From a virus, in the IMG/VR virus record IMGVR_UViG_3300027977_000008, positions 96,001-160,000 of that record: 64,000 nt of DNA. One strand, given 5' to 3'. Positions within the stretch are counted from its first letter, which is position 1, and the number at the start of each line of letters is the position of its first letter. Below are positions 1 through 64,000 of this stretch, one piece after another. A program made the position numbers and the translations under genes. Under the pieces are notes generated by a model. That model ran no database searches, was not told the origin of the DNA, and was given only the letters and a program-made list of their open reading frames with translations.

Positions 1-194
1 CTGCTGCACTGTGTAGTGATAAAGTTCAAAATTTTTACTGTACAGATTTAATGTTGACAGAGCATCTAAATTATAGTATGCTTGTGGGTACAGATATTAA
101 AGTCTGTCAAGTGAAATTAAATGAATATCTTCAAGTTGGTGAGTGGACAAATGTGGAAGATCAACGCAAGTTTATTCTTGAATATGTTTTATGA
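1..194 (+). CDS. 3' end of an upstream gene of the glycosylation island (partial)
   Basis: Frame 3 is open from the window edge (AALCSDKVQNFYC...EDQRKFILEYVL*) and its TGA overlaps the ATG at 191. Confidence 0.6.
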   Translation, partial: AALCSDKVQNFYCTDLMLTEHLNYSMLVGTDIKVCQVKLNEYLQVGEWTNVEDQRKFILEYVL

Positions 195-1030
195 AAATTT
201 TTGATACATTTACTTTTTATAATGAACTTGATCTGCTAGAACTTAGGATGAATATCCTAGGGGATGTAGTGGATTATTTTGTTATCAATGAAGCTACGAT
301 TACATTTACTGGAAAGGAAAAGCCATTATACTTTGCAGAGAATAAAGATCGTTTTAAAAAGTGGAAAGATAAAATTATCCACTATGTTACAGTTGATGAT
401 AATAAAACCTTAGAAAAGTATTGGAAAGATATTCCATATCATCGCAACATGATGGAAGATGATATATACAAACTTCCATTGCATTATCAACGTGCTTGCT
501 TTCATAAAGATAGTGCAATTTATGCTCTGTTAGATCATGCACAAGACGATGATATTATTTTGTCAAGTGATGCTGATGAGATTGCTAATCCAGAAGTAAT
601 CAAAGCAATTGATGAATGGTTTAAACCAAGTAATCACTATGTTCTCAAGGGTCCAGTTTATTATTATTATCTAAATCTTCTATGTGAGAAAGAGTGGATG
701 GGGACAAGAGTTTCTACCATGAAGATGCTAAAAACTATGAGTGTAGATAAACTCAGACAGTCACATCAAGATGCATGGAAAGTTGAAGATGGATCTTGGC
801 ATTGGAGTTTCTTTGGTGATGCTGATACTGTTCGTGCAAAAATGGATGCATATGAACACCAGGAAAACAATCTTCCACAATTTAGAAATACTATGGAAGA
901 ACGTATTGAAAAAGGTATGGATCCTTTTGGTAGAGATTATCTTTACACTCCACAAGTTGTTCCTATTGATGATACCTTTCCCGAATATATTATTAAAAAT
1001 TCAAGTAAGTTTGCAAAGTTTATCAAGTGA
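191..1030 (+). CDS. Glycosyltransferase family 17 (beta-1,4-GlcNAc transferase-like)
   Basis: FYNELDLLELR, DYFVINEATITFTGKEKPL, SDADEI and WHWSFFG motifs typical of GT17. Confidence 0.85.
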   Translation: MKIFDTFTFYNELDLLELRMNILGDVVDYFVINEATITFTGKEKPLYFAENKDRFKKWKDKIIHYVTVDDNKTLEKYWKDIPYHRNMMEDDIYKLPLHYQRACFHKDSAIYALLDHAQDDDIILSSDADEIANPEVIKAIDEWFKPSNHYVLKGPVYYYYLNLLCEKEWMGTRVSTMKMLKTMSVDKLRQSHQDAWKVEDGSWHWSFFGDADTVRAKMDAYEHQENNLPQFRNTMEERIEKGMDPFGRDYLYTPQVVPIDDTFPEYIIKNSSKFAKFIK

Positions 1031-1947
1031 ATATTATTGAAGGCGTAGCAGTTTCTAATCACTGTGATTATTCTTTTGGTGATCAGTCTGGATGCATTGG
1101 ACGTGTACCCGGATCGTTCATGAAACAAGCAGATCCATCTAACTCAGAATTCTCTGAACTTGTAAAGGGAAAAGAATGGATGACAATTTTTATTGATAAC
1201 ATTCGCCTTTATAATCGACAGATCAAATGCACCAATGACGAAGATCAGAAGTGGGTTGATACTTTGCTTGAGACAAATAATATATTGGAGACATGTGCAT
1301 CATTTCCAGAGACAAAATTTATCATCTTTACTAATCTAGAAGATACTCCTATCAACGATGATATTCATGATTTAATTCCTGATAACGTAAAGTCAATTTA
1401 TGGTGTTAATGCTATTGGATTTGGTGGTAAAGTTCACCCATTTCCATATGGTGTTCAACGTATTATTCATTCCTCTGATAATCGAATTGCTATCTTACAC
1501 AATGCAATACAGCAAGATGTAACTCCAACAAAACTTCTTTACATCAACCATGCTGAGCACACAAATATTAGTGAGCGTGGTAATATTCGAGAAAAATTTG
1601 CAAAATTAAAGTATGCTACTGTCGATAATCGAATATCCTATGATATCTACTGCAGACAAATTCAAAACCATAAATTCATGATTTGTCCCCAGGGTAATGG
1701 TGTTGACTGCCATAGAAACTGGGAAGTTCTTTACCTCAAAAGAGTTCCTATCATGAAAAGAACTCCATACTTACAAGAACTATACAAAGAATATCCTGTG
1801 CTTTGGGTAGATGATTATGCAGAAGTGACCAAGACACTTCTTACAAACAACGAAGATCTTTATGATCGGTCTAGACATTTAGACAACAATCTGCTAGACT
1901 TATATTCAGTATTCAATCGAGATGTGAAACGTGCTAAAAATTCCTGA
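1027..1947 (+). CDS. Exostosin-like glycosyltransferase (GT47-like)
   Basis: KFMICPQGNGVDCHRNWEVLYLKRVPI motif. Confidence 0.75.
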   Translation: MNIIEGVAVSNHCDYSFGDQSGCIGRVPGSFMKQADPSNSEFSELVKGKEWMTIFIDNIRLYNRQIKCTNDEDQKWVDTLLETNNILETCASFPETKFIIFTNLEDTPINDDIHDLIPDNVKSIYGVNAIGFGGKVHPFPYGVQRIIHSSDNRIAILHNAIQQDVTPTKLLYINHAEHTNISERGNIREKFAKLKYATVDNRISYDIYCRQIQNHKFMICPQGNGVDCHRNWEVLYLKRVPIMKRTPYLQELYKEYPVLWVDDYAEVTKTLLTNNEDLYDRSRHLDNNLLDLYSVFNRDVKRAKNS

Positions 1948-2599
1948 TGTAACATTATTGATGTTGGCAGATATTGATATACCGGATGCGGTATATGCTG
2001 TTAATAAATCTTGTGAAGAGATTGAATGGGGTGCTGTAAAGTTTCTTGGTAGTAATGGTAAACCAGAAGGACTTTGTGATCAAGCAACTTTTGAGTTGAC
2101 ATATCCAATCCAAAGCATTAACGATTTCAACTTCTATTGCATTTATAATCTTGGTAAACATGTAGAAACATCTCATGTATTGTTGATCCATCCTGATGGA
2201 TATGTTATTCGCCCTTGGTTGTGGGATAACGACTGGCTTCAATATGATTATATTGGAGCCCCATGGAGAGATGATCCTACAGCATACTTAGATCCTTGGG
2301 GTAAAAATCATCGTGTAGGTAATGGTGGATTTTCATTGAGGAGTAAGAAATTATTGGATCTTCCAAGCATAGTAGAAGTGCCTTGGGAAGTAAATGCTAG
2401 TAATTTTTATCACCACATGAATGCTGGGCTATATAATGAAGACGGCAACATTTGTGTTCATAACAGACACATTTTTGAAGAAAACGGATATAAATTCGCA
2501 CCCGTAGAAGTTGCATCTAAATTCTCCAGAGAAGAAACTTTGCCTGATAGCGAAGAGGAAACCTTTGGATTTCATTATCATTTTCAAGAGATCAGATGA
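1931..2599 (+). CDS. DUF5672-type putative glycosyltransferase
   Basis: HPDGYV...YDYIGAPW...VGNGGFSLRSKKLL...NED...FS.E...FGFH signature. Confidence 0.8.
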   Translation: MLKIPDVTLLMLADIDIPDAVYAVNKSCEEIEWGAVKFLGSNGKPEGLCDQATFELTYPIQSINDFNFYCIYNLGKHVETSHVLLIHPDGYVIRPWLWDNDWLQYDYIGAPWRDDPTAYLDPWGKNHRVGNGGFSLRSKKLLDLPSIVEVPWEVNASNFYHHMNAGLYNEDGNICVHNRHIFEENGYKFAPVEVASKFSREETLPDSEEETFGFHYHFQEIR

Positions 2600-3405
2600 A
2601 GGCAAACATATTTCCATTATGGTGGAACCCTTGGGGTGAAAATGGACTTGATCTAGGAAATACTGTAGTTAGTATTTCGATTGATAACTTATCTTTTAAT
2701 CCAGACGCAGACTACAGAATTCTATTTCTTGCAGAACCTTATGCTATTGCACCGACTGTCAATGAAGGTGCTCTAAAAAACGCTCATGCGTTTGATAAGA
2801 TATATACGTTTGGACAAGCAATCTTAGATAATTATAAGACTGCAGAACTTTTCCCTTGGGGGTCTTCTTGGTTAGATTTTAAAGATCTTAAAGTCAATAA
2901 GAAACCACATATTACTTTTGTTACTAGTAGTAAAAGTCAAGCACCAGGACATGGACTAAGGTTAGCAATTCATGCTACACTTGCTAGACTAGATGAAGTC
3001 AATAGACTGGAAATCTATCAACACAAATCACCACCGTTCCACGAAAGGCGGAATGATTTTTTTGAAACTGCAATGTTCCATATTGCAGCAGAAAATTCTC
3101 AGCAAAAAAATTATTTTACTGAAAAAATTATTGATTGTTTTGCAAGTAAAACTATTCCCATTTATTATGGATGTCCAAACATCGGTGACTGGTTCAACAT
3201 GGATGGCATCATTACCTTCAATGATATTAAGGATTTAGAAAATATCTTTGACTATATTGATGAAAACTACTATAATAGTAGGCAGTCAGCTATTGAAGAG
3301 AACTATGAGATTGCTAAACATTTTCATAGTGACAACGATGTTGTTCCCAGATTAACCAGACAAATTATTCAGGACGTGAAAAACAATGCCACTCAACGGA
3401 TCTAA
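2596..3405 (+). CDS. GT10 (alpha-1,3-fucosyltransferase-like) glycosyltransferase
   Basis: FHIAAENS...NYFTEKIIDCF..KTIPIYYGCPNI motif. Confidence 0.8.
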   Translation: MKANIFPLWWNPWGENGLDLGNTVVSISIDNLSFNPDADYRILFLAEPYAIAPTVNEGALKNAHAFDKIYTFGQAILDNYKTAELFPWGSSWLDFKDLKVNKKPHITFVTSSKSQAPGHGLRLAIHATLARLDEVNRLEIYQHKSPPFHERRNDFFETAMFHIAAENSQQKNYFTEKIIDCFASKTIPIYYGCPNIGDWFNMDGIITFNDIKDLENIFDYIDENYYNSRQSAIEENYEIAKHFHSDNDVVPRLTRQIIQDVKNNATQRI

Positions 3406-4063
3406 TCAAACCAATTATATTCAAAAAGACTACAATTTTCTTCGGGTTAGACCTGAGGGGATGAAAGAATTAAAGAAAAACCATTCTCAAGTATGGCAAG
3501 ATATTTTTGCTTTGGTTGTCAACGATGCCAAACAAAATGGAACATTCATTGAGATTGGTGGAGCACAACCTTGTATTGGTAATAATACATGGTTGCTTGA
3601 AGAACAATATGGATGGAAAGGATTTTCTATTGAATTAGAAAAAGATCTCTGTGATATGTGGACACCTGGATTGAGACCTAATACACAACTTTTTTGTACA
3701 GATGCATTGGAGTTTGATTACGTTGGAACAGTAGATACTCTTGGTCTACCACGTCATATGGATTATCTTTCATTTGATCTTGAACCACCTGCGATCACAT
3801 TAGAAGCACTGAAGAAGTTCCCTTTAGATAAGTTATCGTTCAATGCAGTTACTTATGAACATGACGCCTATCGTGGATGGGGAGATATCTATGCTCATCG
3901 AGAAATTTTTGTCCAGCACGGTTACGATCTTGTAGGAGAAAATTTACGTAACAATTCATGTACTATGGAAGAGTGGTTTATTCATGAAAGTGTAGACAAG
4001 GAAGTTCGTGATGTATTGCGTCATGGTAACTGTGAAGCATATCAACTTCTTCTAGATCTATGA
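3386..4063 (+). CDS. FkbM-like SAM-dependent methyltransferase
   Basis: SQVWQDIF, GTFIEIGGA, NNTWLLE...WKGFSIE, DYLSFDLE, TYEHD. Confidence 0.75.
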   Translation: MPLNGSNQTNYIQKDYNFLRVRPEGMKELKKNHSQVWQDIFALVVNDAKQNGTFIEIGGAQPCIGNNTWLLEEQYGWKGFSIELEKDLCDMWTPGLRPNTQLFCTDALEFDYVGTVDTLGLPRHMDYLSFDLEPPAITLEALKKFPLDKLSFNAVTYEHDAYRGWGDIYAHREIFVQHGYDLVGENLRNNSCTMEEWFIHESVDKEVRDVLRHGNCEAYQLLLDL

Positions 4064-4743
4064 GAGTAAGTTTTTGTATTCCGTGCTATGAAAGTCATGG
4101 TAGATCCAAACAGTATTTGTTTGAAATTTTTCATGCACTAACTCAACAAACATGTAAAGATTTCAATGTATGGATTTCAGATCATAGTCAAAATGATGAC
4201 GTTTTAGAAGCATGTCATGAGTATGCTGATTTATTTGAAATCAATTATGTAAAAAATAATAATTCCTTAGGAAATATGTCTGCTAATACCAATTGTGTTT
4301 TAGGACATGCTGATGGGGAAATTTTAAAAATCATGTTCCAAGATGATTTTATTTTAACTAAAACTTTAGTAGAAGAGCTTGACAAAGTATTTCATAATGA
4401 TGTATTATGGGCAGTAACTGGGTTTGCACATACTATTGATAATGGGCATACACATTACAATCCAAAACTACCCCAATATAATGATCGTCTTTTAGAAGGA
4501 GTAAATACATTGAGTTCTCCTTCTATTCTTGCTATAAGAAATGGTCTCAATGAGTTTTTTGATGAAAAACTTACCATGCTTATGGATTGTGATATGTACT
4601 ATCGTCTCTATAAATATCACGGTGAACCTGCAGTTTTAACTGATTATCACATTTCTAATAGAGAACATAAAAACCAAACACAACGTTCTCACGAACATCT
4701 TTTACCATCTGAAATTAAGTATTTGAAGGAGAAGTATAAATGA
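4060..4743 (+). CDS. Glycosyltransferase family 2
   Basis: VSFCIPCYE, QQTCKDFNVWISDHS, MFQDD. Confidence 0.85.
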   Translation: MRVSFCIPCYESHGRSKQYLFEIFHALTQQTCKDFNVWISDHSQNDDVLEACHEYADLFEINYVKNNNSLGNMSANTNCVLGHADGEILKIMFQDDFILTKTLVEELDKVFHNDVLWAVTGFAHTIDNGHTHYNPKLPQYNDRLLEGVNTLSSPSILAIRNGLNEFFDEKLTMLMDCDMYYRLYKYHGEPAVLTDYHISNREHKNQTQRSHEHLLPSEIKYLKEKYK

Positions 4744-5522
4744 TAGGTTTCAATCATCTAGGTCGTCATGGTCGCCTAGGCAATCAAATGTTCCAGTATG
4801 CTGGACTTCGTGGTATTGCTGCACATCGTGGATTTGATTTTGCTATTCCCCCCAGTGATTTCAAAGATCCTTGGACAGACCATCAACTATTTGAAGCATT
4901 CAAATTGGTTGGTCTAACAAATATTTCGGTTATTCCTGGACCATATGTTCAGGAAGCATCGTTTAAGTTTGATGAAAACCTATTCCTCAATATGCCGGAT
5001 GGACATAATGTATATGGATATCTTCAGACAACAAAATATTTTTCGAATATTGAAAAAGAAATTCGTGAAGATTTTCAATTCAAAAATGATATCTACGGAC
5101 CATGTAAAGAACTAATTGATAGTGTTAATGCTCCTATCGCATTACATGTTCGTCGTGGAGATTATCTTGTAAACTCAGATAATCATCCTCCATGCCCAAA
5201 AGAATATTATGATGAAGCATTATTGAAATTTGATCCTTCTCGTAATGTTATTGTTTTTTCTGACGATCCTGAATGGTGTGGGACTGTATTTACTGATGAC
5301 AGGTTCCTTATCTCTGAAGGTGGGGATAACTTAGCAGATTTGTGTATGATGACACTATGCACAGACTTTATTATTGCAAACTCATCATTCTCTTGGTGGG
5401 GATCGTGGTTATGTGAAAATAAAGATAAACGTATTATTACACCTAAGAAATGGTTTGGAACTGGTTATACTGCAGCACACGACACATCTGATTTATATTG
5501 TTTAAATTGGGAAATAATTTAA
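4740..5522 (+). CDS. GT11 alpha-1,2-fucosyltransferase-like
   Basis: GRLGNQMFQYA, HVRRGDY, FSDDPEWC, IIANSSFSWWGSWL. Confidence 0.9.
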   Translation: MIGFNHLGRHGRLGNQMFQYAGLRGIAAHRGFDFAIPPSDFKDPWTDHQLFEAFKLVGLTNISVIPGPYVQEASFKFDENLFLNMPDGHNVYGYLQTTKYFSNIEKEIREDFQFKNDIYGPCKELIDSVNAPIALHVRRGDYLVNSDNHPPCPKEYYDEALLKFDPSRNVIVFSDDPEWCGTVFTDDRFLISEGGDNLADLCMMTLCTDFIIANSSFSWWGSWLCENKDKRIITPKKWFGTGYTAAHDTSDLYCLNWEII

Positions 5523-6424
5523 TGGAAGAACTAGAATTTGTAAAACAAGAATATGTACCACTGAAAGAAGCAACATTTATTATTCCGTTGAGAATTGAAA
5601 CAGATGATCGAATGCGTAATATTATTACGACGTTGATATATCTTCTTCGTGGTTTTGACACTAATATTATTGTAAAAGAATTTGATAGTGTATCTACCTT
5701 TGAGCAGTCTGTTTTGCCTCAACTGCAACAAGCGTTAACTAAAGACCAATTAAAAAATCTTGTTCATGTATTTGAACAGACTAATGACTATACCTTTCAT
5801 AGAACAAAACTACTCAATGATATGACAATGATGGCAACAACGCCAATTGTTGTCAACTATGATAGTGATATTATTCTACCTAAACATGTCTATAAGCAAG
5901 CGGTAGATTTAATCATGAATGGATTTACTAATCCAGAATTTCCTAATACAGAACCAGAACCAATCAAGGTAGTTTATCCTTATGGGTATGGTGAATATCA
6001 ACGTCAGATTTTCTTTGATGATGAGCAAGCGAGTAACTTTGTCAATTCTAATTTTAACTTTTTAACATTTACTAATACTAGACCTTGGGATGCTAAGTTT
6101 GGGTTCTGTCAATTCTTTGATAGAGAAGAATATATTCGTTTAGGTATGGAAAACGAAAACTTTGTTTCTTATGGATACGAAGATGATGAAAGATATAATC
6201 GCTTCAATCAACTATCTCATGTAGCACGAATTGATGATGTTGTTTATCATCTAGAGCACAAAAGAACTTCTAATTCTTGGTTCAACAATCCTCACATTGA
6301 AGAGAATAGAAGTTTGTTTGGATACTTATCTAGAATGTCTCCAGAAAATATTTTGAAGTATTATACAAATCAACCATACATGGCAAATAGAGGTATCGTT
6401 CACGGGAAGAAGATTGGTGGATAA
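5522..6424 (+). CDS. GT2/GT7C-type (galactosyltransferase-like) glycosyltransferase
   Basis: TFIIPLR...R.RN, NYDSD (DxD), GMENENFVSYGYEDDER, YHLEH; ATG at 5522 overlaps the previous stop. Confidence 0.75.
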   Translation: MEELEFVKQEYVPLKEATFIIPLRIETDDRMRNIITTLIYLLRGFDTNIIVKEFDSVSTFEQSVLPQLQQALTKDQLKNLVHVFEQTNDYTFHRTKLLNDMTMMATTPIVVNYDSDIILPKHVYKQAVDLIMNGFTNPEFPNTEPEPIKVVYPYGYGEYQRQIFFDDEQASNFVNSNFNFLTFTNTRPWDAKFGFCQFFDREEYIRLGMENENFVSYGYEDDERYNRFNQLSHVARIDDVVYHLEHKRTSNSWFNNPHIEENRSLFGYLSRMSPENILKYYTNQPYMANRGIVHGKKIGG

Positions 6425-7214
6425 GAATAAGTCTGCATATAAACTGAAAGAATTTCCAAAGTGCTTGTGGATTAACCTCGATAGATTTCCTGATCGTAGG
6501 AAATATATGGAAGATCAATTTTCTTATTGGGAAATTGAAAATCATCATCGCATTTCTGGCATTGATGGTAAAGAAGATGATCCAACTTCATATTTAAAAG
6601 GAACTATTCCGCATAATATGAACCAAGGTGAGATTGCTTGTGTGCTTTCTCATTTAAATGCAATCAAATATTTTTTATATGAAACAGATCTTCCTGAAAT
6701 TATGATTATGGAAGATGATGTTGATCTTTCTACTGCGAAGTATTGGAACTTTACTTGGAAAGAAGTTAGGAAAAGATTTCCTATCAATTTTGATACCTGT
6801 CAGTTTACGATTATCAATCCAAATGGTATCACTCTAAAATTACATCATAGATTTATCAATGATTTTTCTGCTGCATGTTATATAATTACTAGACATCATG
6901 CAGAAAAAATTTTTAAACTTCATAACAGAGGATCTTGTTGGAAGATCGATCAAAATATCAAACCAAGAGCTGTGTCTGAAGATTTAATCCTTGATAGTGG
7001 TAAAGGATATTCTACTCCAATATTCAATTATAGGATTGATCTTGGTTCTGCAATTCATGAAGAACATATTGATGTCTTTCATAAGGATAGCAGAAATGCT
7101 CTTGCTGAATTTTGGGAACTTCAAGGTCCAGACCAAAATGTAGATCAAATTATGGAACTTGATGAATATTGTGGTAGAATTCCACCACAGGTATATTTAA
7201 ATCAACAACAATGA
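6414..7214 (+). CDS. Glycosyltransferase family 25
   Basis: WINLDR..DRR, GEIACVLSHL, IMEDD, SAACYIIT. Confidence 0.85.
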   Translation: MVDKNKSAYKLKEFPKCLWINLDRFPDRRKYMEDQFSYWEIENHHRISGIDGKEDDPTSYLKGTIPHNMNQGEIACVLSHLNAIKYFLYETDLPEIMIMEDDVDLSTAKYWNFTWKEVRKRFPINFDTCQFTIINPNGITLKLHHRFINDFSAACYIITRHHAEKIFKLHNRGSCWKIDQNIKPRAVSEDLILDSGKGYSTPIFNYRIDLGSAIHEEHIDVFHKDSRNALAEFWELQGPDQNVDQIMELDEYCGRIPPQVYLNQQQ

Positions 7215-7840
7215 AACTTATAGATCATATTGGTATTTTTGATAATGCTGTCCCAGATGATATGTGCGACAGCATTATTCTTGCATTTGATAATTGGACG
7301 GATAAAAAATTTACTCCTGAAGTTGGAGAATGGATTTCTTCTGGACAAGATCAATTTCAAGATAAAATTTTGAGTAGAAGCGATCATCAATTATATCTTG
7401 AATATGTTGATCTAAAAATGGCAATGCAACTCAATACATTTATTGGGCAGTGTTTTGAGCAGTATGCAAAACACTATCAGGGAATTGTTCAAGATAGTGA
7501 TCCTGTATCATCCTGGACAACTAAAGTTCAAAAAACTGTGGCGGGTGGTGGTTATCATAAGTGGCATTGTGAAAATGGTGTTTTTATGTATCGTGATCGT
7601 GTTTTGACTTGGATGGTATATCTGAATGACATTTCATCTGAGAATGGAGGTGCTACAGAATTTCTTTATCAGAAACTAGCACTGCATCCAAAGAAAGGAA
7701 CAGTAGTTCTTTGGCCAGCAGCATACACTCATATGCATCGCGGAGGATTTTTGACTGGTCCTATTGATAAATACATTGCAACAGGTTGGTTTCTGAGAGA
7801 ACCTGGAAACGTCAGTAGTAAAGTTCTTTCTGAATTGTGA
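7211..7840 (+). CDS. 2OG-Fe(II) oxygenase
   Basis: GGYHKWHCE, RVLTWMVYLND...GGATEF, THMHRG, KYIATGW. Confidence 0.85.
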   Translation: MKLIDHIGIFDNAVPDDMCDSIILAFDNWTDKKFTPEVGEWISSGQDQFQDKILSRSDHQLYLEYVDLKMAMQLNTFIGQCFEQYAKHYQGIVQDSDPVSSWTTKVQKTVAGGGYHKWHCENGVFMYRDRVLTWMVYLNDISSENGGATEFLYQKLALHPKKGTVVLWPAAYTHMHRGGFLTGPIDKYIATGWFLREPGNVSSKVLSEL

Positions 7841-9471
7841 TCATTTACACTTGTATTACAAATGGATATGATAGTATCTCTGATGATAATTATTATGATC
7901 CAGATGTTAGATACGTATGTTTTTATGATGACAAATTAAAAAAGAAAGGTCCTTGGGAATTCATTAAACTTGATTTAAAAATTGAGTGCCCTGTAAGAAG
8001 ATCTTATCATCCAAAGCATCTCCCCAATCATTATTTTGATGAGGGAGAATTGACAGTATGGATAGATGGATGTTATCTTCTCACAAAAGAATTTACAAAT
8101 TTTTCAAAAGATATTTTTTTAGAACATGATTTTTGCTTACAAAAGCATCCAGATCAGAGATCTTTATTAGCTGAATTTTCTAAACTTTATTTTCAAGGAT
8201 TTTCTACTTTAGAAGAAATTCTTGAAATGTCTAGAAATATAAAAGATATTGGTTATACTTTGTTAGACTATCATCAAACAATCAATTGTGCTATTTGGAG
8301 AAAGATTTGTCCCACAGTCAATGATTGGAATGATCTTTGGCGTGAATGGTATGATACTGGTGTAAATCGAGATCAAATTTCTAGCTCGATTGCAGAATTT
8401 TTAATTTCTAAAAAATATAAATCACCGCTTAGATATGTTGTAAACAAAGTTACTCCACAATTAAACTTTAAACTTAGCATTACTAGAAAAAAGGAGTATA
8501 AACAAGCGTATAAACTCCACAAAATTCCAGGAATGAAAGAAAGAATTGGATTACTAGATAAACTAAAAGAAATTTTTGGAGAACCCGTTGATACATTTAC
8601 CGTCAATAGAATGTATGCTTGTGTTAGATACACTCCGTTTGAACTTAATGATTATGTTGAAAAAAAAGATATGGTTGTCTACACATGCATTACAAATGGG
8701 TATGATGAATTTGTTCCACTAAATCATTATGATTCAGATGTAAGGTATGTTTGTTTTCATGACGGAACAATCAATACTTCAATAGAACCATGGGAATATA
8801 TTGATATCAGAGACTATCATCAAGAAGAATGTCCTCGTAGATTATCTTTTTTCCCTAAAGCTAATCCTCATATTTGGTTTCCTAATGGAACAAATACAAT
8901 TTGGATCGATGGTTGTTATCAACATACTAGAGAGTTTATTAATAGAAGCCAAGGATGTTTTCCTTTTACCATGCTAAGACATGCATCAAGATTTTCATAC
9001 TTTGATGAAATGTTAGAAGGATTTACTTGTGCATTTTTTTCTTATGAGGATGCAATTCGTCTTACAGAGGAATTGAAAAAAATAAATTATAATTTTAGAA
9101 CTTATGGAAGTCCTTTAGGTACTATTGTATGGAGAACTATGAGTGATCAAATGACAGAATTTAATAAACTTTGGTATAAATGGTCTCTTATTGGTTGCAA
9201 TAGAGATCAAATATCTTTTGATGTTGCATTGAGACTTTCTAATGTGGATTTACCATCAGTGTATGAACAAAGAGAACACTCTGGCATTCCTTTAGGATAC
9301 TTCAATAAAAAAGGAAGAAAAGGAATGCATCCACAAAAAGGAGATAAAAGTCAATATTTAAGACAAGATGAATTTTTGAGTGACTTAGAAAAACTAACTG
9401 GGTTAAATCCTAAATTATACACAGGATATCCAGCTCACGATTTTTACATGAAAGTTTACGGGATTATATAA
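7837..9471 (+). CDS. Two-domain DUF616-like (TOD1/MUCI70-type) putative glycosyltransferase
   Basis: Two copies of YTCITNGYD...WIDG...HP/HA...RDQIS. Confidence 0.7.
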   Translation: MIIYTCITNGYDSISDDNYYDPDVRYVCFYDDKLKKKGPWEFIKLDLKIECPVRRSYHPKHLPNHYFDEGELTVWIDGCYLLTKEFTNFSKDIFLEHDFCLQKHPDQRSLLAEFSKLYFQGFSTLEEILEMSRNIKDIGYTLLDYHQTINCAIWRKICPTVNDWNDLWREWYDTGVNRDQISSSIAEFLISKKYKSPLRYVVNKVTPQLNFKLSITRKKEYKQAYKLHKIPGMKERIGLLDKLKEIFGEPVDTFTVNRMYACVRYTPFELNDYVEKKDMVVYTCITNGYDEFVPLNHYDSDVRYVCFHDGTINTSIEPWEYIDIRDYHQEECPRRLSFFPKANPHIWFPNGTNTIWIDGCYQHTREFINRSQGCFPFTMLRHASRFSYFDEMLEGFTCAFFSYEDAIRLTEELKKINYNFRTYGSPLGTIVWRTMSDQMTEFNKLWYKWSLIGCNRDQISFDVALRLSNVDLPSVYEQREHSGIPLGYFNKKGRKGMHPQKGDKSQYLRQDEFLSDLEKLTGLNPKLYTGYPAHDFYMKVYGII

Positions 9472-11399
9472 TGATTATTTACACTTGCATTACAAATAAC
9501 TATTGTGAACTTCCTGAGATTGAAGATCTTGGGCATCAGTATATTTGTTTTCACGATGGCACTGTGGAACCAAAATCTCCTTGGGAACTAAGGGATATTA
9601 AATATCAACATAAGGATCCTGTTGTATTATCCAGGCATCCAAAAATCATGTTTCATGAATATTTTGATGACCCCTGTGTTTATGTTGATGCTTCTCGATT
9701 ACATTTAATTAATAATAAACAATTTTTTGATATTTCTAAAATAATTTTAGAAGAAGAACTGCTTGTGATGGATCATCCAGAACATCATAATTATTTTGAA
9801 GAATGTTTAGAATATTATTTAAGATCGTGGGTAAATGAAAGTGATATTTTTAAATTAACAAATTATTTGCGCAAAGAAAATTATGATTTCAATAATCATA
9901 ATACAATTTTTGCATGTATATTATGGAGAACTCCAAATGTAGAAACAATACAGTGGTCAAAACTTTGGTGGGATCTATACTTGGATTGTGGTCCTAGAGA
10001 TCAGTTGTCTGGTTCAGCATCTTTGAAATTATCTAATATAGATTATATTAGAGAGCATCCAGTTTCTATCATTTCTAAGTTTACTTATTATAGAGATTGG
10101 TGGAACGATCTCATAGGAAAATCTGGTGAGTATACTTTAAATAAAACTAATGAATGGAATTGGAAAAGTTTTATTGATGAATTATCAAAGATTTCTGGAC
10201 TAGATTGTAAATCCAAAATATCTTTGGAACATCTTAGATATCTGTCTGATCTTAAGAATGGTAATATTTTTAATCAAATTGTTAATTCGTTTGATTATAA
10301 AATTTATAATGACATAGAAAAATCTGAGGAACAGAAGGAAGCATATCGAATTCATTTAGAAGAATTAACTAAACAAAACGAGGTAAGGTTTACTGTATAT
10401 AGTTGCATTACCAACAATTATGATAACATACCTGAAGAAAATTATTATGATCCAAATGTGAGATACGTCATGTTCCATGATGGAACAATTGACACCACAA
10501 AGGGTCCGTGGGAATATATTGATGTTAGAAATTATTGTGATTTAGAATGTTCAAGAAGACTATCTGCTTTTCCAAAAATAAATCCTCATAGATTATTTGA
10601 ACCAGGTGAGCACACAGTGTGGATAGATGCTTGTTATATACAAACAAAAGAGTTTATAAAATTTTCAAAGACAGTTTTTCCTACAAAAGGAGTAACAACC
10701 TTAGAGCATTGTTATCGATTTAGTTATTATGATGAAATGCTTGAAGGATTTATGTGTGAATTTTTCTCTTACGATGATGGTATAGAATTGACAAAAAAAT
10801 TATCAGAAACAAACTATAATTTTAAAAATTACATTAGTCCTTGTTGTACTATAATTTGGAGAACTGTAAAAAATACAAAACAGTTTAGTGATTTTTGTAA
10901 TCTTTGGTGGAAATGGTCTTTGATTGGATCTAACAGAGACCAGCATTCATTTGATGCTGCAAGACAATTCACTGAAATACATATTACTCGTGTTCAGAAC
11001 AAACCACCATCGACAATTGCTGGGGGAATTGACTTAAAATTTGATTTAAAAAATAAAAATAGAAAAGGAAAACACCCTAAAAGAGGACAAAATTCTCAGT
11101 GGAAACGTATGGATGAATTTTTAAAAGAAATGCAATTATATGCAGGGTTAAGTCCGAGAATTTATGCAAAACATGAACATATAACAATGATGGATTGGAA
11201 TAATGTTTTTGAAGATGACATGGATAGACAAAAGTATACAATCCAATCTTCAACTATGAGAAATTTATCTCATCAACGCAGTTTGTGGGGGAGTACAAAA
11301 TCTTTAAATGATGCTATATGGTCTGATCATAAATCATCTCATATTAAACGCCTTGATGCTGATAGACTTAAAAAAATTAAAGCACTTCAAAAAAAATGA
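9471..11399 (+). CDS. Two-domain DUF616-like putative glycosyltransferase, paralog of the upstream gene
   Basis: Two copies of Y[TS]CITNNY...[YW][VI]DA...RDQ[LH]S. Confidence 0.7.
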   Translation: MIIYTCITNNYCELPEIEDLGHQYICFHDGTVEPKSPWELRDIKYQHKDPVVLSRHPKIMFHEYFDDPCVYVDASRLHLINNKQFFDISKIILEEELLVMDHPEHHNYFEECLEYYLRSWVNESDIFKLTNYLRKENYDFNNHNTIFACILWRTPNVETIQWSKLWWDLYLDCGPRDQLSGSASLKLSNIDYIREHPVSIISKFTYYRDWWNDLIGKSGEYTLNKTNEWNWKSFIDELSKISGLDCKSKISLEHLRYLSDLKNGNIFNQIVNSFDYKIYNDIEKSEEQKEAYRIHLEELTKQNEVRFTVYSCITNNYDNIPEENYYDPNVRYVMFHDGTIDTTKGPWEYIDVRNYCDLECSRRLSAFPKINPHRLFEPGEHTVWIDACYIQTKEFIKFSKTVFPTKGVTTLEHCYRFSYYDEMLEGFMCEFFSYDDGIELTKKLSETNYNFKNYISPCCTIIWRTVKNTKQFSDFCNLWWKWSLIGSNRDQHSFDAARQFTEIHITRVQNKPPSTIAGGIDLKFDLKNKNRKGKHPKRGQNSQWKRMDEFLKEMQLYAGLSPRIYAKHEHITMMDWNNVFEDDMDRQKYTIQSSTMRNLSHQRSLWGSTKSLNDAIWSDHKSSHIKRLDADRLKKIKALQKK

Positions 11400-11412
11400 G
11401 TATTTATACTGA

Positions 11413-11441
11413 TTGACTTTTTATTAAGATTGTATTATACT
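11413..11441 (+). promoter_or_regulatory. sigma70-type promoter of psbA
   Basis: TTGACT-N17-TATACT. Confidence 0.7.
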
Positions 11442-11482
11442 AAATAAGTTAGGAAATGAAGACAAAACTTTACGATTCCTCA

Positions 11483-11582
11483 CATTCCCGCTAACCAAGA
11501 CCTATGGGAATTGAAATACGTCTTTCTACCTACACTGGAGGGTGGTGTAGGAATACTGCCAACAGTTCGTTCCCCCGAACTC
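11483..11582 (+). ncRNA. PhotoRC-II-like structured RNA in the psbA 5' leader
   Basis: Stems ATTCCC/GGGAAT, AAGAC/GTCTT (pseudoknot), CCTACAC/GTGTAGG and GTTCG/CGAAC directly upstream of psbA; resembles cyanophage psbA leaders as recalled. Confidence 0.65.
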
Positions 11583-11602
11583 ATAACTACCCTTTTAATT
11601 CA

Positions 11603-12688
11603 ATGACTACTGCTACAATTGCTACACGCTCTAATACTACTAACTTATGGAACGATTTCTGTGAATGGGTAACCTCAACTAACAACCGTTTATATGTTGG
11701 TTGGTTTGGTGTATTGGGAATTCCAACTTTATTAGTTGCTACAACTTGCTTTATTATTGCCTTCATCGGTGCTCCTCCTGTGGACATAGATGGTATTCGT
11801 GAACCTGTCGCTGGATCTTTACTCTATGGAAACAACATTATCTCGGGAGCGGTCGTACCAAGCTCCAACGCAATCGGATTACATTTCTACCCAATTTGGG
11901 AAGCTGCTTCTGTTGACGAATGGCTCTACAATGGTGGACCGTTCCAACTTGTTGTCTTCCACTTCCTCATTGGCATCTATGCTTACATGGGACGAGAATG
12001 GGAACTTAGTTATAGACTAGGTATGCGTCCTTGGATCTGTATTGCTTACAGTGCTCCTGTTGCTGCTGCCTCTGCTGTATTCTTAGTGTATCCTTTTGGT
12101 CAAGGTTCTTTTAGTGATGCGATGCCTTTGGGTATCTCAGGCACCTTTAACTATATGCTTGTATTCCAGGCAGAACATAACATCTTAATGCACCCCTTCC
12201 ATATGCTTGGAGTTGCTGGTGTCTTTGGAGGAAGTCTATTTTCTGCGATGCATGGATCTTTGGTAACCTCATCATTGGTTCGTGAAACCACAGAAACCGA
12301 AAGTCAGAACTACGGATATAAGTTTGGTCAAGAAGAAGAGACCTATAATATTGTTGCTGCTCACGGATACTTTGGAAGACTTATTTTCCAATATGCTTCG
12401 TTCAACAACTCTCGTTCACTTCACTTCTTCCTTGCTGCCTGGCCTGTTGTAGGCATCTGGTTCACCGCTCTTGGTGTTTCAACCATGGCTTTTAACCTTA
12501 ACGGCCTAAATTTCAACCAGAGTATTCTGGATAATCAAGGACACGTTATTAATACGTGGGCTGATGTTCTTAACCGTGCTGGACTCGGTTTAGAAGTGAT
12601 GCATGAACGTAATGCCCACAACTTTCCCCTAGATCTTGCTGCTGCTGAAGCAACTCCTGTTGCTTTGACTGCACCTGCTATCGGTTGA
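11603..12688 (+). CDS. psbA: Photosystem II D1 protein
   Basis: Unmistakable D1 sequence (NRLYVGWFG...[15 protein letters not shown]); true start MTTATIA at 11603; no intron. Confidence 0.99.
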
Positions 12689-12708
12689 TAAATAAATCAT
12701 TGTCGTGC

Positions 12709-12736
12709 AAAGGATCCTTCGGGATCCTTTTTTTTT
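12709..12736 (+). terminator. Rho-independent terminator after psbA
   Basis: AAAGGATCC-TTCG-GGATCCTTT followed by a T-run (cUUCGg tetraloop). Confidence 0.9.
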
Positions 12737-12743
12737 ATAAATA
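12736..12743 (+). promoter_or_regulatory. T4-type late promoter for the endonuclease gene
   Basis: TATAAATA 26 nt upstream of the ATG at 12770. Confidence 0.75.
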
Positions 12744-12769
12744 ATAATGCACGACAATGCACGAATACT

Positions 12770-13219
12770 ATGACTAAAACAACTCAAACATCTGGGACTA
12801 AAACTTGTACTAAATGTGGTGCAAGTAAAGACATCGCAGAATTTTATAAGAGAGGTGGTAAAACATCACCTGAAACTAGGCATAATCACTGTAAAGAATG
12901 TACTAAATCTAGAGTAACTTCAAAGTATAAAGAAGATCCTTCTCTTTATAGAGAACAGCATTTACAGAGAAGTTATGGAATTGGTAGAGATGAGTACAAC
13001 AATATGTTGCAAGAGCAAAATAATCAATGTGATATTTGCAAATCATTAGATCCAAAGGGCAAACATAACAATAATTATTTTCCCGTTGATCATTGTCATT
13101 CTACAAATAAAGTTAGGGGATTACTATGCCATAACTGCAACACCGCATTAGGACTTGTGGGGGACAATATTAGCACACTACAAACAATGATTGAATACCT
13201 GAGTAAAAACACCTATTGA
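12770..13219 (+). mobile_element. Free-standing homing endonuclease, EndoVII/HNH family (F-CphI-like)
   Basis: CTKC/CKEC zinc motifs, YGI...Y..ML..Q...CDIC, VDHCH...VRGLLCHNCN.ALG; lies immediately downstream of psbA. Confidence 0.85.
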
Positions 13220-13244
13220 CTTTTTTATTAACAAATGTTAAGAT
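13216..13244 (+). promoter_or_regulatory. sigma70-type promoter for the ORF-psbD unit
   Basis: TTGACT-N17-TAAGAT. Confidence 0.6.
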
Positions 13245-13258
13245 AAATATGAGAAATA

Positions 13259-13504
13259 ATGAAGGTGCTTATGGTTGGAAAGTTAGATCCTGAGGAAAAT
13301 GTTCTTCAGTGGTTTGAACAAACTTCTAATGAACCTTATAATCGTCATGATTATAAACTAGTATACACTAATGGTAATATAAAAGTATTTGAGGATTATC
13401 AAGAGTTTATGGCAGCATGGTTTCAATATCCAAAACAACTTCTAAGTCACGGAGAAGTTTTGAATAAAAAAGTAAAAAAAATTAAATCTGGAGGATTTAT
13501 GTAA
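13259..13504 (+). CDS. Small conserved cyanophage hypothetical protein
   Basis: [17 protein letters not shown]...GGF; stop overlaps the psbD start. Confidence 0.65.
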
Positions 13505-14562
13505 TGGTTTCTTCAACATTTACTCAACAAACTCAGAGAGGATGGTTCGATGTCTTGGACGACTGGCTTAAACGAGATCGCTTTATCTTTGTGGGGTGGT
13601 CTGGACTACTTCTTTTTCCCACTGCTTATTTGGCAATTGGTGGCTGGCTTACTGGGACAACGTTTGTTACAAGTTGGTACACCCACGGGTTGGCGTCTAG
13701 TTACCTTGAGGGTGCTAATTTCCTCACGGCAGCTGTGTCAACGCCTGCTGATGCTATGGGTCATTCTCTTCTTCTACTTTGGGGTCCTGAGTCTCAAGGG
13801 GATATTATCAGGTGGTTCCAACTTGGGGGACTCTGGGCTTTTGTGGCACTCCACGGGGCTTTCGCTCTGATTGGATTTATGCTTCGTCAGTTTGAGATTG
13901 CTCGTTTAGTAGGGATTAGACCGTACAATGCTATTGCGTTTTCTGGACCGATTGCAGTATTCGTTTCGGTATTCTTAATGTATCCTCTGGGTCAATCCAG
14001 CTGGTTCTTTGCTCCTTCTTTTGGTGTTGCTGCTATCTTCAGGTTCCTGCTATTCCTACAAGGTTTTCATAACTGGACACTCAATCCCTTTCACATGATG
14101 GGAGTTGCTGGTATACTGGGAGGAGCATTGCTCTGTGCGATTCACGGAGCAACTGTAGAAAACACTTTATTTGAGGACAGTGGACAAGCAAACACATTCA
14201 AAGCATTTGAACCTACGCAAGAAGAAGAGACTTATTCAATGGTTACTGCGAACCGTTTCTGGTCGCAGATATTTGGTATCGCGTTTAGCAATAAGCGTTG
14301 GTTGCATTTCTTTATGCTATTTGTTCCTGTCATGGGTCTTTGGACCGCTTCTATTGGTATTATTGGTCTTGCTTTTAATTTGAGAGCATATGACTTTGTA
14401 AGTCAGGAGATTAGAGCTGCTGAAGATCCTGAATTTGAAACATTCTATACAAAGAATATTCTTTTGAATGAAGGACTTCGTGCTTGGATGGCACCAGCAG
14501 ATCAACCTCACGAGAACTTTGTATTTCCAGAGGAAGTACTACCACGAGGAAATGCTCTTTGA
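13504..14562 (+). CDS. psbD: Photosystem II D2 protein
   Basis: [16 protein letters not shown]...[10 protein letters not shown]. Confidence 0.99.
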
Positions 14563-14567
14563 TTATC

Positions 14568-14598
14568 CAGGGACCTTCTTGTAGGGTCTCTTTTTTTA
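14568..14598 (+). terminator. Probable terminator after psbD
   Basis: AGGGACCTT...AGGGTCTCT imperfect stem plus T-run. Confidence 0.6.
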
Positions 14599-14623
14599 TA
14601 AATCTCCCAAGTAATATTAAAAA

Positions 14624-15247
14624 ATGTCTTATTTAAATCATAACTTACCTGATTGGAGTTGTTATATTCGTAATGAGTTTCTATACAATCACAAAAAAGG
14701 ACACGGAGAAATTACAAAATGTGATGTTCATTCTGTCGCAAGTATGGAGAAACGAGTTCCATTGTTTGAATGTTTTCTGGAGAATGGTGTAAACTGGACC
14801 CGAAGACCATTACATTCACTCTGCTGGAAACCTGATGCAGAAATAGAACCTCTCAATCAAATTATGTATTGGGATTGCTTCTCTTCTTATGTGGATGTGC
14901 AACGAAGAAATCGTCTTGCTGGATTGAAAGCAGAACTTATTCGTCCTGATAATACTAAAGTTCATGGTGAGTATATGTTTACTCTTGACTGGGGATTTGA
15001 GAATAAGGGAATGACGGATTTTAATTACTCAGAAACTCCAGAACATAAATGTGCTCATTTGTTCAAGGTGGAAACTGGTAACTACTATGCATACCCAAAT
15101 AATAGAATTATATGGTATGATAGTGCCTGGACATTCAATCGCATCAAGTCAAATCCAGGATATGAGATTGATACGAATTTGTATTCTGTAGAAAATACAA
15201 GAACCTTTGAGACTTCTGATCATTACATTTATCAAATTGAGGAATGA
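14624..15247 (+). CDS. Conserved T4-like phage hypothetical protein
   Basis: 207 aa ORF, YLNHNLP...YIRNEFL...EHKCAH...YAYPNNRIIWYD. Confidence 0.7.
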   Translation: MSYLNHNLPDWSCYIRNEFLYNHKKGHGEITKCDVHSVASMEKRVPLFECFLENGVNWTRRPLHSLCWKPDAEIEPLNQIMYWDCFSSYVDVQRRNRLAGLKAELIRPDNTKVHGEYMFTLDWGFENKGMTDFNYSETPEHKCAHLFKVETGNYYAYPNNRIIWYDSAWTFNRIKSNPGYEIDTNLYSVENTRTFETSDHYIYQIEE

Positions 15248-15256
15248 ATTTAGGTT

Positions 15257-15382
15257 ATGATTTCGTCTACAACTCCATACAAACTCACAGAAATTATTCG
15301 GGATACTTGGCCCAATCTTTATAGACCACCAGCAGATTTCAAACCACCATCACTTTATAAATCAATAGATATAAATAACTAA
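15257..15382 (+). CDS. Small cyanophage protein (not in ORF track)
   Basis: Translated by hand: MISSTTPYKLTEIIRDTWPNLYRPPADFKPPSLYKSIDINN. Confidence 0.5.
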   Translation: MISSTTPYKLTEIIRDTWPNLYRPPADFKPPSLYKSIDINN

Positions 15383-15460
15383 AAAGTAGTTATAAGATGA
15401 GCCCACAAGAACTTCGTGCCCTTCAAGAAGCATATTTAAGTGTTTATGAACTTGATGAAG
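15370..15460 (+). repeat. 91-bp direct repeat, copy 1 (late promoter + RBS region + first 21 codons)
   Basis: Matches 16262-16352 with one mismatch; begins TATAAATA. Confidence 0.95.
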
Positions 15461-16185
15461 CAACTGCCATGGCAAAGAGGGGCAAGGATGAGACTGAAAT
15501 TCGTAACCAAATTGCATCAAAAACTCGTGGTGGGGAATTTGCAGACAAAGCAGGTAAGTTAGCAGATCGTGAAACTTATGGTAATAAGGAAATGAAAGCA
15601 GGTAGAGAGAAACTTGCAAGAAAGCAAAGAGGTGATTTCCGTGATACAAATTCTTCAAGTCCTGGTCTTCGTGGATATGGTCATCAATCAAGTGACCCTG
15701 CTGTAAAAGCAAAACAAGACGCAAGAGGTAATCAGAGAGCTCGTGCTGCATTAACTCCTAATGAGAGAAAGCAATTAAATATGGAGTTTGATCTCTATGA
15801 TGTAATCCTTGCACACTTACTTGCTGAAGGTTATGCTGATACTAATGAAAATGCACTAGTGATTATGGCAAATATGAGTGAAGGTTGGAAGGATAATATT
15901 CTTGAGGCAAGAGTAGATGATAGTCTTTCTGATGAGGAAAAGCAAGATGCAAGAAATAAAAGATCTGGTGGACAATCTGATTTTACTAGAAGAAATTTAA
16001 CTAAGGCAGGAAGAGGTAAATCTCCAAAAGGACTGAAACCTGTAGAAACAACACCAGCAATGACTTCGGTGAGAAAATTTGAAATGTCACTCAATCAACC
16101 AAGAACATCTGTCGGAAAAAGAGTTCGAGGTGAGATTGAAATGAATAAGGCAGAAAGAGGACCCTCAGGTCGTCGTGGATCTTAA
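15397..16185 (+). CDS. Late, highly charged protein of the 'QEAY..VYE' family
   Basis: TATAAATA at 15370; leader MSPQELRALQEAYLSVYELDE; internal module DLYDVILAHLLAEGYADT...MANMSE.W...ILE. Confidence 0.8.
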   Translation: MSPQELRALQEAYLSVYELDEATAMAKRGKDETEIRNQIASKTRGGEFADKAGKLADRETYGNKEMKAGREKLARKQRGDFRDTNSSSPGLRGYGHQSSDPAVKAKQDARGNQRARAALTPNERKQLNMEFDLYDVILAHLLAEGYADTNENALVIMANMSEGWKDNILEARVDDSLSDEEKQDARNKRSGGQSDFTRRNLTKAGRGKSPKGLKPVETTPAMTSVRKFEMSLNQPRTSVGKRVRGEIEMNKAERGPSGRRGS

Positions 16186-16261
16186 ACACTAAAAATAGTG
16201 TTTAACTTTGGAAAGAAGAAACTAGATATAAAACAATATGCCATAATTGTTGTGGTTTTTT

Positions 16262-16352
16262 TATAAATAACTAAAAAGCAGTTATAAGATGAGCCCACAA
16301 GAACTTCGTGCCCTTCAAGAAGCATATTTAAGTGTTTATGAACTTGATGAAG
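16262..16352 (+). repeat. 91-bp direct repeat, copy 2
   Basis: Matches 15370-15460. Confidence 0.95.
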
Positions 16353-16993
16353 AAAAGGTAGAACTCAAAGATAGAAACAAAAATGAAATGCAACGCAAGG
16401 CAGGCAACCTTGGTCGTGAAGTAGTTTCTACTCCTAACACGAAGAAGAATGCAGTAAAGAGAACTGCTGCAATGGATAGAATGGGTAAATTGGTAAGTGC
16501 AATTGCTAGTGATGATGAAGATAAAAGATTTGATAGGATGCCTACTAGAGAAGAGTTTGTTGATGAAGCAAAGAAAAAACCAATGATAAAGGTTGGGGTT
16601 CCCAAGGAAAAACTTGGATATAAAGTTGCTGATATTGGACCTGGTGGTAAAGAGTATAATGTAAAAACTTATGGTGCCTATAATGAACAAGCAGACCTCT
16701 ACGACATCATTCTCTCACATCTTTTAGATGAAGGTTATGCTGATACTCAAGAAGCAGCAATCTATATTATGGCGAATATGAGTGAGGATTGGAGAGAGAG
16801 TATTCTTAGTGAAGACCCAGTTCAAGATTATAGAGATATGAAAAGAGCAGATCAAAATAGAAGTGGTATTAGAGGTCGTGAATTGAGTCACGATACAACT
16901 CTCGGACTTAAAGGCAAACCACAACCAGGAAGCGGATCTGTTACTCAAAAACTTACAGTTAGAGGAAGAGAATTTACTATTCCCCCATCCTGA
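16289..16993 (+). CDS. Late, highly charged protein of the 'QEAY..VYE' family, paralog
   Basis: Same leader and the DLYDIILSHLLDEGYADT...MANMSEDWRESILSE module. Confidence 0.8.
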   Translation: MSPQELRALQEAYLSVYELDEEKVELKDRNKNEMQRKAGNLGREVVSTPNTKKNAVKRTAAMDRMGKLVSAIASDDEDKRFDRMPTREEFVDEAKKKPMIKVGVPKEKLGYKVADIGPGGKEYNVKTYGAYNEQADLYDIILSHLLDEGYADTQEAAIYIMANMSEDWRESILSEDPVQDYRDMKRADQNRSGIRGRELSHDTTLGLKGKPQPGSGSVTQKLTVRGREFTIPPS

Positions 16994-17001
16994 TCCCAAA
17001 A

Positions 17002-17057
17002 CCACTTTCTGAACTGACACAGAGACCTCTTCCAAGGGGTCTTTTTTATGCTATAAT
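17002..17057 (+). promoter_or_regulatory. Phage early-type promoter motif overlapping a terminator hairpin
   Basis: CACTT-TCTG-AACTG-ACAC, hairpin GACCTCTT/AAGGGGTC plus T-run, TATAAT at 17052. Confidence 0.55.
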
Positions 17058-17069
17058 AAAGAAGTAAAT

Positions 17070-17276
17070 TTGAAAAGATCTCAAGTGTTAAAAAGCACTC
17101 AGTTCACTTACATTTTTCTTGGTGTCATTGCTATTCTTGGATGGAATATTTGGGCAATGCAAAAAGATGCTAAACTTATCAGAGCATATGATGATCAAAG
17201 AGCAAAAATAGAGTTCTGTAGTTCGCAGGCAGGATGGCATCCCGATTGTAATGATGATAAAATATACAAAAGATAA
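17070..17276 (+). CDS. Small predicted membrane protein
   Basis: Hydrophobic stretch YIFLGVIAILGWNIW; C-terminal FC....GWHPDC. Confidence 0.55.
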   Translation: MKRSQVLKSTQFTYIFLGVIAILGWNIWAMQKDAKLIRAYDDQRAKIEFCSSQAGWHPDCNDDKIYKR

Positions 17277-17322
17277 AAACTTTGATGTATTATTATAAAA
17301 AAGAAGGAAGTAATTATTTTTT

Positions 17323-17457
17323 ATGAAATATGTTTCTGTAATGCTGTTATTAGAAAATAAAAAAATTGAATGGATAGATATTCCTTGGGGTAAAAAATAC
17401 TTAGATGTGATTAGAAAATTTGGCACAATTATTATGACAGTTGTAAAATATCAATGA
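17323..17457 (+). CDS. Small hypothetical protein (not in ORF track)
   Basis: MKYVSVMLLLENKKIEWIDIPWGKKYLDVIRKFGTIIMTVVKYQ; stop overlaps the glutaredoxin ATG. Confidence 0.45.
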   Translation: MKYVSVMLLLENKKIEWIDIPWGKKYLDVIRKFGTIIMTVVKYQ

Positions 17458-17702
17458 AAGCAATAGTTTATAGCAAACTAGAATGTCCATATTGTGAAAA
17501 AGTAAAAACCATACTATTTCATTGTAATATTGAGTACATAGAATATGTGTATGGAAAAGATTTTATCAGAGATCAATTTTATGCAAAATTTGGAAATGGA
17601 TCTACTTTTCCCCAAGTAATATTGGATGATAAACATGTTGGAGGATGCACAGACACAGTAAAATACTTGAAAGAACAGAACCTCTTTCGAATTATACAAT
17701 AA
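17454..17702 (+). CDS. nrdC: Glutaredoxin
   Basis: CPYC active site, TFPQV, VGGCTD. Confidence 0.9.
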   Translation: MKAIVYSKLECPYCEKVKTILFHCNIEYIEYVYGKDFIRDQFYAKFGNGSTFPQVILDDKHVGGCTDTVKYLKEQNLFRIIQ

Positions 17703-17843
17703 ATAAAGATGTATAACTTCTACTTAGGAGTAAGAAACCAAAAATAAAAATCATAAGATTTGGAAAGTGGTTTCTTCCTTTTACAAATAAGGAATTTACC
17801 ATTTGCTTAGAGATAAGAGAACGGTAATCCCAGGAGAACAAAA

Positions 17844-18062
17844 ATGTTAGCAGCTATTATTGGTTTAGCAACTTTATGTTGCTTGTTGACATTAGGTTTT
17901 GGGGTTGTTATTGGATATTTGGTTAGACTATATTTACAAGATGTGACACCACAGTATTCACATCCTGAAATGTTTGACCCTAATGGCAACCCACTTCCAG
18001 ACGAAATTATTGCTTTCAGGTTTGAAGGTAACACAGAACACTTAGACGAATTTAATGACTAA
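17844..18062 (+). CDS. Small conserved cyanophage membrane protein
   Basis: N-terminal TM helix then HPEMFDPNGNPLPDEIIAFRFE; AGGAG SD upstream. Confidence 0.7.
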   Translation: MLAAIIGLATLCCLLTLGFGVVIGYLVRLYLQDVTPQYSHPEMFDPNGNPLPDEIIAFRFEGNTEHLDEFND

Positions 18063-18064
18063 TT

Positions 18065-18514
18065 ATGACAAAACTACCAAATAACCCTTTAGTTTCTGAA
18101 GTTTTTAAAGCTGCACACGGCGGTAAAACTATAGAACGAAAGATTGAAATCTTACAAGAACACAGAAGTAATCATATCAAATCACTTTTGATTTGGAACT
18201 TTGATAAAGGAATTGAAACTATTCTTCCACCTGGTGAAGTTCCTTATAGAAAGAATGAAGCACCTGCAGGAACACCAGGACATACAAGACTTGCCCATGA
18301 ATGGAAGGTGCTTTATAACTTTATCAAAGGTGGCAATGACAAGATCTCACATATGAAACGTGAGCAAATGTTTATTCAACTTCTTGAATCACTTCATGCT
18401 GATGAAGCAGAGATTGTTACTCTAGTAAAAGATAAGGAATTGCAGTCTAAGTATCGCATCACCAGGAGTGTTGTTGAGCAAGCATATCCAGAAATTGTTT
18501 GGCTAGATAAGTGA
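18065..18514 (+). CDS. Conserved T4-like phage hypothetical protein
   Basis: LIWNFD....LPPGEVPY..N, KREQMFIQLLESLH.DEAE. Confidence 0.75.
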   Translation: MTKLPNNPLVSEVFKAAHGGKTIERKIEILQEHRSNHIKSLLIWNFDKGIETILPPGEVPYRKNEAPAGTPGHTRLAHEWKVLYNFIKGGNDKISHMKREQMFIQLLESLHADEAEIVTLVKDKELQSKYRITRSVVEQAYPEIVWLDK

Positions 18515-19626
18515 TTGGAATTTTCATTGATATAACAGATCATTGCAATTCTAAATGTCCTCTTTGCACTAGACACAAAGTTTCTAAATTTACAAATGTT
18601 GTAGATTTAGTTCCTACAACATTTGTAAATAGATCATCAGTGTCTATTGAAACTTGGAAAACTTGGTTTTCCCCAAAAGTTCTTGAGAATATTTCTTTTA
18701 TAAACTTTCAAGGATCATTTGGGGAACCAAGTTTATGTGAAGATTTACTAAAAATAATTAAGTATTCAAGATTTATCAATAAAAATATTAATATTTTGAT
18801 GAGTACTAATGGAGGAACAAGGGATAAAAATTTTTGGAAGTCTCTTGGTAGACTTTTATTTTTTTCAACTCCCAACTCTAGAGTAATTTTTTCTATTGAT
18901 GGGTTAGACGATACACTAGCAGAATATAGAGTTGGGGTTGATTACAATAAAGTTATAGATAATGCCACTGCTTTCATTTCTGGTGGTGGTAATGCAGAAT
19001 GGAGGATGCTTGTCTTTAAGCATAATGAACATCAGATTGAAATCTGTAAACAAATATCCAAACAACTTGGATTTAAAAAGTTTTCCCACCAAACGGTGAA
19101 TGGGTTTTGGGATACTTCTGGCATGGGAAGTGGATCTTATAGTTACGTGTATAATGGTAAATTAAAAACTTTACAAGAAGCTTCTGACCCTAAGTATACA
19201 ACTAATCGAGGAAAGACAGAGAAAAATTCAGATATTCATTGTGACTTCAATCACAAAATAAATTCTATAGGAAATCTCAGAATAGATAGCATGGGGATAG
19301 TTCATGCTTGCTGCTATCATCAATCTAGACTAAGGTATTTTTATCCCGATTATTATATCAATAAAAATCCAGACGCAAAACCAGTTTATGATGAAAGTAT
19401 TGATAATCCTAATATGGGATCTGGTGTAAAATATTTGCATAAAATTTTTTACGATAGTATTATACCTTTGATAGAAGAGCAGGGTGGATTAAAAAGTATT
19501 AATTTAAATTACTTTTCTTTAGATGAAATTATTAACACTCCATTTTTTCAGCATAGTTTAATTTCATCGTGGAAAAATCCTGTACATATGTGCAGAGAAA
19601 ATTGTGGTATTTCTAGAATAAAATAA
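18511..19626 (+). CDS. Radical SAM protein with Cys-rich (SPASM/Twitch-like) C-terminus
   Basis: CNSKCPLC, GSFGEP, STNGG, FSIDGL, C...ACC...C...CG. Confidence 0.85.
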   Translation: MIGIFIDITDHCNSKCPLCTRHKVSKFTNVVDLVPTTFVNRSSVSIETWKTWFSPKVLENISFINFQGSFGEPSLCEDLLKIIKYSRFINKNINILMSTNGGTRDKNFWKSLGRLLFFSTPNSRVIFSIDGLDDTLAEYRVGVDYNKVIDNATAFISGGGNAEWRMLVFKHNEHQIEICKQISKQLGFKKFSHQTVNGFWDTSGMGSGSYSYVYNGKLKTLQEASDPKYTTNRGKTEKNSDIHCDFNHKINSIGNLRIDSMGIVHACCYHQSRLRYFYPDYYINKNPDAKPVYDESIDNPNMGSGVKYLHKIFYDSIIPLIEEQGGLKSINLNYFSLDEIINTPFFQHSLISSWKNPVHMCRENCGISRIK

Positions 19627-19640
19627 GTAACAAACTATAC
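19627..19640 (+). promoter_or_regulatory. Putative NtcA binding site
   Basis: GTA-ACAAACTA-TAC fits GTA-N8-TAC, 8 nt upstream of a -35 box. Confidence 0.55.
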
Positions 19641-19648
19641 AAAATTAC

Positions 19649-19677
19649 TTGCATAGATAGTGTATAGACGCTATAAT
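19649..19677 (+). promoter_or_regulatory. sigma70-type promoter
   Basis: TTGCAT-N17-TATAAT. Confidence 0.7.
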
Positions 19678-19684
19678 GTGTCTA

Positions 19685-19725
19685 CGTTCATTCGCAAATA
19701 GCGAACGCAAGTAAGTCGCGGAACG
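19685..19725 (+). ncRNA. glnA-type glutamine riboswitch aptamer 1
   Basis: P1 CGTTC/GAACG, P2 TTCGC-AAATA-GCGAA, junction CGCAAGTAAG. Confidence 0.7.
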
Positions 19726-19728
19726 GAG

Positions 19729-19894
19729 CGTTCATCTATGGAAGCAGTTCTTATTACTTGTTTGCAACTTGGACAATTAGTTGGCAGGGTTAATCAATCT
19801 TATGCTCCTGCCATAGTGAAGAGGTAAATTATAGAGGAACTCGTAAGAGTTTCGCCAAAGAAGTGCAGCATAAATGCAAACGGATGAAGGAACG
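19729..19894 (+). ncRNA. glnA-type aptamer 2, with an ORF inserted in place of P2
   Basis: Second CGTTCA at 19729 closes with ATGCAAAC-GGATGAAG-GAACG at 19874-19894. Confidence 0.55.
19738..19887 (+). pseudogene. Small ORF nested in aptamer 2, interrupted by an in-frame TAA at 19825
   Basis: MEAVLITCLQLGQLVGRVNQSYAPAIVKR*IIEELVRVSPKKCSINANG*. Confidence 0.5.
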
Positions 19895-19926
19895 GACCTA
19901 AAAATCCATTCATTCAGGAGAAACAA

Positions 19927-20058
19927 ATGACTACTGCAACGTATAGAGGAGTAAAGTATGACGTTGAAGAGCGTAAATTAAATGTTCTTCAACTTCTTAA
20001 AGATCAAATTGAAAAAGCAGAGCGCCTTAAGCAAGCACAAATGCAACTAAAAGGATGA
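19927..20058 (+). CDS. DUF4278-type small protein (not in ORF track)
   Basis: MTTATYRGVKYDVEERKLNVLQLLKDQIEKAERLKQAQMQLKG; YRGVKY motif; CAGGAG SD at 19915. Confidence 0.75.
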   Translation: MTTATYRGVKYDVEERKLNVLQLLKDQIEKAERLKQAQMQLKG

Positions 20059-20064
20059 TTGATT

Positions 20065-20100
20065 GGGAGAATTGACTTTCCCCTTTTTTATTGGTATAAT
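20065..20100 (+). terminator. Terminator overlapping the next sigma70 promoter
   Basis: GGGAGA...TTTCCC plus T-run; TTGACT(20072)-N17-TATAAT(20095). Confidence 0.6.
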
Positions 20101-20123
20101 TATTATACGGGAGGTACTATCTA

Positions 20124-20306
20124 ATGCGGTACAAGGAAACAATCCGCCTAGTCAAAAAAGCACTAGAGCAACCTTGGAAATATTCTGATGCTGAACTCTT
20201 GTACATGAGAAAGGCTTTAGATGATGCTACCTTAGGATTAGCAACAAAGAAATTTAACAAGAAAAAGAAAAAAGGATTTGGTTATCATGACAGTGCGATT
20301 GATTAG
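20124..20306 (+). CDS. Small conserved cyanophage protein upstream of thyX
   Basis: KKALEQPWKYSDAELLYMRK...KGFG; GGAGG SD. Confidence 0.6.
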   Translation: MRYKETIRLVKKALEQPWKYSDAELLYMRKALDDATLGLATKKFNKKKKKGFGYHDSAID

Positions 20307-20919
20307 TGCGACATCAGATGCAGAAAAAACAATGGCATATATTGCTAGAGTTTCTAATCCTGCAAATCAAGATAATGAAAACTATACAGGTTTGTTACGT
20401 TATTGTATCAAGCACAATCATTGGTCTGTGTTTGAGCACGCTTTTATGACTTTGGAAATTGAAACGAACCGTGGTATAGCGGCTCAAGTGCTCCGACATA
20501 GAAGTTTTACATTCCAAGAATTCTCACAACGTTATGCTGATACAAATCTTTTAGCAGAAGAAATACCATTACCAGAACTTCGTAGACAAGATACTAAAAA
20601 TCGTCAGAATTCTATTGATGATATTGATGAGGAGAAAGTATTCGTAATGAATAAGATGATTAGAGACCTGTTTAAGGACGCTCAAGACACGTACAACTTT
20701 CTTTTGGAACAAGGAGTAGCAAAAGAATGCGCTCGTTTTGTGCTTCCTTTGGCAGTAAAAACAAAAATTTATATGACTGGATCTGTCAGGTCATGGATTC
20801 ATTATATTAATCTTCGTTCTGCAAATGGAACTCAGAAGGAGCATATGGATATTGCAAATGAGTGTAAAAAAGTATTTGTGGAACAGTTTCCTGCGGTATC
20901 CGAATCACTTGAGTGGTGA
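20287..20919 (+). CDS. thyX: Flavin-dependent thymidylate synthase
   Basis: HWSVFEH and RHRSFTFQEFSQRY (RHRx7S) motifs. Confidence 0.95.
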   Translation: MTVRLISATSDAEKTMAYIARVSNPANQDNENYTGLLRYCIKHNHWSVFEHAFMTLEIETNRGIAAQVLRHRSFTFQEFSQRYADTNLLAEEIPLPELRRQDTKNRQNSIDDIDEEKVFVMNKMIRDLFKDAQDTYNFLLEQGVAKECARFVLPLAVKTKIYMTGSVRSWIHYINLRSANGTQKEHMDIANECKKVFVEQFPAVSESLEW

Positions 20920-22505
20920 TGAAAGTATTAGGAATAAACTTAGCAAAGAATGGATCTATTGCAATAGTCAATGATGGTAATCTAGAATTTTATCTTGAAG
21001 AGGAAAGAGTTACTAGGAAAAAACGTGACGTTGGTGCATATGCACTATGTGAAAAGTTTGTTGATAGCACTGTTGATGTTGCAGTTTATTCTGATTGTTT
21101 TACGCGATATTCATTTAAAAACAATCTAGAAAGAGTTACTGCTAGAAAAAAACTAGAACAACTTTTACATTCTAGGGGTGTAAAAGAAGTCTTAGATTTT
21201 TCTGATCATCATCATGAGTGTCATGCAGCATCTGCTTTTTATGGATCTGGATTTGATGATGCCGTTTGTGTTGTGATGGATGGGAAAGGATCTGTAATCC
21301 GAAAAAATGGGACTTTATTTTGTGAAACAGAAAGCATTTATAACTATGTAAATGGAAAATTTGTTTCACTATTCAAACACTATTCTTGTTTTTATAATCG
21401 TGCATTATGTGAAAAAATTGACAAACCTTTTTGGGACGGCAACAACTTATTCAGCAATCGAGTAAGTATTGGGCAAGCATTTAGATGTGTTTCTGGATAT
21501 TGTGGATTTGATGAAATTGAAGCTGGTAAAACCATGGGATTATCTTCTTATGGTTCTGGTCCAGTCAATCTTTTCAACGAAGAATACGGACATAGTTTTT
21601 GTAGTAAAGATATCTATCCTAGAGATAATACTGGATGGACAAAATATTATGGTGAAGAAACTACAAATGAAAATTTAGCATACAATCTACAGAAATCTGC
21701 TGAAAAACATGCAATCTATATGATCAAAAAGGCAGTTGAACTTTCTGGAAAAAAGAATGTTGTAGTTTCTGGTGGGTTTTTTTTGAATTGTGTTTCCAAC
21801 TATAATGTGTTAAAATCTTTAGACATAAATTTATATGCTGATCCGCTGTCATATGATGGAGGACATGCATTTGGATCTGCAATGCTAGTTTCTGATAAAA
21901 AGACAACTATGAAAACACTATACTTAGGACCAACTTATGATCTTTCTCACATTGAAGGAAAGGATACTTCGTATAGTGAAGTTGCACGACTAATTTCTGA
22001 GAAGAATATTGTTGCAATGTTTCAAGGAAGATCTGAAGCTGGTCCTAGAGCATTGGGGAACAGATCTATTCTCTATGATCCTAGAGATCCAAATGGAAAA
22101 GATCACGTCAACACAATTAAAAAACGTGAGACATTTAGACCTTTTGCGGGAACAGTTCTAAATGAATATGTTCATGAGTGGTTTGACATGGCAGGTATGG
22201 AAGAAAGTCCTTTTATGATGTATGCTGTTGATGCACATCTTGATGCTTGGGAACATATTCCTGCAATTCTTCATGTAGATAAAACCTGCAGAATTCAAAC
22301 GCTAACTAAGGAACAGAATGAACATTACTATAATTTGATTGAAGCATTTTATGAAAAGACAAGAGTTCCTATTTTATTCAATACATCTTTCAATCTTGCA
22401 GGCGAACCACTTGTAGAGACACCAGAAGATGCATTGAAAACTTTTTATAATAGTGATATCAAGTATCTTTATTTTCCCGAAGTTCAGAAACTTATAATCA
22501 AATGA
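20919..22505 (+). CDS. NodU/CmcH/TobZ-family O-carbamoyltransferase, full length
   Basis: EEERVTRKK, HHECHA, DGKG, GKTMGLSSYG, SGGFFLNC, GRSEAGPRALGNRSIL, RETFRPFA, HVDKTCRIQT, NTSFNLAGEPLV. Confidence 0.93.
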   Translation: MKVLGINLAKNGSIAIVNDGNLEFYLEEERVTRKKRDVGAYALCEKFVDSTVDVAVYSDCFTRYSFKNNLERVTARKKLEQLLHSRGVKEVLDFSDHHHECHAASAFYGSGFDDAVCVVMDGKGSVIRKNGTLFCETESIYNYVNGKFVSLFKHYSCFYNRALCEKIDKPFWDGNNLFSNRVSIGQAFRCVSGYCGFDEIEAGKTMGLSSYGSGPVNLFNEEYGHSFCSKDIYPRDNTGWTKYYGEETTNENLAYNLQKSAEKHAIYMIKKAVELSGKKNVVVSGGFFLNCVSNYNVLKSLDINLYADPLSYDGGHAFGSAMLVSDKKTTMKTLYLGPTYDLSHIEGKDTSYSEVARLISEKNIVAMFQGRSEAGPRALGNRSILYDPRDPNGKDHVNTIKKRETFRPFAGTVLNEYVHEWFDMAGMEESPFMMYAVDAHLDAWEHIPAILHVDKTCRIQTLTKEQNEHYYNLIEAFYEKTRVPILFNTSFNLAGEPLVETPEDALKTFYNSDIKYLYFPEVQKLIIK

Positions 22506-23353
22506 ATATCTTAGGAATAAATCTTTCCAATAATGGATCTATTTGCTTACTCAAAGATGGGCAAGTAGATTTTTATTTGGAAGCAGAAAGAATTACAAGA
22601 AAAAAACTTGATTATATTGTCAAAGATCTTGTAGATTATGTATCTGATGTTGATGTGATTGCAACAGTTGATGCTCATTGGGTTGGAGCTGAAAAAAATA
22701 TGCTTAGCGCAAGAGATATCGCACGGTTCAGACGTGCATTTCCCAATGCTAAACACGTTGATTACAAGAAGTCTCATCATCTAGCACATGCTGCAGGAGC
22801 ATTTTATAGTTCTAGATTTGATGAGGCAGTTTGTATTGTAGTTGATAGTAATGGATCTAGTATCGCAGATAAACTAGAAATTGAAACCATCTTTCATGCA
22901 AAGACTGACAACAGATTTCAATGGAAAACTATACATAAAAAATATTGGGATCCACCTGAAAATGGTATAGGAAAACTATTTGAATATGTGTCTAAGTTTT
23001 GTGGATTTGGTCGAGATGATGCTGGTAAAGTTATGGGATTGTCATCTTACGGATTTAATAAAGTGGATCTAAGTAATCTTGCACTTAAATCAAAAGAAGA
23101 CGCTGCATATACAATTCAAATTCTTTGGGAAGAACGTGCATTAGAACTTGCTAATCTTGCAATCAAAAAAACAAAGTGTAAGAACCTTGTATTATCTGGT
23201 GGATGTTTCTTGAACTGTGTTGTTAATTACAAACTTCGCAAACAATTACCAAAAGATGTTAAAATGTATGTTGAACCAGTTGCACATGATGGTGGAACTT
23301 CTATAGGAGCTGCTTACCTTGCCTATTACAATCCCAAAATTAAAAATTCTTGA
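22502..23353 (+). CDS. Carbamoyltransferase N-terminal (Kae1-like) domain only
   Basis: EAERITRKK, HHLAHA, GKVMGLSSYG, SGGCFLNC, DGGTSIGAA; lacks the C-terminal GPRALG domain. Confidence 0.88.
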   Translation: MNILGINLSNNGSICLLKDGQVDFYLEAERITRKKLDYIVKDLVDYVSDVDVIATVDAHWVGAEKNMLSARDIARFRRAFPNAKHVDYKKSHHLAHAAGAFYSSRFDEAVCIVVDSNGSSIADKLEIETIFHAKTDNRFQWKTIHKKYWDPPENGIGKLFEYVSKFCGFGRDDAGKVMGLSSYGFNKVDLSNLALKSKEDAAYTIQILWEERALELANLAIKKTKCKNLVLSGGCFLNCVVNYKLRKQLPKDVKMYVEPVAHDGGTSIGAAYLAYYNPKIKNS

Positions 23354-24125
23354 TATCAGTGCAACGATTGGATGCAATCTAAGTTGTAAAGGATGTAATC
23401 ATTTCAGTAATTATTTTGCCCCCGGTAGCAAATTAGATACAGATAAACTCATTCAAGATATCCACACCATCCTGCCCAGGATAGACGTAGAACGTGTCTC
23501 AGTCATTGGCGGGGAACCATTGCTCAATGTACGCTGCCGAGACATCTTACACGCTTGTCTAGAGCATACAGAGACAGTCTATCTGTATACAAATGGCATA
23601 CTTCTTAATGAAGAAAACCGAGAATGGATTGAAGAAGACTTAGAAAAATATCCTGGCATGTCTTTACGTGTTAGTATTCATACTCCAGATGTTATTGATA
23701 ACATCAACAAGGTAAAGAGTAGCAAAGTTTTTGTTACAGAACACCATGATGGCAAAGATCGATGGTTCAGTTCTATCAAACAATCTAACGGTAAAGTATA
23801 CCCTTATGTTCATAATAACATAAAACAAAGTTATGAGTTGTGCTCTTGTCCCAATACACAACTATTCGATGGTAAACTTTGGAAGTGTCCTAATGCAGCA
23901 TTTTTAAAAGAACTTCTTTATGTTACTGAACAATTAGAAGAAGATTTTTGGAAACCTTTTATTGGTGATGGATTACCAGTTGACTGTAGTGATGAGGATC
24001 TGGTAAAATTATGTGATAACTCTAGTAAACCTGAACAAATATGTAACATGTGTACTGCTAGACCATTGAAGTTTAGCGCAGCATTACAAACCAATAATCA
24101 TAAAAAGATTATTACAACACAATAA
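23319..24125 (+). CDS. Radical SAM protein
   Basis: CNLSCKGC, GGEPLL, YTNG, C.C...GKLWKCP, ICNMC. Confidence 0.88.
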   Translation: MPITIPKLKILDISATIGCNLSCKGCNHFSNYFAPGSKLDTDKLIQDIHTILPRIDVERVSVIGGEPLLNVRCRDILHACLEHTETVYLYTNGILLNEENREWIEEDLEKYPGMSLRVSIHTPDVIDNINKVKSSKVFVTEHHDGKDRWFSSIKQSNGKVYPYVHNNIKQSYELCSCPNTQLFDGKLWKCPNAAFLKELLYVTEQLEEDFWKPFIGDGLPVDCSDEDLVKLCDNSSKPEQICNMCTARPLKFSAALQTNNHKKIITTQ

Positions 24126-24147
24126 ATATTTACGAATTGAAATAATT

Positions 24148-24399
24148 ATGCCCATATATCCTGTAAGACATTTAGAAACTGGGGAAACACAGGAACTTGC
24201 TATGTCTATCTCTAATTACGATCAGTGGAGAAAAGACAATCCCGAATGGGATAAAGATTGGTCTGCTGGTGTCGCTTCTGCTGTGAGTGCTGTAGGTGAC
24301 GTTTATAGTAGAACTGATGGTGGATGGAATGAAATCCTTCACAAAGTCAGCAAAATGCCTGGTTCAAAAGTAAAACCTCAAAAAACAACGCACTTCTAA
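24148..24399 (+). CDS. Conserved cyanophage small protein upstream of phoH
   Basis: MPIYPV...TGE...QWRKDNPEWDKDWS...GWNEILHKVSKMPGS. Confidence 0.7.
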   Translation: MPIYPVRHLETGETQELAMSISNYDQWRKDNPEWDKDWSAGVASAVSAVGDVYSRTDGGWNEILHKVSKMPGSKVKPQKTTHF

Positions 24400-24400
24400 A

Positions 24401-25156
24401 ATGACCTCAAGGAAAAAAAGAACTCCTTCTCAAGTCGGCGCTGGCATGTCTGCAAAACAAATATCCAGAAAAAAACCTTTCAATATCGATATGGTGGTTG
24501 ATATTGAACCACTTACAGAAAATCAAACAAAAGTTTTTGATTCATATAAAGAAGATAAAAACTTATTTGTTTATGGTGCAGCAGGTACGGGTAAAACATT
24601 TATTACTCTTTACCTTGCATTGAAAGAAGTCCTTAATCCTTTGACTCCATACAATCGAGTTGTAATTGTACGATCATTAGTTGCAACTCGTGAAATTGGT
24701 TTCCTTCCTGGAGATCATGAAGATAAATCTTCTCTTTACCAAATTCCTTATAAGAATATGGTAAAATATATGTTTGAGTTACCCACTGACAATGACTTTG
24801 AAATGTTATGGGGTAATCTCAAGACGCAAGAAAGCATAAAGTTTTGGTCAACATCTTTCATTCGTGGTACTACTCTTGACGATTGTATTGTAATTGTTGA
24901 CGAATGCCAGAACTTGAATTTTCACGAATTAGATAGTATAATTACTAGAGTTGGTGAGAACTGCAAGATTCACTTCTGTGGTGATGCTTCGCAGTCAGAT
25001 CTTGTCAAAACAAATGAGCGACATGGAATTCTTGATTTCATGAAGATCATTCACGCAATGCCCGAATTTGATTCTTTTGAATTTGGACCTCAGGATATTG
25101 TTAGATCTGGTCTTGTCAAGAGTTACATTCTAAACAAAATTAATTTGGGTCTCTGA
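24401..25156 (+). CDS. phoH: PhoH-like ATPase
   Basis: GAAGTGKT, REIGFLPGD, FIRGTT, VDECQN, GDASQSD, DIVRS. Confidence 0.95.
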   Translation: MTSRKKRTPSQVGAGMSAKQISRKKPFNIDMVVDIEPLTENQTKVFDSYKEDKNLFVYGAAGTGKTFITLYLALKEVLNPLTPYNRVVIVRSLVATREIGFLPGDHEDKSSLYQIPYKNMVKYMFELPTDNDFEMLWGNLKTQESIKFWSTSFIRGTTLDDCIVIVDECQNLNFHELDSIITRVGENCKIHFCGDASQSDLVKTNERHGILDFMKIIHAMPEFDSFEFGPQDIVRSGLVKSYILNKINLGL

Positions 25157-25836
25157 TGTTTCAACATGTTGATATTGAGTTTCCCGCACTTAAGCGGGAA
25201 ACAATTGATGGAGTTCGATATTATGATGTAGAAGGTAGACCGATGGTATCTATTACCTCGGTCACCTCGCATTACAACAAAGAAATTTTTGTCAAATGGC
25301 GAGCGAAGATTGGTGAAGAAGAAGCAAACCGTATTTCTAAACGCTCCACAAATCGTGGTACAAAAGTACACACTTGTATAGAAAACTTCCTTTGGAATAA
25401 GAACGTTCTAGATACAGATCCTTTGCCAATGATGTTATTTACCCAGGCAAAAAAAATTCTAGGAAATATAGATAACATTTACGCTCTTGAGAAATCTTTA
25501 TACAGTAAACATCTGGGTGTTGCTGGTACTGTAGATTGTATTGCTGAGTACACGGGAGAAAGTGGTGTTCCAGAACTTGCAATCATTGACTTCAAGACTG
25601 CAGAAAAACCAAAACCAAGGGCATGGATCGAAAATTATTTTGTACAAGCAGCAGCGTATGCTTGCATGTTTTACGAAATGACTAACATCCCAGTAAAGAA
25701 ACTTGTCATTTTGATGACTTGCGAAAACGGGGAAGTTGAGGTTTACGAAGAGTATGATAAAAAACAATACATAGAAAAACTAGTTAAATACATTCAAAAA
25801 TTTGTGGAAGACAAACTAAATGACTACAAAAACTGA
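25156..25836 (+). CDS. PD-(D/E)XK exonuclease (Cas4/RecB-like)
   Basis: RGTKVH, AGTVDCIAEY, IIDFKT, YFVQAAAY. Confidence 0.85.
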   Translation: MFQHVDIEFPALKRETIDGVRYYDVEGRPMVSITSVTSHYNKEIFVKWRAKIGEEEANRISKRSTNRGTKVHTCIENFLWNKNVLDTDPLPMMLFTQAKKILGNIDNIYALEKSLYSKHLGVAGTVDCIAEYTGESGVPELAIIDFKTAEKPKPRAWIENYFVQAAAYACMFYEMTNIPVKKLVILMTCENGEVEVYEEYDKKQYIEKLVKYIQKFVEDKLNDYKN

Positions 25837-26083
25837 AATCAAATCTGTCATAAAAAGTAAATTTTTATGTCAAGATAAGTTTACTAATGACATCGAAAAC
25901 ATTGTAAAAGATAATTCTGACATGAATTATATTGAAGCAATTTGTTTTTATTGTGAACAAAATACGATTGAACTTGAATCGATTATAAAACTTATTTCCA
26001 AACCACTAAAAGAAAAACTCAAGTGTAATGCAACTAATCTAAATTATTTAAATAGAACTTCTAATGCGAAATTTTTTATCTGA
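25820..26083 (+). CDS. gp33: Late transcription co-activator gp33
   Basis: YIEAI..YCE....E.E...KLISKPLKEKLK..A..LNYL; synteny. Confidence 0.85.
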   Translation: MTTKTEIKSVIKSKFLCQDKFTNDIENIVKDNSDMNYIEAICFYCEQNTIELESIIKLISKPLKEKLKCNATNLNYLNRTSNAKFFI

Positions 26084-27114
26084 TGGACAAAGAACTTAAA
26101 GCAAAAGTTGATTATGTAAGAGGTTTAAAAGGATTTTGGGTAGATAATTTTAAACAGATTACCGTTGAGCAAATTGCAGAATTAGAAAAACAAAGACCCA
26201 CTACAAGACTTCTTAGTATTCATACAATAAACGGTTGCAATCTTTCTTGTAGAGGTTGTAATCATAATAGTAGTTTGCTTTCAGGAAAAAGTACTGTAAA
26301 TATTGATCAACTGATAGAAGATATTGAAAATATTCTTCCTAAAATTTATGTTTGGAGCCATGTTAGTATTATTGGTGGAGAACCATTATTAGAACCGAGG
26401 ACAAAGGAAGTTACAAGAATTGTAAGAGAACTTTGTTACGGTGAACGTGGATCACAACCATGTAATGTAAAGTTATTCAGCAACGGATCTAGACTTCTTC
26501 AGGAAAAGGAATGGATTGCTGATGAGATGTTGAAAGGAGTTATTTTTAGACTTACTTTTCATCGTCCACCATATACACAAGCAGGTAAAAAAGATTGGGA
26601 GAATGGGTATGAGTTCACTCATTATCTAATTGAACGTGGGGTTGATATTGACAATAAGTTTGAGTTGAGTGAAGCGTATTTACAACCAGACAACACTCCA
26701 AGGGTATGGTTTGATCTAGTAAAGTATGAATTCAATGAAGATGGATCAGTAAAATATTACCCACATGAAGATGGTAATCCATCTTCTAGTTTTAAACATT
26801 GTACTTGTGCTAATTCACAATTATATAATGGACATCTATGGAAATGTCCGATGGTAGCATATCTAAGAGAATCTTTAGCAGCAACTGATCAGTTAGAAGA
26901 TCCTGAATGGCAAAAATATCTTGGATATAAACCAACTAATATCAATGACACTGAGGAAGCACTTAGAAGTTCATTCAAAGAAGTTGTAGAACCTGGTTGG
27001 ATCTGTAACATGTGCCCAAGCAGACCAAAAATTGAATATGCTGCTAAAATACAATTGAAAGGACAGAAGAGGACAGTTGAAATGTTCGATCCTAAAAATT
27101 ATGAACCCGTTTGA
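26083..27114 (+). CDS. Radical SAM protein, paralog of 23319..24125
   Basis: CNLSCRGCNH, GGEPLL, FSNG, C.C.NSQLYNGHLWKCP, ICNMC. Confidence 0.88.
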   Translation: MDKELKAKVDYVRGLKGFWVDNFKQITVEQIAELEKQRPTTRLLSIHTINGCNLSCRGCNHNSSLLSGKSTVNIDQLIEDIENILPKIYVWSHVSIIGGEPLLEPRTKEVTRIVRELCYGERGSQPCNVKLFSNGSRLLQEKEWIADEMLKGVIFRLTFHRPPYTQAGKKDWENGYEFTHYLIERGVDIDNKFELSEAYLQPDNTPRVWFDLVKYEFNEDGSVKYYPHEDGNPSSSFKHCTCANSQLYNGHLWKCPMVAYLRESLAATDQLEDPEWQKYLGYKPTNINDTEEALRSSFKEVVEPGWICNMCPSRPKIEYAAKIQLKGQKRTVEMFDPKNYEPV

Positions 27115-27703
27115 TACTTATAAACAATATCTTGCATTCAAACAACATTTTACTAGAAAAAATTATGATTACTTTAGATATGGTGGTAAGTCTAGAGCAA
27201 GTTTGAATTCTTTTTACAAAAGAAAAGACAGATACTTCTTTGAAAAAATGTCGAGGAAGTATAATGATGATGAGATCAAGTTATTTTTTATTGCTAACTT
27301 CGTAGCGTGTGACAATCCAAATTCTTTATGGATTGGTGAGATTATTCGATCTGGTGAAAGTGTTTATTCTTCTTGGCAAGGAAGACAGCAAAGTTTGTTT
27401 TATCAGTTCAAGCAACACACAGAAGATTTGTTGTCTGAATACAACCTAGAAGAACTATTTGATGCTTCAAGGCAACATCCACCAGTTTTAAAAAATTTCT
27501 TGAGTGGGAATATTAGCATCGAAACCATTACAATATACGACAAAATATTCCTGTTTGGCAACAATCTTGATAAGAAATTGACTGACCCAATTTGGGAAGC
27601 GATTAGTTTAAAACTAAAAAAGTATGCACCGTTTCTAAATATTGATGCCGTCAAATACAAACAATATTTGCGGGAACGACTATTGGAGAAGACGCATGGG
27701 TAA
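27101..27703 (+). CDS. gp59: Helicase loader gp59
   Basis: YLAFKQHF....YDYFRYGGK.RAS..SFYKRKDRYFFEK; start MNPFD at 27101. Confidence 0.88.
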   Translation: MNPFDTYKQYLAFKQHFTRKNYDYFRYGGKSRASLNSFYKRKDRYFFEKMSRKYNDDEIKLFFIANFVACDNPNSLWIGEIIRSGESVYSSWQGRQQSLFYQFKQHTEDLLSEYNLEELFDASRQHPPVLKNFLSGNISIETITIYDKIFLFGNNLDKKLTDPIWEAISLKLKKYAPFLNIDAVKYKQYLRERLLEKTHG

Positions 27704-28028
27704 GTTTTTTCAGTCTGAGATTATCCGTGAAGAGATGGAAGACATCTTTAGAATTCAAAAAGAATTATATGAAGTTATTATTCAGTTTAGTTCGTTTAGT
27801 GATAAAGAAAAGAATGAACACATTGAAAAACTAAAGACACTTTTAGATAAACAAGAAATCATGTGGACAAGACTTTCATTGTCCGATGATCGGGAAGCAT
27901 TAGAAATGAAAGAAAAAATCAAGATAACATCAGCAGCAATGGGGTTTAAAGATGTTGATATGTCAATCATCTTCAATAACATGAGAAGAACCTTGGAAGG
28001 TTTACAAAAACGCCTTGACACACCCTAA
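27696..28028 (+). CDS. DUF1825-type conserved cyanobacterial/cyanophage protein
   Basis: FFQSEII...KQEIMWTRLSLSDD.EA; usual position between gp59 and gp32. Confidence 0.7.
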   Translation: MGKFFQSEIIREEMEDIFRIQKELYEVIIQFSSFSDKEKNEHIEKLKTLLDKQEIMWTRLSLSDDREALEMKEKIKITSAAMGFKDVDMSIIFNNMRRTLEGLQKRLDTP

Positions 28029-28043
28029 ATGGTATGTTATAAT
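28015..28043 (+). promoter_or_regulatory. Consensus sigma70 promoter of gp32
   Basis: TTGACA-N17-TATAAT. Confidence 0.85.
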
Positions 28044-28087
28044 ATAACAGGTAATCAATCCACCCAATCTAAAAATACAAAAATCTT

Positions 28088-29002
28088 ATGTCTTTTGCAG
28101 ATCTAAAAAAACAATCTCGCCTTGGCAGTTTGACTTCTAAACTGACAACAGAGATTGAAAAAATGAATAAGAGCACCACTGGTGGTGCTGATGATCGTGT
28201 ATGGAAACCTGAAGTAGATAAAGCAGGCAACGGTTATGCAGTAATTCGTTTTCTACCTGCACCACAAGGTGAAGAATTGCCTTGGGGAAAAGTGTGGTCA
28301 CATGCTTTTCAAGGTCCAGGAGGTTGGTATATTGAGAACAGTCTGACCACGCTTGGTGGTAAAGATCCTGTTTCGGAGTACAATCGTATTCTTTGGAACA
28401 GTGGTAGTGAAGTAGATAAAGAACAAGCACGTAAGCAGAAGCGTAAACTATCTTACATTAGCAACATCTATGTTGTGAAGGATCCTGCTAATCCCCAGAA
28501 CGAAGGCAAAGTTTTTCTATTCAAGTTTGGTAAGAAAATCTTTGATAAGATTACTGCTGCCATGCAACCTGAGTATGAAGATGAGCAAACGATTGATCCG
28601 TTTGACTTCTGGCAAGGTGCAAATTTCAAGATGAAAATCAAGAACGTTGCTAGTTATCGTAACTACGACAGTTCTGAGTTTGCAAAATCTGAACCACTTC
28701 TGGATGATGATGATGCACTTGAAGCAATTTGGAAAAAACAGTATTCTCTTGAAGAGTTTACTCGTCCTGATCAGTTCAAGTCCTACGAAGAACTTGAAAA
28801 GCGTATGAATATGGTTCTAAATCCTAACGCTTCTAGTCGTCGTGTTGATCCTGATACGTTCGATGAGGAAGAGCAAGTTGTGATGAAGTCTCGCCAACAA
28901 ATCAAGGAAGAAGAGCGTGTTGTTAAGTCATCTCCTGCTCCTGTAGCAGCAGATGATGATGACGATACACTGTCTTACTTCCAGCGACTTGCTGAAGAGT
29001 GA
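28088..29002 (+). CDS. gp32: Single-stranded DNA-binding protein gp32
   Basis: GNGYAVIRFLP, HAFQGPGGWYIEN, GKKIFDKI, NYDSSEF, acidic tail. Confidence 0.95.
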   Translation: MSFADLKKQSRLGSLTSKLTTEIEKMNKSTTGGADDRVWKPEVDKAGNGYAVIRFLPAPQGEELPWGKVWSHAFQGPGGWYIENSLTTLGGKDPVSEYNRILWNSGSEVDKEQARKQKRKLSYISNIYVVKDPANPQNEGKVFLFKFGKKIFDKITAAMQPEYEDEQTIDPFDFWQGANFKMKIKNVASYRNYDSSEFAKSEPLLDDDDALEAIWKKQYSLEEFTRPDQFKSYEELEKRMNMVLNPNASSRRVDPDTFDEEEQVVMKSRQQIKEEERVVKSSPAPVAADDDDDTLSYFQRLAEE

Positions 29003-29078
29003 TTTCAAAATCAATTTTTGTTTTCAAAAAAGTCAATTAAAAAATTCTGGGTAAAAATTTCAAAATATGTTTTTGGAG

Positions 29079-29744
29079 TTATCTTGAGGATAAAATCCTT
29101 AAGTTAGCTCCTTTTTTTGTACGTTTATCAATATATTGAGAACTATCGGTATAAGTCATGATTTCACGCATATCATCAATTATGGTTTGGATGTAATTTT
29201 GTCTCAAAACGTAAATTGTGCGTTTTTCGTCGTTTTTCAAAACTTCGTAATCATAGTTACTGACTGAAGTTAGTATATTTGCCCCAGAAAGCACTTTATA
29301 CGTGCCAAAGTTAGAATACTTAAATTGGAAGTTTGCATCAACAAATAATCCTGCCTGTAAAAGCAAATTTCCTTCACTATTACGAACTTCTTTGGTTTCA
29401 TAATGATGAATTTCCTGTAAAAGTTCAGATCCATACTTATTCATCAAATAATTGTTTAGATCTGTTTGTGACATTGGCCATTCTTCTCTAACATTGATAA
29501 TATTGTTAGAAATTAGGATAATCCAGTCTAATTGTGGACTATTGTATAGTATTCCCGCAACATTATCTGGACGATTATCACCAACAATGGAGTATTTGTC
29601 AAATACTATAGCATTTTGAAAAAAATCATCTCTAATTTTAGCACGTTTGAAAAGATTTTTTACACGGACATAATCGTAACTGGAATTACGATTGTCTGAA
29701 AACGATGGTAATAATAGATCTGGAAATAAGTCAAAATATGCCAT
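29079..29744 (-). CDS. gp53: Baseplate wedge subunit gp53
   Basis: VKNLFKR, RPDNVA..LY....LDWIIL, EWP, IHHYET. Confidence 0.85.
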   Translation of the reverse strand: MAYFDLFPDLLLPSFSDNRNSSYDYVRVKNLFKRAKIRDDFFQNAIVFDKYSIVGDNRPDNVAGILYNSPQLDWIILISNNIINVREEWPMSQTDLNNYLMNKYGSELLQEIHHYETKEVRNSEGNLLLQAGLFVDANFQFKYSNFGTYKVLSGANILTSVSNYDYEVLKNDEKRTIYVLRQNYIQTIIDDMREIMTYTDSSQYIDKRTKKGANLRILSSR

Positions 29745-29745
29745 T

Positions 29746-31332
29746 TTAGAAACCTATATCGTCGAATGTAATTGCATCTTGTGGAGCAAGTGTAGATACA
29801 GACTGTTCAAATACATCTATAACACTAGGATCATCTTGATTAATGTAATCTTGCTCAAAGATTGGAGTTAGTTCTGTGAATGATAATGTCATATTTGTTC
29901 TTACTGGCATTGATACGGCATTTGGATCATCATATGATTGATAAACTCCTTCTGGTGTATAATTTATTTCGCATGAAGTCAAAGCACATATTTTGAATTT
30001 ATTCAAACCTTTTATACTTTTATTACCACTTCCTCTATATGAAATTCTAAAAACGTTAGGCGATCCTATAAAAATAGAAGTGCTTTCAAATCTTTTTGCT
30101 GCCATTCCTTGCTTAAAAAATCTCATTACACGTCTTGCTGCTGTAGCATCATTTAATCCGATTGGAGCAAATTCAAAAGTAAATGAGAATGACCTAAGTT
30201 TAGGACCATTGAATAATAATTCGAGGTTTGGATTGATTGTTGTTCCTGTTCCTCTTGCAATGAATTGTGCAGGATCTACATTGATACCAACTTTACCCAA
30301 AGCATATTGTGCAATGAATGAAGATAATAGTAATCCTGCAGACGTGTTTGCACCAAAATTTCCTTGCCCAAATTGGTCCATGAATTGTCCAAATCCACTA
30401 AAAGTACCACCTAACAATCCGCCAACATTTCCACCTATTGCCTGCTGTGCAAGTGGAAGAGCACCAAAGAATGCAGCAGCTTCTATAGGATTAGCACGAT
30501 CTTCACCCCAACTTACACCATTTGAGATTGCTAACTGGTTTGGTATTGGTAATTTTACCATTCCTATGAAAAATCTAAGATTTGAATTTCTAGTTAATCC
30601 TTTAGTTACAATATCGGCAAAATTTGTAGTGAATTCATTTTGTCCAGTAATAAAAAGTTCTTCTTGAGGTGCTTTGTATGTAAATTGCTCTATAATAACG
30701 TGATCTTGTGTATTGGAAAAAGATGCATCGTTGGGATATGATATGATTAGTGGACCAGTTTCGTTTGGGGCAAGTAAGGATTTTATTGTTTCTTTAGAAC
30801 TATTCAAAAGTTCTTTGATTAATTCTGGATCAAGAGTTACGGCTTGTCCAGTTATAGGTGCAGACTGTGGAATTGCAGGTGCTTCTGGAGGTGGTGTTGG
30901 TTCTGGTGGTGCTAGTTGTTTTGTTTGCTTGGAAGCATCCCACACATCAACTGTTTTTGCATCTGCCAATGCTTGATCTATTTGAGCTTTTGTTGATCCC
31001 CCAGGCAGAGATGGGGTTTTATTTTGATTTTCGATGATAAGTTTTAATCTTCCTATCGCATCATAATATGAAGCTTTACCAGGATTACCATCTTCCATCA
31101 ATTTTTTGAAGTCAGATTTATCTGGAGTTGTAAATTCCCAAGGAAGCAGCCCAGTTTTTACTTGATATACTTTTAAGAAATCGCCATTTGCAGTATCTTT
31201 ACTGTAAAATGCAGTAAAGTTTTTCCCAGGATATCGTGGGTCGGTGAATTCAAACAGGCCGAAATGTATTCCAAGTTTTTCTGCTGGTCTTACTGGTTGT
31301 TTTTTTCCTGGAGGCTTATATGGATTTGCCAT
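29746..31332 (-). CDS. gp48: Baseplate tail-tube cap gp48 with N-terminal extension
   Basis: LPIP..L...NGVSW, INPNLELLFNGPKLRSFSFTF, CALTSCEINYTP, LSFTELTPI. Confidence 0.8.
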   Translation of the reverse strand: MANPYKPPGKKQPVRPAEKLGIHFGLFEFTDPRYPGKNFTAFYSKDTANGDFLKVYQVKTGLLPWEFTTPDKSDFKKLMEDGNPGKASYYDAIGRLKLIIENQNKTPSLPGGSTKAQIDQALADAKTVDVWDASKQTKQLAPPEPTPPPEAPAIPQSAPITGQAVTLDPELIKELLNSSKETIKSLLAPNETGPLIISYPNDASFSNTQDHVIIEQFTYKAPQEELFITGQNEFTTNFADIVTKGLTRNSNLRFFIGMVKLPIPNQLAISNGVSWGEDRANPIEAAAFFGALPLAQQAIGGNVGGLLGGTFSGFGQFMDQFGQGNFGANTSAGLLLSSFIAQYALGKVGINVDPAQFIARGTGTTINPNLELLFNGPKLRSFSFTFEFAPIGLNDATAARRVMRFFKQGMAAKRFESTSIFIGSPNVFRISYRGSGNKSIKGLNKFKICALTSCEINYTPEGVYQSYDDPNAVSMPVRTNMTLSFTELTPIFEQDYINQDDPSVIDVFEQSVSTLAPQDAITFDDIGF

Positions 31333-31757
31333 TATCCTAAACTCCTAAGATTAACTGTAACTTCTGCACCACGAAAACTTCTAACAAACTCTTCTACAGT
31401 TAATAGTGATGCAGCTTGCCATTCTTCCATTGCTATATCTATGAAATTACTTTCTACTTCTAATTTCAAGTATTTATGGAACCCAGTGCTGCCAAATAAA
31501 AATTCTTCCCAGTTTTGAACATCACTTGATTGTGCTTCTTGAAGCATATTTACCACATCCATTCGTTGACTTTTTGGATAATAGTGTAAGTTCATGCCAT
31601 AGAACACTTCGTTCAAATCTAGAACAATGAAGCACAATGGATTTTTGTCATAAAATCGTTTTTCTGCAGTCACTGCACGATAACGAAATAACATTAAATG
31701 TCCTACTTGAGGAATACTTGTAACTGTTGATTTTGGAAATCGTGACTTATACTCCAA
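31332..31757 (-). CDS. DNA end protector gp2-like protein
   Basis: GHLMLFRYRA.T....YD..PL....FYGMNLHY; adjacent to gp4. Confidence 0.65.
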   Translation of the reverse strand: MEYKSRFPKSTVTSIPQVGHLMLFRYRAVTAEKRFYDKNPLCFIVLDLNEVFYGMNLHYYPKSQRMDVVNMLQEAQSSDVQNWEEFLFGSTGFHKYLKLEVESNFIDIAMEEWQAASLLTVEEFVRSFRGAEVTVNLRSLG

Positions 31758-32181
31758 GATCGTGCTCCGTTAATATTTTAAATTCCCATTTTCGATCATC
31801 GCAATATTCTTTTGCTGCTTCCCATTTTGCCATATTTTTAGCATATTCATAAACTTCAGAAAGATATTTGTTAGATTTTAATTTCTGTGGTTTTGGACCT
31901 GCAACTTGTTTTGCTGGTTTTATTTCAATCAAACTTTCTATAATTTTTCCAGAAGTATTTTTATATTTGATATAAAAATCTGGAAAGTATTTGTGTAAAC
32001 GATCATCAATTGGAGACTTATAGGGAATCCAAAGTTCTTCTGATGCCCATTTCAAAATATCTTGATTTGTATCACAATATCGCATAAATTTTAATTCCCA
32101 CAAAGATCTATAAATGATATTTGTGGGATCACCTTTATATTTACTAGAATTAGAAGGTCGAAATTTTCCCTTATAACTCAT
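31747..32181 (-). CDS. gp4: Head completion nuclease gp4
   Basis: KYKGDPTNIIYRSLWE, WASEE..IPY, YFPDF, EIKP, N.AKWEAA. Confidence 0.92.
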   Translation of the reverse strand: MSYKGKFRPSNSSKYKGDPTNIIYRSLWELKFMRYCDTNQDILKWASEELWIPYKSPIDDRLHKYFPDFYIKYKNTSGKIIESLIEIKPAKQVAGPKPQKLKSNKYLSEVYEYAKNMAKWEAAKEYCDDRKWEFKILTEHDLGV

Positions 32182-32209
32182 ACATAGTATATAAACGTCT
32201 TCTATTTAG

Positions 32210-33034
32210 ATGAGCGATTTAGAAAGATCAAAAAATAGAATTTATATTCCAACATATGAACTGTACAATACTAGAACAAGTAAAACTGGATCTGGTATTG
32301 TACCTGCTTTTAATAACATATATGATGTATGGATAGATTTTAATAGTGCTATAATCCAGGGTGGTGGTAATAGTTTAGTTGGATTTATCAATCAACATGG
32401 TTTTTATGAAAACAGTTTGTCAGAAAATCCAGGAAATTATCTAGCACTATTTTGTTCAGAAGCAGTTCTACCAGGATCACAAATTCAAACATCACAAGTT
32501 GACGGACTAAGGCAAGGTGTATCTTCAAACTATGCAGTTTATAGAAGATATCCAGATATTACATTAACATATTATTCTCAGAAAGATTATTTTACAAATG
32601 AAGTATTCAATGCTTGGATGGAATACATTTCGCCAACAGTTTTATCGTCTGGTGGGCATGGCAGAAGTACAGGTGAAAGAAAAAAAGATAGAGCATCTTA
32701 TAGGAAATTAAAATACCCATTAAGTTATAAATGTGACATACAGATCACAACATTTGGTGGAGATATTCTTCCAAAACAGTACAGATCTAAAGACTATACT
32801 ACTATTAAAAATAGCAATGCTTCTAGAATATCTAATAGTATTACATACCATCTAATGGATGCTTTTCCAGTTAACATTGTTGCTGCACCATTAGCATATG
32901 GTAATGCAGAGTTGATCAAAACGGCAGTCACCTTCAAGTATGATTACTATTATACTGATAGAACTTCCAGATCTTTTAATCAAGATGTAGTTGCGAGATC
33001 AGATTCTGGAAAGAACGTCAGAAATCCATTCTAA
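32210..33034 (+). CDS. Tail tube-fold baseplate protein (gp54/gp19-like)
   Basis: LFCSEAVLPG, AWMEYI, AFPVNI...PLAYG, VTFKYD; synteny. Confidence 0.65.
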   Translation: MSDLERSKNRIYIPTYELYNTRTSKTGSGIVPAFNNIYDVWIDFNSAIIQGGGNSLVGFINQHGFYENSLSENPGNYLALFCSEAVLPGSQIQTSQVDGLRQGVSSNYAVYRRYPDITLTYYSQKDYFTNEVFNAWMEYISPTVLSSGGHGRSTGERKKDRASYRKLKYPLSYKCDIQITTFGGDILPKQYRSKDYTTIKNSNASRISNSITYHLMDAFPVNIVAAPLAYGNAELIKTAVTFKYDYYYTDRTSRSFNQDVVARSDSGKNVRNPF

Positions 33035-33058
33035 ATAAAGACAATGATGTGAATTCTT

Positions 33059-33790
33059 ATGCCATTACCTAAAGTTGTTACTCCTACATTTGAACTAGAT
33101 CTTATTTCTACTGGTAAATCAATTAAATATCGACCATTTCTTGTAAAGGAAGAGAAAGTTCTTCTGATTGCACTTGAGAGTGGTAATGAAAAGGATATTT
33201 TGAACGCTGTAAAAGATGTTTTAAAATCCTGTGTTCTTACTCGTGGTATCAAAGTTGATGATCTTCCTAGTTTTGAACTTGAATACCTTTTCTTGAATAT
33301 TCGCAGCAAGTCTGTGGGTGAAAGTGTAGAACTTCTAGTTACTTGTACTGATGATGGAGAAACTCAAGTTCCATTAACAGTCAAAATCAACGAAGTAAAA
33401 CTCGTTGTTCCTGAAGGACACGCTGATATTATTGATCTTGGTGATGGGCTGAATATGAAGATGAAATATCCTTCCATGCAGCAATTTGTTGAAAATAATT
33501 TTTCTGTTACTAAGTCTGGAACAAATCTGGATAAGATTGATAGGGCATTCAAATCTGTGATCTCATGCATTGAACAGTTATATAATGAAGATGAAGCATG
33601 GTCACATTCTGATTATACTGAAAAAGAATGGGTTGAGTTCCTTGAAGGACTAAACAGTTTTCAATTTCAAATGATTGAGAAGTTTTTTGAAAGTATGCCA
33701 AAGTTATCATATTCGACAAAAATAACCAATCCCAATACTAATGTTGATACTGATGTCCTAATTGAGGGTTTGACAAATTTTTTCGCATAA
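33059..33790 (+). CDS. gp26: Baseplate hub subunit gp26
   Basis: MPLPK..TPTFEL, YRPFLVKEEK.LL, FLNIRSKSVGE, FFESMPKL. Confidence 0.9.
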   Translation: MPLPKVVTPTFELDLISTGKSIKYRPFLVKEEKVLLIALESGNEKDILNAVKDVLKSCVLTRGIKVDDLPSFELEYLFLNIRSKSVGESVELLVTCTDDGETQVPLTVKINEVKLVVPEGHADIIDLGDGLNMKMKYPSMQQFVENNFSVTKSGTNLDKIDRAFKSVISCIEQLYNEDEAWSHSDYTEKEWVEFLEGLNSFQFQMIEKFFESMPKLSYSTKITNPNTNVDTDVLIEGLTNFFA

Positions 33791-33978
33791 TGTTATATCA
33801 TACAGATATGACTTCATATTACGAAGACAACTTTGCGTTGATGCATTATCATAGATGGAGTTTATCTGAACTTGACGATTTGATCCCTTGGGAAAAGGAA
33901 ACTTATATCAAATATCTAGAGAATTATTTGGAGAAGAAAAAGTTAGAGGCAGCACAAGCAGCAAACGCTAATGGCTAA
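33790..33978 (+). CDS. gp51: Baseplate hub assembly catalyst gp51
   Basis: NFALMHYHRWSLSEL..LIPWEKE.Y. Confidence 0.85.
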   Translation: MLYHTDMTSYYEDNFALMHYHRWSLSELDDLIPWEKETYIKYLENYLEKKKLEAAQAANANG

Positions 33979-35647
33979 TTTAGAACCACATCAATATTTT
34001 GGAATTAGAGTTCCTTCAGCTGGAACTTATAGGCATCCTGGTGAAATGAATGCATCAGACTATGCTAAAAAAATGATCAATCGTTATGGTGATCCTTTAG
34101 CAGATGTTGCTACAGGAAAACCTGTGGAAGGAATAAAATCTCTCCTTCCACAGAGAATGAGTAAGGAATATGATAAACTTTTGATGAGTGCAGAAGAAAA
34201 GGCATCAGCACTTACTCCACAATCAATACGCACATTAGGAAAACTTGTATTAGAATTTGAACAAGTCAACAATAATCTTGGTTCAATTCAATCACAGATT
34301 AGAGAAGACATTAGTAACAAGAAGAAATATTTTAATGAAGAAAAGAAGTTATATAAAGAAGAAGAAGATAATTTAACTAGTTTACGTGGATCGTTTTTTG
34401 ATCTAAGATCTAAGTTTGCTGGGTTATCTGCAGTTCTAAGTGGTAAAGCATTATCAGAAGGTCGATTTGGTGATGCTGCTGTTAATGCTGGAGCTGCAGT
34501 TACTGCAATGCTCCCAGAGATCGTCAATATCGTTTCTGGATTAGTCCTAGCAAGAATGGCACTTGGTGGTAGGGGAAACGCCGCAGCAGGTGCTACAGTC
34601 GCTCGTAGACCTGGTATGGGTGGACTAGGGATGCTAGGACTTGCTGCTGCAGTACCATTGACAATGGGTGCTGCTGATGTAAGAAGACAGGAACTTATAA
34701 AAAAGCAGACTGGATCTGCAGTAATTAATCCAGAGGATGTTGATAGATTTCAAGCAACCGTAACTCGTTTTAATGAAATCCTAACACAAAGAGGTGGTGG
34801 AAAAGCACAAGAACAACCAAAGGTTGCAGTTGAAGATTTGATGAAAAAAAGACCAAAGAATTATCCTGGCGGTGGGGGTGGTATATCTGGTGATGTAAAT
34901 GCTGCAGATGTAATTGCAGATACACCACAAGAAAAGGCGTTTATTGCATCTGTTAGGGAAGTTGAAGGAACTTCTAGTGCAAAAGGATATAATACATTCT
35001 TCGGTGGTTCTCAATATGGAGGAGATTTATCTAAACTAACAGCAAATCAAGTTGCTGAACTGCAAAGAAAGTTTCTAAAAGAAGGTAGAGGATATTATTC
35101 TGGTGGAAGATCTGCAGCAGTTGGTGCTGGGCAATTTATGGAACCAGAAAATGTTGTTAGTGCGATGGGATTAGACCCTACTAAGGAAAAGCTTACTCCA
35201 GAATTACAGAACAAAATGATATTATTCCTTGCAAAAAAGAAAAGAAGAATAGATGTATCAAAACCACTATCAATTAATGATCTTCGTGTTTTAAATGAGG
35301 AATGGGCTGGATTTGGACCTCGTTATGGACAAACAAAGAGAACATTGCAACAAAGTTTAGATATTTACAACCAAAACCTTAGAGAAGCACAAGGAGCACA
35401 GACAAGTCCAAAACCAAAAAAATCTGCTCAAAATAGTAAGATTGATGGTAAACCTAGTGAGCAAAGTTCAACTGGCAGACCTGCAAGTTCTGATGTTGCT
35501 TTACTAACAATTCCTGGTAAGCAATCAGTTGTTAAACCACAAGGACCAAAATCTGCTCCAGCATCAAGTGAAATTGCATTCAACACTACTTTTGAAAGTG
35601 TTGATAGATTTACTTCTAATCTCATTCTAGGAGTATACGGAGCATGA
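33971..35647 (+). CDS. Tail/baseplate protein with a lambda-lysozyme-like muralytic domain
   Basis: Coiled-coil and Gly/Ala-rich N-half; KAFIASVREVEG...GYNTFFGG...AAVGAGQF...Q...EWA. Confidence 0.7.
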   Translation: MANLEPHQYFGIRVPSAGTYRHPGEMNASDYAKKMINRYGDPLADVATGKPVEGIKSLLPQRMSKEYDKLLMSAEEKASALTPQSIRTLGKLVLEFEQVNNNLGSIQSQIREDISNKKKYFNEEKKLYKEEEDNLTSLRGSFFDLRSKFAGLSAVLSGKALSEGRFGDAAVNAGAAVTAMLPEIVNIVSGLVLARMALGGRGNAAAGATVARRPGMGGLGMLGLAAAVPLTMGAADVRRQELIKKQTGSAVINPEDVDRFQATVTRFNEILTQRGGGKAQEQPKVAVEDLMKKRPKNYPGGGGGISGDVNAADVIADTPQEKAFIASVREVEGTSSAKGYNTFFGGSQYGGDLSKLTANQVAELQRKFLKEGRGYYSGGRSAAVGAGQFMEPENVVSAMGLDPTKEKLTPELQNKMILFLAKKKRRIDVSKPLSINDLRVLNEEWAGFGPRYGQTKRTLQQSLDIYNQNLREAQGAQTSPKPKKSAQNSKIDGKPSEQSSTGRPASSDVALLTIPGKQSVVKPQGPKSAPASSEIAFNTTFESVDRFTSNLILGVYGA

Positions 35648-37284
35648 ATTTAGAAAGAGTATTACAAGCTGCTTCATCTGCAAGTAAAAATAGTGTTAAT
35701 TTAGAAAAATTATTTTCTAAATCTGTTGCAACCACCAATCAAATTGAAGAACAACGTCTTCGTGCTAGAACACAACTTTTAGAAGTAAGACAAAAAACCT
35801 ACACTGCAATTCAGCAGTCGGAACAAGATTCAGAAAATAAAGACGGAATAGTAGAAAAAGTTCTTGGAACACTTGGACTGGCAGGACTATCAAAAGGTCT
35901 AAAAGGTGCTAAATCACCAAGTGGAGTTAAAGGCATAGGAATATCACCAAAACCTAGAGCAGGTGTAGGAAAATCAATTCCTTTATTGAGTGCTGCATTT
36001 ACTGGAATAGACTTTTTACAAAGAAAACAATCAGGACAAACAAATGTTCAAGCTGGCGTAGGTGCTGGTGCTGGATTATTAGGTGCATTGGGAGCAGGTG
36101 CAGCTGCTGGGGCAATTTATGGTTCTGTTGTTCCTGGAGCAGGAACTCTTTCTGGCGGTATTATTGGTGGCACAATTGCATTAGCAGCATCTATTGGTGG
36201 TGGATATCTAGCATCTTCAGCAGCAGATAAATTGACTGGTGTTGATGCTGGAGAACAAGAAGTAGAGCGTAGAGTACAAGAAGAGGAAAAAAGAACTAAT
36301 TTACTGATTACTAAAACACCGTTTTCTGGTGCATTGGATACCTTTGATGCTGCTTTAGATAAGCTTGCATCTTTCCCTGGTGGTATTTGTGCATGTGCTG
36401 GTAGAGAACAACCAGCAAAAGCACCTAGTATACAAAGGACAGGTGTTGATACTCTTATTGAAGATCTAATACCAAAACCAAAAGCACCACCTACACCAAA
36501 AACAGATCCGGGTACTGGTACGGGTGATACAACAGGTACTGGTAAACAAACACCAATTGAAGTTATACCATATGACCCTAATAAACCTAAAACTAATCCA
36601 AAACCAAAAGCACCACCTACACCAAAAACAGATCCGGGTACTGGTACGGGTGATACAACAGGTACTGGTAAACAAACACCAATTGAAGTTATACCATATG
36701 ACCCTAATAAACCTAAAACTAATCCAAAATCTGAAACATCATCTGAACCAACTAAACCTAAACCTGAACCTAAAAAACCATCTGAAACACCATCTGAACC
36801 AACTAAATCTGAACCTAAAAAACTATCTAAACCAACACCAACTCCCCAATCGATCATTGGAGAAACATCTGCTTCTAGATATACTCCAAGAACACTTGGA
36901 GATCCTAATACAGAAAGACCTCAAGAAATGGTTGAGGAAGTCATTGATACTCCAGAAGGGCAGGTTAGTATTAGAAAACCTGCATCTAAAGTAGAACAAT
37001 CAACTCCAGAAGAATTCTTCCAAAAGCAAGAATTAAAAGGAGTAAAGAGGCAAATCAATCCACTAAAAAGAATACGAGAAACACTATCACCAGAAAAAAA
37101 TTCTTCTGTTGGTTTTCAAAATAATATGGGTGGACAAAATATTATTGCATTAGCAGAACCAAATACCACGATTGTTCCTGTTCCTGTAGGTGGTGGAACG
37201 CAGAGTATTGGTGGTGGTGGTGGAGCATCTCCATACCAGGCTGCTGCTAAATATGCACAGATGATGTCACAGATAACCGCATAA
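35644..37284 (+). CDS. Tape-measure-like tail protein with glycine zipper and Pro/Thr-rich repeats
   Basis: GAGAGLLGALGAGAAAGA stretch; position after gp51. Confidence 0.55.
   Translation: MNLERVLQAASSASKNSVNLEKLFSKSVATTNQIEEQRLRARTQLLEVRQKTYTAIQQSEQDSENKDGIVEKVLGTLGLAGLSKGLKGAKSPSGVKGIGISPKPRAGVGKSIPLLSAAFTGIDFLQRKQSGQTNVQAGVGAGAGLLGALGAGAAAGAIYGSVVPGAGTLSGGIIGGTIALAASIGGGYLASSAADKLTGVDAGEQEVERRVQEEEKRTNLLITKTPFSGALDTFDAALDKLASFPGGICACAGREQPAKAPSIQRTGVDTLIEDLIPKPKAPPTPKTDPGTGTGDTTGTGKQTPIEVIPYDPNKPKTNPKPKAPPTPKTDPGTGTGDTTGTGKQTPIEVIPYDPNKPKTNPKSETSSEPTKPKPEPKKPSETPSEPTKSEPKKLSKPTPTPQSIIGETSASRYTPRTLGDPNTERPQEMVEEVIDTPEGQVSIRKPASKVEQSTPEEFFQKQELKGVKRQINPLKRIRETLSPEKNSSVGFQNNMGGQNIIALAEPNTTIVPVPVGGGTQSIGGGGGASPYQAAAKYAQMMSQITA
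36472..36729 (+). repeat. Exact 126-bp tandem duplication (42 aa x2)
   Basis: 36472-36597 is identical to 36598-36723. Confidence 0.95.
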
Positions 37285-38546
37285 TGTCCAATTTCCTAAA
37301 AGGACATAAAGTAATAGAACTTTTAATTGCTTCTCCTAAAGGTGATAAGTTTGAGGATGTTCGTTTACAGTCTGGTCTCATCAGTTATTATGAAGATATC
37401 GTAGATAGTTCAATTCACTTTGAAATTGACATTCTAGACACCAGTGGTAAGTTAGCAAAACTTCCTGTAAGAAGTGGTGCGGTTGTATATCTTACAATTA
37501 CACACCCTTCTGGGGAAATGAGATTTGATCAAAATAATCCATTAGTCATCAGTAATATCAAAACAGGAACAGCATCAGCAAAACGAGAAGTTTATACTTT
37601 AATCTTAGAAACCCAAGGATCATTCAGCAATCATACAACTAGATTATATCGCAAATACACAGGTAAACTTGATACAATTATCAGAAAAATATTAGAAAAA
37701 GATCTTCGCATCAATCCATCAAGAATAAAAACACTTGAGGAAACTTCAAATACTTATAGTTTTATGGGAAACTATAAGAAACCTTTATTCACTTGTACTT
37801 GGTTATGCCCAAAGTCTATTCCTATTGTCAATAACGGAAAAAATTCTGGAACCGCTGGATATTTTTTCTATGAAACATTAGATGGATATTATTTCAGAAG
37901 CGTTGATAATATTTTCAATGAGGCAAAAAAGAATAAAGATAGAATTCTGAAATATGATTATGACGAAGCACTAGATGCACTAAGTCCAAACAACAATTTC
38001 AAACTTGTTTCACCTCCAGTTTGGAAAGAAAGTCATGATATCCTAGAAAAACTAAGACTAGGTATGTACAGATCTTCTAATTTGTTTTATAATATCGTTA
38101 CAAGATCGCCAGACTTTCAAGACTATTATTTTAGTTACAGCATAAACAACCAACTGACATTATCGAATGAAGTTGAGAATATTCCCAATAAAATCGATAT
38201 GTATCCATCAAGAATTATTATGGGAGTAATTGATACAGGAACATTATCTGCAAAAGGTGAATTAGATACACCACAATATCAACCATTGTTTCAATCGCAA
38301 GGAATTGCAAGATATGCATCACTGTTCTCTCAAACATTATCAATAACAGTGCCAATGAATTTCAATTTAAGAATTGGAGAAGTTATATTCTGCAACTTTT
38401 CTAAGATAAATAAGCAAGAATCTGATTTTGGTTCCGATCCTAGTTCGGGATATTATATGATTAAGTCATTGGCACATAAATTTTCCTCAAGGGGCGATTT
38501 TACTGGATTGACTTTAGTAAGAGATTCTTACGCACAACTAACATGA
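37284..38546 (+). CDS. Baseplate hub protein (gp27-like)
   Basis: YYEDI, AGYFFYETLDGYYFRS, SGYYMIKSLAH, LTLVRDS; upstream of gp5. Confidence 0.6.
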   Translation: MSNFLKGHKVIELLIASPKGDKFEDVRLQSGLISYYEDIVDSSIHFEIDILDTSGKLAKLPVRSGAVVYLTITHPSGEMRFDQNNPLVISNIKTGTASAKREVYTLILETQGSFSNHTTRLYRKYTGKLDTIIRKILEKDLRINPSRIKTLEETSNTYSFMGNYKKPLFTCTWLCPKSIPIVNNGKNSGTAGYFFYETLDGYYFRSVDNIFNEAKKNKDRILKYDYDEALDALSPNNNFKLVSPPVWKESHDILEKLRLGMYRSSNLFYNIVTRSPDFQDYYFSYSINNQLTLSNEVENIPNKIDMYPSRIIMGVIDTGTLSAKGELDTPQYQPLFQSQGIARYASLFSQTLSITVPMNFNLRIGEVIFCNFSKINKQESDFGSDPSSGYYMIKSLAHKFSSRGDFTGLTLVRDSYAQLT

Positions 38547-38755
38547 TAAACATCGAAGACCACATAGAAAAAAATATCACAGATCTTTATGATCCTGGCA
38601 TTTCTTTACAACGTCTTCGTTTTCTAGAACAAGAACTAGAAGACTTGAAAATGTATCAGGCAAATCATCCTGAAGATCCACACGATCCAACTCAGTTTGA
38701 GATATATTGTGATCAAAACCCTAACGCACTTGAGTGTAGAGTTTACGAAAACTAA
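38543..38755 (+). CDS. cp12: CP12 Calvin-cycle inhibitor, cyanophage type
   Basis: HPEDPHDPTQFEIYCDQNPNALECRVYEN C-terminal Cys pair. Confidence 0.85.
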   Translation: MINIEDHIEKNITDLYDPGISLQRLRFLEQELEDLKMYQANHPEDPHDPTQFEIYCDQNPNALECRVYEN

Positions 38756-40719
38756 TGTTAGATCAACGCCTATCTAAGATTAACTTTATCGGAGAAGATG
38801 GATTTCATTGGTTCATTGGACAGGTAACCGCTGATCCAAATTGGCGAGAATTTAGCACAAAATACGGATATCGGGCAAAAGTCAGGATCTTAGGTCGTCA
38901 TCCAGCATCGAATGAGGTTCCTGATAGTGAACTACCATGGGCACATTTTCTAGTACCACCAACATTAGGTGCTGGCAAGAATTTTGGTGGTACTAGTTTT
39001 GCACTGCAAGGTGGTGAAACTGTCCTAGGATTTTTTCTAGACGGTGATGATATGCAACAACCCATTATCATGGGTGCATTGTTTAGTGGAGAAGCAGAAA
39101 AAAATCTTGTTGCTTGGCAGAAAGCGGTAGATAAAGGGACTAGTGGTTTCCAACCAATTGATTTTAATAGGCAATTAAAATATTCAACTGCAGTAAAACC
39201 TGCTACTGGAGGATCTCCAACGGGGAATGGAGTTCCTGGACAGGGTAAAACTGCAGATGGGAAAGAAAGTATTCAGGGAAAACAAAACAACGACGCAAAG
39301 AAAAAAATTGTAGGACGTGCTAAAAAATGTAAAGATGGCAAAGGCTTCATGTGGGAAGTCGCACGTTCATTATCAACATTTATTGAGGTTGTTAATGATT
39401 TGAAAGCATTTAAAGATGGATACATTGATCCAGTTTTGAATGAAATTGCTGATATCGGATCATTAGTTAATCAAATTGCAGATTTAATTTCTGGAGCATT
39501 TTCAGAATTAATCAGACAAGCACGAAAGTATCTGTTTAAAAAAATCTTTAATACTATAAAGGATCTTTTAAACTTCATCTTACCAGAAAGTTTCTTAAAA
39601 GATATCGCCATTAAGAAATCAATGGATACAATCTATTGTGTGATTGAAAATATCATCAAAGGTCTTAAGAAATTTATTGGTGATTTCTTGATGCAAATGG
39701 TTGGTAAGATTATCAATATTCCACTATGTGCTGCTGAACAATTTATTGCAGGATTAATTTCGGAGATTGGAGAATCAATTCAAAAAGCAATTGGTCCTGC
39801 TATGAGTGCTATTGGACAAATTTTAGGACCAATTGGATCATTCATGGGATTTATTGATCAAGCAATTAACTATGCCCAAGTTGGTCTAAACTTCCTCAAG
39901 TGTGAAGGTGATATATGTGAATCACAACCATATAATTGGGCAATCAATTTTGGTCCAGTACCACAAGAAACTGCAGACTTTAAGAGAACAATTAATATTT
40001 CTAAGTATATTGGTAATCTGAATAAAGATACTAAGAATACAATTGCAGGATGGTTCCCCAAAGATGATAATCCTGCAGATGATGAAGTTGTTGCTAGTCT
40101 TGTAGGTGGTTGTGATCCATATAATATTACATGTGGTCCACCAAATGTTCTTATCTTTGGTGGTGGTGGTTTTGAAGCAGCAGCTAGAGCAGTTGTAAAC
40201 AGTTTTGGGCAAGTTGTTGGTGTTAATATGACTAGTGTTGGATTTGGTTATACTAGTTCACCATATGTACAGTTTATTGATCCTTGTGATAGTGGATATG
40301 GTGCTACTGGACAAGCAATCGTTCAAAATGGACAAGTCACCAATATTGTGATGCTTGAACCTGGTGGTGGATATATTCCAACATCAGAAATTACACCAGA
40401 TAGTCGGGGTGAAGATGTTGTTGGACAACTCTTTGGTGTTAAAGTTGTCAATACAGGTATTGGATATTCGCCAGACGATATGATCGAAAGTGAATGTGGT
40501 GTTCTGAAACCAATCCTAGATGGTGAAGGGAGAGTTGTTGGTGCCGATATTATTTCGTCTGAACTTGGATGCACAACGCTTCCTAACCTAGCAATAAATA
40601 GTGCAACTGGTGTTGGTGTAATCATCAGACCTGTTATGAAGTACATTAGAAGAAGTGAGATCAAAGTTGATATTCCACCAGAAAAAGTTCTTCGTGTTGT
40701 AGATTGTGTGAGTAAATAA
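38755..40719 (+). CDS. gp5: Baseplate hub/spike protein gp5, N-terminal OB-fold part
   Basis: GFHWFIGQV, RAKVRILGRH, LPWA, GETVLGFFLDG..QQPIIMG. Confidence 0.85.
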   Translation: MLDQRLSKINFIGEDGFHWFIGQVTADPNWREFSTKYGYRAKVRILGRHPASNEVPDSELPWAHFLVPPTLGAGKNFGGTSFALQGGETVLGFFLDGDDMQQPIIMGALFSGEAEKNLVAWQKAVDKGTSGFQPIDFNRQLKYSTAVKPATGGSPTGNGVPGQGKTADGKESIQGKQNNDAKKKIVGRAKKCKDGKGFMWEVARSLSTFIEVVNDLKAFKDGYIDPVLNEIADIGSLVNQIADLISGAFSELIRQARKYLFKKIFNTIKDLLNFILPESFLKDIAIKKSMDTIYCVIENIIKGLKKFIGDFLMQMVGKIINIPLCAAEQFIAGLISEIGESIQKAIGPAMSAIGQILGPIGSFMGFIDQAINYAQVGLNFLKCEGDICESQPYNWAINFGPVPQETADFKRTINISKYIGNLNKDTKNTIAGWFPKDDNPADDEVVASLVGGCDPYNITCGPPNVLIFGGGGFEAAARAVVNSFGQVVGVNMTSVGFGYTSSPYVQFIDPCDSGYGATGQAIVQNGQVTNIVMLEPGGGYIPTSEITPDSRGEDVVGQLFGVKVVNTGIGYSPDDMIESECGVLKPILDGEGRVVGADIISSELGCTTLPNLAINSATGVGVIIRPVMKYIRRSEIKVDIPPEKVLRVVDCVSK

Positions 40720-41262
40720 ATGAATAATTGCCCTCCCATCAATTTTCATAATCCAGAAGCAGGATTTCTTGAAATTGGTGAAGAAACTGATGATAAAATC
40801 CTAAGAAAACATCATGTTCAGTTAGGTGGTGGAACTGGATCAGCATTGCACATATACAAAGATGGCGGATGGTGCTTGTGGGCTAAATCTAATGAAAAAG
40901 GATCTTCCTTAATTCAAGAAGGATCTGGTCCAATCAATATTATTTCGGATGGAGATGTTAATATTGAGGCAAAAGGCGATATTTCAATGAAGGCTAGGAA
41001 TATTATTATGCAAACAACAGCATCAGATGGTGATGTTGTTGTAAACTCAAAGCGTAACATAAGACTTGATGCTGACAATAATGTTACAATCCTTGGTACA
41101 AATGTAACGATTAAGGCATTTTATAATATGCTTCAGGTATCTGATGGATGGAATATTATTTCTGGAAATCCAGTTCTTTTACATGAAAGTAAAACAAAAC
41201 TTATTCCAACCTCAGTTGCAGATATTGTGAATACATTACTAAAAGAAATTATTGTAGGATGA
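40720..41262 (+). CDS. gp5 C-terminal beta-helix-like protein
   Basis: Repeating I.I.A.GDI.M.A.NI pattern. Confidence 0.55.
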   Translation: MNNCPPINFHNPEAGFLEIGEETDDKILRKHHVQLGGGTGSALHIYKDGGWCLWAKSNEKGSSLIQEGSGPINIISDGDVNIEAKGDISMKARNIIMQTTASDGDVVVNSKRNIRLDADNNVTILGTNVTIKAFYNMLQVSDGWNIISGNPVLLHESKTKLIPTSVADIVNTLLKEIIVG

Positions 41263-41266
41263 TAGT

Positions 41267-42103
41267 ATGGCAATCGCAGGCGAACTTTCAGCAGGAAAAC
41301 TTTATATTGGACCAGAAATTCCAGCACGATTAGATCAATCTACTCTGACACTAGATGATGATGCTAATCCATTTTCAGGTACGTTATCAGTATGTGGTCC
41401 TGCATTTTTTGGTCTCCCAACTAATATTGGATTTGCTCGGGCAGCAGTCAATATTGGACCTGCACTTCCACCATTTGCACCAGGAATTCCTACATTAGGA
41501 TTAGATGTTACTGCAGGAACTCAACATACAGGTTATATGAATAACCTTGGTTTGAGCAACTTTTTTGGTATGTCAAACAAACTTGGGATCCTGAACAAAA
41601 TTGGTATCAACAATGCACTTGGCTTATCGAACAGAGTGGGGTATAATGTAGCAGTAGGTGGAGAAACAAACACTCAACCAACTCAAGAAGACATTTGTCT
41701 TGCTAAAACTTCAGCAGCACCACTTTATACACATTATGGGAATATGCATGTGGCTGGATCATTTTCGGCAAATAGCAAAGCCTTTGAAATTGAACACCCT
41801 TCCAAACCAGGGAAGAAACTATATCATGGATCACTTGAAGGACCAGAACACGGTGTCTATACCCGTGGTCATGTAAGGGCTGATGGTATTATTGAACTTC
41901 CAGAGTATTGGAAAGATCTTGTAGATCCTTCTACGATTACTGTTCAACTAACACCACATCGTTTTTATCAAGACCTTTTCGTTGATCATATTGAATGGGG
42001 AATTCGAGTTGTAATTCGTAATTCTAGTGGCGGTGCCATCGATGCATACTATCTTGTTCAAGCAGAACGTAAAGACATAGAGAAACTTCAAGTTGAGGGT
42101 TGA
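41267..42103 (+). CDS. Virion spike/structural protein
   Basis: NxxGxx hexapeptide run; C-terminal KAFEIEHP...LYHGSLEGPEHGVYTRG...ELPEYWKDLV...AERKD domain. Confidence 0.6.
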   Translation: MAIAGELSAGKLYIGPEIPARLDQSTLTLDDDANPFSGTLSVCGPAFFGLPTNIGFARAAVNIGPALPPFAPGIPTLGLDVTAGTQHTGYMNNLGLSNFFGMSNKLGILNKIGINNALGLSNRVGYNVAVGGETNTQPTQEDICLAKTSAAPLYTHYGNMHVAGSFSANSKAFEIEHPSKPGKKLYHGSLEGPEHGVYTRGHVRADGIIELPEYWKDLVDPSTITVQLTPHRFYQDLFVDHIEWGIRVVIRNSSGGAIDAYYLVQAERKDIEKLQVEG

Positions 42104-42128
42104 CATGCCTAGGGTTTCATGTTATGAT
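42100..42128 (+). promoter_or_regulatory. sigma70 promoter for small ORFs and tRNAs
   Basis: TTGACA-N17-TATGAT. Confidence 0.7.
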
Positions 42129-42149
42129 ATGACCTGATGAGCAAGCACT

Positions 42150-42341
42150 ATGGATCTTCACCTCACTAACGAGCATATTGAATGTGTCAAGATAAATATC
42201 AATAACAGGACATTTTATCTTTATGGCACTGATGGGTCCTATGAAGAAGTGCTTTGCAAAAAATCAGATCAATTCTTGAGTGTGTTAGAGTTTACTAAGT
42301 CACATTCAAACGGGGTACGTATCGAGTATGTCGCAGATTAG
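42150..42341 (+). CDS. Small conserved cyanophage protein
   Basis: RTFYLYG.DG....V.C...DQFLSVLEF. Confidence 0.6.
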   Translation: MDLHLTNEHIECVKININNRTFYLYGTDGSYEEVLCKKSDQFLSVLEFTKSHSNGVRIEYVAD

Positions 42342-42453
42342 ATGCCCAATGTGTGGACATCTATGTAATGGTAAAATTGATTTTGGGTCACACATCAAAA
42401 GATGTCAAGAAGCAGACACCAAATTTAAATTCAATCAAAAAAAAAAATTCTAA
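42328..42453 (+). CDS. 41-aa C2HC zinc-finger microprotein (not in ORF track)
   Basis: MSQIRCPMCGHLCNGKIDFGSHIKRCQEADTKFKFNQKKKF. Confidence 0.5.
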   Translation: MSQIRCPMCGHLCNGKIDFGSHIKRCQEADTKFKFNQKKKF

Positions 42454-42478
42454 AAAGAAATAAAATAATTGATTATAA

Positions 42479-42553
42479 GGGACTGTTGCTTATTGGTTAA
42501 ATCCGTCGCCTTATAAGCGGCAGAACTGAGTTCAATCCTCGGCGGTCCTACCA
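42479..42553 (+). tRNA. tRNA-Ile(UAU)
   Basis: Acceptor GGGACTG/CGGTCCT, anticodon arm GTCGC-CTTATAA-GCGGC, T arm CTGAG-TTCAATC-CTCGG, encoded CCA; D-stem has a mismatch. Confidence 0.8.
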
Positions 42554-42554
42554 T

Positions 42555-42639
42555 GGGAGCGTGGTGAAATTGGTAGACACAACAGACTTAAAATCTGTCG
42601 AACGTAGAGTTCATGTCGGTTCAAGTCCGACTGTTCATA
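42555..42639 (+). tRNA. tRNA-Leu(UAA), possibly degenerate
   Basis: ACAGA-CTTAAAA-TCTGT, long variable arm, GTCGG-TTCAAGT-CCGAC; weak acceptor stem GGGAGCG/TGTTCAT; no CCA. Confidence 0.75.
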
Positions 42640-42672
42640 TTATCTAAATAAAAAAAATTACTTGTTATAAAA

Positions 42673-43215
42673 ATGTTGTATAGAATTGCTATAAAAACTG
42701 TTGATGGAAGCCTGCACTATTTGGTAAGTGATCAAGATTTACCAGAAACTGATTCTGAAATAAACTATAAAGAGATACAATTTCTTTTTAAATTAAACCC
42801 AAATCACGCGCATACATTTAGTACTTTAGAATTAGTTACAAATGTTTGTAAAAATTTACCTTATCCATATAATGAAAAAGCAACTATAATATTAACAGAT
42901 TCTAAAGAAACTGTACCACCAACAAAAATATATTATCGTATTGCACAAATGAAATTTAATGAATTGTGTCTTATTAACCAGAACAAATCATTTACGCAAA
43001 CTGTTACTCCACAAACTTTGTCATTTATAAACATAACAGATGCTAAAGTATTTTTCAATTCTTTAAAAAAAATTACTAAAAAACTTTCTTGTATTGTAGA
43101 AGTTCATGATTTTGGACCTCCAAACTATAACTTTAAAAATCATTTTATTGCATCAAATGAAGAATTTACCAAAGAATATACCAAAGAATTTCAAGCAGGT
43201 GTTTTCTATTCTTGA
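42673..43215 (+). CDS. Hypothetical protein with possible internal duplication
   Basis: 180 aa, very AT-rich; YRIA motif occurs twice. Confidence 0.55.
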   Translation: MLYRIAIKTVDGSLHYLVSDQDLPETDSEINYKEIQFLFKLNPNHAHTFSTLELVTNVCKNLPYPYNEKATIILTDSKETVPPTKIYYRIAQMKFNELCLINQNKSFTQTVTPQTLSFINITDAKVFFNSLKKITKKLSCIVEVHDFGPPNYNFKNHFIASNEEFTKEYTKEFQAGVFYS

Positions 43216-43928
43216 AAATATATTTGATTATTAGGATCTTCAAGAGCACTTATCAAAGTGTTCTTTTTTTGTATCTGAGCATCTAACTGTGATTTTGCAG
43301 TTTGATAACCATATCTTTGCAATTCATAAGACGCTCTAGCTTCTTTAATAACATTGATTTGAACAATAACAGTATCTCTTTCTGCTCGATAAGTTGTCAA
43401 ACTATTATTAAGTGTTGTAATGGAGTTAGAATATCCTACACAGTCACCAACAATTGATGTTGTAAATCCTAGATAAGTTCCAATAGAAACTTGTGTTACA
43501 ACATCATAAGTTCCGACACCAACAGTATTTGAAACAAGTTCTTGAGTGCTTTTTAAAAATGGGTTTGGTGATGTAAAAGACCAAGAATGAAGAATAACGC
43601 GATCTTCAACTACATCTACAACTGCAACGGATGTTGTTCCACATCCAATTACATTTGCCTGCTGTCCAAGAACAAGAATTTGATTTTGTACTGTTTTAAT
43701 TTGATTATTAACTTCTAAAATTCTTCTATCTAATCCTTTTGTTGCAGGATCAAATCGATTGATCTGGTTATTGATGCCTTCAATAACATATTCAGGATCT
43801 TCATCGTCTGCAGTTCTTATTTCAATCCCAGCAATAACTTGATCGAGTTGTTCTTTTTGTTTGTTATCTTGAGTAATTGATTTTTTATATGATGAAATCA
43901 AATATTTTGTATTTGGACCACTTGCCAT
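43206..43928 (-). CDS. Probable virion coiled-coil protein
   Basis: 240 aa; TATAAATA on the minus strand at 43960-43967. Confidence 0.65.
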   Translation of the reverse strand: MASGPNTKYLISSYKKSITQDNKQKEQLDQVIAGIEIRTADDEDPEYVIEGINNQINRFDPATKGLDRRILEVNNQIKTVQNQILVLGQQANVIGCGTTSVAVVDVVEDRVILHSWSFTSPNPFLKSTQELVSNTVGVGTYDVVTQVSIGTYLGFTTSIVGDCVGYSNSITTLNNSLTTYRAERDTVIVQINVIKEARASYELQRYGYQTAKSQLDAQIQKKNTLISALEDPNNQIYFQE

Positions 43929-43971
43929 AGTATAAATATAATGAAGAACGGTGTCTCAGTATTTATAGGTA

Positions 43972-46900
43972 ATGCCACTAAGTAGACTGGAAAATTTTCT
44001 CAAGAACGTTCAGGGAAGTGTAATATACGTAAATCCTGAAGAACTTGACGCAACAGATGATATCAGTAATACTGGTAATTCAAGAGCACGTCCTTTTAAA
44101 ACTATTCAACGTGCTCTTTTAGAAAGTGCTAGGTTCTCATATCAAGTAGGACAAAACAATGATCGGTTTGACAAAACCACGATCATGGTTTCTCCTGGTG
44201 TTCATTACCTTGATAATAGACCAGGACTTGCAATTGATACAAGTGCTAATCTAACGGATGCTAATGGATCTGCAGCGTCGATCAATCAATTCTCTGTAGG
44301 CACTAATTTTGATATTCAAGATCCAGATAACGTATTATACCTTTTTAACTCCATTCATGGTGGTGTAATTCTGCCTCGTGGTACTTCTATTATTGGATCA
44401 GATCTTAGAAAGACAAAGATTAGACCAAAATATGTTCCTCAACCAAACAATGATAACATTCCAAGATCTGCAGTTTTTAGAGTAACTGGTGGTTGTTTCT
44501 TCTTTGGATTTTCTTTATTTGATGCAGATCCTGGTGATAGAATTTATAAAGACTTTACAAAATCAGTTTATTCTCCAAACTATTCGCACCACAAACTGAC
44601 ATGCTTTGAATATGCTGATGGTGTAAACACTGTTGCTGGAAAAGGTGGTACAGATCTTGATATGTACTATCGTAAGCTTACTTTAGCTTATGGTGCAAAC
44701 TCAGGTAGATCACTTCCAGATTATCCTGCAAATAATGATTTCCAAGCAACTGTTGATGAAACAAGAATTGTTGGTGCAATTTCTCAAATTGGTGATATTG
44801 AAATTGAAGATATTTACTCGGGATCTAATCCATCAGCATCTATAGCAACACCTGTTGTTACTGTTGTCACAAGAACAAATCATGAGTTATCTGTAGGAAC
44901 CCCAGTTCTTATTTTTGGTGTAGATAATGCGGAATATGATGGTGGATATATTGTATCTCAAATTATCAATGATACTACGTTTACATATTCTTTATCATCT
45001 GTCCCAAATTCAACTGCAAATCCTAGTTTAGTAGGAAAAAATCCGATTGTAACAGTTGAAAGTGATACAGTAACGTCATGTTCTCCATATATTTTCAACT
45101 GCTCAGTTAGATCAACGTTTGGTCTAAATGGAATACACGCAGATGGTGATAAAGCCACTGGTTTCAAATCAATGGTTGTTGCACAATTCACTGGAATTGG
45201 ACTAAACAAAGATGATAATGCTTATGTCAAATATAATACAACTTCTGGTATTTGGCAAGATCAAGCAACACTAGGAACTTCTGTATCATTACATACGGAC
45301 AGTAGAGCAAGACATAAACCAACCTGGCAAAATTTCCACGTTAAAACATCAAATAACGCATACATTCAGTGTGTTTCTATCTTCGCCATTGGTTATGCTA
45401 CACACTTTGTTGCTGAAAGTGGTGGAGATCAATCAATTACGAACTCAAACTCAAACTTTGGTGCAAAATCATTAGAGGCAGATAATTTTAGAAGAGATGC
45501 ATTCTTGAAGGATGATCAAGGATATATTACAGAAATTATACCAGCACAGAAAAACTTTGCAAAACAAGGTGAAGTCAATTATCTTCCTCTTGATGTAGAA
45601 GTTACTGTTGGTTTATCAACTGATATCAAATTATATTTCTATGGATATAATCAAAGAGATACTGTTCCACTAAAGAGCACTGGTGGTTATATTATTGGCA
45701 ATAAAGTTGGTGAAACTATTCACTGTAATATCGATAATGTTGTCTATGGTGCTAGAGTTCTAATGCCTGTTCCTGGATCTAATCCAGATAATAGAATTTC
45801 TGCAAAAAAGGAATATCTAGTTGGTAGATCTGCAGGCATCAACTCAATCACTGGAAACACATTTACTCTACAACAAAATCATAGACTTCTTCCTGGAGAA
45901 ATAATCCGAGTTTATTCCGAAACTGGATCTCTTCCAGATGGACTAGAGCACAAAACAGTTTATTATGCAATCACTGGTGGGGTGAATGCGGATCAAATTC
46001 AAATTGCAACAACTTATAATAATGCATTGTCTGGTGATGAACTAACTGGGATCAATAATCTTGGTGGACAACTAAGAATTGTTTCTGAAGTTGCTGATAA
46101 GAACCCAGGAGATCCTGGACATCCAATTCAATATGATAGTAGCGGATGGCACATCAATGTTGGTGCAGGAAATAGTTTACGTGCTGCACTTGTAACTAAT
46201 CAAACAAAAGTTACTCCAAAAACAGGTAATGCTTTTATCTTCAGAACACCTGATAATAGAACCAATAATGATAAAATTTATCGTCTAAGATATGTTATCC
46301 CAGATAATGCTACAATTGCATCACCACCCCAAAACGGATTTTCAATTGAAGAAAGTAGTGCTGTAATTGATGACACAAATTATAAAAACGACAATACTAC
46401 ACTTACATCAGTAACAAATCTAAGAACAAAAACTAACATCATTAATGCTTCTTGGTCTTCAAACGTTGGTGTTGTTACTACACAATATCCACATGGATTG
46501 AAAACTAAACATCTAATTGAGATCAATCGTCTAAGAAGTGTAAACAATACTAGCGGTTCTACAAATTCTGGATTCAACGGATTATTTGAAGTTTTAGCAA
46601 TCACAGATAGTAAAACATTTACAATCGGTCTCAATACAAACCCAGGATCAATTTCTACTGTAACAACTGGTATTCCATATACAGTATTTGATCAATCTAT
46701 TGTGGGATCTGGTAGAACCTTCAGTCCATATTTTGTCAAAAAAGATTTTGGTCCCTCTTATCAAATCTATACCAATAGTGAAGTTCAAAAATATAAGAAA
46801 GATATTCAAGATGGTATCTATGATATAACAATCTTAGGATATTTAAAAACCCCAGATGTAACTCCATTTTCAACTGCATCAAATAAGTTCTCGCAAAATA

Positions 46901-49299
46901 TCAACGATATTATTCCTGCAGTTGGAAAAGATACTCAAAAAGATGATCCAAATGCAACAATAAGTTATGCATTACGTGAACTTGTTGGACAAGTAGAAAG
47001 CAGCGATCCTTCTGATAGTATTTCAAAGGAAGCATTATTCTCATTATTTGAACAAACTGGTATTGGTATTGGCATCACGGGAGCATCAGTTTCTGGATCT
47101 ACTCTAACAATCAATACTGATGTAGAACATGGACTAAGTGGTATTTCTAATTTTACAATAGTTTCTGGTGGAACAAATTATGGAACCAATAGTGGCGGTG
47201 TAGAAAATTATTTCAATATTAGATTAGAAGGTGGAAGTGGTAAAGGTGCAACAGCAAATGTAACTGTGTCTGCTGCTAGTGTTATCACTAATATTACACT
47301 TGTAGATAATGGATCTGGATATGTAGTTGGAGACACTGTTACTGTAGGAGGAGTTCCTTTCCATGCTTCTGGTACAAATGCTACCGCTACTGTATCTGCA
47401 ATTGATAATAGAATTGGTGATGCAATTCAAGTTGTTGGTGTAGGAAGCACTGCATACAATGGATTGTTTAGAATTGCTTCTGTTCCCAACTCTAAAACGA
47501 TTACATATACTGGCACTGCATCTGGTGTTTCAACTGGTGGATTTGTTTATCATGTTGGTATTGCAACAAACGTTACCAACATTACACACGATGCACTAAG
47601 TGGTATTGCTACTGTTCTTCTTACTTCCGATATTGGATTGAGAAGTGGAGATCAGATTGTTATTGCTGGATGCACAGGGTTCTCTACCATTTACAATGGT
47701 ACACATTTTGTTAGTGAACGAGTAGGATATGGTTCTTCTTTACGTGTCAATATTGGTGTAACAAGTAATGCTCCTGCATATGCTGGTGTTGCTACTGCAC
47801 ATGGAACTGGTATTTCTATTCGTGGAAGAGGAAGAGGAATTCCAATCTATGATGGGGTAACCACAAGATTAACTTCTGGTATTACAACTACAACAACATC
47901 AATTTCTCTTGCTGATACATCTATGCTCAAGAGAGGTGATTATCTCTTGATTGAAGATGAAATCGTAAGAATTTCTAATACTGGTGCAACAAATATTATT
48001 CGTGGTGTATTGGGATCTAATGCTGTTCCTCATGATGTTAACGTTGCAATCAAAAAAATTAATGTTCTTCCAGTAGAAAATAGAAGATATTCTATTCTTC
48101 GTGCTTCAGGACATACATTTGAATATCTTGGATATGGTCCTGGAAACTACTCTACTGCGATGCCACAATCTCAAGATAGGATTCTTGATGATAACGCAGT
48201 GCTTCTTGCCCAGTCGGTTCAAACCAGAGGTGGACTAGTTGTTTACACTGGTATGAATGATACTGGAGATTTCTATATTGGTAAGCGTAAAATCAACAGT
48301 GTTAATGGACTTTCTGGTATTGATGGTGGTATTGGTGATGATACTGGTTCAGAAAAAACAACTTTTGCAATACTTACTGTTGATGATCTAACAGTCAATG
48401 ATAACCTATACAGCAAGGGTAACACTGAAGTCGTCGATTTTGCCCTAAAAGGTAATCGTGCAGGAGATATTGCACAAACAGTTTATGTTGGTATTCGTGC
48501 TGGTGATACTTGTCCATCAAGTTCAACCGATAATATCCTACTGAGAACCACATTTACTCGTGGTGGATATATTGGATGGGTCAAGACTAATGAAGCAGAT
48601 GCTAGTGTAAGATGGAAGCGTTGGGGTAAAATTTCCCACGAATGTAATAGTGATCATTATGTATTTGATAAAATTGGTATTGGTGTAACGTATTGCGCTG
48701 ATCAATACAAGTTCCAGGTTACTGGCATCAGTACATTCAGTGGTAATGTATTTGTTACTGGCATCAGTACATTCAGTGGTAATGTATTTGTTACTGGTAA
48801 TACTACACTTACTGGTAATTTGGCAGTCACTGCACCATCAACAATTAGTGGATATGGCACCATTCCAATTGGTGGAATTATTATGTGGTCTGGAACGATT
48901 GTAAATATTCCAACAGGTTGGGCACTTTGTGATGGTTCAAATAATACTCCAGACTTAAGAAATAGGTTTGTTATTGGTGCTCATAGTGGTGGTGGAACTG
49001 GTATTACTTCTACTGCTGGTCCTGGATTTAATGCAGATAATGGAACTTTAGATAATACTTATACTCCAGGAAACACTGGTGGTAAGACTGCACACCAACT
49101 TACTATTGACGAACTTGCTTCTCATAGTCACACGGTTTCTAATATTTGTACTTTTCCGGGAAGTATTTCAGATCCAGCTGGCGGAGGAAATAACCATGAG
49201 AATACATCTTCACGCGGAACTTCTTCAGTAGGCGGCAGCAAATTCCACGAAAACAGACCACCATACTATGCTCTGGCATTCATTATGAGAACTCTTTGA
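43972..49299 (+). CDS. Large tail fibre / virion structural protein
   Basis: MPLSRLENFLKN start, PFKTIQRAL beta-helix cap, C-terminal collar domain (IPIGGIIMWSG...GWALCDG...PDLRNRF...PPYYALAFIM); TATAAATA at 43931. Confidence 0.85.
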   Translation: MPLSRLENFLKNVQGSVIYVNPEELDATDDISNTGNSRARPFKTIQRALLESARFSYQVGQNNDRFDKTTIMVSPGVHYLDNRPGLAIDTSANLTDANGSAASINQFSVGTNFDIQDPDNVLYLFNSIHGGVILPRGTSIIGSDLRKTKIRPKYVPQPNNDNIPRSAVFRVTGGCFFFGFSLFDADPGDRIYKDFTKSVYSPNYSHHKLTCFEYADGVNTVAGKGGTDLDMYYRKLTLAYGANSGRSLPDYPANNDFQATVDETRIVGAISQIGDIEIEDIYSGSNPSASIATPVVTVVTRTNHELSVGTPVLIFGVDNAEYDGGYIVSQIINDTTFTYSLSSVPNSTANPSLVGKNPIVTVESDTVTSCSPYIFNCSVRSTFGLNGIHADGDKATGFKSMVVAQFTGIGLNKDDNAYVKYNTTSGIWQDQATLGTSVSLHTDSRARHKPTWQNFHVKTSNNAYIQCVSIFAIGYATHFVAESGGDQSITNSNSNFGAKSLEADNFRRDAFLKDDQGYITEIIPAQKNFAKQGEVNYLPLDVEVTVGLSTDIKLYFYGYNQRDTVPLKSTGGYIIGNKVGETIHCNIDNVVYGARVLMPVPGSNPDNRISAKKEYLVGRSAGINSITGNTFTLQQNHRLLPGEIIRVYSETGSLPDGLEHKTVYYAITGGVNADQIQIATTYNNALSGDELTGINNLGGQLRIVSEVADKNPGDPGHPIQYDSSGWHINVGAGNSLRAALVTNQTKVTPKTGNAFIFRTPDNRTNNDKIYRLRYVIPDNATIASPPQNGFSIEESSAVIDDTNYKNDNTTLTSVTNLRTKTNIINASWSSNVGVVTTQYPHGLKTKHLIEINRLRSVNNTSGSTNSGFNGLFEVLAITDSKTFTIGLNTNPGSISTVTTGIPYTVFDQSIVGSGRTFSPYFVKKDFGPSYQIYTNSEVQKYKKDIQDGIYDITILGYLKTPDVTPFSTASNKFSQNINDIIPAVGKDTQKDDPNATISYALRELVGQVESSDPSDSISKEALFSLFEQTGIGIGITGASVSGSTLTINTDVEHGLSGISNFTIVSGGTNYGTNSGGVENYFNIRLEGGSGKGATANVTVSAASVITNITLVDNGSGYVVGDTVTVGGVPFHASGTNATATVSAIDNRIGDAIQVVGVGSTAYNGLFRIASVPNSKTITYTGTASGVSTGGFVYHVGIATNVTNITHDALSGIATVLLTSDIGLRSGDQIVIAGCTGFSTIYNGTHFVSERVGYGSSLRVNIGVTSNAPAYAGVATAHGTGISIRGRGRGIPIYDGVTTRLTSGITTTTTSISLADTSMLKRGDYLLIEDEIVRISNTGATNIIRGVLGSNAVPHDVNVAIKKINVLPVENRRYSILRASGHTFEYLGYGPGNYSTAMPQSQDRILDDNAVLLAQSVQTRGGLVVYTGMNDTGDFYIGKRKINSVNGLSGIDGGIGDDTGSEKTTFAILTVDDLTVNDNLYSKGNTEVVDFALKGNRAGDIAQTVYVGIRAGDTCPSSSTDNILLRTTFTRGGYIGWVKTNEADASVRWKRWGKISHECNSDHYVFDKIGIGVTYCADQYKFQVTGISTFSGNVFVTGISTFSGNVFVTGNTTLTGNLAVTAPSTISGYGTIPIGGIIMWSGTIVNIPTGWALCDGSNNTPDLRNRFVIGAHSGGGTGITSTAGPGFNADNGTLDNTYTPGNTGGKTAHQLTIDELASHSHTVSNICTFPGSISDPAGGGNNHENTSSRGTSSVGGSKFHENRPPYYALAFIMRTL
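48718..48797 (+). repeat. 36-bp tandem repeat (VTGISTFSGNVF x2 plus partial)
   Basis: GTTACTGGCATCAGTACATTCAGTGGTAATGTATTT occurs twice exactly. Confidence 0.95.
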
Positions 49300-49331
49300 T
49301 AAATACTGATAACGAAGAAGTGTAATAGTAG

Positions 49332-51365
49332 ATGGCATCAGTAAATAAAAAGTTTGCTGTAGAAAATGGTCTGGAAGTAGGACAACAGGCTCTTTTTGTC
49401 GATGCGGATACCAATAAAACTGGTGTAGGTAAAACTGATGCCAATTACCCATTAGATGTTGCTGGCACGGCAAACTTTGATGGTATTGTTGCTGCTGGAC
49501 AAATTGGTATTGGTAGCACTCAACCAGTAAGAGGTGCAGATTTTCGTCAAGATATTCAAATTTATGCTAAATTATATGATAGTAATAATGGAGCAGGAAA
49601 CAACGGACAAGTCCTAAGATCCGTTGGTACTGCTGTTTCTTGGACAGATATTGCAGAAATTCAAGTCAATGCTGAAGGCACAAGTTTCCAAGTTCAGTAT
49701 AGAAAAACTGATGGTAAGTTTGGTGGTGCTAATCAACTTTATTATAATGATACAACAAATAGAGTTGGTATTGGTACATCAGTTCCACAATATCTTTTCC
49801 AAGTAAAACGTCCAAGAGATGATAGTGGCAATGGATATGTTCAGATTGGGGGAACATTCTTAGACGTTGCTGGTTCTGTTGGTGCTGCTGGTTCTGTTTT
49901 AGGAACTAATGGATCTGGAGAATTACTTTGGGTTGGCGCAGGAACAAGTGAATATAATGTTATTTTTGTTACTCAAGTTGGAAATGATAGTAATGATGGA
50001 AGATCTCCAGCAACAGCAAAGAGAACAATCAAATCTGCTTGTGGTATTGCAACAGCAGGGCAAGTTATTCGTGTAACTGGTGGTGTTTATCCAGAAAATA
50101 ATCCAATTATTGTTCCAAAGAATATTACAATTGATGGAGATGATCTAAGAAACACTCAAATTATTCCAACAAATCTTGGACAAGATTTGTTTTATGTTAA
50201 TAATGGTAACTTATTACAGAATATGTCATTCGTCGGTGCAGCGAATACTGGTTCAATAATTGCATTCAATCCAGCATCAAACACTGGCATTATTACACAA
50301 TCCCCATACATAAGAAACTGCACAAACTTTGTTCCAAATAGTATTGGAATGAAGATCAATGGAAACCATGCAGAAGGCACAAAGTCTATGGTGGTTGATA
50401 GTTATACACAATACAATCAAGGTGGTATTGGCGTTTCTATCACAAATGATGGATATGCTCAGTTGGTTTCTATCTTTACAATATGTACTGATAAAGCAAT
50501 TACTTGTTATTCTGGTGGTACTTGCGATCTCAACAATTCAAACGCATCGTTTGGTAACTTTGGATTGATTGCTTCTGGTGTTGGTACAGTTCATTATACT
50601 GGTATTTTAACATCTACTGGTGTGGCAGACGATAATGTTATTGTTGTATCTGGGTTAGGAACAAGAAGACCATTTACAGGACAAGCACTTTACATTGGAG
50701 AACTCTTCAATGAAGTCATTCGTGTTAATGTAACATCTACCGGTGCTGGATATACTTCAGCAAATCCACCCGTAGTTACAGTTAGTAGTCCTACTGGTCC
50801 TAATGGAATTACTGCAGAAGTTGTTGCTAATGTTAGTGGATTTGGATCAGTTACTTCAATTGATTTGATCTCATCTGGTACGCAATATAGAACTGCTCCT
50901 ACAATTACGATTGGTGCTCCAATTACAGGCATTGATACAGCAACTGCTACTGCAGTGATTGGTCCATCATACTTTACTATAAATAGTGCTACAACGCCTA
51001 CAGCAGGCGTATCTACGATTACTCTTGATCAAAATCTACCATCAAATATTGGTGTTGGATCTACAGTTCCATTTGCAAAACAATCATTAATTCTTGCTTC
51101 GTCATATACATTTGAATATATTGGTTCTGGTACAACAATTACAACTGCATTTCCTGTAAATGGTGGTGTATCAATTCCAGAAAATATGGTTGTATCTGAA
51201 TTTGGTGGTAAAGTTGTTTATACATCAACTGATGAAAAGGGAAATTTTAGGATTGGTGATGGATTTACAATCAACCAACAAACTGGAACTATCACTGGGG
51301 ATGCCTTTAACAAGAGTATTCAAGCAACTCTAACTCCGCTTATAATTGCACTAGGAGCACAATAA
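49332..51365 (+). CDS. Tail fibre-like protein with beta-helix domain
   Basis: GNDSNDG.S...AKRTIKSA, SPYIRNCTNF, SMVVDSYTQ, TFEYIGSG. Confidence 0.75.
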   Translation: MASVNKKFAVENGLEVGQQALFVDADTNKTGVGKTDANYPLDVAGTANFDGIVAAGQIGIGSTQPVRGADFRQDIQIYAKLYDSNNGAGNNGQVLRSVGTAVSWTDIAEIQVNAEGTSFQVQYRKTDGKFGGANQLYYNDTTNRVGIGTSVPQYLFQVKRPRDDSGNGYVQIGGTFLDVAGSVGAAGSVLGTNGSGELLWVGAGTSEYNVIFVTQVGNDSNDGRSPATAKRTIKSACGIATAGQVIRVTGGVYPENNPIIVPKNITIDGDDLRNTQIIPTNLGQDLFYVNNGNLLQNMSFVGAANTGSIIAFNPASNTGIITQSPYIRNCTNFVPNSIGMKINGNHAEGTKSMVVDSYTQYNQGGIGVSITNDGYAQLVSIFTICTDKAITCYSGGTCDLNNSNASFGNFGLIASGVGTVHYTGILTSTGVADDNVIVVSGLGTRRPFTGQALYIGELFNEVIRVNVTSTGAGYTSANPPVVTVSSPTGPNGITAEVVANVSGFGSVTSIDLISSGTQYRTAPTITIGAPITGIDTATATAVIGPSYFTINSATTPTAGVSTITLDQNLPSNIGVGSTVPFAKQSLILASSYTFEYIGSGTTITTAFPVNGGVSIPENMVVSEFGGKVVYTSTDEKGNFRIGDGFTINQQTGTITGDAFNKSIQATLTPLIIALGAQ

Positions 51366-51368
51366 ACC

Positions 51369-51707
51369 ATGGCTGCCATTCCATTAAATAAGTTTAAAAC
51401 AATTACGCATACACTTACAACAGGTGCTGTTGGAATTTATACCTGCCCACCAGGTGTTGCCGCACTTTTGATTTATGGTAATGTCGCTAACGTTGGTTCA
51501 GGAACATCAGTAACATCTTTCACTGCATATCATAGTAGAAGTGGTACTGATACTGAAATTATTAATCTTGGTAGAATTCCTTCCCAAGATTCTATGTCAT
51601 TTATTGAAGGTAGATTGGTTTTAGAAGTTGGAGATATTGTAAAGATTAAGGGCGATTTTTCTAATACTATGAAATGCATTATTAGTATACTGGAGAACGC
51701 TAAGTAA
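51369..51707 (+). CDS. Small virion structural protein
   Basis: PLNKFKT...IYTCPPGV...ANV...LVLE.GD...SILE. Confidence 0.65.
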   Translation: MAAIPLNKFKTITHTLTTGAVGIYTCPPGVAALLIYGNVANVGSGTSVTSFTAYHSRSGTDTEIINLGRIPSQDSMSFIEGRLVLEVGDIVKIKGDFSNTMKCIISILENAK

Positions 51708-52285
51708 TGGGAAGACTTCTTTCTGGTAGAGTAGGATTAACAAGTGCTTCCGGTTTAACAACAGATAGATATTCTTTTATTGGATTAGAACAGGTAGAAC
51801 CTAATTTAGGAAATCCTGGAAATAATAATTATGTTCTTTATAGTGATACCAACGGAAGTAGATACTGGAACCCAATTACTCCAGCTGGTACAGTTGATGG
51901 TATTACAGTAGAAGAAGAAGGTGTAACACCAGTAGGATTTGCTGGTTCAATCACCATTATGAATTTTGTTGGTACTGGTGTTACTGTAACACAAGCAACA
52001 AGGGTTTTATCTGGATTGAACATTGGTGTTGCTACAGTAACAGTTACATTACCAGAACAAGGAATTGGTATTGGATCATATATTGATGGTGCTTCTGGTA
52101 TTATAGAATATCTAAACACGGATATAGGTATTTCTAATGTAATTGTATTAGATTCAGCAAACATGCCAAATGCAGAGCGTGCATGGACAACATATGAAAA
52201 TTTAATTATAAATGAGGGTGGAGATCTAACCGTTGGTGATGGTAGAATTTTCACAATAGATATTTTAAATCTTGCTAGTATGTAA
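51707..52285 (+). CDS. Virion structural protein
   Basis: LSGRV...DRYSFIGLEQVEPNLGNP; in fibre cluster. Confidence 0.6.
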   Translation: MGRLLSGRVGLTSASGLTTDRYSFIGLEQVEPNLGNPGNNNYVLYSDTNGSRYWNPITPAGTVDGITVEEEGVTPVGFAGSITIMNFVGTGVTVTQATRVLSGLNIGVATVTVTLPEQGIGIGSYIDGASGIIEYLNTDIGISNVIVLDSANMPNAERAWTTYENLIINEGGDLTVGDGRIFTIDILNLASM

Positions 52286-52328
52286 TCATAAATAAAACAA
52301 GCAAAGTAGAAAACTTCAGGGACTTATA

Positions 52329-53696
52329 ATGTCAAAACTTCGCGTAAATACGGTTGTAAATAGAACAAATAGTGATAAGGTTATTTTTCCGTTTGGTATT
52401 GGTGTTACGAATGGAATTATTGTCTCTGGTATTGTAACGGCAACCGGATTTGTTGGTAGTGGTGTTTCACTGACTGATGTTCTTGGACAAGTAACAATCC
52501 AGAGACCAAGCGGAGAAACTGCTTTTACTGGTATTACCACTATTAGAGTTGGAACTGGAATGACAATCACCCAGCCTAGTGCTGGTATTGCATCAATTAG
52601 ACCAACTGGTAATTTAGAAAGTTTAAGAGTAACTGGAATTGCAACTTTTGGTACGACTGGTCTTACAACAGTTTCTGATGCAGGACAAATAAGATCTCAA
52701 GCAGTTGGAACTCTTATTCGTCAAAGTGTTATTAACCTTTCAGATTTAACTATTCAACTTTCTACAGACTATCCTGGTGCGATTGTTAGATCAATAGAAG
52801 ATGGACAAGTATATTCTTCATCAACTACTTCTGGTTGGCAACAAATAGCAAAGGCATTTCATGTGGGTATTATCACTGCTATTGGTGGATTTGTTGCTAC
52901 TGGTAGCTCTGTAGGATTTACTGGTCCTCTTAACTCTACTGGAGTTTCTACAGCAGCGTTCCTACAAGCAACAACAATAAATGTTAGTGCTGCAGCAACT
53001 GTTGGAACTGCACTAACAGTAACTCAAGATCTAAAGGTAGGGAGACATGTTCTAGTTTCTGGTGTTACTACAGCCACTGATTTGACTGTCAATAACATTA
53101 CAGTCAATGGTGGCATCACAGGAAAAATCAATTCATCTGGCGTTTCTACAATTACGCAACTTGTAGCAACTACAGTAAATGCTTCTGGTATTGTCACTGC
53201 ATCAACATTCAGTGGTCCACTTACAGGACAAGTAACTGGTAATGTTACTGGAGAAATAAATTCTACTGGCATTTCTACATTAGGAAGAATTTCCGTTACT
53301 TCGATTAACCAATCCAGCGGTATCTCTACAATTTCCCAATTGAAGGGTGATACAATTAACATCACAGGTGTTGCAACTGCTACCACTTTCAGTGGATCCT
53401 TTAGTGGAGGATTGTCTGGTAATGCAACTGGACTATCAGGAAATCCAGATATTACTGTTGGATTTATAACTTCTAAAACTATTTTACCAGTTACTAATAA
53501 TACTTTTGATTTAGGATCTTCTTCTGTTCGCTGGGCAAATATCTATTCTGCTGATATGCACTTTAGTAACAAAGGTGGTGCAAACAGCGTAGATGGAACT
53601 TGGGGAGATTGGACATTACAAGAAGGTGAAAATGATATCTTTATGCTGAATAACATCACTGGTAAGCGTTATAAGATTAATCTAACTGAAGTATAA
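52329..53696 (+). CDS. Ser/Thr-rich tail fibre protein
   Basis: Repeated GI[SV]T motifs; C-terminal RWANIY..D...SN...N.VDGTWG.WTLQEGE domain. Confidence 0.75.
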   Translation: MSKLRVNTVVNRTNSDKVIFPFGIGVTNGIIVSGIVTATGFVGSGVSLTDVLGQVTIQRPSGETAFTGITTIRVGTGMTITQPSAGIASIRPTGNLESLRVTGIATFGTTGLTTVSDAGQIRSQAVGTLIRQSVINLSDLTIQLSTDYPGAIVRSIEDGQVYSSSTTSGWQQIAKAFHVGIITAIGGFVATGSSVGFTGPLNSTGVSTAAFLQATTINVSAAATVGTALTVTQDLKVGRHVLVSGVTTATDLTVNNITVNGGITGKINSSGVSTITQLVATTVNASGIVTASTFSGPLTGQVTGNVTGEINSTGISTLGRISVTSINQSSGISTISQLKGDTINITGVATATTFSGSFSGGLSGNATGLSGNPDITVGFITSKTILPVTNNTFDLGSSSVRWANIYSADMHFSNKGGANSVDGTWGDWTLQEGENDIFMLNNITGKRYKINLTEV

Positions 53697-53732
53697 TCTA
53701 AATACTCTTGTAGTATAAAATCATAACCAATT

Positions 53733-54221
53733 ATGTCTAGAGCCAGAGAACTGGCGAAATTTGGTGGATCTGGTCAACAAGTAATTGCAGGTGTATCCTC
53801 GCATGTTGGCGTATCTACTTTCGCCGCAAAAGTTTTCATGTATCAAGATCTTTCCGTTAGCGGAAACATTAACGTTACTGGAGATTTATCTTATGATGAA
53901 GTTTCCGCAAGAAACCAGTTTACATCTGGTATCACAACAACGGCAGATCTTATTGTAACAAGAAATGCTAATTTTTCAGGTATTATCACGGCTTCAAACA
54001 CTGTTGCACCAAACGCAAACAACACAGTTTCTTTAGGTACATCAGAAAACCGTTGGTCAAACGTATTTTCAAACGACTTAGACCTGTCAAACGAAGGAAG
54101 TACTAATGATATTGATGGTACTTGGGGATCTTTCTTAGTGCAAGAAGGTGAGGAAAGTCTATATATTATTAATAGAAGAAGCGGCAAGAAATTCCGTTTT
54201 GTTCTTGAAGAGTTGGTTTGA
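53733..54221 (+). CDS. Short fibre-like protein sharing the C-terminal domain of the upstream gene
   Basis: MSRARELA start; RWSNVF..DL.LSN...NDIDGTWGSFLVQEGE. Confidence 0.7.
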   Translation: MSRARELAKFGGSGQQVIAGVSSHVGVSTFAAKVFMYQDLSVSGNINVTGDLSYDEVSARNQFTSGITTTADLIVTRNANFSGIITASNTVAPNANNTVSLGTSENRWSNVFSNDLDLSNEGSTNDIDGTWGSFLVQEGEESLYIINRRSGKKFRFVLEELV

Positions 54222-54255
54222 TATTTCTATAAATACACAAGAAGGAGAGTAAACA

Positions 54256-54822
54256 ATGGCTTTATTTGGAGACGGAGTAAACGTAACAAAAACCACTAGT
54301 GCAACAGCTGCAACTTATGGCGATGCTACAAACGTTGCTCAAGTAACAATTGACGCTAACCAAAGACTTAGTGGTATTACCAACGTTGCAATCACTGCTG
54401 CAGTAAATGCTAACGCAGCTACGGGTGATATTGGAACCTATGCTTTCATGCAACAAGCAACTGGTGACACAATTTATAACCCAGGTAATACGCTTGCTGG
54501 TTCATCACTTCGCTATTCTGATGCTACTGGTCGTATGTATACGGTTAGTAACCCATCAGGAAACTGGAGATGTATGGGATATGATTCTGGTGCAGCACTA
54601 GTTAACACTGGTACTGGTACTGGATCTGGTACTGGATCTGGTACAATTGCGGGTACTGTATCTGTTTCTGGTACTGTTACCGTTCCTGGTAAACCTGCAA
54701 CAGCGTATACAGGTACTGGTACTGCAACAGGTACTGCAACAATCACCACAGTTACAGTAAACAGTGTTACTGTAAACACCACAGTTGCATATTCGTCAAC
54801 CCTTTGGTTACGATATTCTTAA
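54256..54822 (+). CDS. Short tail-fibre tip/adhesin-like protein
   Basis: TATAAATA at 54228 and AGGAG SD; GDIGTYAF...PG.TLAGSSLRY...GNWRCMG...TLWLR. Confidence 0.65.
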   Translation: MALFGDGVNVTKTTSATAATYGDATNVAQVTIDANQRLSGITNVAITAAVNANAATGDIGTYAFMQQATGDTIYNPGNTLAGSSLRYSDATGRMYTVSNPSGNWRCMGYDSGAALVNTGTGTGSGTGSGTIAGTVSVSGTVTVPGKPATAYTGTGTATGTATITTVTVNSVTVNTTVAYSSTLWLRYS

Positions 54823-54847
54823 TATATACTAAGGAGAAATAAAAAAA

Positions 54848-55249
54848 ATGTCACAGTATTACACAATTAGAGATGCTCGTAACCCAAGATGGGCTAATCC
54901 TGAGCATAACACAATCGACTTAGAAGTTGATTTTACCGATCTTCCTGAAGAGTACCTACCTTATACTGCTGCACCAACGGATGTTGTTGAGCATTCAAGA
55001 GAACTTTATAACAGAGCTCTTGCTGGTGAATTTGGTACTATTGCAGAATATGATGGTCCTCTAAAATGGACACCAGTTAATAAAACTACCATTCAGGTTT
55101 CTACTGAAGGTTTAGTTCAACTTCTACTTGAAAAGGGTATCCTTACCGATGAAGAAGTTGATACAATTCTTATTGAAGAAACAGTAACAGTTGGTTTTGC
55201 AAGAACCACATTTAACGGTTCAAATCCTGTTTATACTGGCGTTTACTAA
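54848..55249 (+). CDS. Tail fibre assembly chaperone-like protein
   Basis: RNPRWAN.EH.TID.EV.F......LPYTA...D...HSRELY.RA.AGEFG.IAEY. Confidence 0.7.
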   Translation: MSQYYTIRDARNPRWANPEHNTIDLEVDFTDLPEEYLPYTAAPTDVVEHSRELYNRALAGEFGTIAEYDGPLKWTPVNKTTIQVSTEGLVQLLLEKGILTDEEVDTILIEETVTVGFARTTFNGSNPVYTGVY

Positions 55250-55254
55250 TATAA

Positions 55255-56241
55255 GTGTTCGCTGATCAATCTGATAAGTGGCACCATTCAATCTGCAGGT
55301 ATTTGGGGTTATCCTCAGATACCTCTTTTTTATTTGGTGTAATTCCTGGTGTTTGTCGTGAAGTTCTCGGCAGACGTGATTTTATGTATACACAACCAGA
55401 ATGTTTTAATGCTACTAAAGTATATTGTTTTACTGAACCACACAACAATAAAATAAACAACAGTAAAGTTGTTCGTTCATACTATGGTGTTTGTCCATTT
55501 TTATGGGATCTTGGTGTAACTGCAATTAAAAAAGAATACGATCCTAAAGGTTCGTTATTTTTTTTACCAAGAGATGATGTAGGAACAATTCGTAAAGACG
55601 AATGGCAATCGGTGCAAGATGTTATTGATAATGCACCAAAACCAATTACATTCTTATTACCTTGGAGGCAGTGTGATATATGGAAACATTGGAATAAGTT
55701 ATCTTTACCGGAAGATTGTAACTTTGTGCAAATGTCCGATAAAGAAACAAGACAATTTGTTTTGTCCGAGTTATTTTTAACCCACAAAAACATTTATATT
55801 CCTTGGCCAGGTACAGATGTTTATTTTGCAGAATTTTTAGAAAAAAATATTATTATCTACGATGACATCAAAAAATATAGGACTAAGACTGTTGATGAAG
55901 GTGGCAAACAAATTCAATCAAAAGTTCTTAGATTTTTAAAGTGGGGGTATGATTATCTAAATGATACACAAAAACAATTTTTTCACTGGACAGAAAAGTG
56001 GAATGATTTATCTTTAGGCGATAGAAGATTTCTTACAACAAAAATGTTAGGACTTGATGTATTGAAATCGCCTAAAGAGTTATTTGATGATATGAAATTA
56101 AACGGATTTCTTCAAGAAGAATTAGAATTTGTGTGTGATGAAAACTATCAAAAGTCTTATGAGTGGTTGAAAACTAAATCTGAAAAATTTGTCAATTCTA
56201 ATTGTAGTAGTGAGTGTGCTACCATATTGGGTAAACTTTAG
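55255..56241 (+). CDS. Hypothetical protein (possible sugar transferase)
   Basis: 328 aa ORF; no decisive motif. Confidence 0.55.
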   Translation: MFADQSDKWHHSICRYLGLSSDTSFLFGVIPGVCREVLGRRDFMYTQPECFNATKVYCFTEPHNNKINNSKVVRSYYGVCPFLWDLGVTAIKKEYDPKGSLFFLPRDDVGTIRKDEWQSVQDVIDNAPKPITFLLPWRQCDIWKHWNKLSLPEDCNFVQMSDKETRQFVLSELFLTHKNIYIPWPGTDVYFAEFLEKNIIIYDDIKKYRTKTVDEGGKQIQSKVLRFLKWGYDYLNDTQKQFFHWTEKWNDLSLGDRRFLTTKMLGLDVLKSPKELFDDMKLNGFLQEELEFVCDENYQKSYEWLKTKSEKFVNSNCSSECATILGKL

Positions 56242-56591
56242 AATTGCCGAAAAAAATCGTTGTCTTCCCAACCTTTATCATCAACGTAATGTGCTGCACG
56301 AGGTTTACCAAAAAACAACTGATGATATAAAACACCCCATTCTTTTAGTTGTTTTTCCGTAAATTCTCGCATTAATTTATCTGCTTCTGCTTGATTGTTG
56401 TTAGATCCAAGCATACCACGAGCAGTCATCAGGTAAATCTGAGCACCTTTTTGATATAGACGATTAACAACACTAATTCGTGAAAGAATTGGTTGAGCAT
56501 CTTTAAGGTTACAGTTTTCTTCTGTGCAAAGAGTACCATCAATATCAAAGCAGTAGATCTCTGCCTTATCATCAATATCAGAAACAATCAT
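56238..56591 (-). CDS. HAD-family phosphatase (capsule-biosynthesis type)
   Basis: FDIDGTLC, TARG, GKP, YVDDK. Confidence 0.85.
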   Translation of the reverse strand: MIVSDIDDKAEIYCFDIDGTLCTEENCNLKDAQPILSRISVVNRLYQKGAQIYLMTARGMLGSNNNQAEADKLMREFTEKQLKEWGVLYHQLFFGKPRAAHYVDDKGWEDNDFFRQF

Positions 56592-57049
56592 GGCAATTTA
56601 GGAAGTGTAATCCCATTATACGACATAAGCATATACATTGTCCAGAGTGCATTGACTTCAAATTCGTGATATGTTTCTACATCAAGAACAATTGTCTCAA
56701 TGGTCTTATGTTTTTGTGGTGCAATCAATACAACAGGCATACCATACTCAACATCTTCTAGAGCAGTCACCAATGAAGATTGCATCCTGCAACTAATACC
56801 AATAATTAGATCTGCTGTATGACAAGCATAATCTACCCATTTTTCATGCCATCCACCATCAACATCAAATGCAGTGATTGAAATACTATCAGGAGCAAAA
56901 CAGAATTTATCTGTATGGCGATAAATATCAGATGCCATATGTTGAGCAACTGCTAAGTTGCCGCCATTACCAATTAGAGCAATTTTAGATGCTTTACCAA
57001 ACATCTTTGCTGCTTGTTCAATATTGCCGTTTTGAAAGTTCATGTTCAA
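56588..57049 (-). CDS. SIS-domain sugar-phosphate isomerase (GmhA-like)
   Basis: IGNGGNLAVAQHMASD, IGISC. Confidence 0.75.
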   Translation of the reverse strand: MNMNFQNGNIEQAAKMFGKASKIALIGNGGNLAVAQHMASDIYRHTDKFCFAPDSISITAFDVDGGWHEKWVDYACHTADLIIGISCRMQSSLVTALEDVEYGMPVVLIAPQKHKTIETIVLDVETYHEFEVNALWTMYMLMSYNGITLPKLP

Positions 57050-57752
57050 TTTCTTGGATGTGAGATTGTCTATCTACTGCTCTTATTTTACCACATTTTA
57101 GATCATATGGCAATACTTCATATTTTCCACAAAAACCAATCGTATCTAATCCTTTCCAATATTCAACAAATCCCATATCAAGATTAGGAAAATCACAGAT
57201 TACATCTCGTTTATAAAAATATAATCCCAATTGCACCGTGATATTTTTGCACATTACATCTGGTGTTCTTTGCATATGAACAACTCTACCATTATTTTCA
57301 ATCATCTTAACAACATCTTCGTCTTCAAGATCATCAGGTTCTAGTTGTCTTGATGCTTGAACCATATCATAATCGTTATCAACACCAAACTCAATAATGT
57401 TATCGATCCATGCAGGATTTGTTAACGGTTCGTCTCCTTGCAAATTAAAAACATAATCACTTTCTAGAGTTTGAGATACCTCTGACACGCGATGAGTGCA
57501 GGTATAGTGTTGATCTGTAAGTTGTGATTGATATCCATTGATTTCACATAAGCGTTTGATGATTTCGTCTTCTGTAGCTACAATGATTTGATCAAAATAC
57601 TTAGATTGTTTTGCAATATCTGCAACACGTACTACCATTTCACGTCCTAGTATCCTAGCAAGTGGTTTGCCATGAAATCGACTAGATTTCATTCTTGCTG
57701 GGATGACACAAGTTATTTTTTTATTGTTATACATACTAAAATAGTTTTTCAT
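57018..57752 (-). CDS. KdsB-like cytidylyltransferase
   Basis: VIPARMKSSRFHGKPLA.ILG, VATED, NLQGDEP, AVD. Confidence 0.85.
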   Translation of the reverse strand: MKNYFSMYNNKKITCVIPARMKSSRFHGKPLARILGREMVVRVADIAKQSKYFDQIIVATEDEIIKRLCEINGYQSQLTDQHYTCTHRVSEVSQTLESDYVFNLQGDEPLTNPAWIDNIIEFGVDNDYDMVQASRQLEPDDLEDEDVVKMIENNGRVVHMQRTPDVMCKNITVQLGLYFYKRDVICDFPNLDMGFVEYWKGLDTIGFCGKYEVLPYDLKCGKIRAVDRQSHIQEIEHELSKRQY

Positions 57753-57769
57753 ATTTATTATACCATATT

Positions 57770-58258
57770 ATGACAATTCTATCCAAGTTGGGACAAACAA
57801 ATACTATCTGGCACATGGCATTTACATGTCCAGATATTGATGCTGCAATAGAATATTGTTGTGATGTCCTTGGATGTAAATTTTGTAGAAAGTTTGCCAT
57901 TACTGTCGAAGACGGTTCTCATAACTTAGGATTTATTTTTTCATTTGCTGGACATCATATTGTTGTTACACAAGGGGAAACATCTATACCACAACCAGAT
58001 AATAGAATGCCTAGACATTCTGGACCTATCTTTTTAGATAAGAATGAATATTTTGAAGTTGTTAATTATGTTAAGTCACATCCAAAGATTAATGTAATTG
58101 AAAGTAAATATACTACATTTATATCAAAAAAACTTTCATCAGAAGAAAAAAATTTACATGGACAAAACGTAAGGTGTCATAAGACTACTATAAAGGATCC
58201 ATGGGATAACTGGATTGAAATGAAGTATTATTCATATGCGGATCAAATTTATACTTGA
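57770..58258 (+). CDS. VOC/glyoxalase-family protein
   Basis: HMAFTC.DID.A..Y...VLGC, FAGHHIV, PRHSG, DPWDNWIEMK. Confidence 0.75.
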   Translation: MTILSKLGQTNTIWHMAFTCPDIDAAIEYCCDVLGCKFCRKFAITVEDGSHNLGFIFSFAGHHIVVTQGETSIPQPDNRMPRHSGPIFLDKNEYFEVVNYVKSHPKINVIESKYTTFISKKLSSEEKNLHGQNVRCHKTTIKDPWDNWIEMKYYSYADQIYT

Positions 58259-58283
58259 CAAATCCCGCAATTACGACTAGGAT
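58255..58283 (+). promoter_or_regulatory. sigma70 promoter
   Basis: TTGACA-N17-TAGGAT. Confidence 0.6.
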
Positions 58284-58306
58284 AGCTCTGATACCGATGA
58301 CAAATC

Positions 58307-58483
58307 ATGTTCCAGTTGGGTCAAGAAGTTCAGTATAATGGGCATAAAGGCATAGTAGATTTCTATGACAAACATTATATTGGAATATGTATTAGTGGAT
58401 GTACAGATCGGTTGCGTTCTGTTCGTTTGATTGTATATCCTTGTGATTGGGATAAAGTTAGTATAAATACCGATAGAACATAA
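58307..58483 (+). CDS. Small hypothetical protein (not in ORF track)
   Basis: MFQLGQEVQYNGHKGIVDFYDKHYIGICISGCTDRLRSVRLIVYPCDWDKVSINTDRT. Confidence 0.55.
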   Translation: MFQLGQEVQYNGHKGIVDFYDKHYIGICISGCTDRLRSVRLIVYPCDWDKVSINTDRT

Positions 58484-58495
58484 TTTCTATTGGTA

Positions 58496-59026
58496 ATGAA
58501 CCCCCAAGAATTATACGAAGCATATATGACAGTCTACGAAAGTGATGATCGTAGAGAAATGAGAAAACTTGCTTCACAAGAAAGACAAGCAGAAAAGAAA
58601 TCTGAAAATGAATTTAGAAATAATGGTGGTATTGGTGCTAAGAAATCTGGACCAAAAATGAGCACCACAAAATTGTCTAAGAAGGAGGGTGAAGAATATT
58701 CTAAGCAGACAATGAATACTGCCGAGTATATTGCAAAAAATGCAAAAAAACATACTGTAGGTAATCTTTTTCCTGAGCAAGTAGATTATTTTGATAAGGT
58801 TCTATCAGAAATTACTGCTGCTGGTTATACTGTATACCAAGCATTATCGTATATGGTTTATGAAGCACAGCACGCTAGAAACAATCCAGAGAAGTATGAG
58901 CGTGAACAAGAGAAAAGTCAATCTTCCCGTGACCGTAAAATGAATGATCCTAAGACTGGTATCAAGTCTAAAGCGTTCAATGATTTCTATAATGCTCAGA
59001 TGGCATCTAAAAAGAAAAAGCCCTGA
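58496..59026 (+). CDS. Third member of the late 'EAY..VYE' family
   Basis: TATAAATA at 58462; MNPQELYEAYMTVYES; degenerate module DYFDKVLSEITAAGY. Confidence 0.7.
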   Translation: MNPQELYEAYMTVYESDDRREMRKLASQERQAEKKSENEFRNNGGIGAKKSGPKMSTTKLSKKEGEEYSKQTMNTAEYIAKNAKKHTVGNLFPEQVDYFDKVLSEITAAGYTVYQALSYMVYEAQHARNNPEKYEREQEKSQSSRDRKMNDPKTGIKSKAFNDFYNAQMASKKKKP

Positions 59027-59027
59027 A

Positions 59028-59081
59028 CCAGTTTTTAAACTGTCCACTAAACCGCCCTTTCAGGCGGTTTTTTGCTATGAT
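59028..59081 (+). promoter_or_regulatory. Phage early-type promoter motif overlapping a terminator
   Basis: CAGTT-TTTA-AACTG-TCCAC, hairpin ACCGCC/GGCGGT plus T-run, TATGAT at 59076. Confidence 0.6.
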
Positions 59082-59102
59082 ACTGTCAAATCAAGAAAAA
59101 CA

Positions 59103-61274
59103 ATGTCAGTCAATATCGAAATCAAGGGCAATCTGGCACGGTTGCTTGCTACTGAAAACCTGATTGTTGAACATAAGCAGGTAGAAACTGCTATGTTTGA
59201 TGTTGATCGCCGTGTGTTGACGTTACCGATGTGGCAGAAAGCAAGCAATTATGTTTATGATATGCTTGTTGCACATGAAGTTGGTCATGCGTTGTTTACA
59301 CCATTCCGTGGGTGGAATTTTGAAGAAACTTATAAAAATGTTCCTCCCGATTATGTGAATGTAGTTGAAGATGCTCGTATTGAGCGTTTGATGAAGAACA
59401 AATTTGCAGGTCTATCGCGTGATTTTTACGCTGCATATAATGAATTACACCATGATAATTTTTTCTGTGTAAAAGATGAAGACATCAATCGGATGAAACT
59501 GATTGACAAAATTAATTTGTATTTCAAAATTGGTGCATATCTTTGTATTGACTTTGAAGATGATGAAGAACAGTTTGTAACTGAAATTGTAAAAGCAGAA
59601 ACGTTTGAGCAAGTTCTTGATATTTCTAAACGTATTCATGAGTATGCTAAACAACAACACAAACAGAAAAAAGTTCAACCTCAAGAAAGTCAAGATGATG
59701 TTTCTGATGGACATCAAACTTCTCAACAACCACAATCATCAACTGATAGTGTAAATGATAAAGATGACTTTGAAAATCTTGAGCAAAATAACAATAGCAT
59801 CAAGGAAAGTAAATCTGAAGTTGGTAATAAAAAAGTAGAGAAACCAAAAGCAAATCTTAATTCAGAAGATGAAGGTGATCTAGATAAATCTGACACTCAA
59901 CAATCATTCTCTAATAAGAGTAGTGATTTGATTGATCATCGCTTATTTGAAACTCTGTACGTTGGAGTTCCTAAACTGAATATTGATAATGTTGTTGTTG
60001 ATTTTGACACCGTTAAGAAGTATCTCGATCTTCATTATCAAGACGAAGCACTAGTCAATTCTGCACGGGAAGATCTGATCAAAGAAGAGATCCAACGTTA
60101 TATTCAATTCAAGAACTCTGCTGCTAAGGAAGTTAACTACTTGGTAAAAGAGTTTGAGATGAAAAAGTCAGCAGATGCTTATGCTCGTGTTACAACTTCA
60201 CGCACTGGTGTACTGAATACAGGTAAACTACATTCATATAAGTACAATGAAGATCTGTTTAGAAAAGTAACATCCATTCCTGAAGGAAAAAACCACGGTC
60301 TAGTGTTTTATCTAGATTGGTCTGGTAGTATGCAGCATATTATGCTAGATACTATGAAACAACTATTTCAGTTGATTTGGTTCTGCCGTAAAGTTAATAT
60401 TCCTTTTGATGTGTATGCGTTTACCAATAACGCTTATAGTCTGAACATTGGTGATAATACTACGCCAGCTCATGATATTTCTAAAATGGATGTGTGTAAA
60501 GAATGGAAGGAAAATGATATTGCTATTGATGGATGTTTCCGTATGGTCAATGTTCTTAGCAGCAATGTGAAGAATGATGATCTAAATAAAATGATGCAGA
60601 ACTTGTGGTTGACTGCTAAATCATTCAGCAGCAGTCACTATGAGTATCCTCTTCGGTTTTCGCTTGGTGGTACACCTTTGAATGAGTGTATTATTGCATC
60701 TGCTCAACTTATGAAACAATTTATCAATAAGCATAAAGTGCAAAAGTGTCATGCTATTGTTCTTACTGATGGGGAAGGTTACAGTCCATCTTATAATTTT
60801 ATTCGTAAATACGATAGTGATGTTAAAAAAAGTCGTCGTCGAATTTATCATAATGCTGTAATCCGCAATTGTCGTAATGGACGTACATATTCCCCTCACA
60901 ATACAGAGGGAGATTTCACAAGCAAACTGATTGAATATGTGAAGGATGATGTTCCTGGTGTGAGTTTTGTTGGGTTCCGTGTTCTTGAACGAGGTTCACT
61001 TAGCAACTTTTTTCATTGGTATGGTATTAATAGTCAATACAAAAGTCTTGATGAAATGCGTAATGATCTAAGAAAAAATAATAGTCTTTGTATGAAGACT
61101 AAAGCATTTGATTTGTTCTTTGGTCTGCAACAATCTTCATTAAGTGTTGATGCTGATTTAAAAGTAGAAGACGATGCTTCTAAGCGAGAGATTAGTAATG
61201 CTTTTCGTAAGATGTTTAAGGGTAAAAAAACTAATAAGTTTGTACTTCAAACATTTGTAAAGCAAATCGCATGA
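59103..61274 (+). CDS. Metallopeptidase-like + VWA domain protein (CobT-like partner of the MoxR ATPase)
   Basis: HEVGH, VNVVEDARIE, DWSGS MIDAS, GGTPL, LTDGE; start MSVNIE at 59103. Confidence 0.85.
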   Translation: MSVNIEIKGNLARLLATENLIVEHKQVETAMFDVDRRVLTLPMWQKASNYVYDMLVAHEVGHALFTPFRGWNFEETYKNVPPDYVNVVEDARIERLMKNKFAGLSRDFYAAYNELHHDNFFCVKDEDINRMKLIDKINLYFKIGAYLCIDFEDDEEQFVTEIVKAETFEQVLDISKRIHEYAKQQHKQKKVQPQESQDDVSDGHQTSQQPQSSTDSVNDKDDFENLEQNNNSIKESKSEVGNKKVEKPKANLNSEDEGDLDKSDTQQSFSNKSSDLIDHRLFETLYVGVPKLNIDNVVVDFDTVKKYLDLHYQDEALVNSAREDLIKEEIQRYIQFKNSAAKEVNYLVKEFEMKKSADAYARVTTSRTGVLNTGKLHSYKYNEDLFRKVTSIPEGKNHGLVFYLDWSGSMQHIMLDTMKQLFQLIWFCRKVNIPFDVYAFTNNAYSLNIGDNTTPAHDISKMDVCKEWKENDIAIDGCFRMVNVLSSNVKNDDLNKMMQNLWLTAKSFSSSHYEYPLRFSLGGTPLNECIIASAQLMKQFINKHKVQKCHAIVLTDGEGYSPSYNFIRKYDSDVKKSRRRIYHNAVIRNCRNGRTYSPHNTEGDFTSKLIEYVKDDVPGVSFVGFRVLERGSLSNFFHWYGINSQYKSLDEMRNDLRKNNSLCMKTKAFDLFFGLQQSSLSVDADLKVEDDASKREISNAFRKMFKGKKTNKFVLQTFVKQIA

Positions 61275-61423
61275 ACACACCTAATTGGCAACACAATTCT
61301 AGTAAAGATCCCAAACGTAGTCTCAAACCTCAAGCGTTGAGACAAGCGAAAGCACGTCGCCAAGCATTACTGAGACAGTTGATGAACCGTCCACCAAATT
61401 CCCAAAACCATCCCAATTCCTGA
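61271..61423 (+). CDS. Small basic cyanophage protein (not in ORF track)
   Basis: MNTPNWQHNSSKDPKRSLKPQALRQAKARRQALLRQLMNRPPNSQNHPNS; ATG overlaps the previous TGA. Confidence 0.55.
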   Translation: MNTPNWQHNSSKDPKRSLKPQALRQAKARRQALLRQLMNRPPNSQNHPNS

Positions 61424-61429
61424 TAAGAT
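61375..61429 (+). promoter_or_regulatory. Phage early-type promoter motif
   Basis: CAGTT-GATG-AACCG-TCCAC, TAAGAT at 61424. Confidence 0.55.
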
Positions 61430-61450
61430 ACTTTCAGTTCAAAAAAAGAC

Positions 61451-62551
61451 ATGCCACGCACTATCGACTTTACGCACCACTTTGATAACTTGAGTGACAA
61501 CTTTGGCACTGAGATTAATGCTGATATGCTGCGAGCATATTGCAACACTCATAGTGTTTCTTATGCTACAATTACAAAGTATCTAAACCAATATAAAGTT
61601 GGTCGTGGTAAATGGAACTTGACTGTGGAACAAGTAAAAGAACAATTGGAAAGTATTGTGGATACCAGTGTGCCACTTTGTAAAACTGCTAAAGTAGCAC
61701 AAAATCTTATTCCCAGTAAAGATGATACCTTCATCCAGTTTGGTAATTTTAGCAGTCTTAAAAAAGTTATTGCTTCCCGTATCTTTTATCCAGTATTCAT
61801 TACGGGTCTGTCGGGTAATGGTAAGACGTTCAGTGTGGAGCAAGCGTGTGCTCAACTTGGTCGTGAATTGATCCGTGTCAATATTACAGTAGAAACTGAT
61901 GAAGATGATCTGATTGGTGGATTTCGCCTTGTCAATGGTGAAACTGTTTGGCATAATGGTCCTGTAATTCAAGCATTAGAACGTGGTGCAGTTCTGTTGC
62001 TTGATGAGATTGATCTTGCATCTAATAAAATCTTGTGCTTGCAATCTATTTTAGAAGGTAAAGGTATCTTCTTGAAGAAAATTGGTGAGTACATTAATCC
62101 TTCTGCTGGATTTACTGTAGTTGCTACTGCAAATACTAAAGGTAAGGGTTCTGATGATGGGCGATTTATTGGCACTAATGTGTTAAATGAAGCGTTTTTA
62201 GAACGCTTTCCAATTACCTTTGAGCAAGAATATCCTACACCTGCTGTAGAATATAAAATCTTACAAGCATTGTGTGAGCAACTAAATGTTCCTTTCATTG
62301 GTGAACACGAAAAGTATATCTTACATCTTTGTTCTTGGGCAGATATTGTTCGTAAGACATTTGCCGAAGGTGGTATTGATGAGATTATTTCTACTCGTCG
62401 CTTGACACATATCATTCGCGCTTATAGTATTTTTGGAGATAAAATGAAAGCAATTGAACTGTGTCTGAACAGGTTTGATGAAGAAACTAAGCAATCTTTT
62501 GTACAATTGTATACCAAATTGGATGATACTGTTGTGGTTTCTGCGGATTAA
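61451..62551 (+). CDS. cobS: MoxR-type AAA+ ATPase (phage CobS-like)
   Basis: GLSGNGKT, LLLDEID, ATANTKGKGS, NEAFLERF, ISTRRL. Confidence 0.9.
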   Translation: MPRTIDFTHHFDNLSDNFGTEINADMLRAYCNTHSVSYATITKYLNQYKVGRGKWNLTVEQVKEQLESIVDTSVPLCKTAKVAQNLIPSKDDTFIQFGNFSSLKKVIASRIFYPVFITGLSGNGKTFSVEQACAQLGRELIRVNITVETDEDDLIGGFRLVNGETVWHNGPVIQALERGAVLLLDEIDLASNKILCLQSILEGKGIFLKKIGEYINPSAGFTVVATANTKGKGSDDGRFIGTNVLNEAFLERFPITFEQEYPTPAVEYKILQALCEQLNVPFIGEHEKYILHLCSWADIVRKTFAEGGIDEIISTRRLTHIIRAYSIFGDKMKAIELCLNRFDEETKQSFVQLYTKLDDTVVVSAD

Positions 62552-62584
62552 TTATACATAGTATTACCCAAATTTTTTGGATTT

Positions 62585-62728
62585 ATGTCAAAAGAATTTT
62601 ATTTTGAAGATACGGAGGATTATGTAATTGAAAGAGTTGAATTACATTTTCAAGAAGAATATCTTGATGAGGATGAAAGATCCTCTCAGGCAGATTATGA
62701 AAGATTAGCAAATCGTTTCAACGCTTGA
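62585..62728 (+). CDS. Small acidic protein (not in ORF track)
   Basis: MSKEFYFEDTEDYVIERVELHFQEEYLDEDERSSQADYERLANRFNA. Confidence 0.5.
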   Translation: MSKEFYFEDTEDYVIERVELHFQEEYLDEDERSSQADYERLANRFNA

Positions 62729-62779
62729 CAATTTACCATGTCTATCGTAAAATCTAAGTTCAAATCAAGAGATTTCATC

Positions 62780-62926
62780 ATGCTGACTGAAAGAGATTTG
62801 AGATTACACGATGACTATGAAAACTTTGCCAAATATCTTGGCATTGATTATGAAGACTACTATGAGACAGTAGTAGATTTTTTTGTACCAGAAGAAGATT
62901 TTGAGTATGTTGGCATCAGATGTTGA
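62780..62926 (+). CDS. Small acidic protein
   Basis: MLTERDLRLHDDYENFAKYLGIDYEDYYE; promoter TTGACA(62725)-N17-TAAAAT favours this start over 62738. Confidence 0.55.
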   Translation: MLTERDLRLHDDYENFAKYLGIDYEDYYETVVDFFVPEEDFEYVGIRC

Positions 62927-62968
62927 CATTGGCGGTAAACTGATAATTAATCCTTATCAATCAACCCC

Positions 62969-62997
62969 TTGACAACCCACGATTTTCGTGGTATGAT
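62969..62997 (+). promoter_or_regulatory. sigma70 promoter
   Basis: TTGACA-N17-TATGAT. Confidence 0.7.
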
Positions 62998-63069
62998 TAC
63001 TAAGTAATCAAGGGAATGAGATGCGCCCTAAAGACACTCATTGTCAAACCACAACTTTACTTTTTTATC

Positions 63070-63294
63070 ATGACCGTTCTTAACATTGCTAACTCGACTG
63101 CTGTTGCTTCCGTGTCTTTTGGTGATAACAACGCTGTTGGCGTAAAGTTTACTTCAAACGATACTGAATACGGTTTTATCGCCAAGGATCAAACTCTTGT
63201 GCGTGAAGGTCTGGAAGGTGTTATTTCTGGTGGACAAAGTGTTGGCAAACTGATCGCTCAGTATCGCGCTGACGGTCAACTGCAAGCAGTCTGA
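63070..63294 (+). CDS. KTSC-like small protein
   Basis: STAVASVSF...VGVKF....EY.F...SVGKLI pattern; followed by terminator AACCACCCT/AGGGTGGTT near 63343-63366. Confidence 0.5.
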   Translation: MTVLNIANSTAVASVSFGDNNAVGVKFTSNDTEYGFIAKDQTLVREGLEGVISGGQSVGKLIAQYRADGQLQAV

Positions 63295-63423
63295 TTGTTT
63301 TAAAAAACTGAATATTTTGACAATCTGCTAAATCTTGCAATAACCACCCTCATAAAGGGTGGTTTTGTAGTATATTGTTAAAGCAATAAATATCAAAATG
63401 CAATATTGAAGCAGAGTATAATA

Positions 63424-63681
63424 ATGAACATGAAAACATGCCCTAAATGTGGTGCTACATGGATCAACGATCAACACTACTGGTTAACTGGTAAACAAGG
63501 TGACCCACATGATCTTGCTGGGTTAGTATGTAATAACTGTGGTGATGATACTTGCATAAATCCTTGCAAAGGATCGACAAGTGGTGTAACATGGGAGAAA
63601 CGATTAAAGGAATTAAATGAAGATTTCTTTGATAGATTGAAAGACCTTACTGATGATGTGGAGTTGGATGGTGAAACTTGA
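63424..63681 (+). CDS. Cys-rich conserved cyanophage protein
   Basis: CPKCGATWINDQHYW.TGK.G..HDLAGLVCN...CINP. Confidence 0.65.
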   Translation: MNMKTCPKCGATWINDQHYWLTGKQGDPHDLAGLVCNNCGDDTCINPCKGSTSGVTWEKRLKELNEDFFDRLKDLTDDVELDGET

Positions 63682-63934
63682 ATTCAACTTTGTGAAACCT
63701 GGTGTTTTTGATTTACCCGAAATCTTCCAATGGGGATTTGAGAAGGAAGATAGTATCGAAATTCAATCACACTGGACAATGGCAAATCTTGCTGTGGAAA
63801 TGGGTTTATTTCCATCACTTGGACAGGCAAAGAAGAATGGTTGGGGTGACCCAATACCAGAGGGTTTTACAGAAAAACGAAATCTTGGTAAAATGAAAAA
63901 AGCACTTTTTATTCACAATGGAGTTTTTGAATGA
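63668..63934 (+). CDS. Small protein with S4-like motif
   Basis: MANLAVEMGLFPSLGQAKKNGW. Confidence 0.55.
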   Translation: MVKLEFNFVKPGVFDLPEIFQWGFEKEDSIEIQSHWTMANLAVEMGLFPSLGQAKKNGWGDPIPEGFTEKRNLGKMKKALFIHNGVFE

Positions 63935-64000
63935 CGGAGAGGTCACAGGCACTTATGGATCAGATTTGGAACATTAGATACTCAAATCCTGATATGACAG

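Follow-up and report, generated by a model that had tools for sequence, protein, structure and literature searches.

Carbamoyltransferase parts and SpeY-like radical SAM enzymes in a marine cyanomyovirus: a candidate two-branch sugar-tailoring system

What do two carbamoyltransferase genes and three radical SAM genes do among the nucleotide and replication genes of a T4-like phage, and do they work together? These genes lie in a 64,000-nucleotide stretch of DNA (the window) from IMG/VR record IMGVR_UViG_3300027977_000008, a contig of an uncultured ocean T4-like cyanomyovirus (171,943 bp [~172 kb], 82% complete). A preliminary description made from the window had read all five as one dispersed system.

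Layout of the locus

The five open reading frames (ORFs) were found where that description placed them, and their domains were assigned with Pfam, NCBIfam and PHROGs (Table 1). Each gene does overlap its upstream neighbor, by 4, 7, 4, 35 and 1 nt for rSAM-A, CarbT-full, CarbT-N, rSAM-B and rSAM-C, respectively. The entire 171,943-bp record contains no Radical_SAM matches beyond these three genes. The chance that three points placed at random in 172 kb all lie in one 8.6-kb stretch is P ~0.007, an arithmetic value that ignores insertion hot spots. The statement that the usual cyanomyovirus gene order lacks such genes holds only in part, as the cultured phage S-RIM44 has a split carbamoyltransferase in the slot between thyX and phoH. 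Judged by its match to consensus, the element that combines a hairpin and a promoter upstream of thyX likely marks the start of an orf60-thyX-CarbT-CarbT-N-rSAM-B unit, setting rSAM-A apart.

Table 1. Features of the locus (window coordinates)
Feature	Position	Strand	Description
Sugar cluster, window part	191..11399	+	GT17, RXYLT1-like, DUF5672, GT10, GT2, GT11, GT7-like, GT25; also 2OG-Fe oxygenase and TOD1/MUCI70-like protein
rSAM-A	18511-19626	+	Pfam Radical_SAM
Terminator-like hairpin + T run	20065-20082	+	Overlaps the promoter match; whole element 20065..20100
Sigma-70-type promoter, near-consensus	20072-20100	+	TTGACT-17-TATAAT, 11/12 matches; consensus match only
thyX	20278-20919		
CarbT-full	20913-22505	+	Carbam_trans_N + Carbam_trans_C; phrog_1601, E 2e-141
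N'	20913..21887	+	Kae1-like (ASKHA) transferase domain, CarbT-full residues 1-325; Pfam Carbam_trans_N
C	21909..22505	+	YrdC-like domain, CarbT-full residues 333-530; Carbam_trans_C, 207 bits
N (CarbT-N)	22502-23353	+	Stand-alone Kae1-like carbamoyl-transferase subunit; Carbam_trans_N only; ATGA overlap with C gene
rSAM-B	23319-24125	+	Radical_SAM
gp33	25820-26083		
rSAM-C	26083-27114	+	Radical_SAM; between gp33 and gp59
gp59	27077-27703		

Carbamoyltransferase parts and radical SAM enzymes

By its domain content (PF02543, 71.7 bits with a cut-off of 24; PF16861, 207.2 bits with a cut-off of 27), CarbT-full would be an O-carbamoyltransferase of the TobZ/NodU type, and its solved relatives (TobZ, NovN, GdmN and 7xb6) are all O-carbamoyltransferases. 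The phage parts have the same Kae1-like and YrdC-like carbamoyl-AMP synthase domains as TobZ, NodU, NovN and GdmN (PF02543 + PF16861; PDB 3VEN, 9S2T, 7VYJ, 7XB6), with E values of 1e-38 to 1e-45 and metal-site motifs kept. CarbT-N, which has the N domain only (89 bits), is a paralog of CarbT-full residues 1 to 325 (35% identity, E 7e-51) and aligns to TobZ residues 19 to 205 and 281 to 353 with HHxxH, VDxxG and DGG retained. The motifs HHECH/HHLAH, MDGKG/VDSNG and YDGGHA/HDGGTS align to the matching TobZ segments, where the HxxxH, D and D residues presumably bind the metal. Orthology to NodU was rejected (NF041651 equivalog, 137 bits for CarbT-full and 33 for CarbT-N against a cut-off of 1000), as were the t6A enzyme TsaD/Kae1 (TIGR00329) and HypF (TIGR00143), which scored 16 to 29 bits where 208 and 466 are required.

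Unlike TobZ and NodU, the conserved phage form is split, its gene order is reversed, with C encoded ahead of N, and C carries a further, optional Kae1-like domain fused on its upstream side. What is kept across about 100 related IMG/VR contigs is a stand-alone C plus a stand-alone N. CarbT-N is a conserved partner to C and not a truncated extra copy. C is found in all 53 relatives with the region covered and forms ORFs of 198 to 200 amino acids in L003, L047 and L188; the start point of such ORFs corresponds to Met333 (MKTLYLGP) of CarbT-full. N', an in-frame fusion to C in this phage, is missing in some relatives and in others is an ORF of its own or split from C by inserted genes. By analogy with TobZ, C would form carbamoyl-AMP, and both transferases appear to draw on this one domain. 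The phage also encodes a third carbamoyltransferase, 1.3 kb from a sulfotransferase-like gene, with two genes between.

The preliminary description had called rSAM-B and rSAM-C paralogs, and the two share 33% identity (E 4e-48) and every motif that it quoted. Both are SpeY-like twitch radical SAM enzymes. The AF2 model of rSAM-B (pLDDT 93) superimposes on SpeY (7wzv) with a VIA Z of 21.9 and an rmsd of 2.6 Å over 234 amino acids (next match, Z 12.6), and the profile match to SpeY spans the whole length with an E value of 8.7e-31 (next match, 1e-12). The CX3CX2C motif of the radical SAM cluster and four C-terminal cysteines, the ligands expected for an auxiliary cluster in SpeY-like enzymes, are invariant in 61 sequences (C19, C23, C26, C175, C190, C242 and C245 in rSAM-B numbering). 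SpeY, which acts as a twitch radical SAM dehydrogenase in spectinomycin biosynthesis (PDB 7WZV/7WZX/7X0B), is like rSAM-B in size, fold, CX3CX2C motif and twitch cysteine set. Since the identity is only 18%, and cellular glycan-linked homologs are 22 to 28% identical to rSAM-B, the specificity of rSAM-B and rSAM-C could differ from that of SpeY. Unlike SpeY, rSAM-B is phage encoded and paired with a carbamoyltransferase subunit, and the relatives of rSAM-B and rSAM-C are tied to glycosyltransferases, not to an aminocyclitol pathway. The N_Twi_rSAM family (NF033640) was rejected for rSAM-A, rSAM-B and rSAM-C (47.3, 31.5 and 32 bits against a cut-off of 170).

rSAM-A shows no relationship to rSAM-B or rSAM-C at the BLAST level. 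It has the radical SAM core and Cys-rich C-terminal auxiliary-cluster domain of SPASM/twitch enzymes, with C12, C16, C19, C244, C267, C268, C361 and C365 invariant in 25 sequences, and its fold matches are tied among SuiB (Z 18.8), anSME (18.2), BlsE (17.9) and MoaA (17.3). Its 344 relatives in IMG/VR, mostly ~30% identical, cluster with other radical SAM genes and without carbamoyltransferases. It is present in 6 of the 32 evaluable cassette loci, and two near-identical loci (L017 and L018) are unlike in its presence. Its inclusion in a joint system is not upheld by this patchy distribution, its likely separate transcription unit and the occurrence of its family without carbamoyltransferases; rSAM-A is probably outside the pathway of the other four, as an unrelated, independently mobile enzyme of a phage-wide family.

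Pairing of transferases with radical SAM enzymes across relatives

Loci were gathered using the radical SAM genes as queries, and absence-side counts are hence few. N lies directly upstream of rSAM-B in 83 of 83 loci, and rSAM-B never occurs without N. The one close relative without either of them (L184) lacks both together, and N is kept without rSAM-B in four more distant loci. N' and rSAM-C are both present in 19 loci and both absent in 9; N' alone is present in 2, rSAM-C alone in none. N' changes at least six times on the phoH-exo tree, and in 5.7 to 6 of the 6 phylogenetically independent contrasts that make up the test rSAM-C follows it, never the opposite (sign test, p 0.031). The two lie 3.5 kb apart, with conserved genes between. 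Locus L003 is 99% identical to the window between the two sites, yet it has neither N' nor rSAM-C, and because of this identity the two are separate indels, not one swapped block. We infer that rSAM-C is the partner of N'. The adjacency of N and rSAM-B and the co-variation of N' and rSAM-C therefore arrange four of the five parts as two transferase-radical SAM pairs around one C. Co-occurrence across phages thus bears out a dispersed system for N, N'/CarbT-full, rSAM-B and rSAM-C, and not for the patchy rSAM-A.

Glycan context, proposed pathway and rival explanations

The sugar cluster extends 5.3 kb beyond the upstream edge of the window, where it encodes three NDP-sugar dehydratase/epimerases and a DegT aminotransferase, to a total of 17 kb. 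The cassette is not part of this cluster: about 9 kb, including psbA, psbD and other genes, lies between the two. In each of the two long relatives that cover the region, the same DegT and GT2 genes are found upstream of the cassette. The cluster is the likely source of the substrate. The rSAM-B/C family comprises 2,436 cluster representatives at an E value of ≤1e-30, and among the 33 longest of the top 150 representatives, at least 21 are fused to glycosyltransferase domains (17 GT2, 3 GT8 and 1 GT17). One homolog belongs to a polysaccharide locus of Campylobacter, a second is fused to GT2 in a Gastranaerophilales MAG, and a distant one in the cultured cyanophage S-SCSM2R lies within the glycosyltransferase cluster of that phage. 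These contexts, the SpeY match and the phage's own sugar cluster fit the glycan tailoring that the preliminary description had named as an alternative. Glycosyltransferase/"LPS" islands of marine T4-like phages, as in large cyanophages such as S-SCSM2R (PMC12801897) and the host recognition cluster (PMC7029224) of pelagimyophages, hold, as here, sugar-nucleotide enzymes, many glycosyltransferases, 2OG oxygenases and radical SAM cassettes; both reports list the island genes without analysis. The literature searched contains no description of the split carbamoyltransferase, the SpeY-like pairing or the dispersed co-varying pair.

Our best reading, of middling confidence, is a two-branch sugar or glycan tailoring system made up of four of the five parts. 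From the observed domain identities, pairings, rSAM-B/C fold and family and glycan context of the relatives, we infer its chemistry, step order and substrate. Like its TobZ counterpart, C would convert carbamoyl phosphate and ATP into carbamoyl-AMP, for use by two Kae1-like modules: N, a separate polypeptide that may bind C in a physical complex, and N', fused to C. N is tied to rSAM-B through adjacency and translational overlap, and N' to rSAM-C through co-inheritance across 3.5 kb. Each radical SAM enzyme, by analogy with SpeY, would take a hydrogen from a hydroxyl-bearing sugar carbon, leading to oxidation (or epimerization), and the partner transferase would O-carbamoylate a hydroxyl on the same sugar. 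The likely substrate would be a sugar residue or nucleotide-sugar of a glycan made by the 17-kb cluster, and the tailored glycan could sit on the virion or on the envelope of the infected cell. Albomycin biosynthesis likewise applies twitch radical SAM enzymes, together with a carbamoyltransferase, to a nucleoside, and by comparison a nucleoside or nucleotide-sugar is a possible alternative substrate.

The preliminary description preferred DNA or nucleotide hypermodification, in which a modified base would be carbamoylated and its side chain built or reshaped by the radical SAM enzymes. The genes do lie within the nucleotide/replication block, overlapping and in the same orientation as thyX, and a phage TobZ-family enzyme produces 5-carbamoyloxymethylcytosine (PMC8670742). 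That MetaGPA enzyme, likewise phage borne, travels, however, with ThyA-type hydroxymethylase and dCMP deaminase genes, a set absent from this record, where the neighbor is an ordinary ThyX; in the same study, PF00303 family genes accompany the modifying enzymes, and the "unmodified" ones stand beside glycosyltransferases (PMC8670742). The earlier observation that the window has no dCMP hydroxymethylase extends to the whole 171,943-bp record (82% complete), which gave no PF00303 match. ThyX is an ordinary ortholog, ~73% identical to ThyX of S-RIM44 and other phages without the radical SAM genes, and occurs in cassette-free phages as well. Position in the replication block is uninformative, since the same slots in relatives hold purM, speD, a denV-like gene and other cargo, and the context of the rSAM-B/C family is all glycan related. 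DNA bases are an unlikely substrate, and hypermodification as a whole is decidedly improbable. A role in peptide (RiPP-like) or protein maturation, with the radical SAM enzymes acting directly on a peptide or virion protein, is highly improbable: the SPASM/twitch enzymes SuiB, SkfB and anSME are among the fold matches, above all for rSAM-A, and the S-SCSM2R homolog is annotated as a "maturase" in the database, but such matches of rSAM-B fall ~10 Z units under SpeY, rSAM-B and rSAM-C lack a RiPP-recognition domain, and no conserved precursor-like small ORF accompanies the cassette, the downstream 83-amino-acid ORF being phrog_385, also found in phages without the radical SAM genes.

The nearest characterized relatives all tailor antibiotics (SpeY [spectinomycin], BtrN, TobZ, NovN and GdmN), and the authors of the S-SCSM2R report label the homologous gene "antibiotic synthesis" (PMC12801897). 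We nevertheless consider it unlikely that what the enzymes produce or modify is a diffusible small molecule, aminoglycoside-like or nucleoside-like, instead of a virion or cell-surface glycan, as cyclitol synthase, PKS, NRPS or other scaffold genes were not seen among the genes scanned and most relatives are fused to, or have as neighbors, glycosyltransferases of the polymer type (GT2, GT8, GT4 and GT25). The remaining explanation, rather unlikely in our view, is that the five genes share no pathway and are independent cargo gathered in two cyanomyovirus insertion hot spots. Both slots are hot spots with unrelated cargo, rSAM-A comes and goes independently (L017 versus L018), and rSAM-B occurs without rSAM-C in 16 loci and rSAM-C without rSAM-B in 5. 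Independent arrival is nonetheless difficult to square with the constant adjacency of N and rSAM-B and their joint loss in L184 (the four more distant loci with N alone notwithstanding), or with the co-variation of N' and rSAM-C in six independent contrasts although 3.5 kb of conserved genes intervene. Moreover, N and N' (35% identity) have diverged about as far as rSAM-B and rSAM-C (33%), a similarity that fits duplication as a pair.

Arrangement of the five genes

The virus contig, of which the window covers bases 96,001-160,000, comprises 171,943 bp with a G+C content of 34.7%, and its gene order and closest relatives place it among the T4-like cyanomyoviruses. All five genes listed in the preliminary description are present, with their Radical_SAM and carbamoyltransferase ORFs confirmed, and each overlaps its upstream neighbor as claimed, by 4, 7, 4, 35, and 1 nt across the five genes. 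CarbT-full combines a Kae1-like part (N', residues 1 to 325) with a YrdC-like part (C, residues 333 to 530), and the stand-alone Kae1-like CarbT-N (N) is a paralog of the former (35% identity; E value of 7e-51). The paralogy proposed for the radical SAM genes rSAM-B and rSAM-C was likewise borne out (33% identity; E value of 4e-48), and rSAM-A showed no relationship to either at the BLAST level. These three are the only Radical_SAM matches in the whole record. When phage records were searched with the region by megablast, matches were retrieved at the level of phoH only.

The regulatory gap between rSAM-A and thyX contains a terminator-like hairpin overlapping a near-consensus promoter, which together appear to set rSAM-A apart from the thyX unit. 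Rfam gave no match at the gathering threshold between positions 17000 and 29500; a Glutamine-II riboswitch-like element within the gap scored 25 bits, below the gathering score of 33. The 43-aa ORF that follows this element is kept in relatives.

Features of the cassette and of the sugar genes. Coordinates are those of the window, except where prefixed by G000:C1 (whole record) or by L173 or L174 (stretches of the same record)
Feature	Coordinates	Strand	Remarks
Sugar cluster	191-11399, plus 5.3 kb upstream (G000:C1:90656-96194 = L173:5656-11194)		~17 kb; directly upstream of psbA and psbD
DUF6433	18065-18514	+	
rSAM-A	18511-19626	+	
rSAM-A/thyX gap			650 bp
Glutamine-II riboswitch-like element	19682-19732		in the gap
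43-aa ORF	19927-20058		in the gap
Hairpin and promoter	20065-20100		TTGACT-17-TATAAT
60-aa ORF		+	directly ahead of thyX
thyX	20278-20919	+	
CarbT-full	20913-22505	+	
CarbT-N	22502-23353	+	
rSAM-B	23319-24125	+	
phrog_385 protein		+	83 aa; after rSAM-B
phoH		+	
PD-(D/E)XK nuclease		+	
gp33		+	before rSAM-C
rSAM-C	26083-27114	+	
gp59		+	after rSAM-C
gp32		+	after gp59
Third carbamoyltransferase to sulfotransferase-like gene	G000:C1:4230-7861 (L174:1230-4861)		carbamoyltransferase of 463 aa, shorter, N and C domains; outside the window, toward the record's left end

Co-inheritance of transferase and radical SAM genes

About 190 related IMG/VR loci were collected with rSAM-B, rSAM-A, and rSAM-C as queries, and the proteins of the window were mapped onto them. 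The C part, of about 200 aa, is present in every relative in which the region is covered, with N directly behind it. One close relative, L184, is missing both N and rSAM-B. The state of N' differs among relatives. L001, L003, L016, L029, L030, and L070 do not have it; in L038 and L047 it is an ORF of its own that overlaps its neighbor; in L044, L053, and L071 inserted genes stand between it and C; and the window and the clade nearest to it have the fusion with C. The first methionine of the stand-alone C ORFs corresponds to residue 333 of the window fusion. Because N can be aligned to the O-carbamoyltransferase TobZ, with the HHxxH, VDxxG, and DGG motifs retained, it looks like an active subunit rather than a remnant. 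Every solved relative of CarbT-full is an O-carbamoyltransferase. In cultured S-RIM44, the order is thyX-C-N-phrog_385-phoH, without a radical SAM gene. On NCBIfam scores, assignment of the Kae1/YrdC pair to a tRNA t6A-like or a HypF-like function was rejected.

Synteny holds for the block in general, but the place occupied by the carbamoyltransferase genes is a hot spot for cargo. Depending on the relative (L044, L053, L071, L081, and L082), purM, speD, a pyrimidine-dimer-glycosylase-like gene, or DUF4385 is found between thyX, N', and C.

The pairings of N with rSAM-B and of N' with rSAM-C, counted over 106 non-redundant loci, are the main new result. N lies immediately upstream of rSAM-B in 83 of 83 loci, and rSAM-B never occurs without N; a different ORF of 209 aa takes the place of rSAM-B behind N in four loci. 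The two radical SAM genes are separable from each other, with rSAM-B lacking rSAM-C in 16 loci and the reverse in 5. N' and rSAM-C occur together in 19 loci and are both absent from 9, with N' alone in 2 and rSAM-C alone in none. When mapped on a maximum-likelihood tree built from the phoH-nuclease DNA in between, the state of N' changed at least six times, and across six independent contrasts rSAM-C changed in the same direction in 5.7 and in the opposite direction in none (sign test, p = 0.031). L003 has none of N', rSAM-C, and rSAM-A, yet in the genes that separate the two sites it is 99% identical to the window, so the differences are separate indels and not a single recombined block. In L011, which is one of the two loci with N' only, the slot between gp33 and gp59 is taken by another radical SAM gene. 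N and N' have diverged to an extent (35%) matching that of rSAM-B and rSAM-C (33%), as would fit duplication of a transferase-radical SAM pair. The dispersed system put forward in the preliminary description stands for four of its five parts but not for rSAM-A.

The 209-aa ORF (L188:2424-3053) belongs to one clade, being found also in L186, L189, and L192, and has no match in Pfam; its N terminus (GCSITYGDE) is by eye reminiscent of SGNH hydrolases, a putative resemblance. Occupants of the gp33-gp59 slot include a 397-aa radical SAM protein and a 246-aa unknown in L011 (5823-7683), a homolog of the latter in L016, two tandem rSAM-C-like genes in L068, L069, and L075 (61% and 42-45% identical to rSAM-C), and one divergent rSAM-C-like copy in L027 (45%).

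SpeY-like enzymes, sugar genes, and candidate substrates

For rSAM-B and rSAM-C, the CX3CX2C motif, GGEP, and four C-terminal cysteines are invariant across an alignment of 61 relatives. The AlphaFold model of rSAM-B is confident (pLDDT of 93), and its best structural match is SpeY (Z score of 21.9; RMSD of 2.6 Å over 234 of 268 residues). BtrN comes next (Z score of 12.6), and other SPASM/twitch enzymes level off near 11. A sequence profile gave an E value of 8.7e-31 for SpeY versus about 1e-12 for all others. SpeY, to judge in part from its PDB title, is a twitch radical SAM enzyme that acts as a dehydrogenase in the making of spectinomycin.

Among 1.84 billion representatives, a profile search picked out 2,436 full-length relatives at an E value of ≤1e-30. 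The 33 longest among the best 150 carry a GT2 domain in 17 cases, GT8 in 3, and GT17 in 1, and gave in addition two matches to the GT24 profile and one to DUF6716 (putative glycosyltransferase). Cellular neighborhoods were taken from one scan of genome contigs (5 loci). In Campylobacter novaezeelandiae, the homolog lies among GT2, TupA-like ATP-grasp, aminotransferase, HAD, GT4, RmlC, and FkbM genes, and in a Gastranaerophilales MAG a GT2-fused homolog is surrounded by three further GT2 genes and a GT4. Campylobacter homologs (P0109, P0075, P0087, and P0098 in the alignment) also have N-terminal runs of a 7-residue repeat, such as DLNNTKI, whose number varies between species. Searching 50,697 phage records with rSAM-B and rSAM-C (tblastn) retrieved only the SAG-derived AG-345-D19 and a distant match in the cultured cyanomyovirus S-SCSM2R, where the homolog lies within a glycosyltransferase run, next to a DegT-like aminotransferase and an amidinotransferase. 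Within that collection, the single-cell record AG-345-D19 alone has the cassette, and none of the cultured phages does.

The phage itself carries a sugar cluster with three NDP-sugar dehydratase/epimerases, a DegT aminotransferase, glycosyltransferases (GT17, GT10, GT2, GT11, GT7-like, and GT25), RXYLT1-like, DUF5672, and TOD1/MUCI70-like proteins, and a 2OG-Fe oxygenase. Both long relatives with contigs reaching that far have these same DegT and GT2 genes ahead of the cassette. A sulfotransferase-like gene lies 1.3 kb away from the third carbamoyltransferase and on the other strand; DUF6071-like and HNH endonuclease genes come between the two, and this group sits just upstream of giant structural genes.

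The ocean's most abundant viruses include the T4-like cyanophages, whose carbamoyltransferases, reportedly listed as "auxiliary metabolic genes" since 2010, have to our knowledge no known substrate. We infer all of the chemistry. The likeliest substrate is a sugar of a phage-directed glycan, to which we give about an even chance. A fuller scheme is offered only tentatively: a single carbamoyl-AMP-forming domain would supply two distinct transferases of Kae1-like type, and each of these would depend in function on a radical SAM partner that oxidizes or epimerizes sugars, to yield a doubly carbamoylated, radical-remodeled sugar on the virion or the infected cell surface of abundant marine cyanophages, and selection would preserve one enzyme pair jointly despite the 3.5 kb between its genes. 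Overall, the genes take on a testable shape, that of a split enzyme whose two arms would each have a specific acceptor and a SpeY-like radical SAM partner, with sugars as the likeliest acceptors. If this is true, a carbamoylated glycan is implied that might bear on how hosts are recognized, on superinfection exclusion, or on the stability of virions, and the radical SAM family of one antibiotic pathway would extend to 2,436 cluster representatives, many of the longer ones fused to glycosyltransferases.

The preliminary description had also considered DNA hypermodification, in keeping with cotranscription with thyX, and this now appears quite improbable. The single family member known to act on DNA requires 5-hydroxymethylcytosine, and a ThyA-type hydroxymethylase accompanies it, whereas the carbamoyltransferases of unmodified contigs adjoin glycosyltransferases (PMC8670742); the same study names W408, G421, and R423 as discriminating residues. 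A check for a hydroxymethylase across the whole record, which is 82% complete, found no PF00303 gene, and ThyX is an ordinary ortholog common to phages without the cassette. Little can be read from the location among replication genes: the thyX-C and gp33-gp59 slots of relatives hold varied cargo (purM, speD, a denV-like gene, DUF4385, and unknown ORFs). The case cautions against taking a carbamoyltransferase beside thyX for a sign of DNA modification.

That the genes are unlinked cargo is unlikely when set beside the two pairings. Tailoring of a small molecule is rather improbable; the S-SCSM2R homolog was given as an "antibiotic synthesis" gene by its authors, without analysis (PMC12801897). 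Peptide maturation by rSAM-B and rSAM-C was rejected as highly improbable, since maturase-type folds lie about 10 Z units under SpeY.

The separate case of rSAM-A

rSAM-A has a radical SAM core and five invariant C-terminal cysteines, and its model (pLDDT of 83) matched SuiB, anSME, BlsE, SkfB, and MoaA about equally (Z scores of 17 to 19). It was found in 6 of 32 evaluable loci, and the near-identical contigs L017 and L018 differ in it. Its 344 IMG/VR relatives, mostly about 30% identical, lie in other phages without carbamoyltransferases, and rSAM-A is treated here as separate cargo. A tblastn search of the 50,697 phage records retrieved only the Campylobacter phages CP220 and F379 (27% identity). 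The variable regions of T4-like phages from the sea have been recorded as containing radical SAM cassettes, without study of these (PMC7029224).

Distant relatives of rSAM-A (L089 to L162) usually have one to three more radical SAM genes alongside, of 325-, 361-, and 464-aa families. Several of their neighbors have no match in Pfam, a 199-aa unknown flanks them in 51 loci, and for several of the relatives a thyX-like gene lies within a few kilobases, on the other strand.

Follow-up and report, generated by a model that had tools for sequence, protein, structure and literature searches.

The window analysed here, a stretch of 64,000 nucleotides from a viral genome record (IMG/VR record IMGVR_UViG_3300027977_000008, positions 96,001 to 160,000), most probably carries a decayed version of a module conserved in cyanomyoviruses, in which a complete protein gene is nested within a twin glutamine riboswitch. 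The module in its intact form is best explained as a leader RNA with two glutamine-I-type (glnA-type) cores, one folded in the other. In the outer core, a three-way junction, the first CGUUCA and the last GAACG would form P1, a small hairpin P2, and the strands AGUCG and CGACU the helix P3. A second, permuted junction would lie at the far end of P3, its P1 being a local GAACG-loop-CGUUC hairpin and its P2 loop housing the whole gene. On sequence evidence, this nested gene is real, with both GGAG and ATG placed inside the aptamer. The same layout was found at more than 250 distinct viral loci, a recurrence far above chance. All coordinates below are positions of the window, and all features are on the plus strand.

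The phage is a T4-like freshwater cyanophage. Its record is a 171,943-nt IMG/VR contig whose DNA is present in lake-water metagenomes, and the relatives of the locus are myoviruses of Synechococcus and Prochlorococcus. An Rfam scan of the window also located a PhotoRC-II RNA at 11470.

The first-pass annotation, made from the sequence of the window, had pointed out a 49-codon frame with two Cys codons, split by a TAA and closed by a TGA in the aptamer core, and had asked for an intact frame in related phages. The elements it described (CGTTCA at 19729, GGAG at 19725, ATG at 19738, TAA at 19825 and TGA at 19885) are all present. The frame extends from 19738 to 19887 with Cys at codons 8 and 43, the TAA (19825-19827) is codon 30, and the final TGA (19885-19887), codon 50, sits inside the conserved core ...ATGCAAACGGATGAAGGAACGG. 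Intact relatives were indeed found. Over all loci collected, the distinct intact frames number 177, encode 47-66 aa and differ in length by whole codons, and at least about 112 distinct intact frames occur among the listed matches of an IMG/VR motif scan. The two alleles used for comparison with the window, L025 and L069, are both intact at 49 aa and read CAA in place of the TAA. Entropy at the three codon positions of the intact frames is 47/27/65, and the median pN/pS is 0.45. The position of the gene is as constant as its frame: the start codon, which is TTG in three loci, lies 3-5 nt past CGTTCA almost everywhere, and the stop, TAA or TGA, lies exactly 4 nt ahead of the next GGAACG in nearly all frames. 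The C-terminal residues DAND and the stop are the aptamer core GAC GCA AAC GAC UAA read in frame, with some members ending just before.

Genes of 50-60 aa are annotated in the same slot in phages S-SSM4, P-TIM40, S-TIM54 and S-CAM22, and a homologue of the nested protein is encoded in 309 cultured cyanomyovirus records, always under the annotation 'hypothetical protein'. The proteins group into phrog_504 and phrog_13397, both of 'unknown function', and into groups without a PHROG family. The phrog_504 profile recognized the homologues from S-SSM4, P-TIM40 and S-TIM54 with E-values of 1e-16 to 1e-25. The closest intact relatives of the window were hit weakly (L069, E 0.003; L025, E 0.11), and the frame of the window, read past its stop, gave no PHROG hit; we describe it as distantly phrog_504-like. 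The two Cys are invariant across the nested proteins. Taking this together with the hhalign probability of 97% obtained after the RNA-encoded tail had been trimmed, we regard the subfamilies as homologous. No second phrog_504-like copy was found in the phage record, and a single-protein scan of host genomes matched only one short MAG contig.

An AlphaFold (AF2) model of the nested protein is a helical hairpin (pLDDT 83) in which Cys12 opens helix 1 and Cys47 directly follows helix 2. Searches for a function gave nothing above threshold in Pfam, only unnamed viral clusters in the ESM Atlas, and no PDB match to the model better than E 2.8. For most members, the hydrophobic N-terminus could not be supported as that of a lipoprotein or as a signal peptide, given an acidic residue 3 and, ahead of the Cys, a position that is not consistently small. 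A leader peptide sensing glutamine through Gln codons was rejected, as no Gln position is conserved.

Concerning the early stop, the first-pass annotation had considered loss of coupling, decay or read-through, and had suggested a check of the base at 19825. Alignment of the window with L025 and L069 revealed four derived changes: CAA to TAA at 19825, G to A at 19873, C to T at 19875 and C to A at 19884. The evidence on the alleles at these four sites consists of assembled contigs. Contigs of X1, the likely source of the record (depth 57), and of X12 combine all four changes in linkage, and an X11 contig, which spans only 19825, also has T there; X13, a river contig from 2025, has C at 19825 and the intact state at all four positions. 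Since the same changes are found in contigs of other lake samples, they are not an assembly error. The stop is thus a derived nonsense codon, consistent with decay, and the read-through part of the earlier suggestion found no support in the window, which encodes no suppressor tRNA. An erroneous or read-through TAA, leaving the gene of the window functional, is extremely improbable even for a metagenome assembly judged at this site from contigs: T at 19825 recurs in at least three runs, three further substitutions at otherwise conserved RNA positions are linked to it, the window encodes no tRNAs other than Ile(UAU) and Leu (with UAA as anticodon), and TAA is an ordinary stop of the nested gene in relatives.

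The topology of the RNA was then derived from covariation among the relatives. From 5' to 3', the four repeats are here called A (CGUUCA#1, 19685-19690), B (GAACG#1, 19721-19725), C (CGUUCA#2, with CGUUC at 19729-19733 and CGTTCA in DNA at 19729-19734) and D (GAACG#2, 19890-19894, within GGAACG 19889-19894). The first-pass annotation had proposed two aptamers side by side, A:B and C:D, the second closed by a long-range P1 between the CGUUCA at 19729 and the GGAACG at 19889, with the first perhaps gating the ORF and ribosomes in transit perhaps unfolding the second. Covariation instead gives B:C as a local helix and A:D as the outer one, contradicting the long-range P1; the strand at 19729 pairs locally with the GAACG at 19721. 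Long-range closure around the gene is provided by the inner P2, P3 (AGUCG:CGGCU) and the outer P1. In 7 distinct loci, GAACG#1 and CGUUC#2 have changed jointly to CAACG and CGUUG with CGUUCA#1 and GGAACG#2 constant, and a single-sided flip of B or C occurs in none of 260 loci. The resulting inner P1 is a hairpin at 19721-19733 with the loop G-A-G at 19726-19728. Six loci carry a swap from CGC...GGAACGG to CGG...GGAACGC, the second junction and B remaining constant. These are the partners of the linchpin, the C19:G41 pair of glutamine aptamer crystal structures (PMC6698751), and on the basis of this covariation, and of the RNAalifold result given below, we assign the distal GGAACG to the first CGUUCA, at 19685.

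Between the two junctions lies P3, whose 5' strand AGUCG (19714-19718 in the window) is found just 5' of B and whose 3' strand CGACU directly precedes the stop. The varying pair is mostly G-C; A-U was observed in at least 11 distinct loci, U-A in two and G.U in one; among 33 loci picked for an altered 5' base, none was uncompensated. We also applied RNAalifold to 56 distinct gene-free compact forms of the RNA (83-107 nt). The fold returned was the nested one, and both small hairpins showed covariation; one of them is the counterpart of the outer P2 of the window (UUCGC-AAAUA-GCGAA, 19691-19705; shorter by a 7-nt deletion relative to L025 and L069). Four independent lines of covariation and the RNAalifold result together indicate two glutamine-I-type three-way junctions that share P3. 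The inner one, judged from these pairings, is a circular permutation in which P1 is closed by a loop and P3 is open. A small number of clades supplies the covariation that fixes the topology, with 7, 6 and about 13 distinct sequences, and each set may represent one or a few evolutionary events.

Rfam models gave a compatible picture. RF01739 (gathering cut-off, 35 bits) matched the gene-free locus L100 with 46.4 bits from A through D, taking the interior as an insert in P3, and the cut-off was passed in the same manner by 6 of 12 further compact loci; the gene-free scores were 40-47 bits. At gathering thresholds nothing was detected at the locus of the window, nor was any other aptamer found above cut-off in the phage record. 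We attribute the failure of RF01739 here to the inability of the model to span a 150-nt insert.

Two glutamine-II pseudoknots lying side by side, the second closed across the ORF by CGUUCA 19729 and GGAACG 19889 and the first gating translation of the ORF, are very unlikely when these results are considered. Sub-threshold hits of both Rfam models are confined to the 5' half (19682-19732; Glutamine-II, RF01704, 25 bits against a cut-off of 33; Glutamine-I, 23.2 bits), CGUUC#1 is paired with GAACG#1 in the MFE fold of the window as well as in that of L025, and the two CGUUCA as well as the two GGAACG are identical, making either partner chemically possible. However, the CAACG/CGUUG flip would mismatch both of the pairings proposed, the linchpin covariation joins the first junction to the last GGAACGN, P3 covariation connects the two halves, and RNAalifold recovers the nested fold. 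The supposed 3' strand of P2 in the first aptamer varies freely and without compensation. The interval between B and C behaves as a loop (GAG, GAU, GAA, GUA, GAUU or GAGC) whose first base, the inner linchpin, is always G. The locus does not show the pseudoknot of RF01704. The A:B pairing could nevertheless occur as a folding intermediate. Single-sequence folding of the window is uninformative (z = -1.3); MFE folds lack the outer P1 and P3, favouring CGUUC#1:GAACG#1 and an anti-SD helix over them, and even for intact relatives the nested fold costs about 6 kcal/mol more than the MFE fold.

In the intact module, both junctions retain the full set of ligand-pocket nucleotides. The outer junction of the window likewise has its P1 strands with the conserved A after CGUUC, the J2/3 CGCAAGUA (19706-19713), which agrees with the RF01739 consensus CGGAAGUA and contains the CG(G/C)AAGUA feature, the linchpin G19895 and the E-loop strand GAAG (19886-19889) 5' of GAACG. 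The J2/3 nucleotides correspond to C17-G18-C19 of the solved glutamine-II aptamer, for which their roles have been described (PMC6698751). The inner pocket is also present, in CGUUC 19729-19733, GC 19876-19877 and GAACGG 19721-19726, equivalent to C1, G2, G18, C19, C39, G40 and G41.

The three derived changes outside the stop fall on elements that surround the gene. In the 3' strand of the inner P2 (CAUAAA, 19869-19874), A19873 in place of G breaks the second pair, C19736-G. In the inner J2/3 (UGCAAA, 19875-19880), U19875 replaces the otherwise invariant C of ACGCA, the equivalent of C17 flanking the inner pocket; relatives read CGCA, which is nearly invariant over 246 loci (third base A in 3) in a tabulation that left out the first C. 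In the 3' strand of P3 (CGGAU, 19881-19885), A19884 in place of C breaks the G19715-C pair, and AGUCG:CGGAU now contains one G.A mismatch and one U.G wobble at a helix that covaries in relatives. The nested fold of the window lies 13.2 kcal/mol above its MFE, compared with 6.2 and 5.9 kcal/mol for L025 and L069, a rise of about 7 kcal/mol. No damage is seen in the downstream gene or its SD, nor in the outer strands or the terminator. The simplest reading, on the evidence of these alleles, is that the nested gene and the inner sensor were lost together in a lake lineage. Joint decay of coding and RNA elements argues, weakly, that they form one functional unit.

We also considered an adaptive rewiring, in which a single sensor for the downstream DUF4278-like gene is now provided either by the 5' half of the RNA (CGUUCA#1 pairing with GAACG#1) or by the outer junction on its own. 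The intact downstream gene and SD, outer P1 strands, outer junction and E-loop strand would fit such a state, as would the MFE fold, which pairs CGUUC#1 with GAACG#1, and the window allele is abundant, having been seen in at least 12 lake runs. On the other hand, P3, which the outer junction requires, has the G.A mismatch and the nested-fold penalty has increased, the 5' half has neither P3 nor the GAAG strand of the E-loop and reaches neither Rfam cut-off, and the state was unseen in the other lineages sampled. We therefore hold rewiring to be improbable, and decay remains the preferred account of the window.

In the relatives, the nested gene occupies the loop of the inner P2 hairpin, whose strands, typically UCCCAUG and CAUGGGA, are brought together over 150-200 nt. 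In the intact relatives of the window they are UCUAUG and CAUAGA, and the 5' strand of the window (UCUAUG, 19735-19740) includes the start codon at 19738-19740. The fourth pair was tabulated in 113 loci, with C-G in 80, U-A in 22, U-G in 5, A-U in 3, G-C in 1 and mismatches in 2. The mean run of pairs is 5.4, compared with 4.9±0.06 in shuffled pairings and at most 2.7 in slid registers. The first four pairs are kept in at least 98% of the loci, the A of AUG is paired in 84%, and the U and G in under half. The well-kept part of the helix is limited to its first 4-5 pairs. Since twins lacking the gene are no rarer than those with it, the gene-bearing form is an elaborated version of an ordinary twin riboswitch of phages.

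The ribosome-binding signal of the nested gene is likewise built from aptamer sequence. In a protein-seeded, unbiased sample, the inner P1 loop starts with GAG in 71 of 77 gene-bearing loci, creating GGAG together with the neighbouring base; among gene-free forms, where GAU dominates, GGAG occurs in only 1 of 56. This GGAG, at 19725-19728 in the window and 9-11 nt upstream of the nested AUG in general, is the likely Shine-Dalgarno sequence, and its two G correspond to bases of the inner pocket: G40, the partner of C1 and a glutamine contact, and G41, which belongs to the linchpin pair (PMC6698751). From this identity we infer that ligand and ribosome compete for the site.

The most serious alternative is that the gene is a passenger in a tolerant hairpin loop, much like a homing-endonuclease gene in an intron loop, co-transcribed with the riboswitch but with no coupling of its translation to glutamine sensing. 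Compact twins that lack the gene are no less common than gene-bearing ones (at least 120 among the matches listed) and precede the same downstream genes; P2 hairpins vary in length and sequence, and the protein evolves fast, as its pN/pS indicates, and is without known function. A passenger would not, however, be expected to lack any spacer, with a start almost always so close behind CGUUCA and a stop usually within P3 or the E-loop. Nor does the idea account for the change of the inner P1 loop to GGAG almost only where the gene is present, for the compensated changes that keep the inner P2 around the gene, or for the joint decay of the gene and three surrounding RNA elements in the window. 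We consider the passenger explanation rather unlikely.

The nested stop is linked in turn to the expression platform of the downstream gene. An anti-SD strand, C-U-[A/G]-A-A-G, consists of the last two bases of P3 and the outer E-loop and includes the nested stop; its partner, C-U-U-[U/C]-A-G, abuts the downstream SD AGGAG. In the window, the stop UGA, which overlaps the last P3 pair and the E-loop strand in the segment 19885-19895, belongs to (C)UGAAG (19884-19889), which could pair with AUUCAG in the platform at 19912-19920, overlapping the SD AGGAG (19916-19920). Across relatives, the middle base of the nested stop and the base preceding the downstream SD covary (A:U 29, G:C 54, G:U 27), and A with C was never observed. 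The anti-SD helix is mutually exclusive with a folded outer core. For the S-SSM4 homologue, ligand-free MFE and centroid folds contain the anti-SD helix, the inner P1 and the inner P2. The arrangement fits the ON-switch logic proposed for gifB (PMC6212724). The gene under this putative control (19927-20058) encodes a 43-aa protein with PHROG hits and a YRG motif as in DUF4278/IF17-like proteins (MTTATYRGVKYD...); it has no Pfam match, and its P-TIM40 homologue is annotated as DUF4278. A hairpin followed by a T run, resembling an intrinsic terminator (20065-20092), closes the unit.

These features raise the possibility of a two-output switch in the intact module. The nested start codon occupies the distal end of the 5' strand of the inner P2, its likely SD is made of inner pocket nucleotides, and the last codons (DAND) and the stop are at the same time, in frame, the inner junction, the 3' strand of P3 and the outer E-loop strand. 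Glutamine would stabilize both cores, masking GGAG and AUG and turning the nested gene off. The same folding would release the E-loop/P3 strand from its helix over the downstream SD, turning the DUF4278-like gene on. Conversely, ribosomes on the nested gene would have to melt the inner P2, P3 and the outer core, and on this ground translation and sensing are expected to compete on one RNA. At low glutamine, the two-Cys protein would be made, its translation would keep the sensors unfolded and the IF17-like gene would be off; at high glutamine, both cores would be locked, the nested gene silent and the downstream SD free. This direction of regulation, off for the nested gene and on for the downstream gene, is a tentative assignment, plausible but short of probable. 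The broader proposal, that the intact module is a two-pocket glutamine switch with two outputs, whose ligand vies with the ribosome for shared nucleotides, we likewise regard as possible and a little more doubtful. A terminating ribosome would melt the anti-SD helix as well, which would give a positive coupling to the downstream gene, opposite in sign to that of the proposed model. Part of the unit may still work in the window, where the downstream gene is intact.

Among known systems, the closest is Glutamine-I (RF01739), represented by the gifB/IF17 leader of Synechocystis (PMC6212724), which has the same strands CGUUCA, CG(C/G)AAGUA and GAAGGAACG(G/C), and shares with our RNA the three-way junction, the linchpin C:G pair and the E-loop strand. 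The gifB element is a translational ON switch with a short anti-SD pairing and controls a small DUF4278/IF17-like protein (PMC6212724). In the phage RNA, by contrast, the P3 hairpin is replaced by a permuted second junction, so that two pockets share one helix, a whole gene lies in one hairpin, and gene-bearing forms fall below the Rfam cut-offs. Glutamine-II (RF01704; PMC6698751) has the same pocket nucleotides C1, G2, G18, C19, C39, G40 and G41 and also precedes small YRG proteins in marine picocyanobacteria. It is an H-type pseudoknot whose P2 encloses the GGAACG loop, whereas here the equivalent strand is a variable loop and the helices are nested.

Tandem glycine riboswitches and tandem glnA aptamers likewise combine two cores for the same ligand, in contact with each other, with one expression platform. 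Glutamine aptamers are described as single, tandem and even triple in passages of PMC2864571, PMC7161355 and PMC10265488 that cite Ames and Breaker 2011. The phage RNA differs from the tandem glutamine aptamers in that its cores are nested and permuted, share P3 and have a coding gene inside an aptamer. The text and supplements of Weinberg 2010 mention tandem glnA RNAs, but neither nesting nor an internal ORF. Neither a nested or permuted fold nor a gene inside an aptamer is described in the literature searched, to which Ames and Breaker 2011 and Ren et al. 2015 did not belong, and the nested fold may have been described earlier. A long-range helix also closes around a complete ORF in group I and II introns, with their homing-endonuclease and maturase genes, and in HEARO (PMC2864571, supplement). 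Those hosts are ribozymes or mobile elements; in the present case the SD, start, C-terminal codons and stop overlap the pocket and the switching strands. As for phages, a survey in 2017 reported only two glutamine aptamers (PMC5473149), and a 99-nt 'glnA' hit of 44 bits was noted in S-CREM1 (PMC9964418), which matches, by length and score only, a compact twin read as one aptamer.

Aptamers are usually seen as compact non-coding sensors, and here a translated gene shares the pocket and the switching nucleotides. If the proposed competition takes place, it would be a new coupling of metabolite sensing to translation, and two genes may be controlled reciprocally from one RNA. The nested, circularly permuted build shows one way in which a riboswitch can have two sites. 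In cyanophages, glutamine riboswitches seem to be common, with hundreds of records in place of the two reported in 2017, and standard Rfam scans overlook the gene-bearing forms. The window is a natural loss-of-function allele with intact sister alleles; were the model true, it would be a natural knock-out in which gene and inner sensor are kept or lost as a unit. That these phages read the nitrogen status of their hosts bears on infection under nitrogen limitation, in lakes as well as oceans.

The outer P2 hairpin in the lineage of the window (19691-19705; UUCGCUAUU..AAUAGCGAA in L025, a locus from one of its closest relatives) recurs as the inner P2 hairpin of L167, L171 and L178, related twins that do not harbour the nested two-Cys gene. 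In these three gene-free twins, the next gene is the same MTTATYRGVK gene. Because one hairpin serves as outer P2 in the window lineage and as inner P2 in the gene-free twins ahead of the same gene, our results suggest module shuffling via recombination between the repeated CGUUCA/GGAACG strands.

Variant forms were also observed among the gene-bearing loci. L293 (360-600) displays no recognizable outer 5' half; the first CGUUCA is absent, GGAAAA replaces GGAACG, and only CGUUCA-gene-ACGCAAACGACUAAAGGAACGG is left. This locus may represent a further decay route or a single-aptamer form. In L054, L088 and L119, the nested gene starts with TTG (CGTTCATCC-TTG-TAT-CAC...), and CGAA replaces CGCA in the inner junction. 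Concerning tRNAs, the two adjacent genes of the window (42479-42640), Ile(UAU) and Leu(UAA anticodon), do not include a suppressor.

Directly upstream of the riboswitch unit lies the 3' end of a radical-SAM-like gene (18511-19626, 371 aa; Pfam PF04055, 29.2 bits, just below the cut-off). Between the two, a consensus scan did not call a promoter at 19629-19677, a region that contains a perfect TATAAT (19672-19677) and, 29 nt upstream of it, the NtcA-box-like sequence GTAACAAACTATAC (GTA-N8-TAC). In NtcA-activated promoters, this distance is typically shorter, at about 22 nt. As for the -35 element, L025 and L069, the two closest relatives, possess TTGACT, whereas TTGCAT is found at the same place in the window.

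Many related loci (L009, L024, L041, L170, L175, L182, L195, L210 and others) possess a conserved insert of ~30 nt that follows the distal GGAACGG and precedes the downstream Shine-Dalgarno sequence, with the layout AAACGGAUC-C-NNN-GNRA-NNN-G-AGAAGGUUAA. Among the loci carrying it, the small hairpin covaries and the flanks are conserved. The insert, which no Rfam family matched, may constitute a third module or act as a structural spacer within the expression platform. It is absent from the window.

The downstream 43-aa protein (19927-20058) has a YRGVKY motif at its N-terminus (phrog_5049, residues 1-25) and a C-terminus similar to the MNTLNLIKKQIE family (phrog_545, residues 18-41). It resembles a fusion between two types of small protein found separately after other twins. 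The riboswitch unit ends in a terminator-like hairpin that overlaps, at 20065-20100, a promoter close to consensus (TTGACT and TATAAT separated by 17 nt, plus a TG extension). This promoter would serve the small phrog_6449 gene that follows (20124-20306) as well as thyX (20278-20919).

Metagenomes of lakes and rivers dated 2019 to 2025 (runs X1-X18) contained the phage and its riboswitch locus. The nested glutamine twin therefore also occurs outside marine cyanophages.
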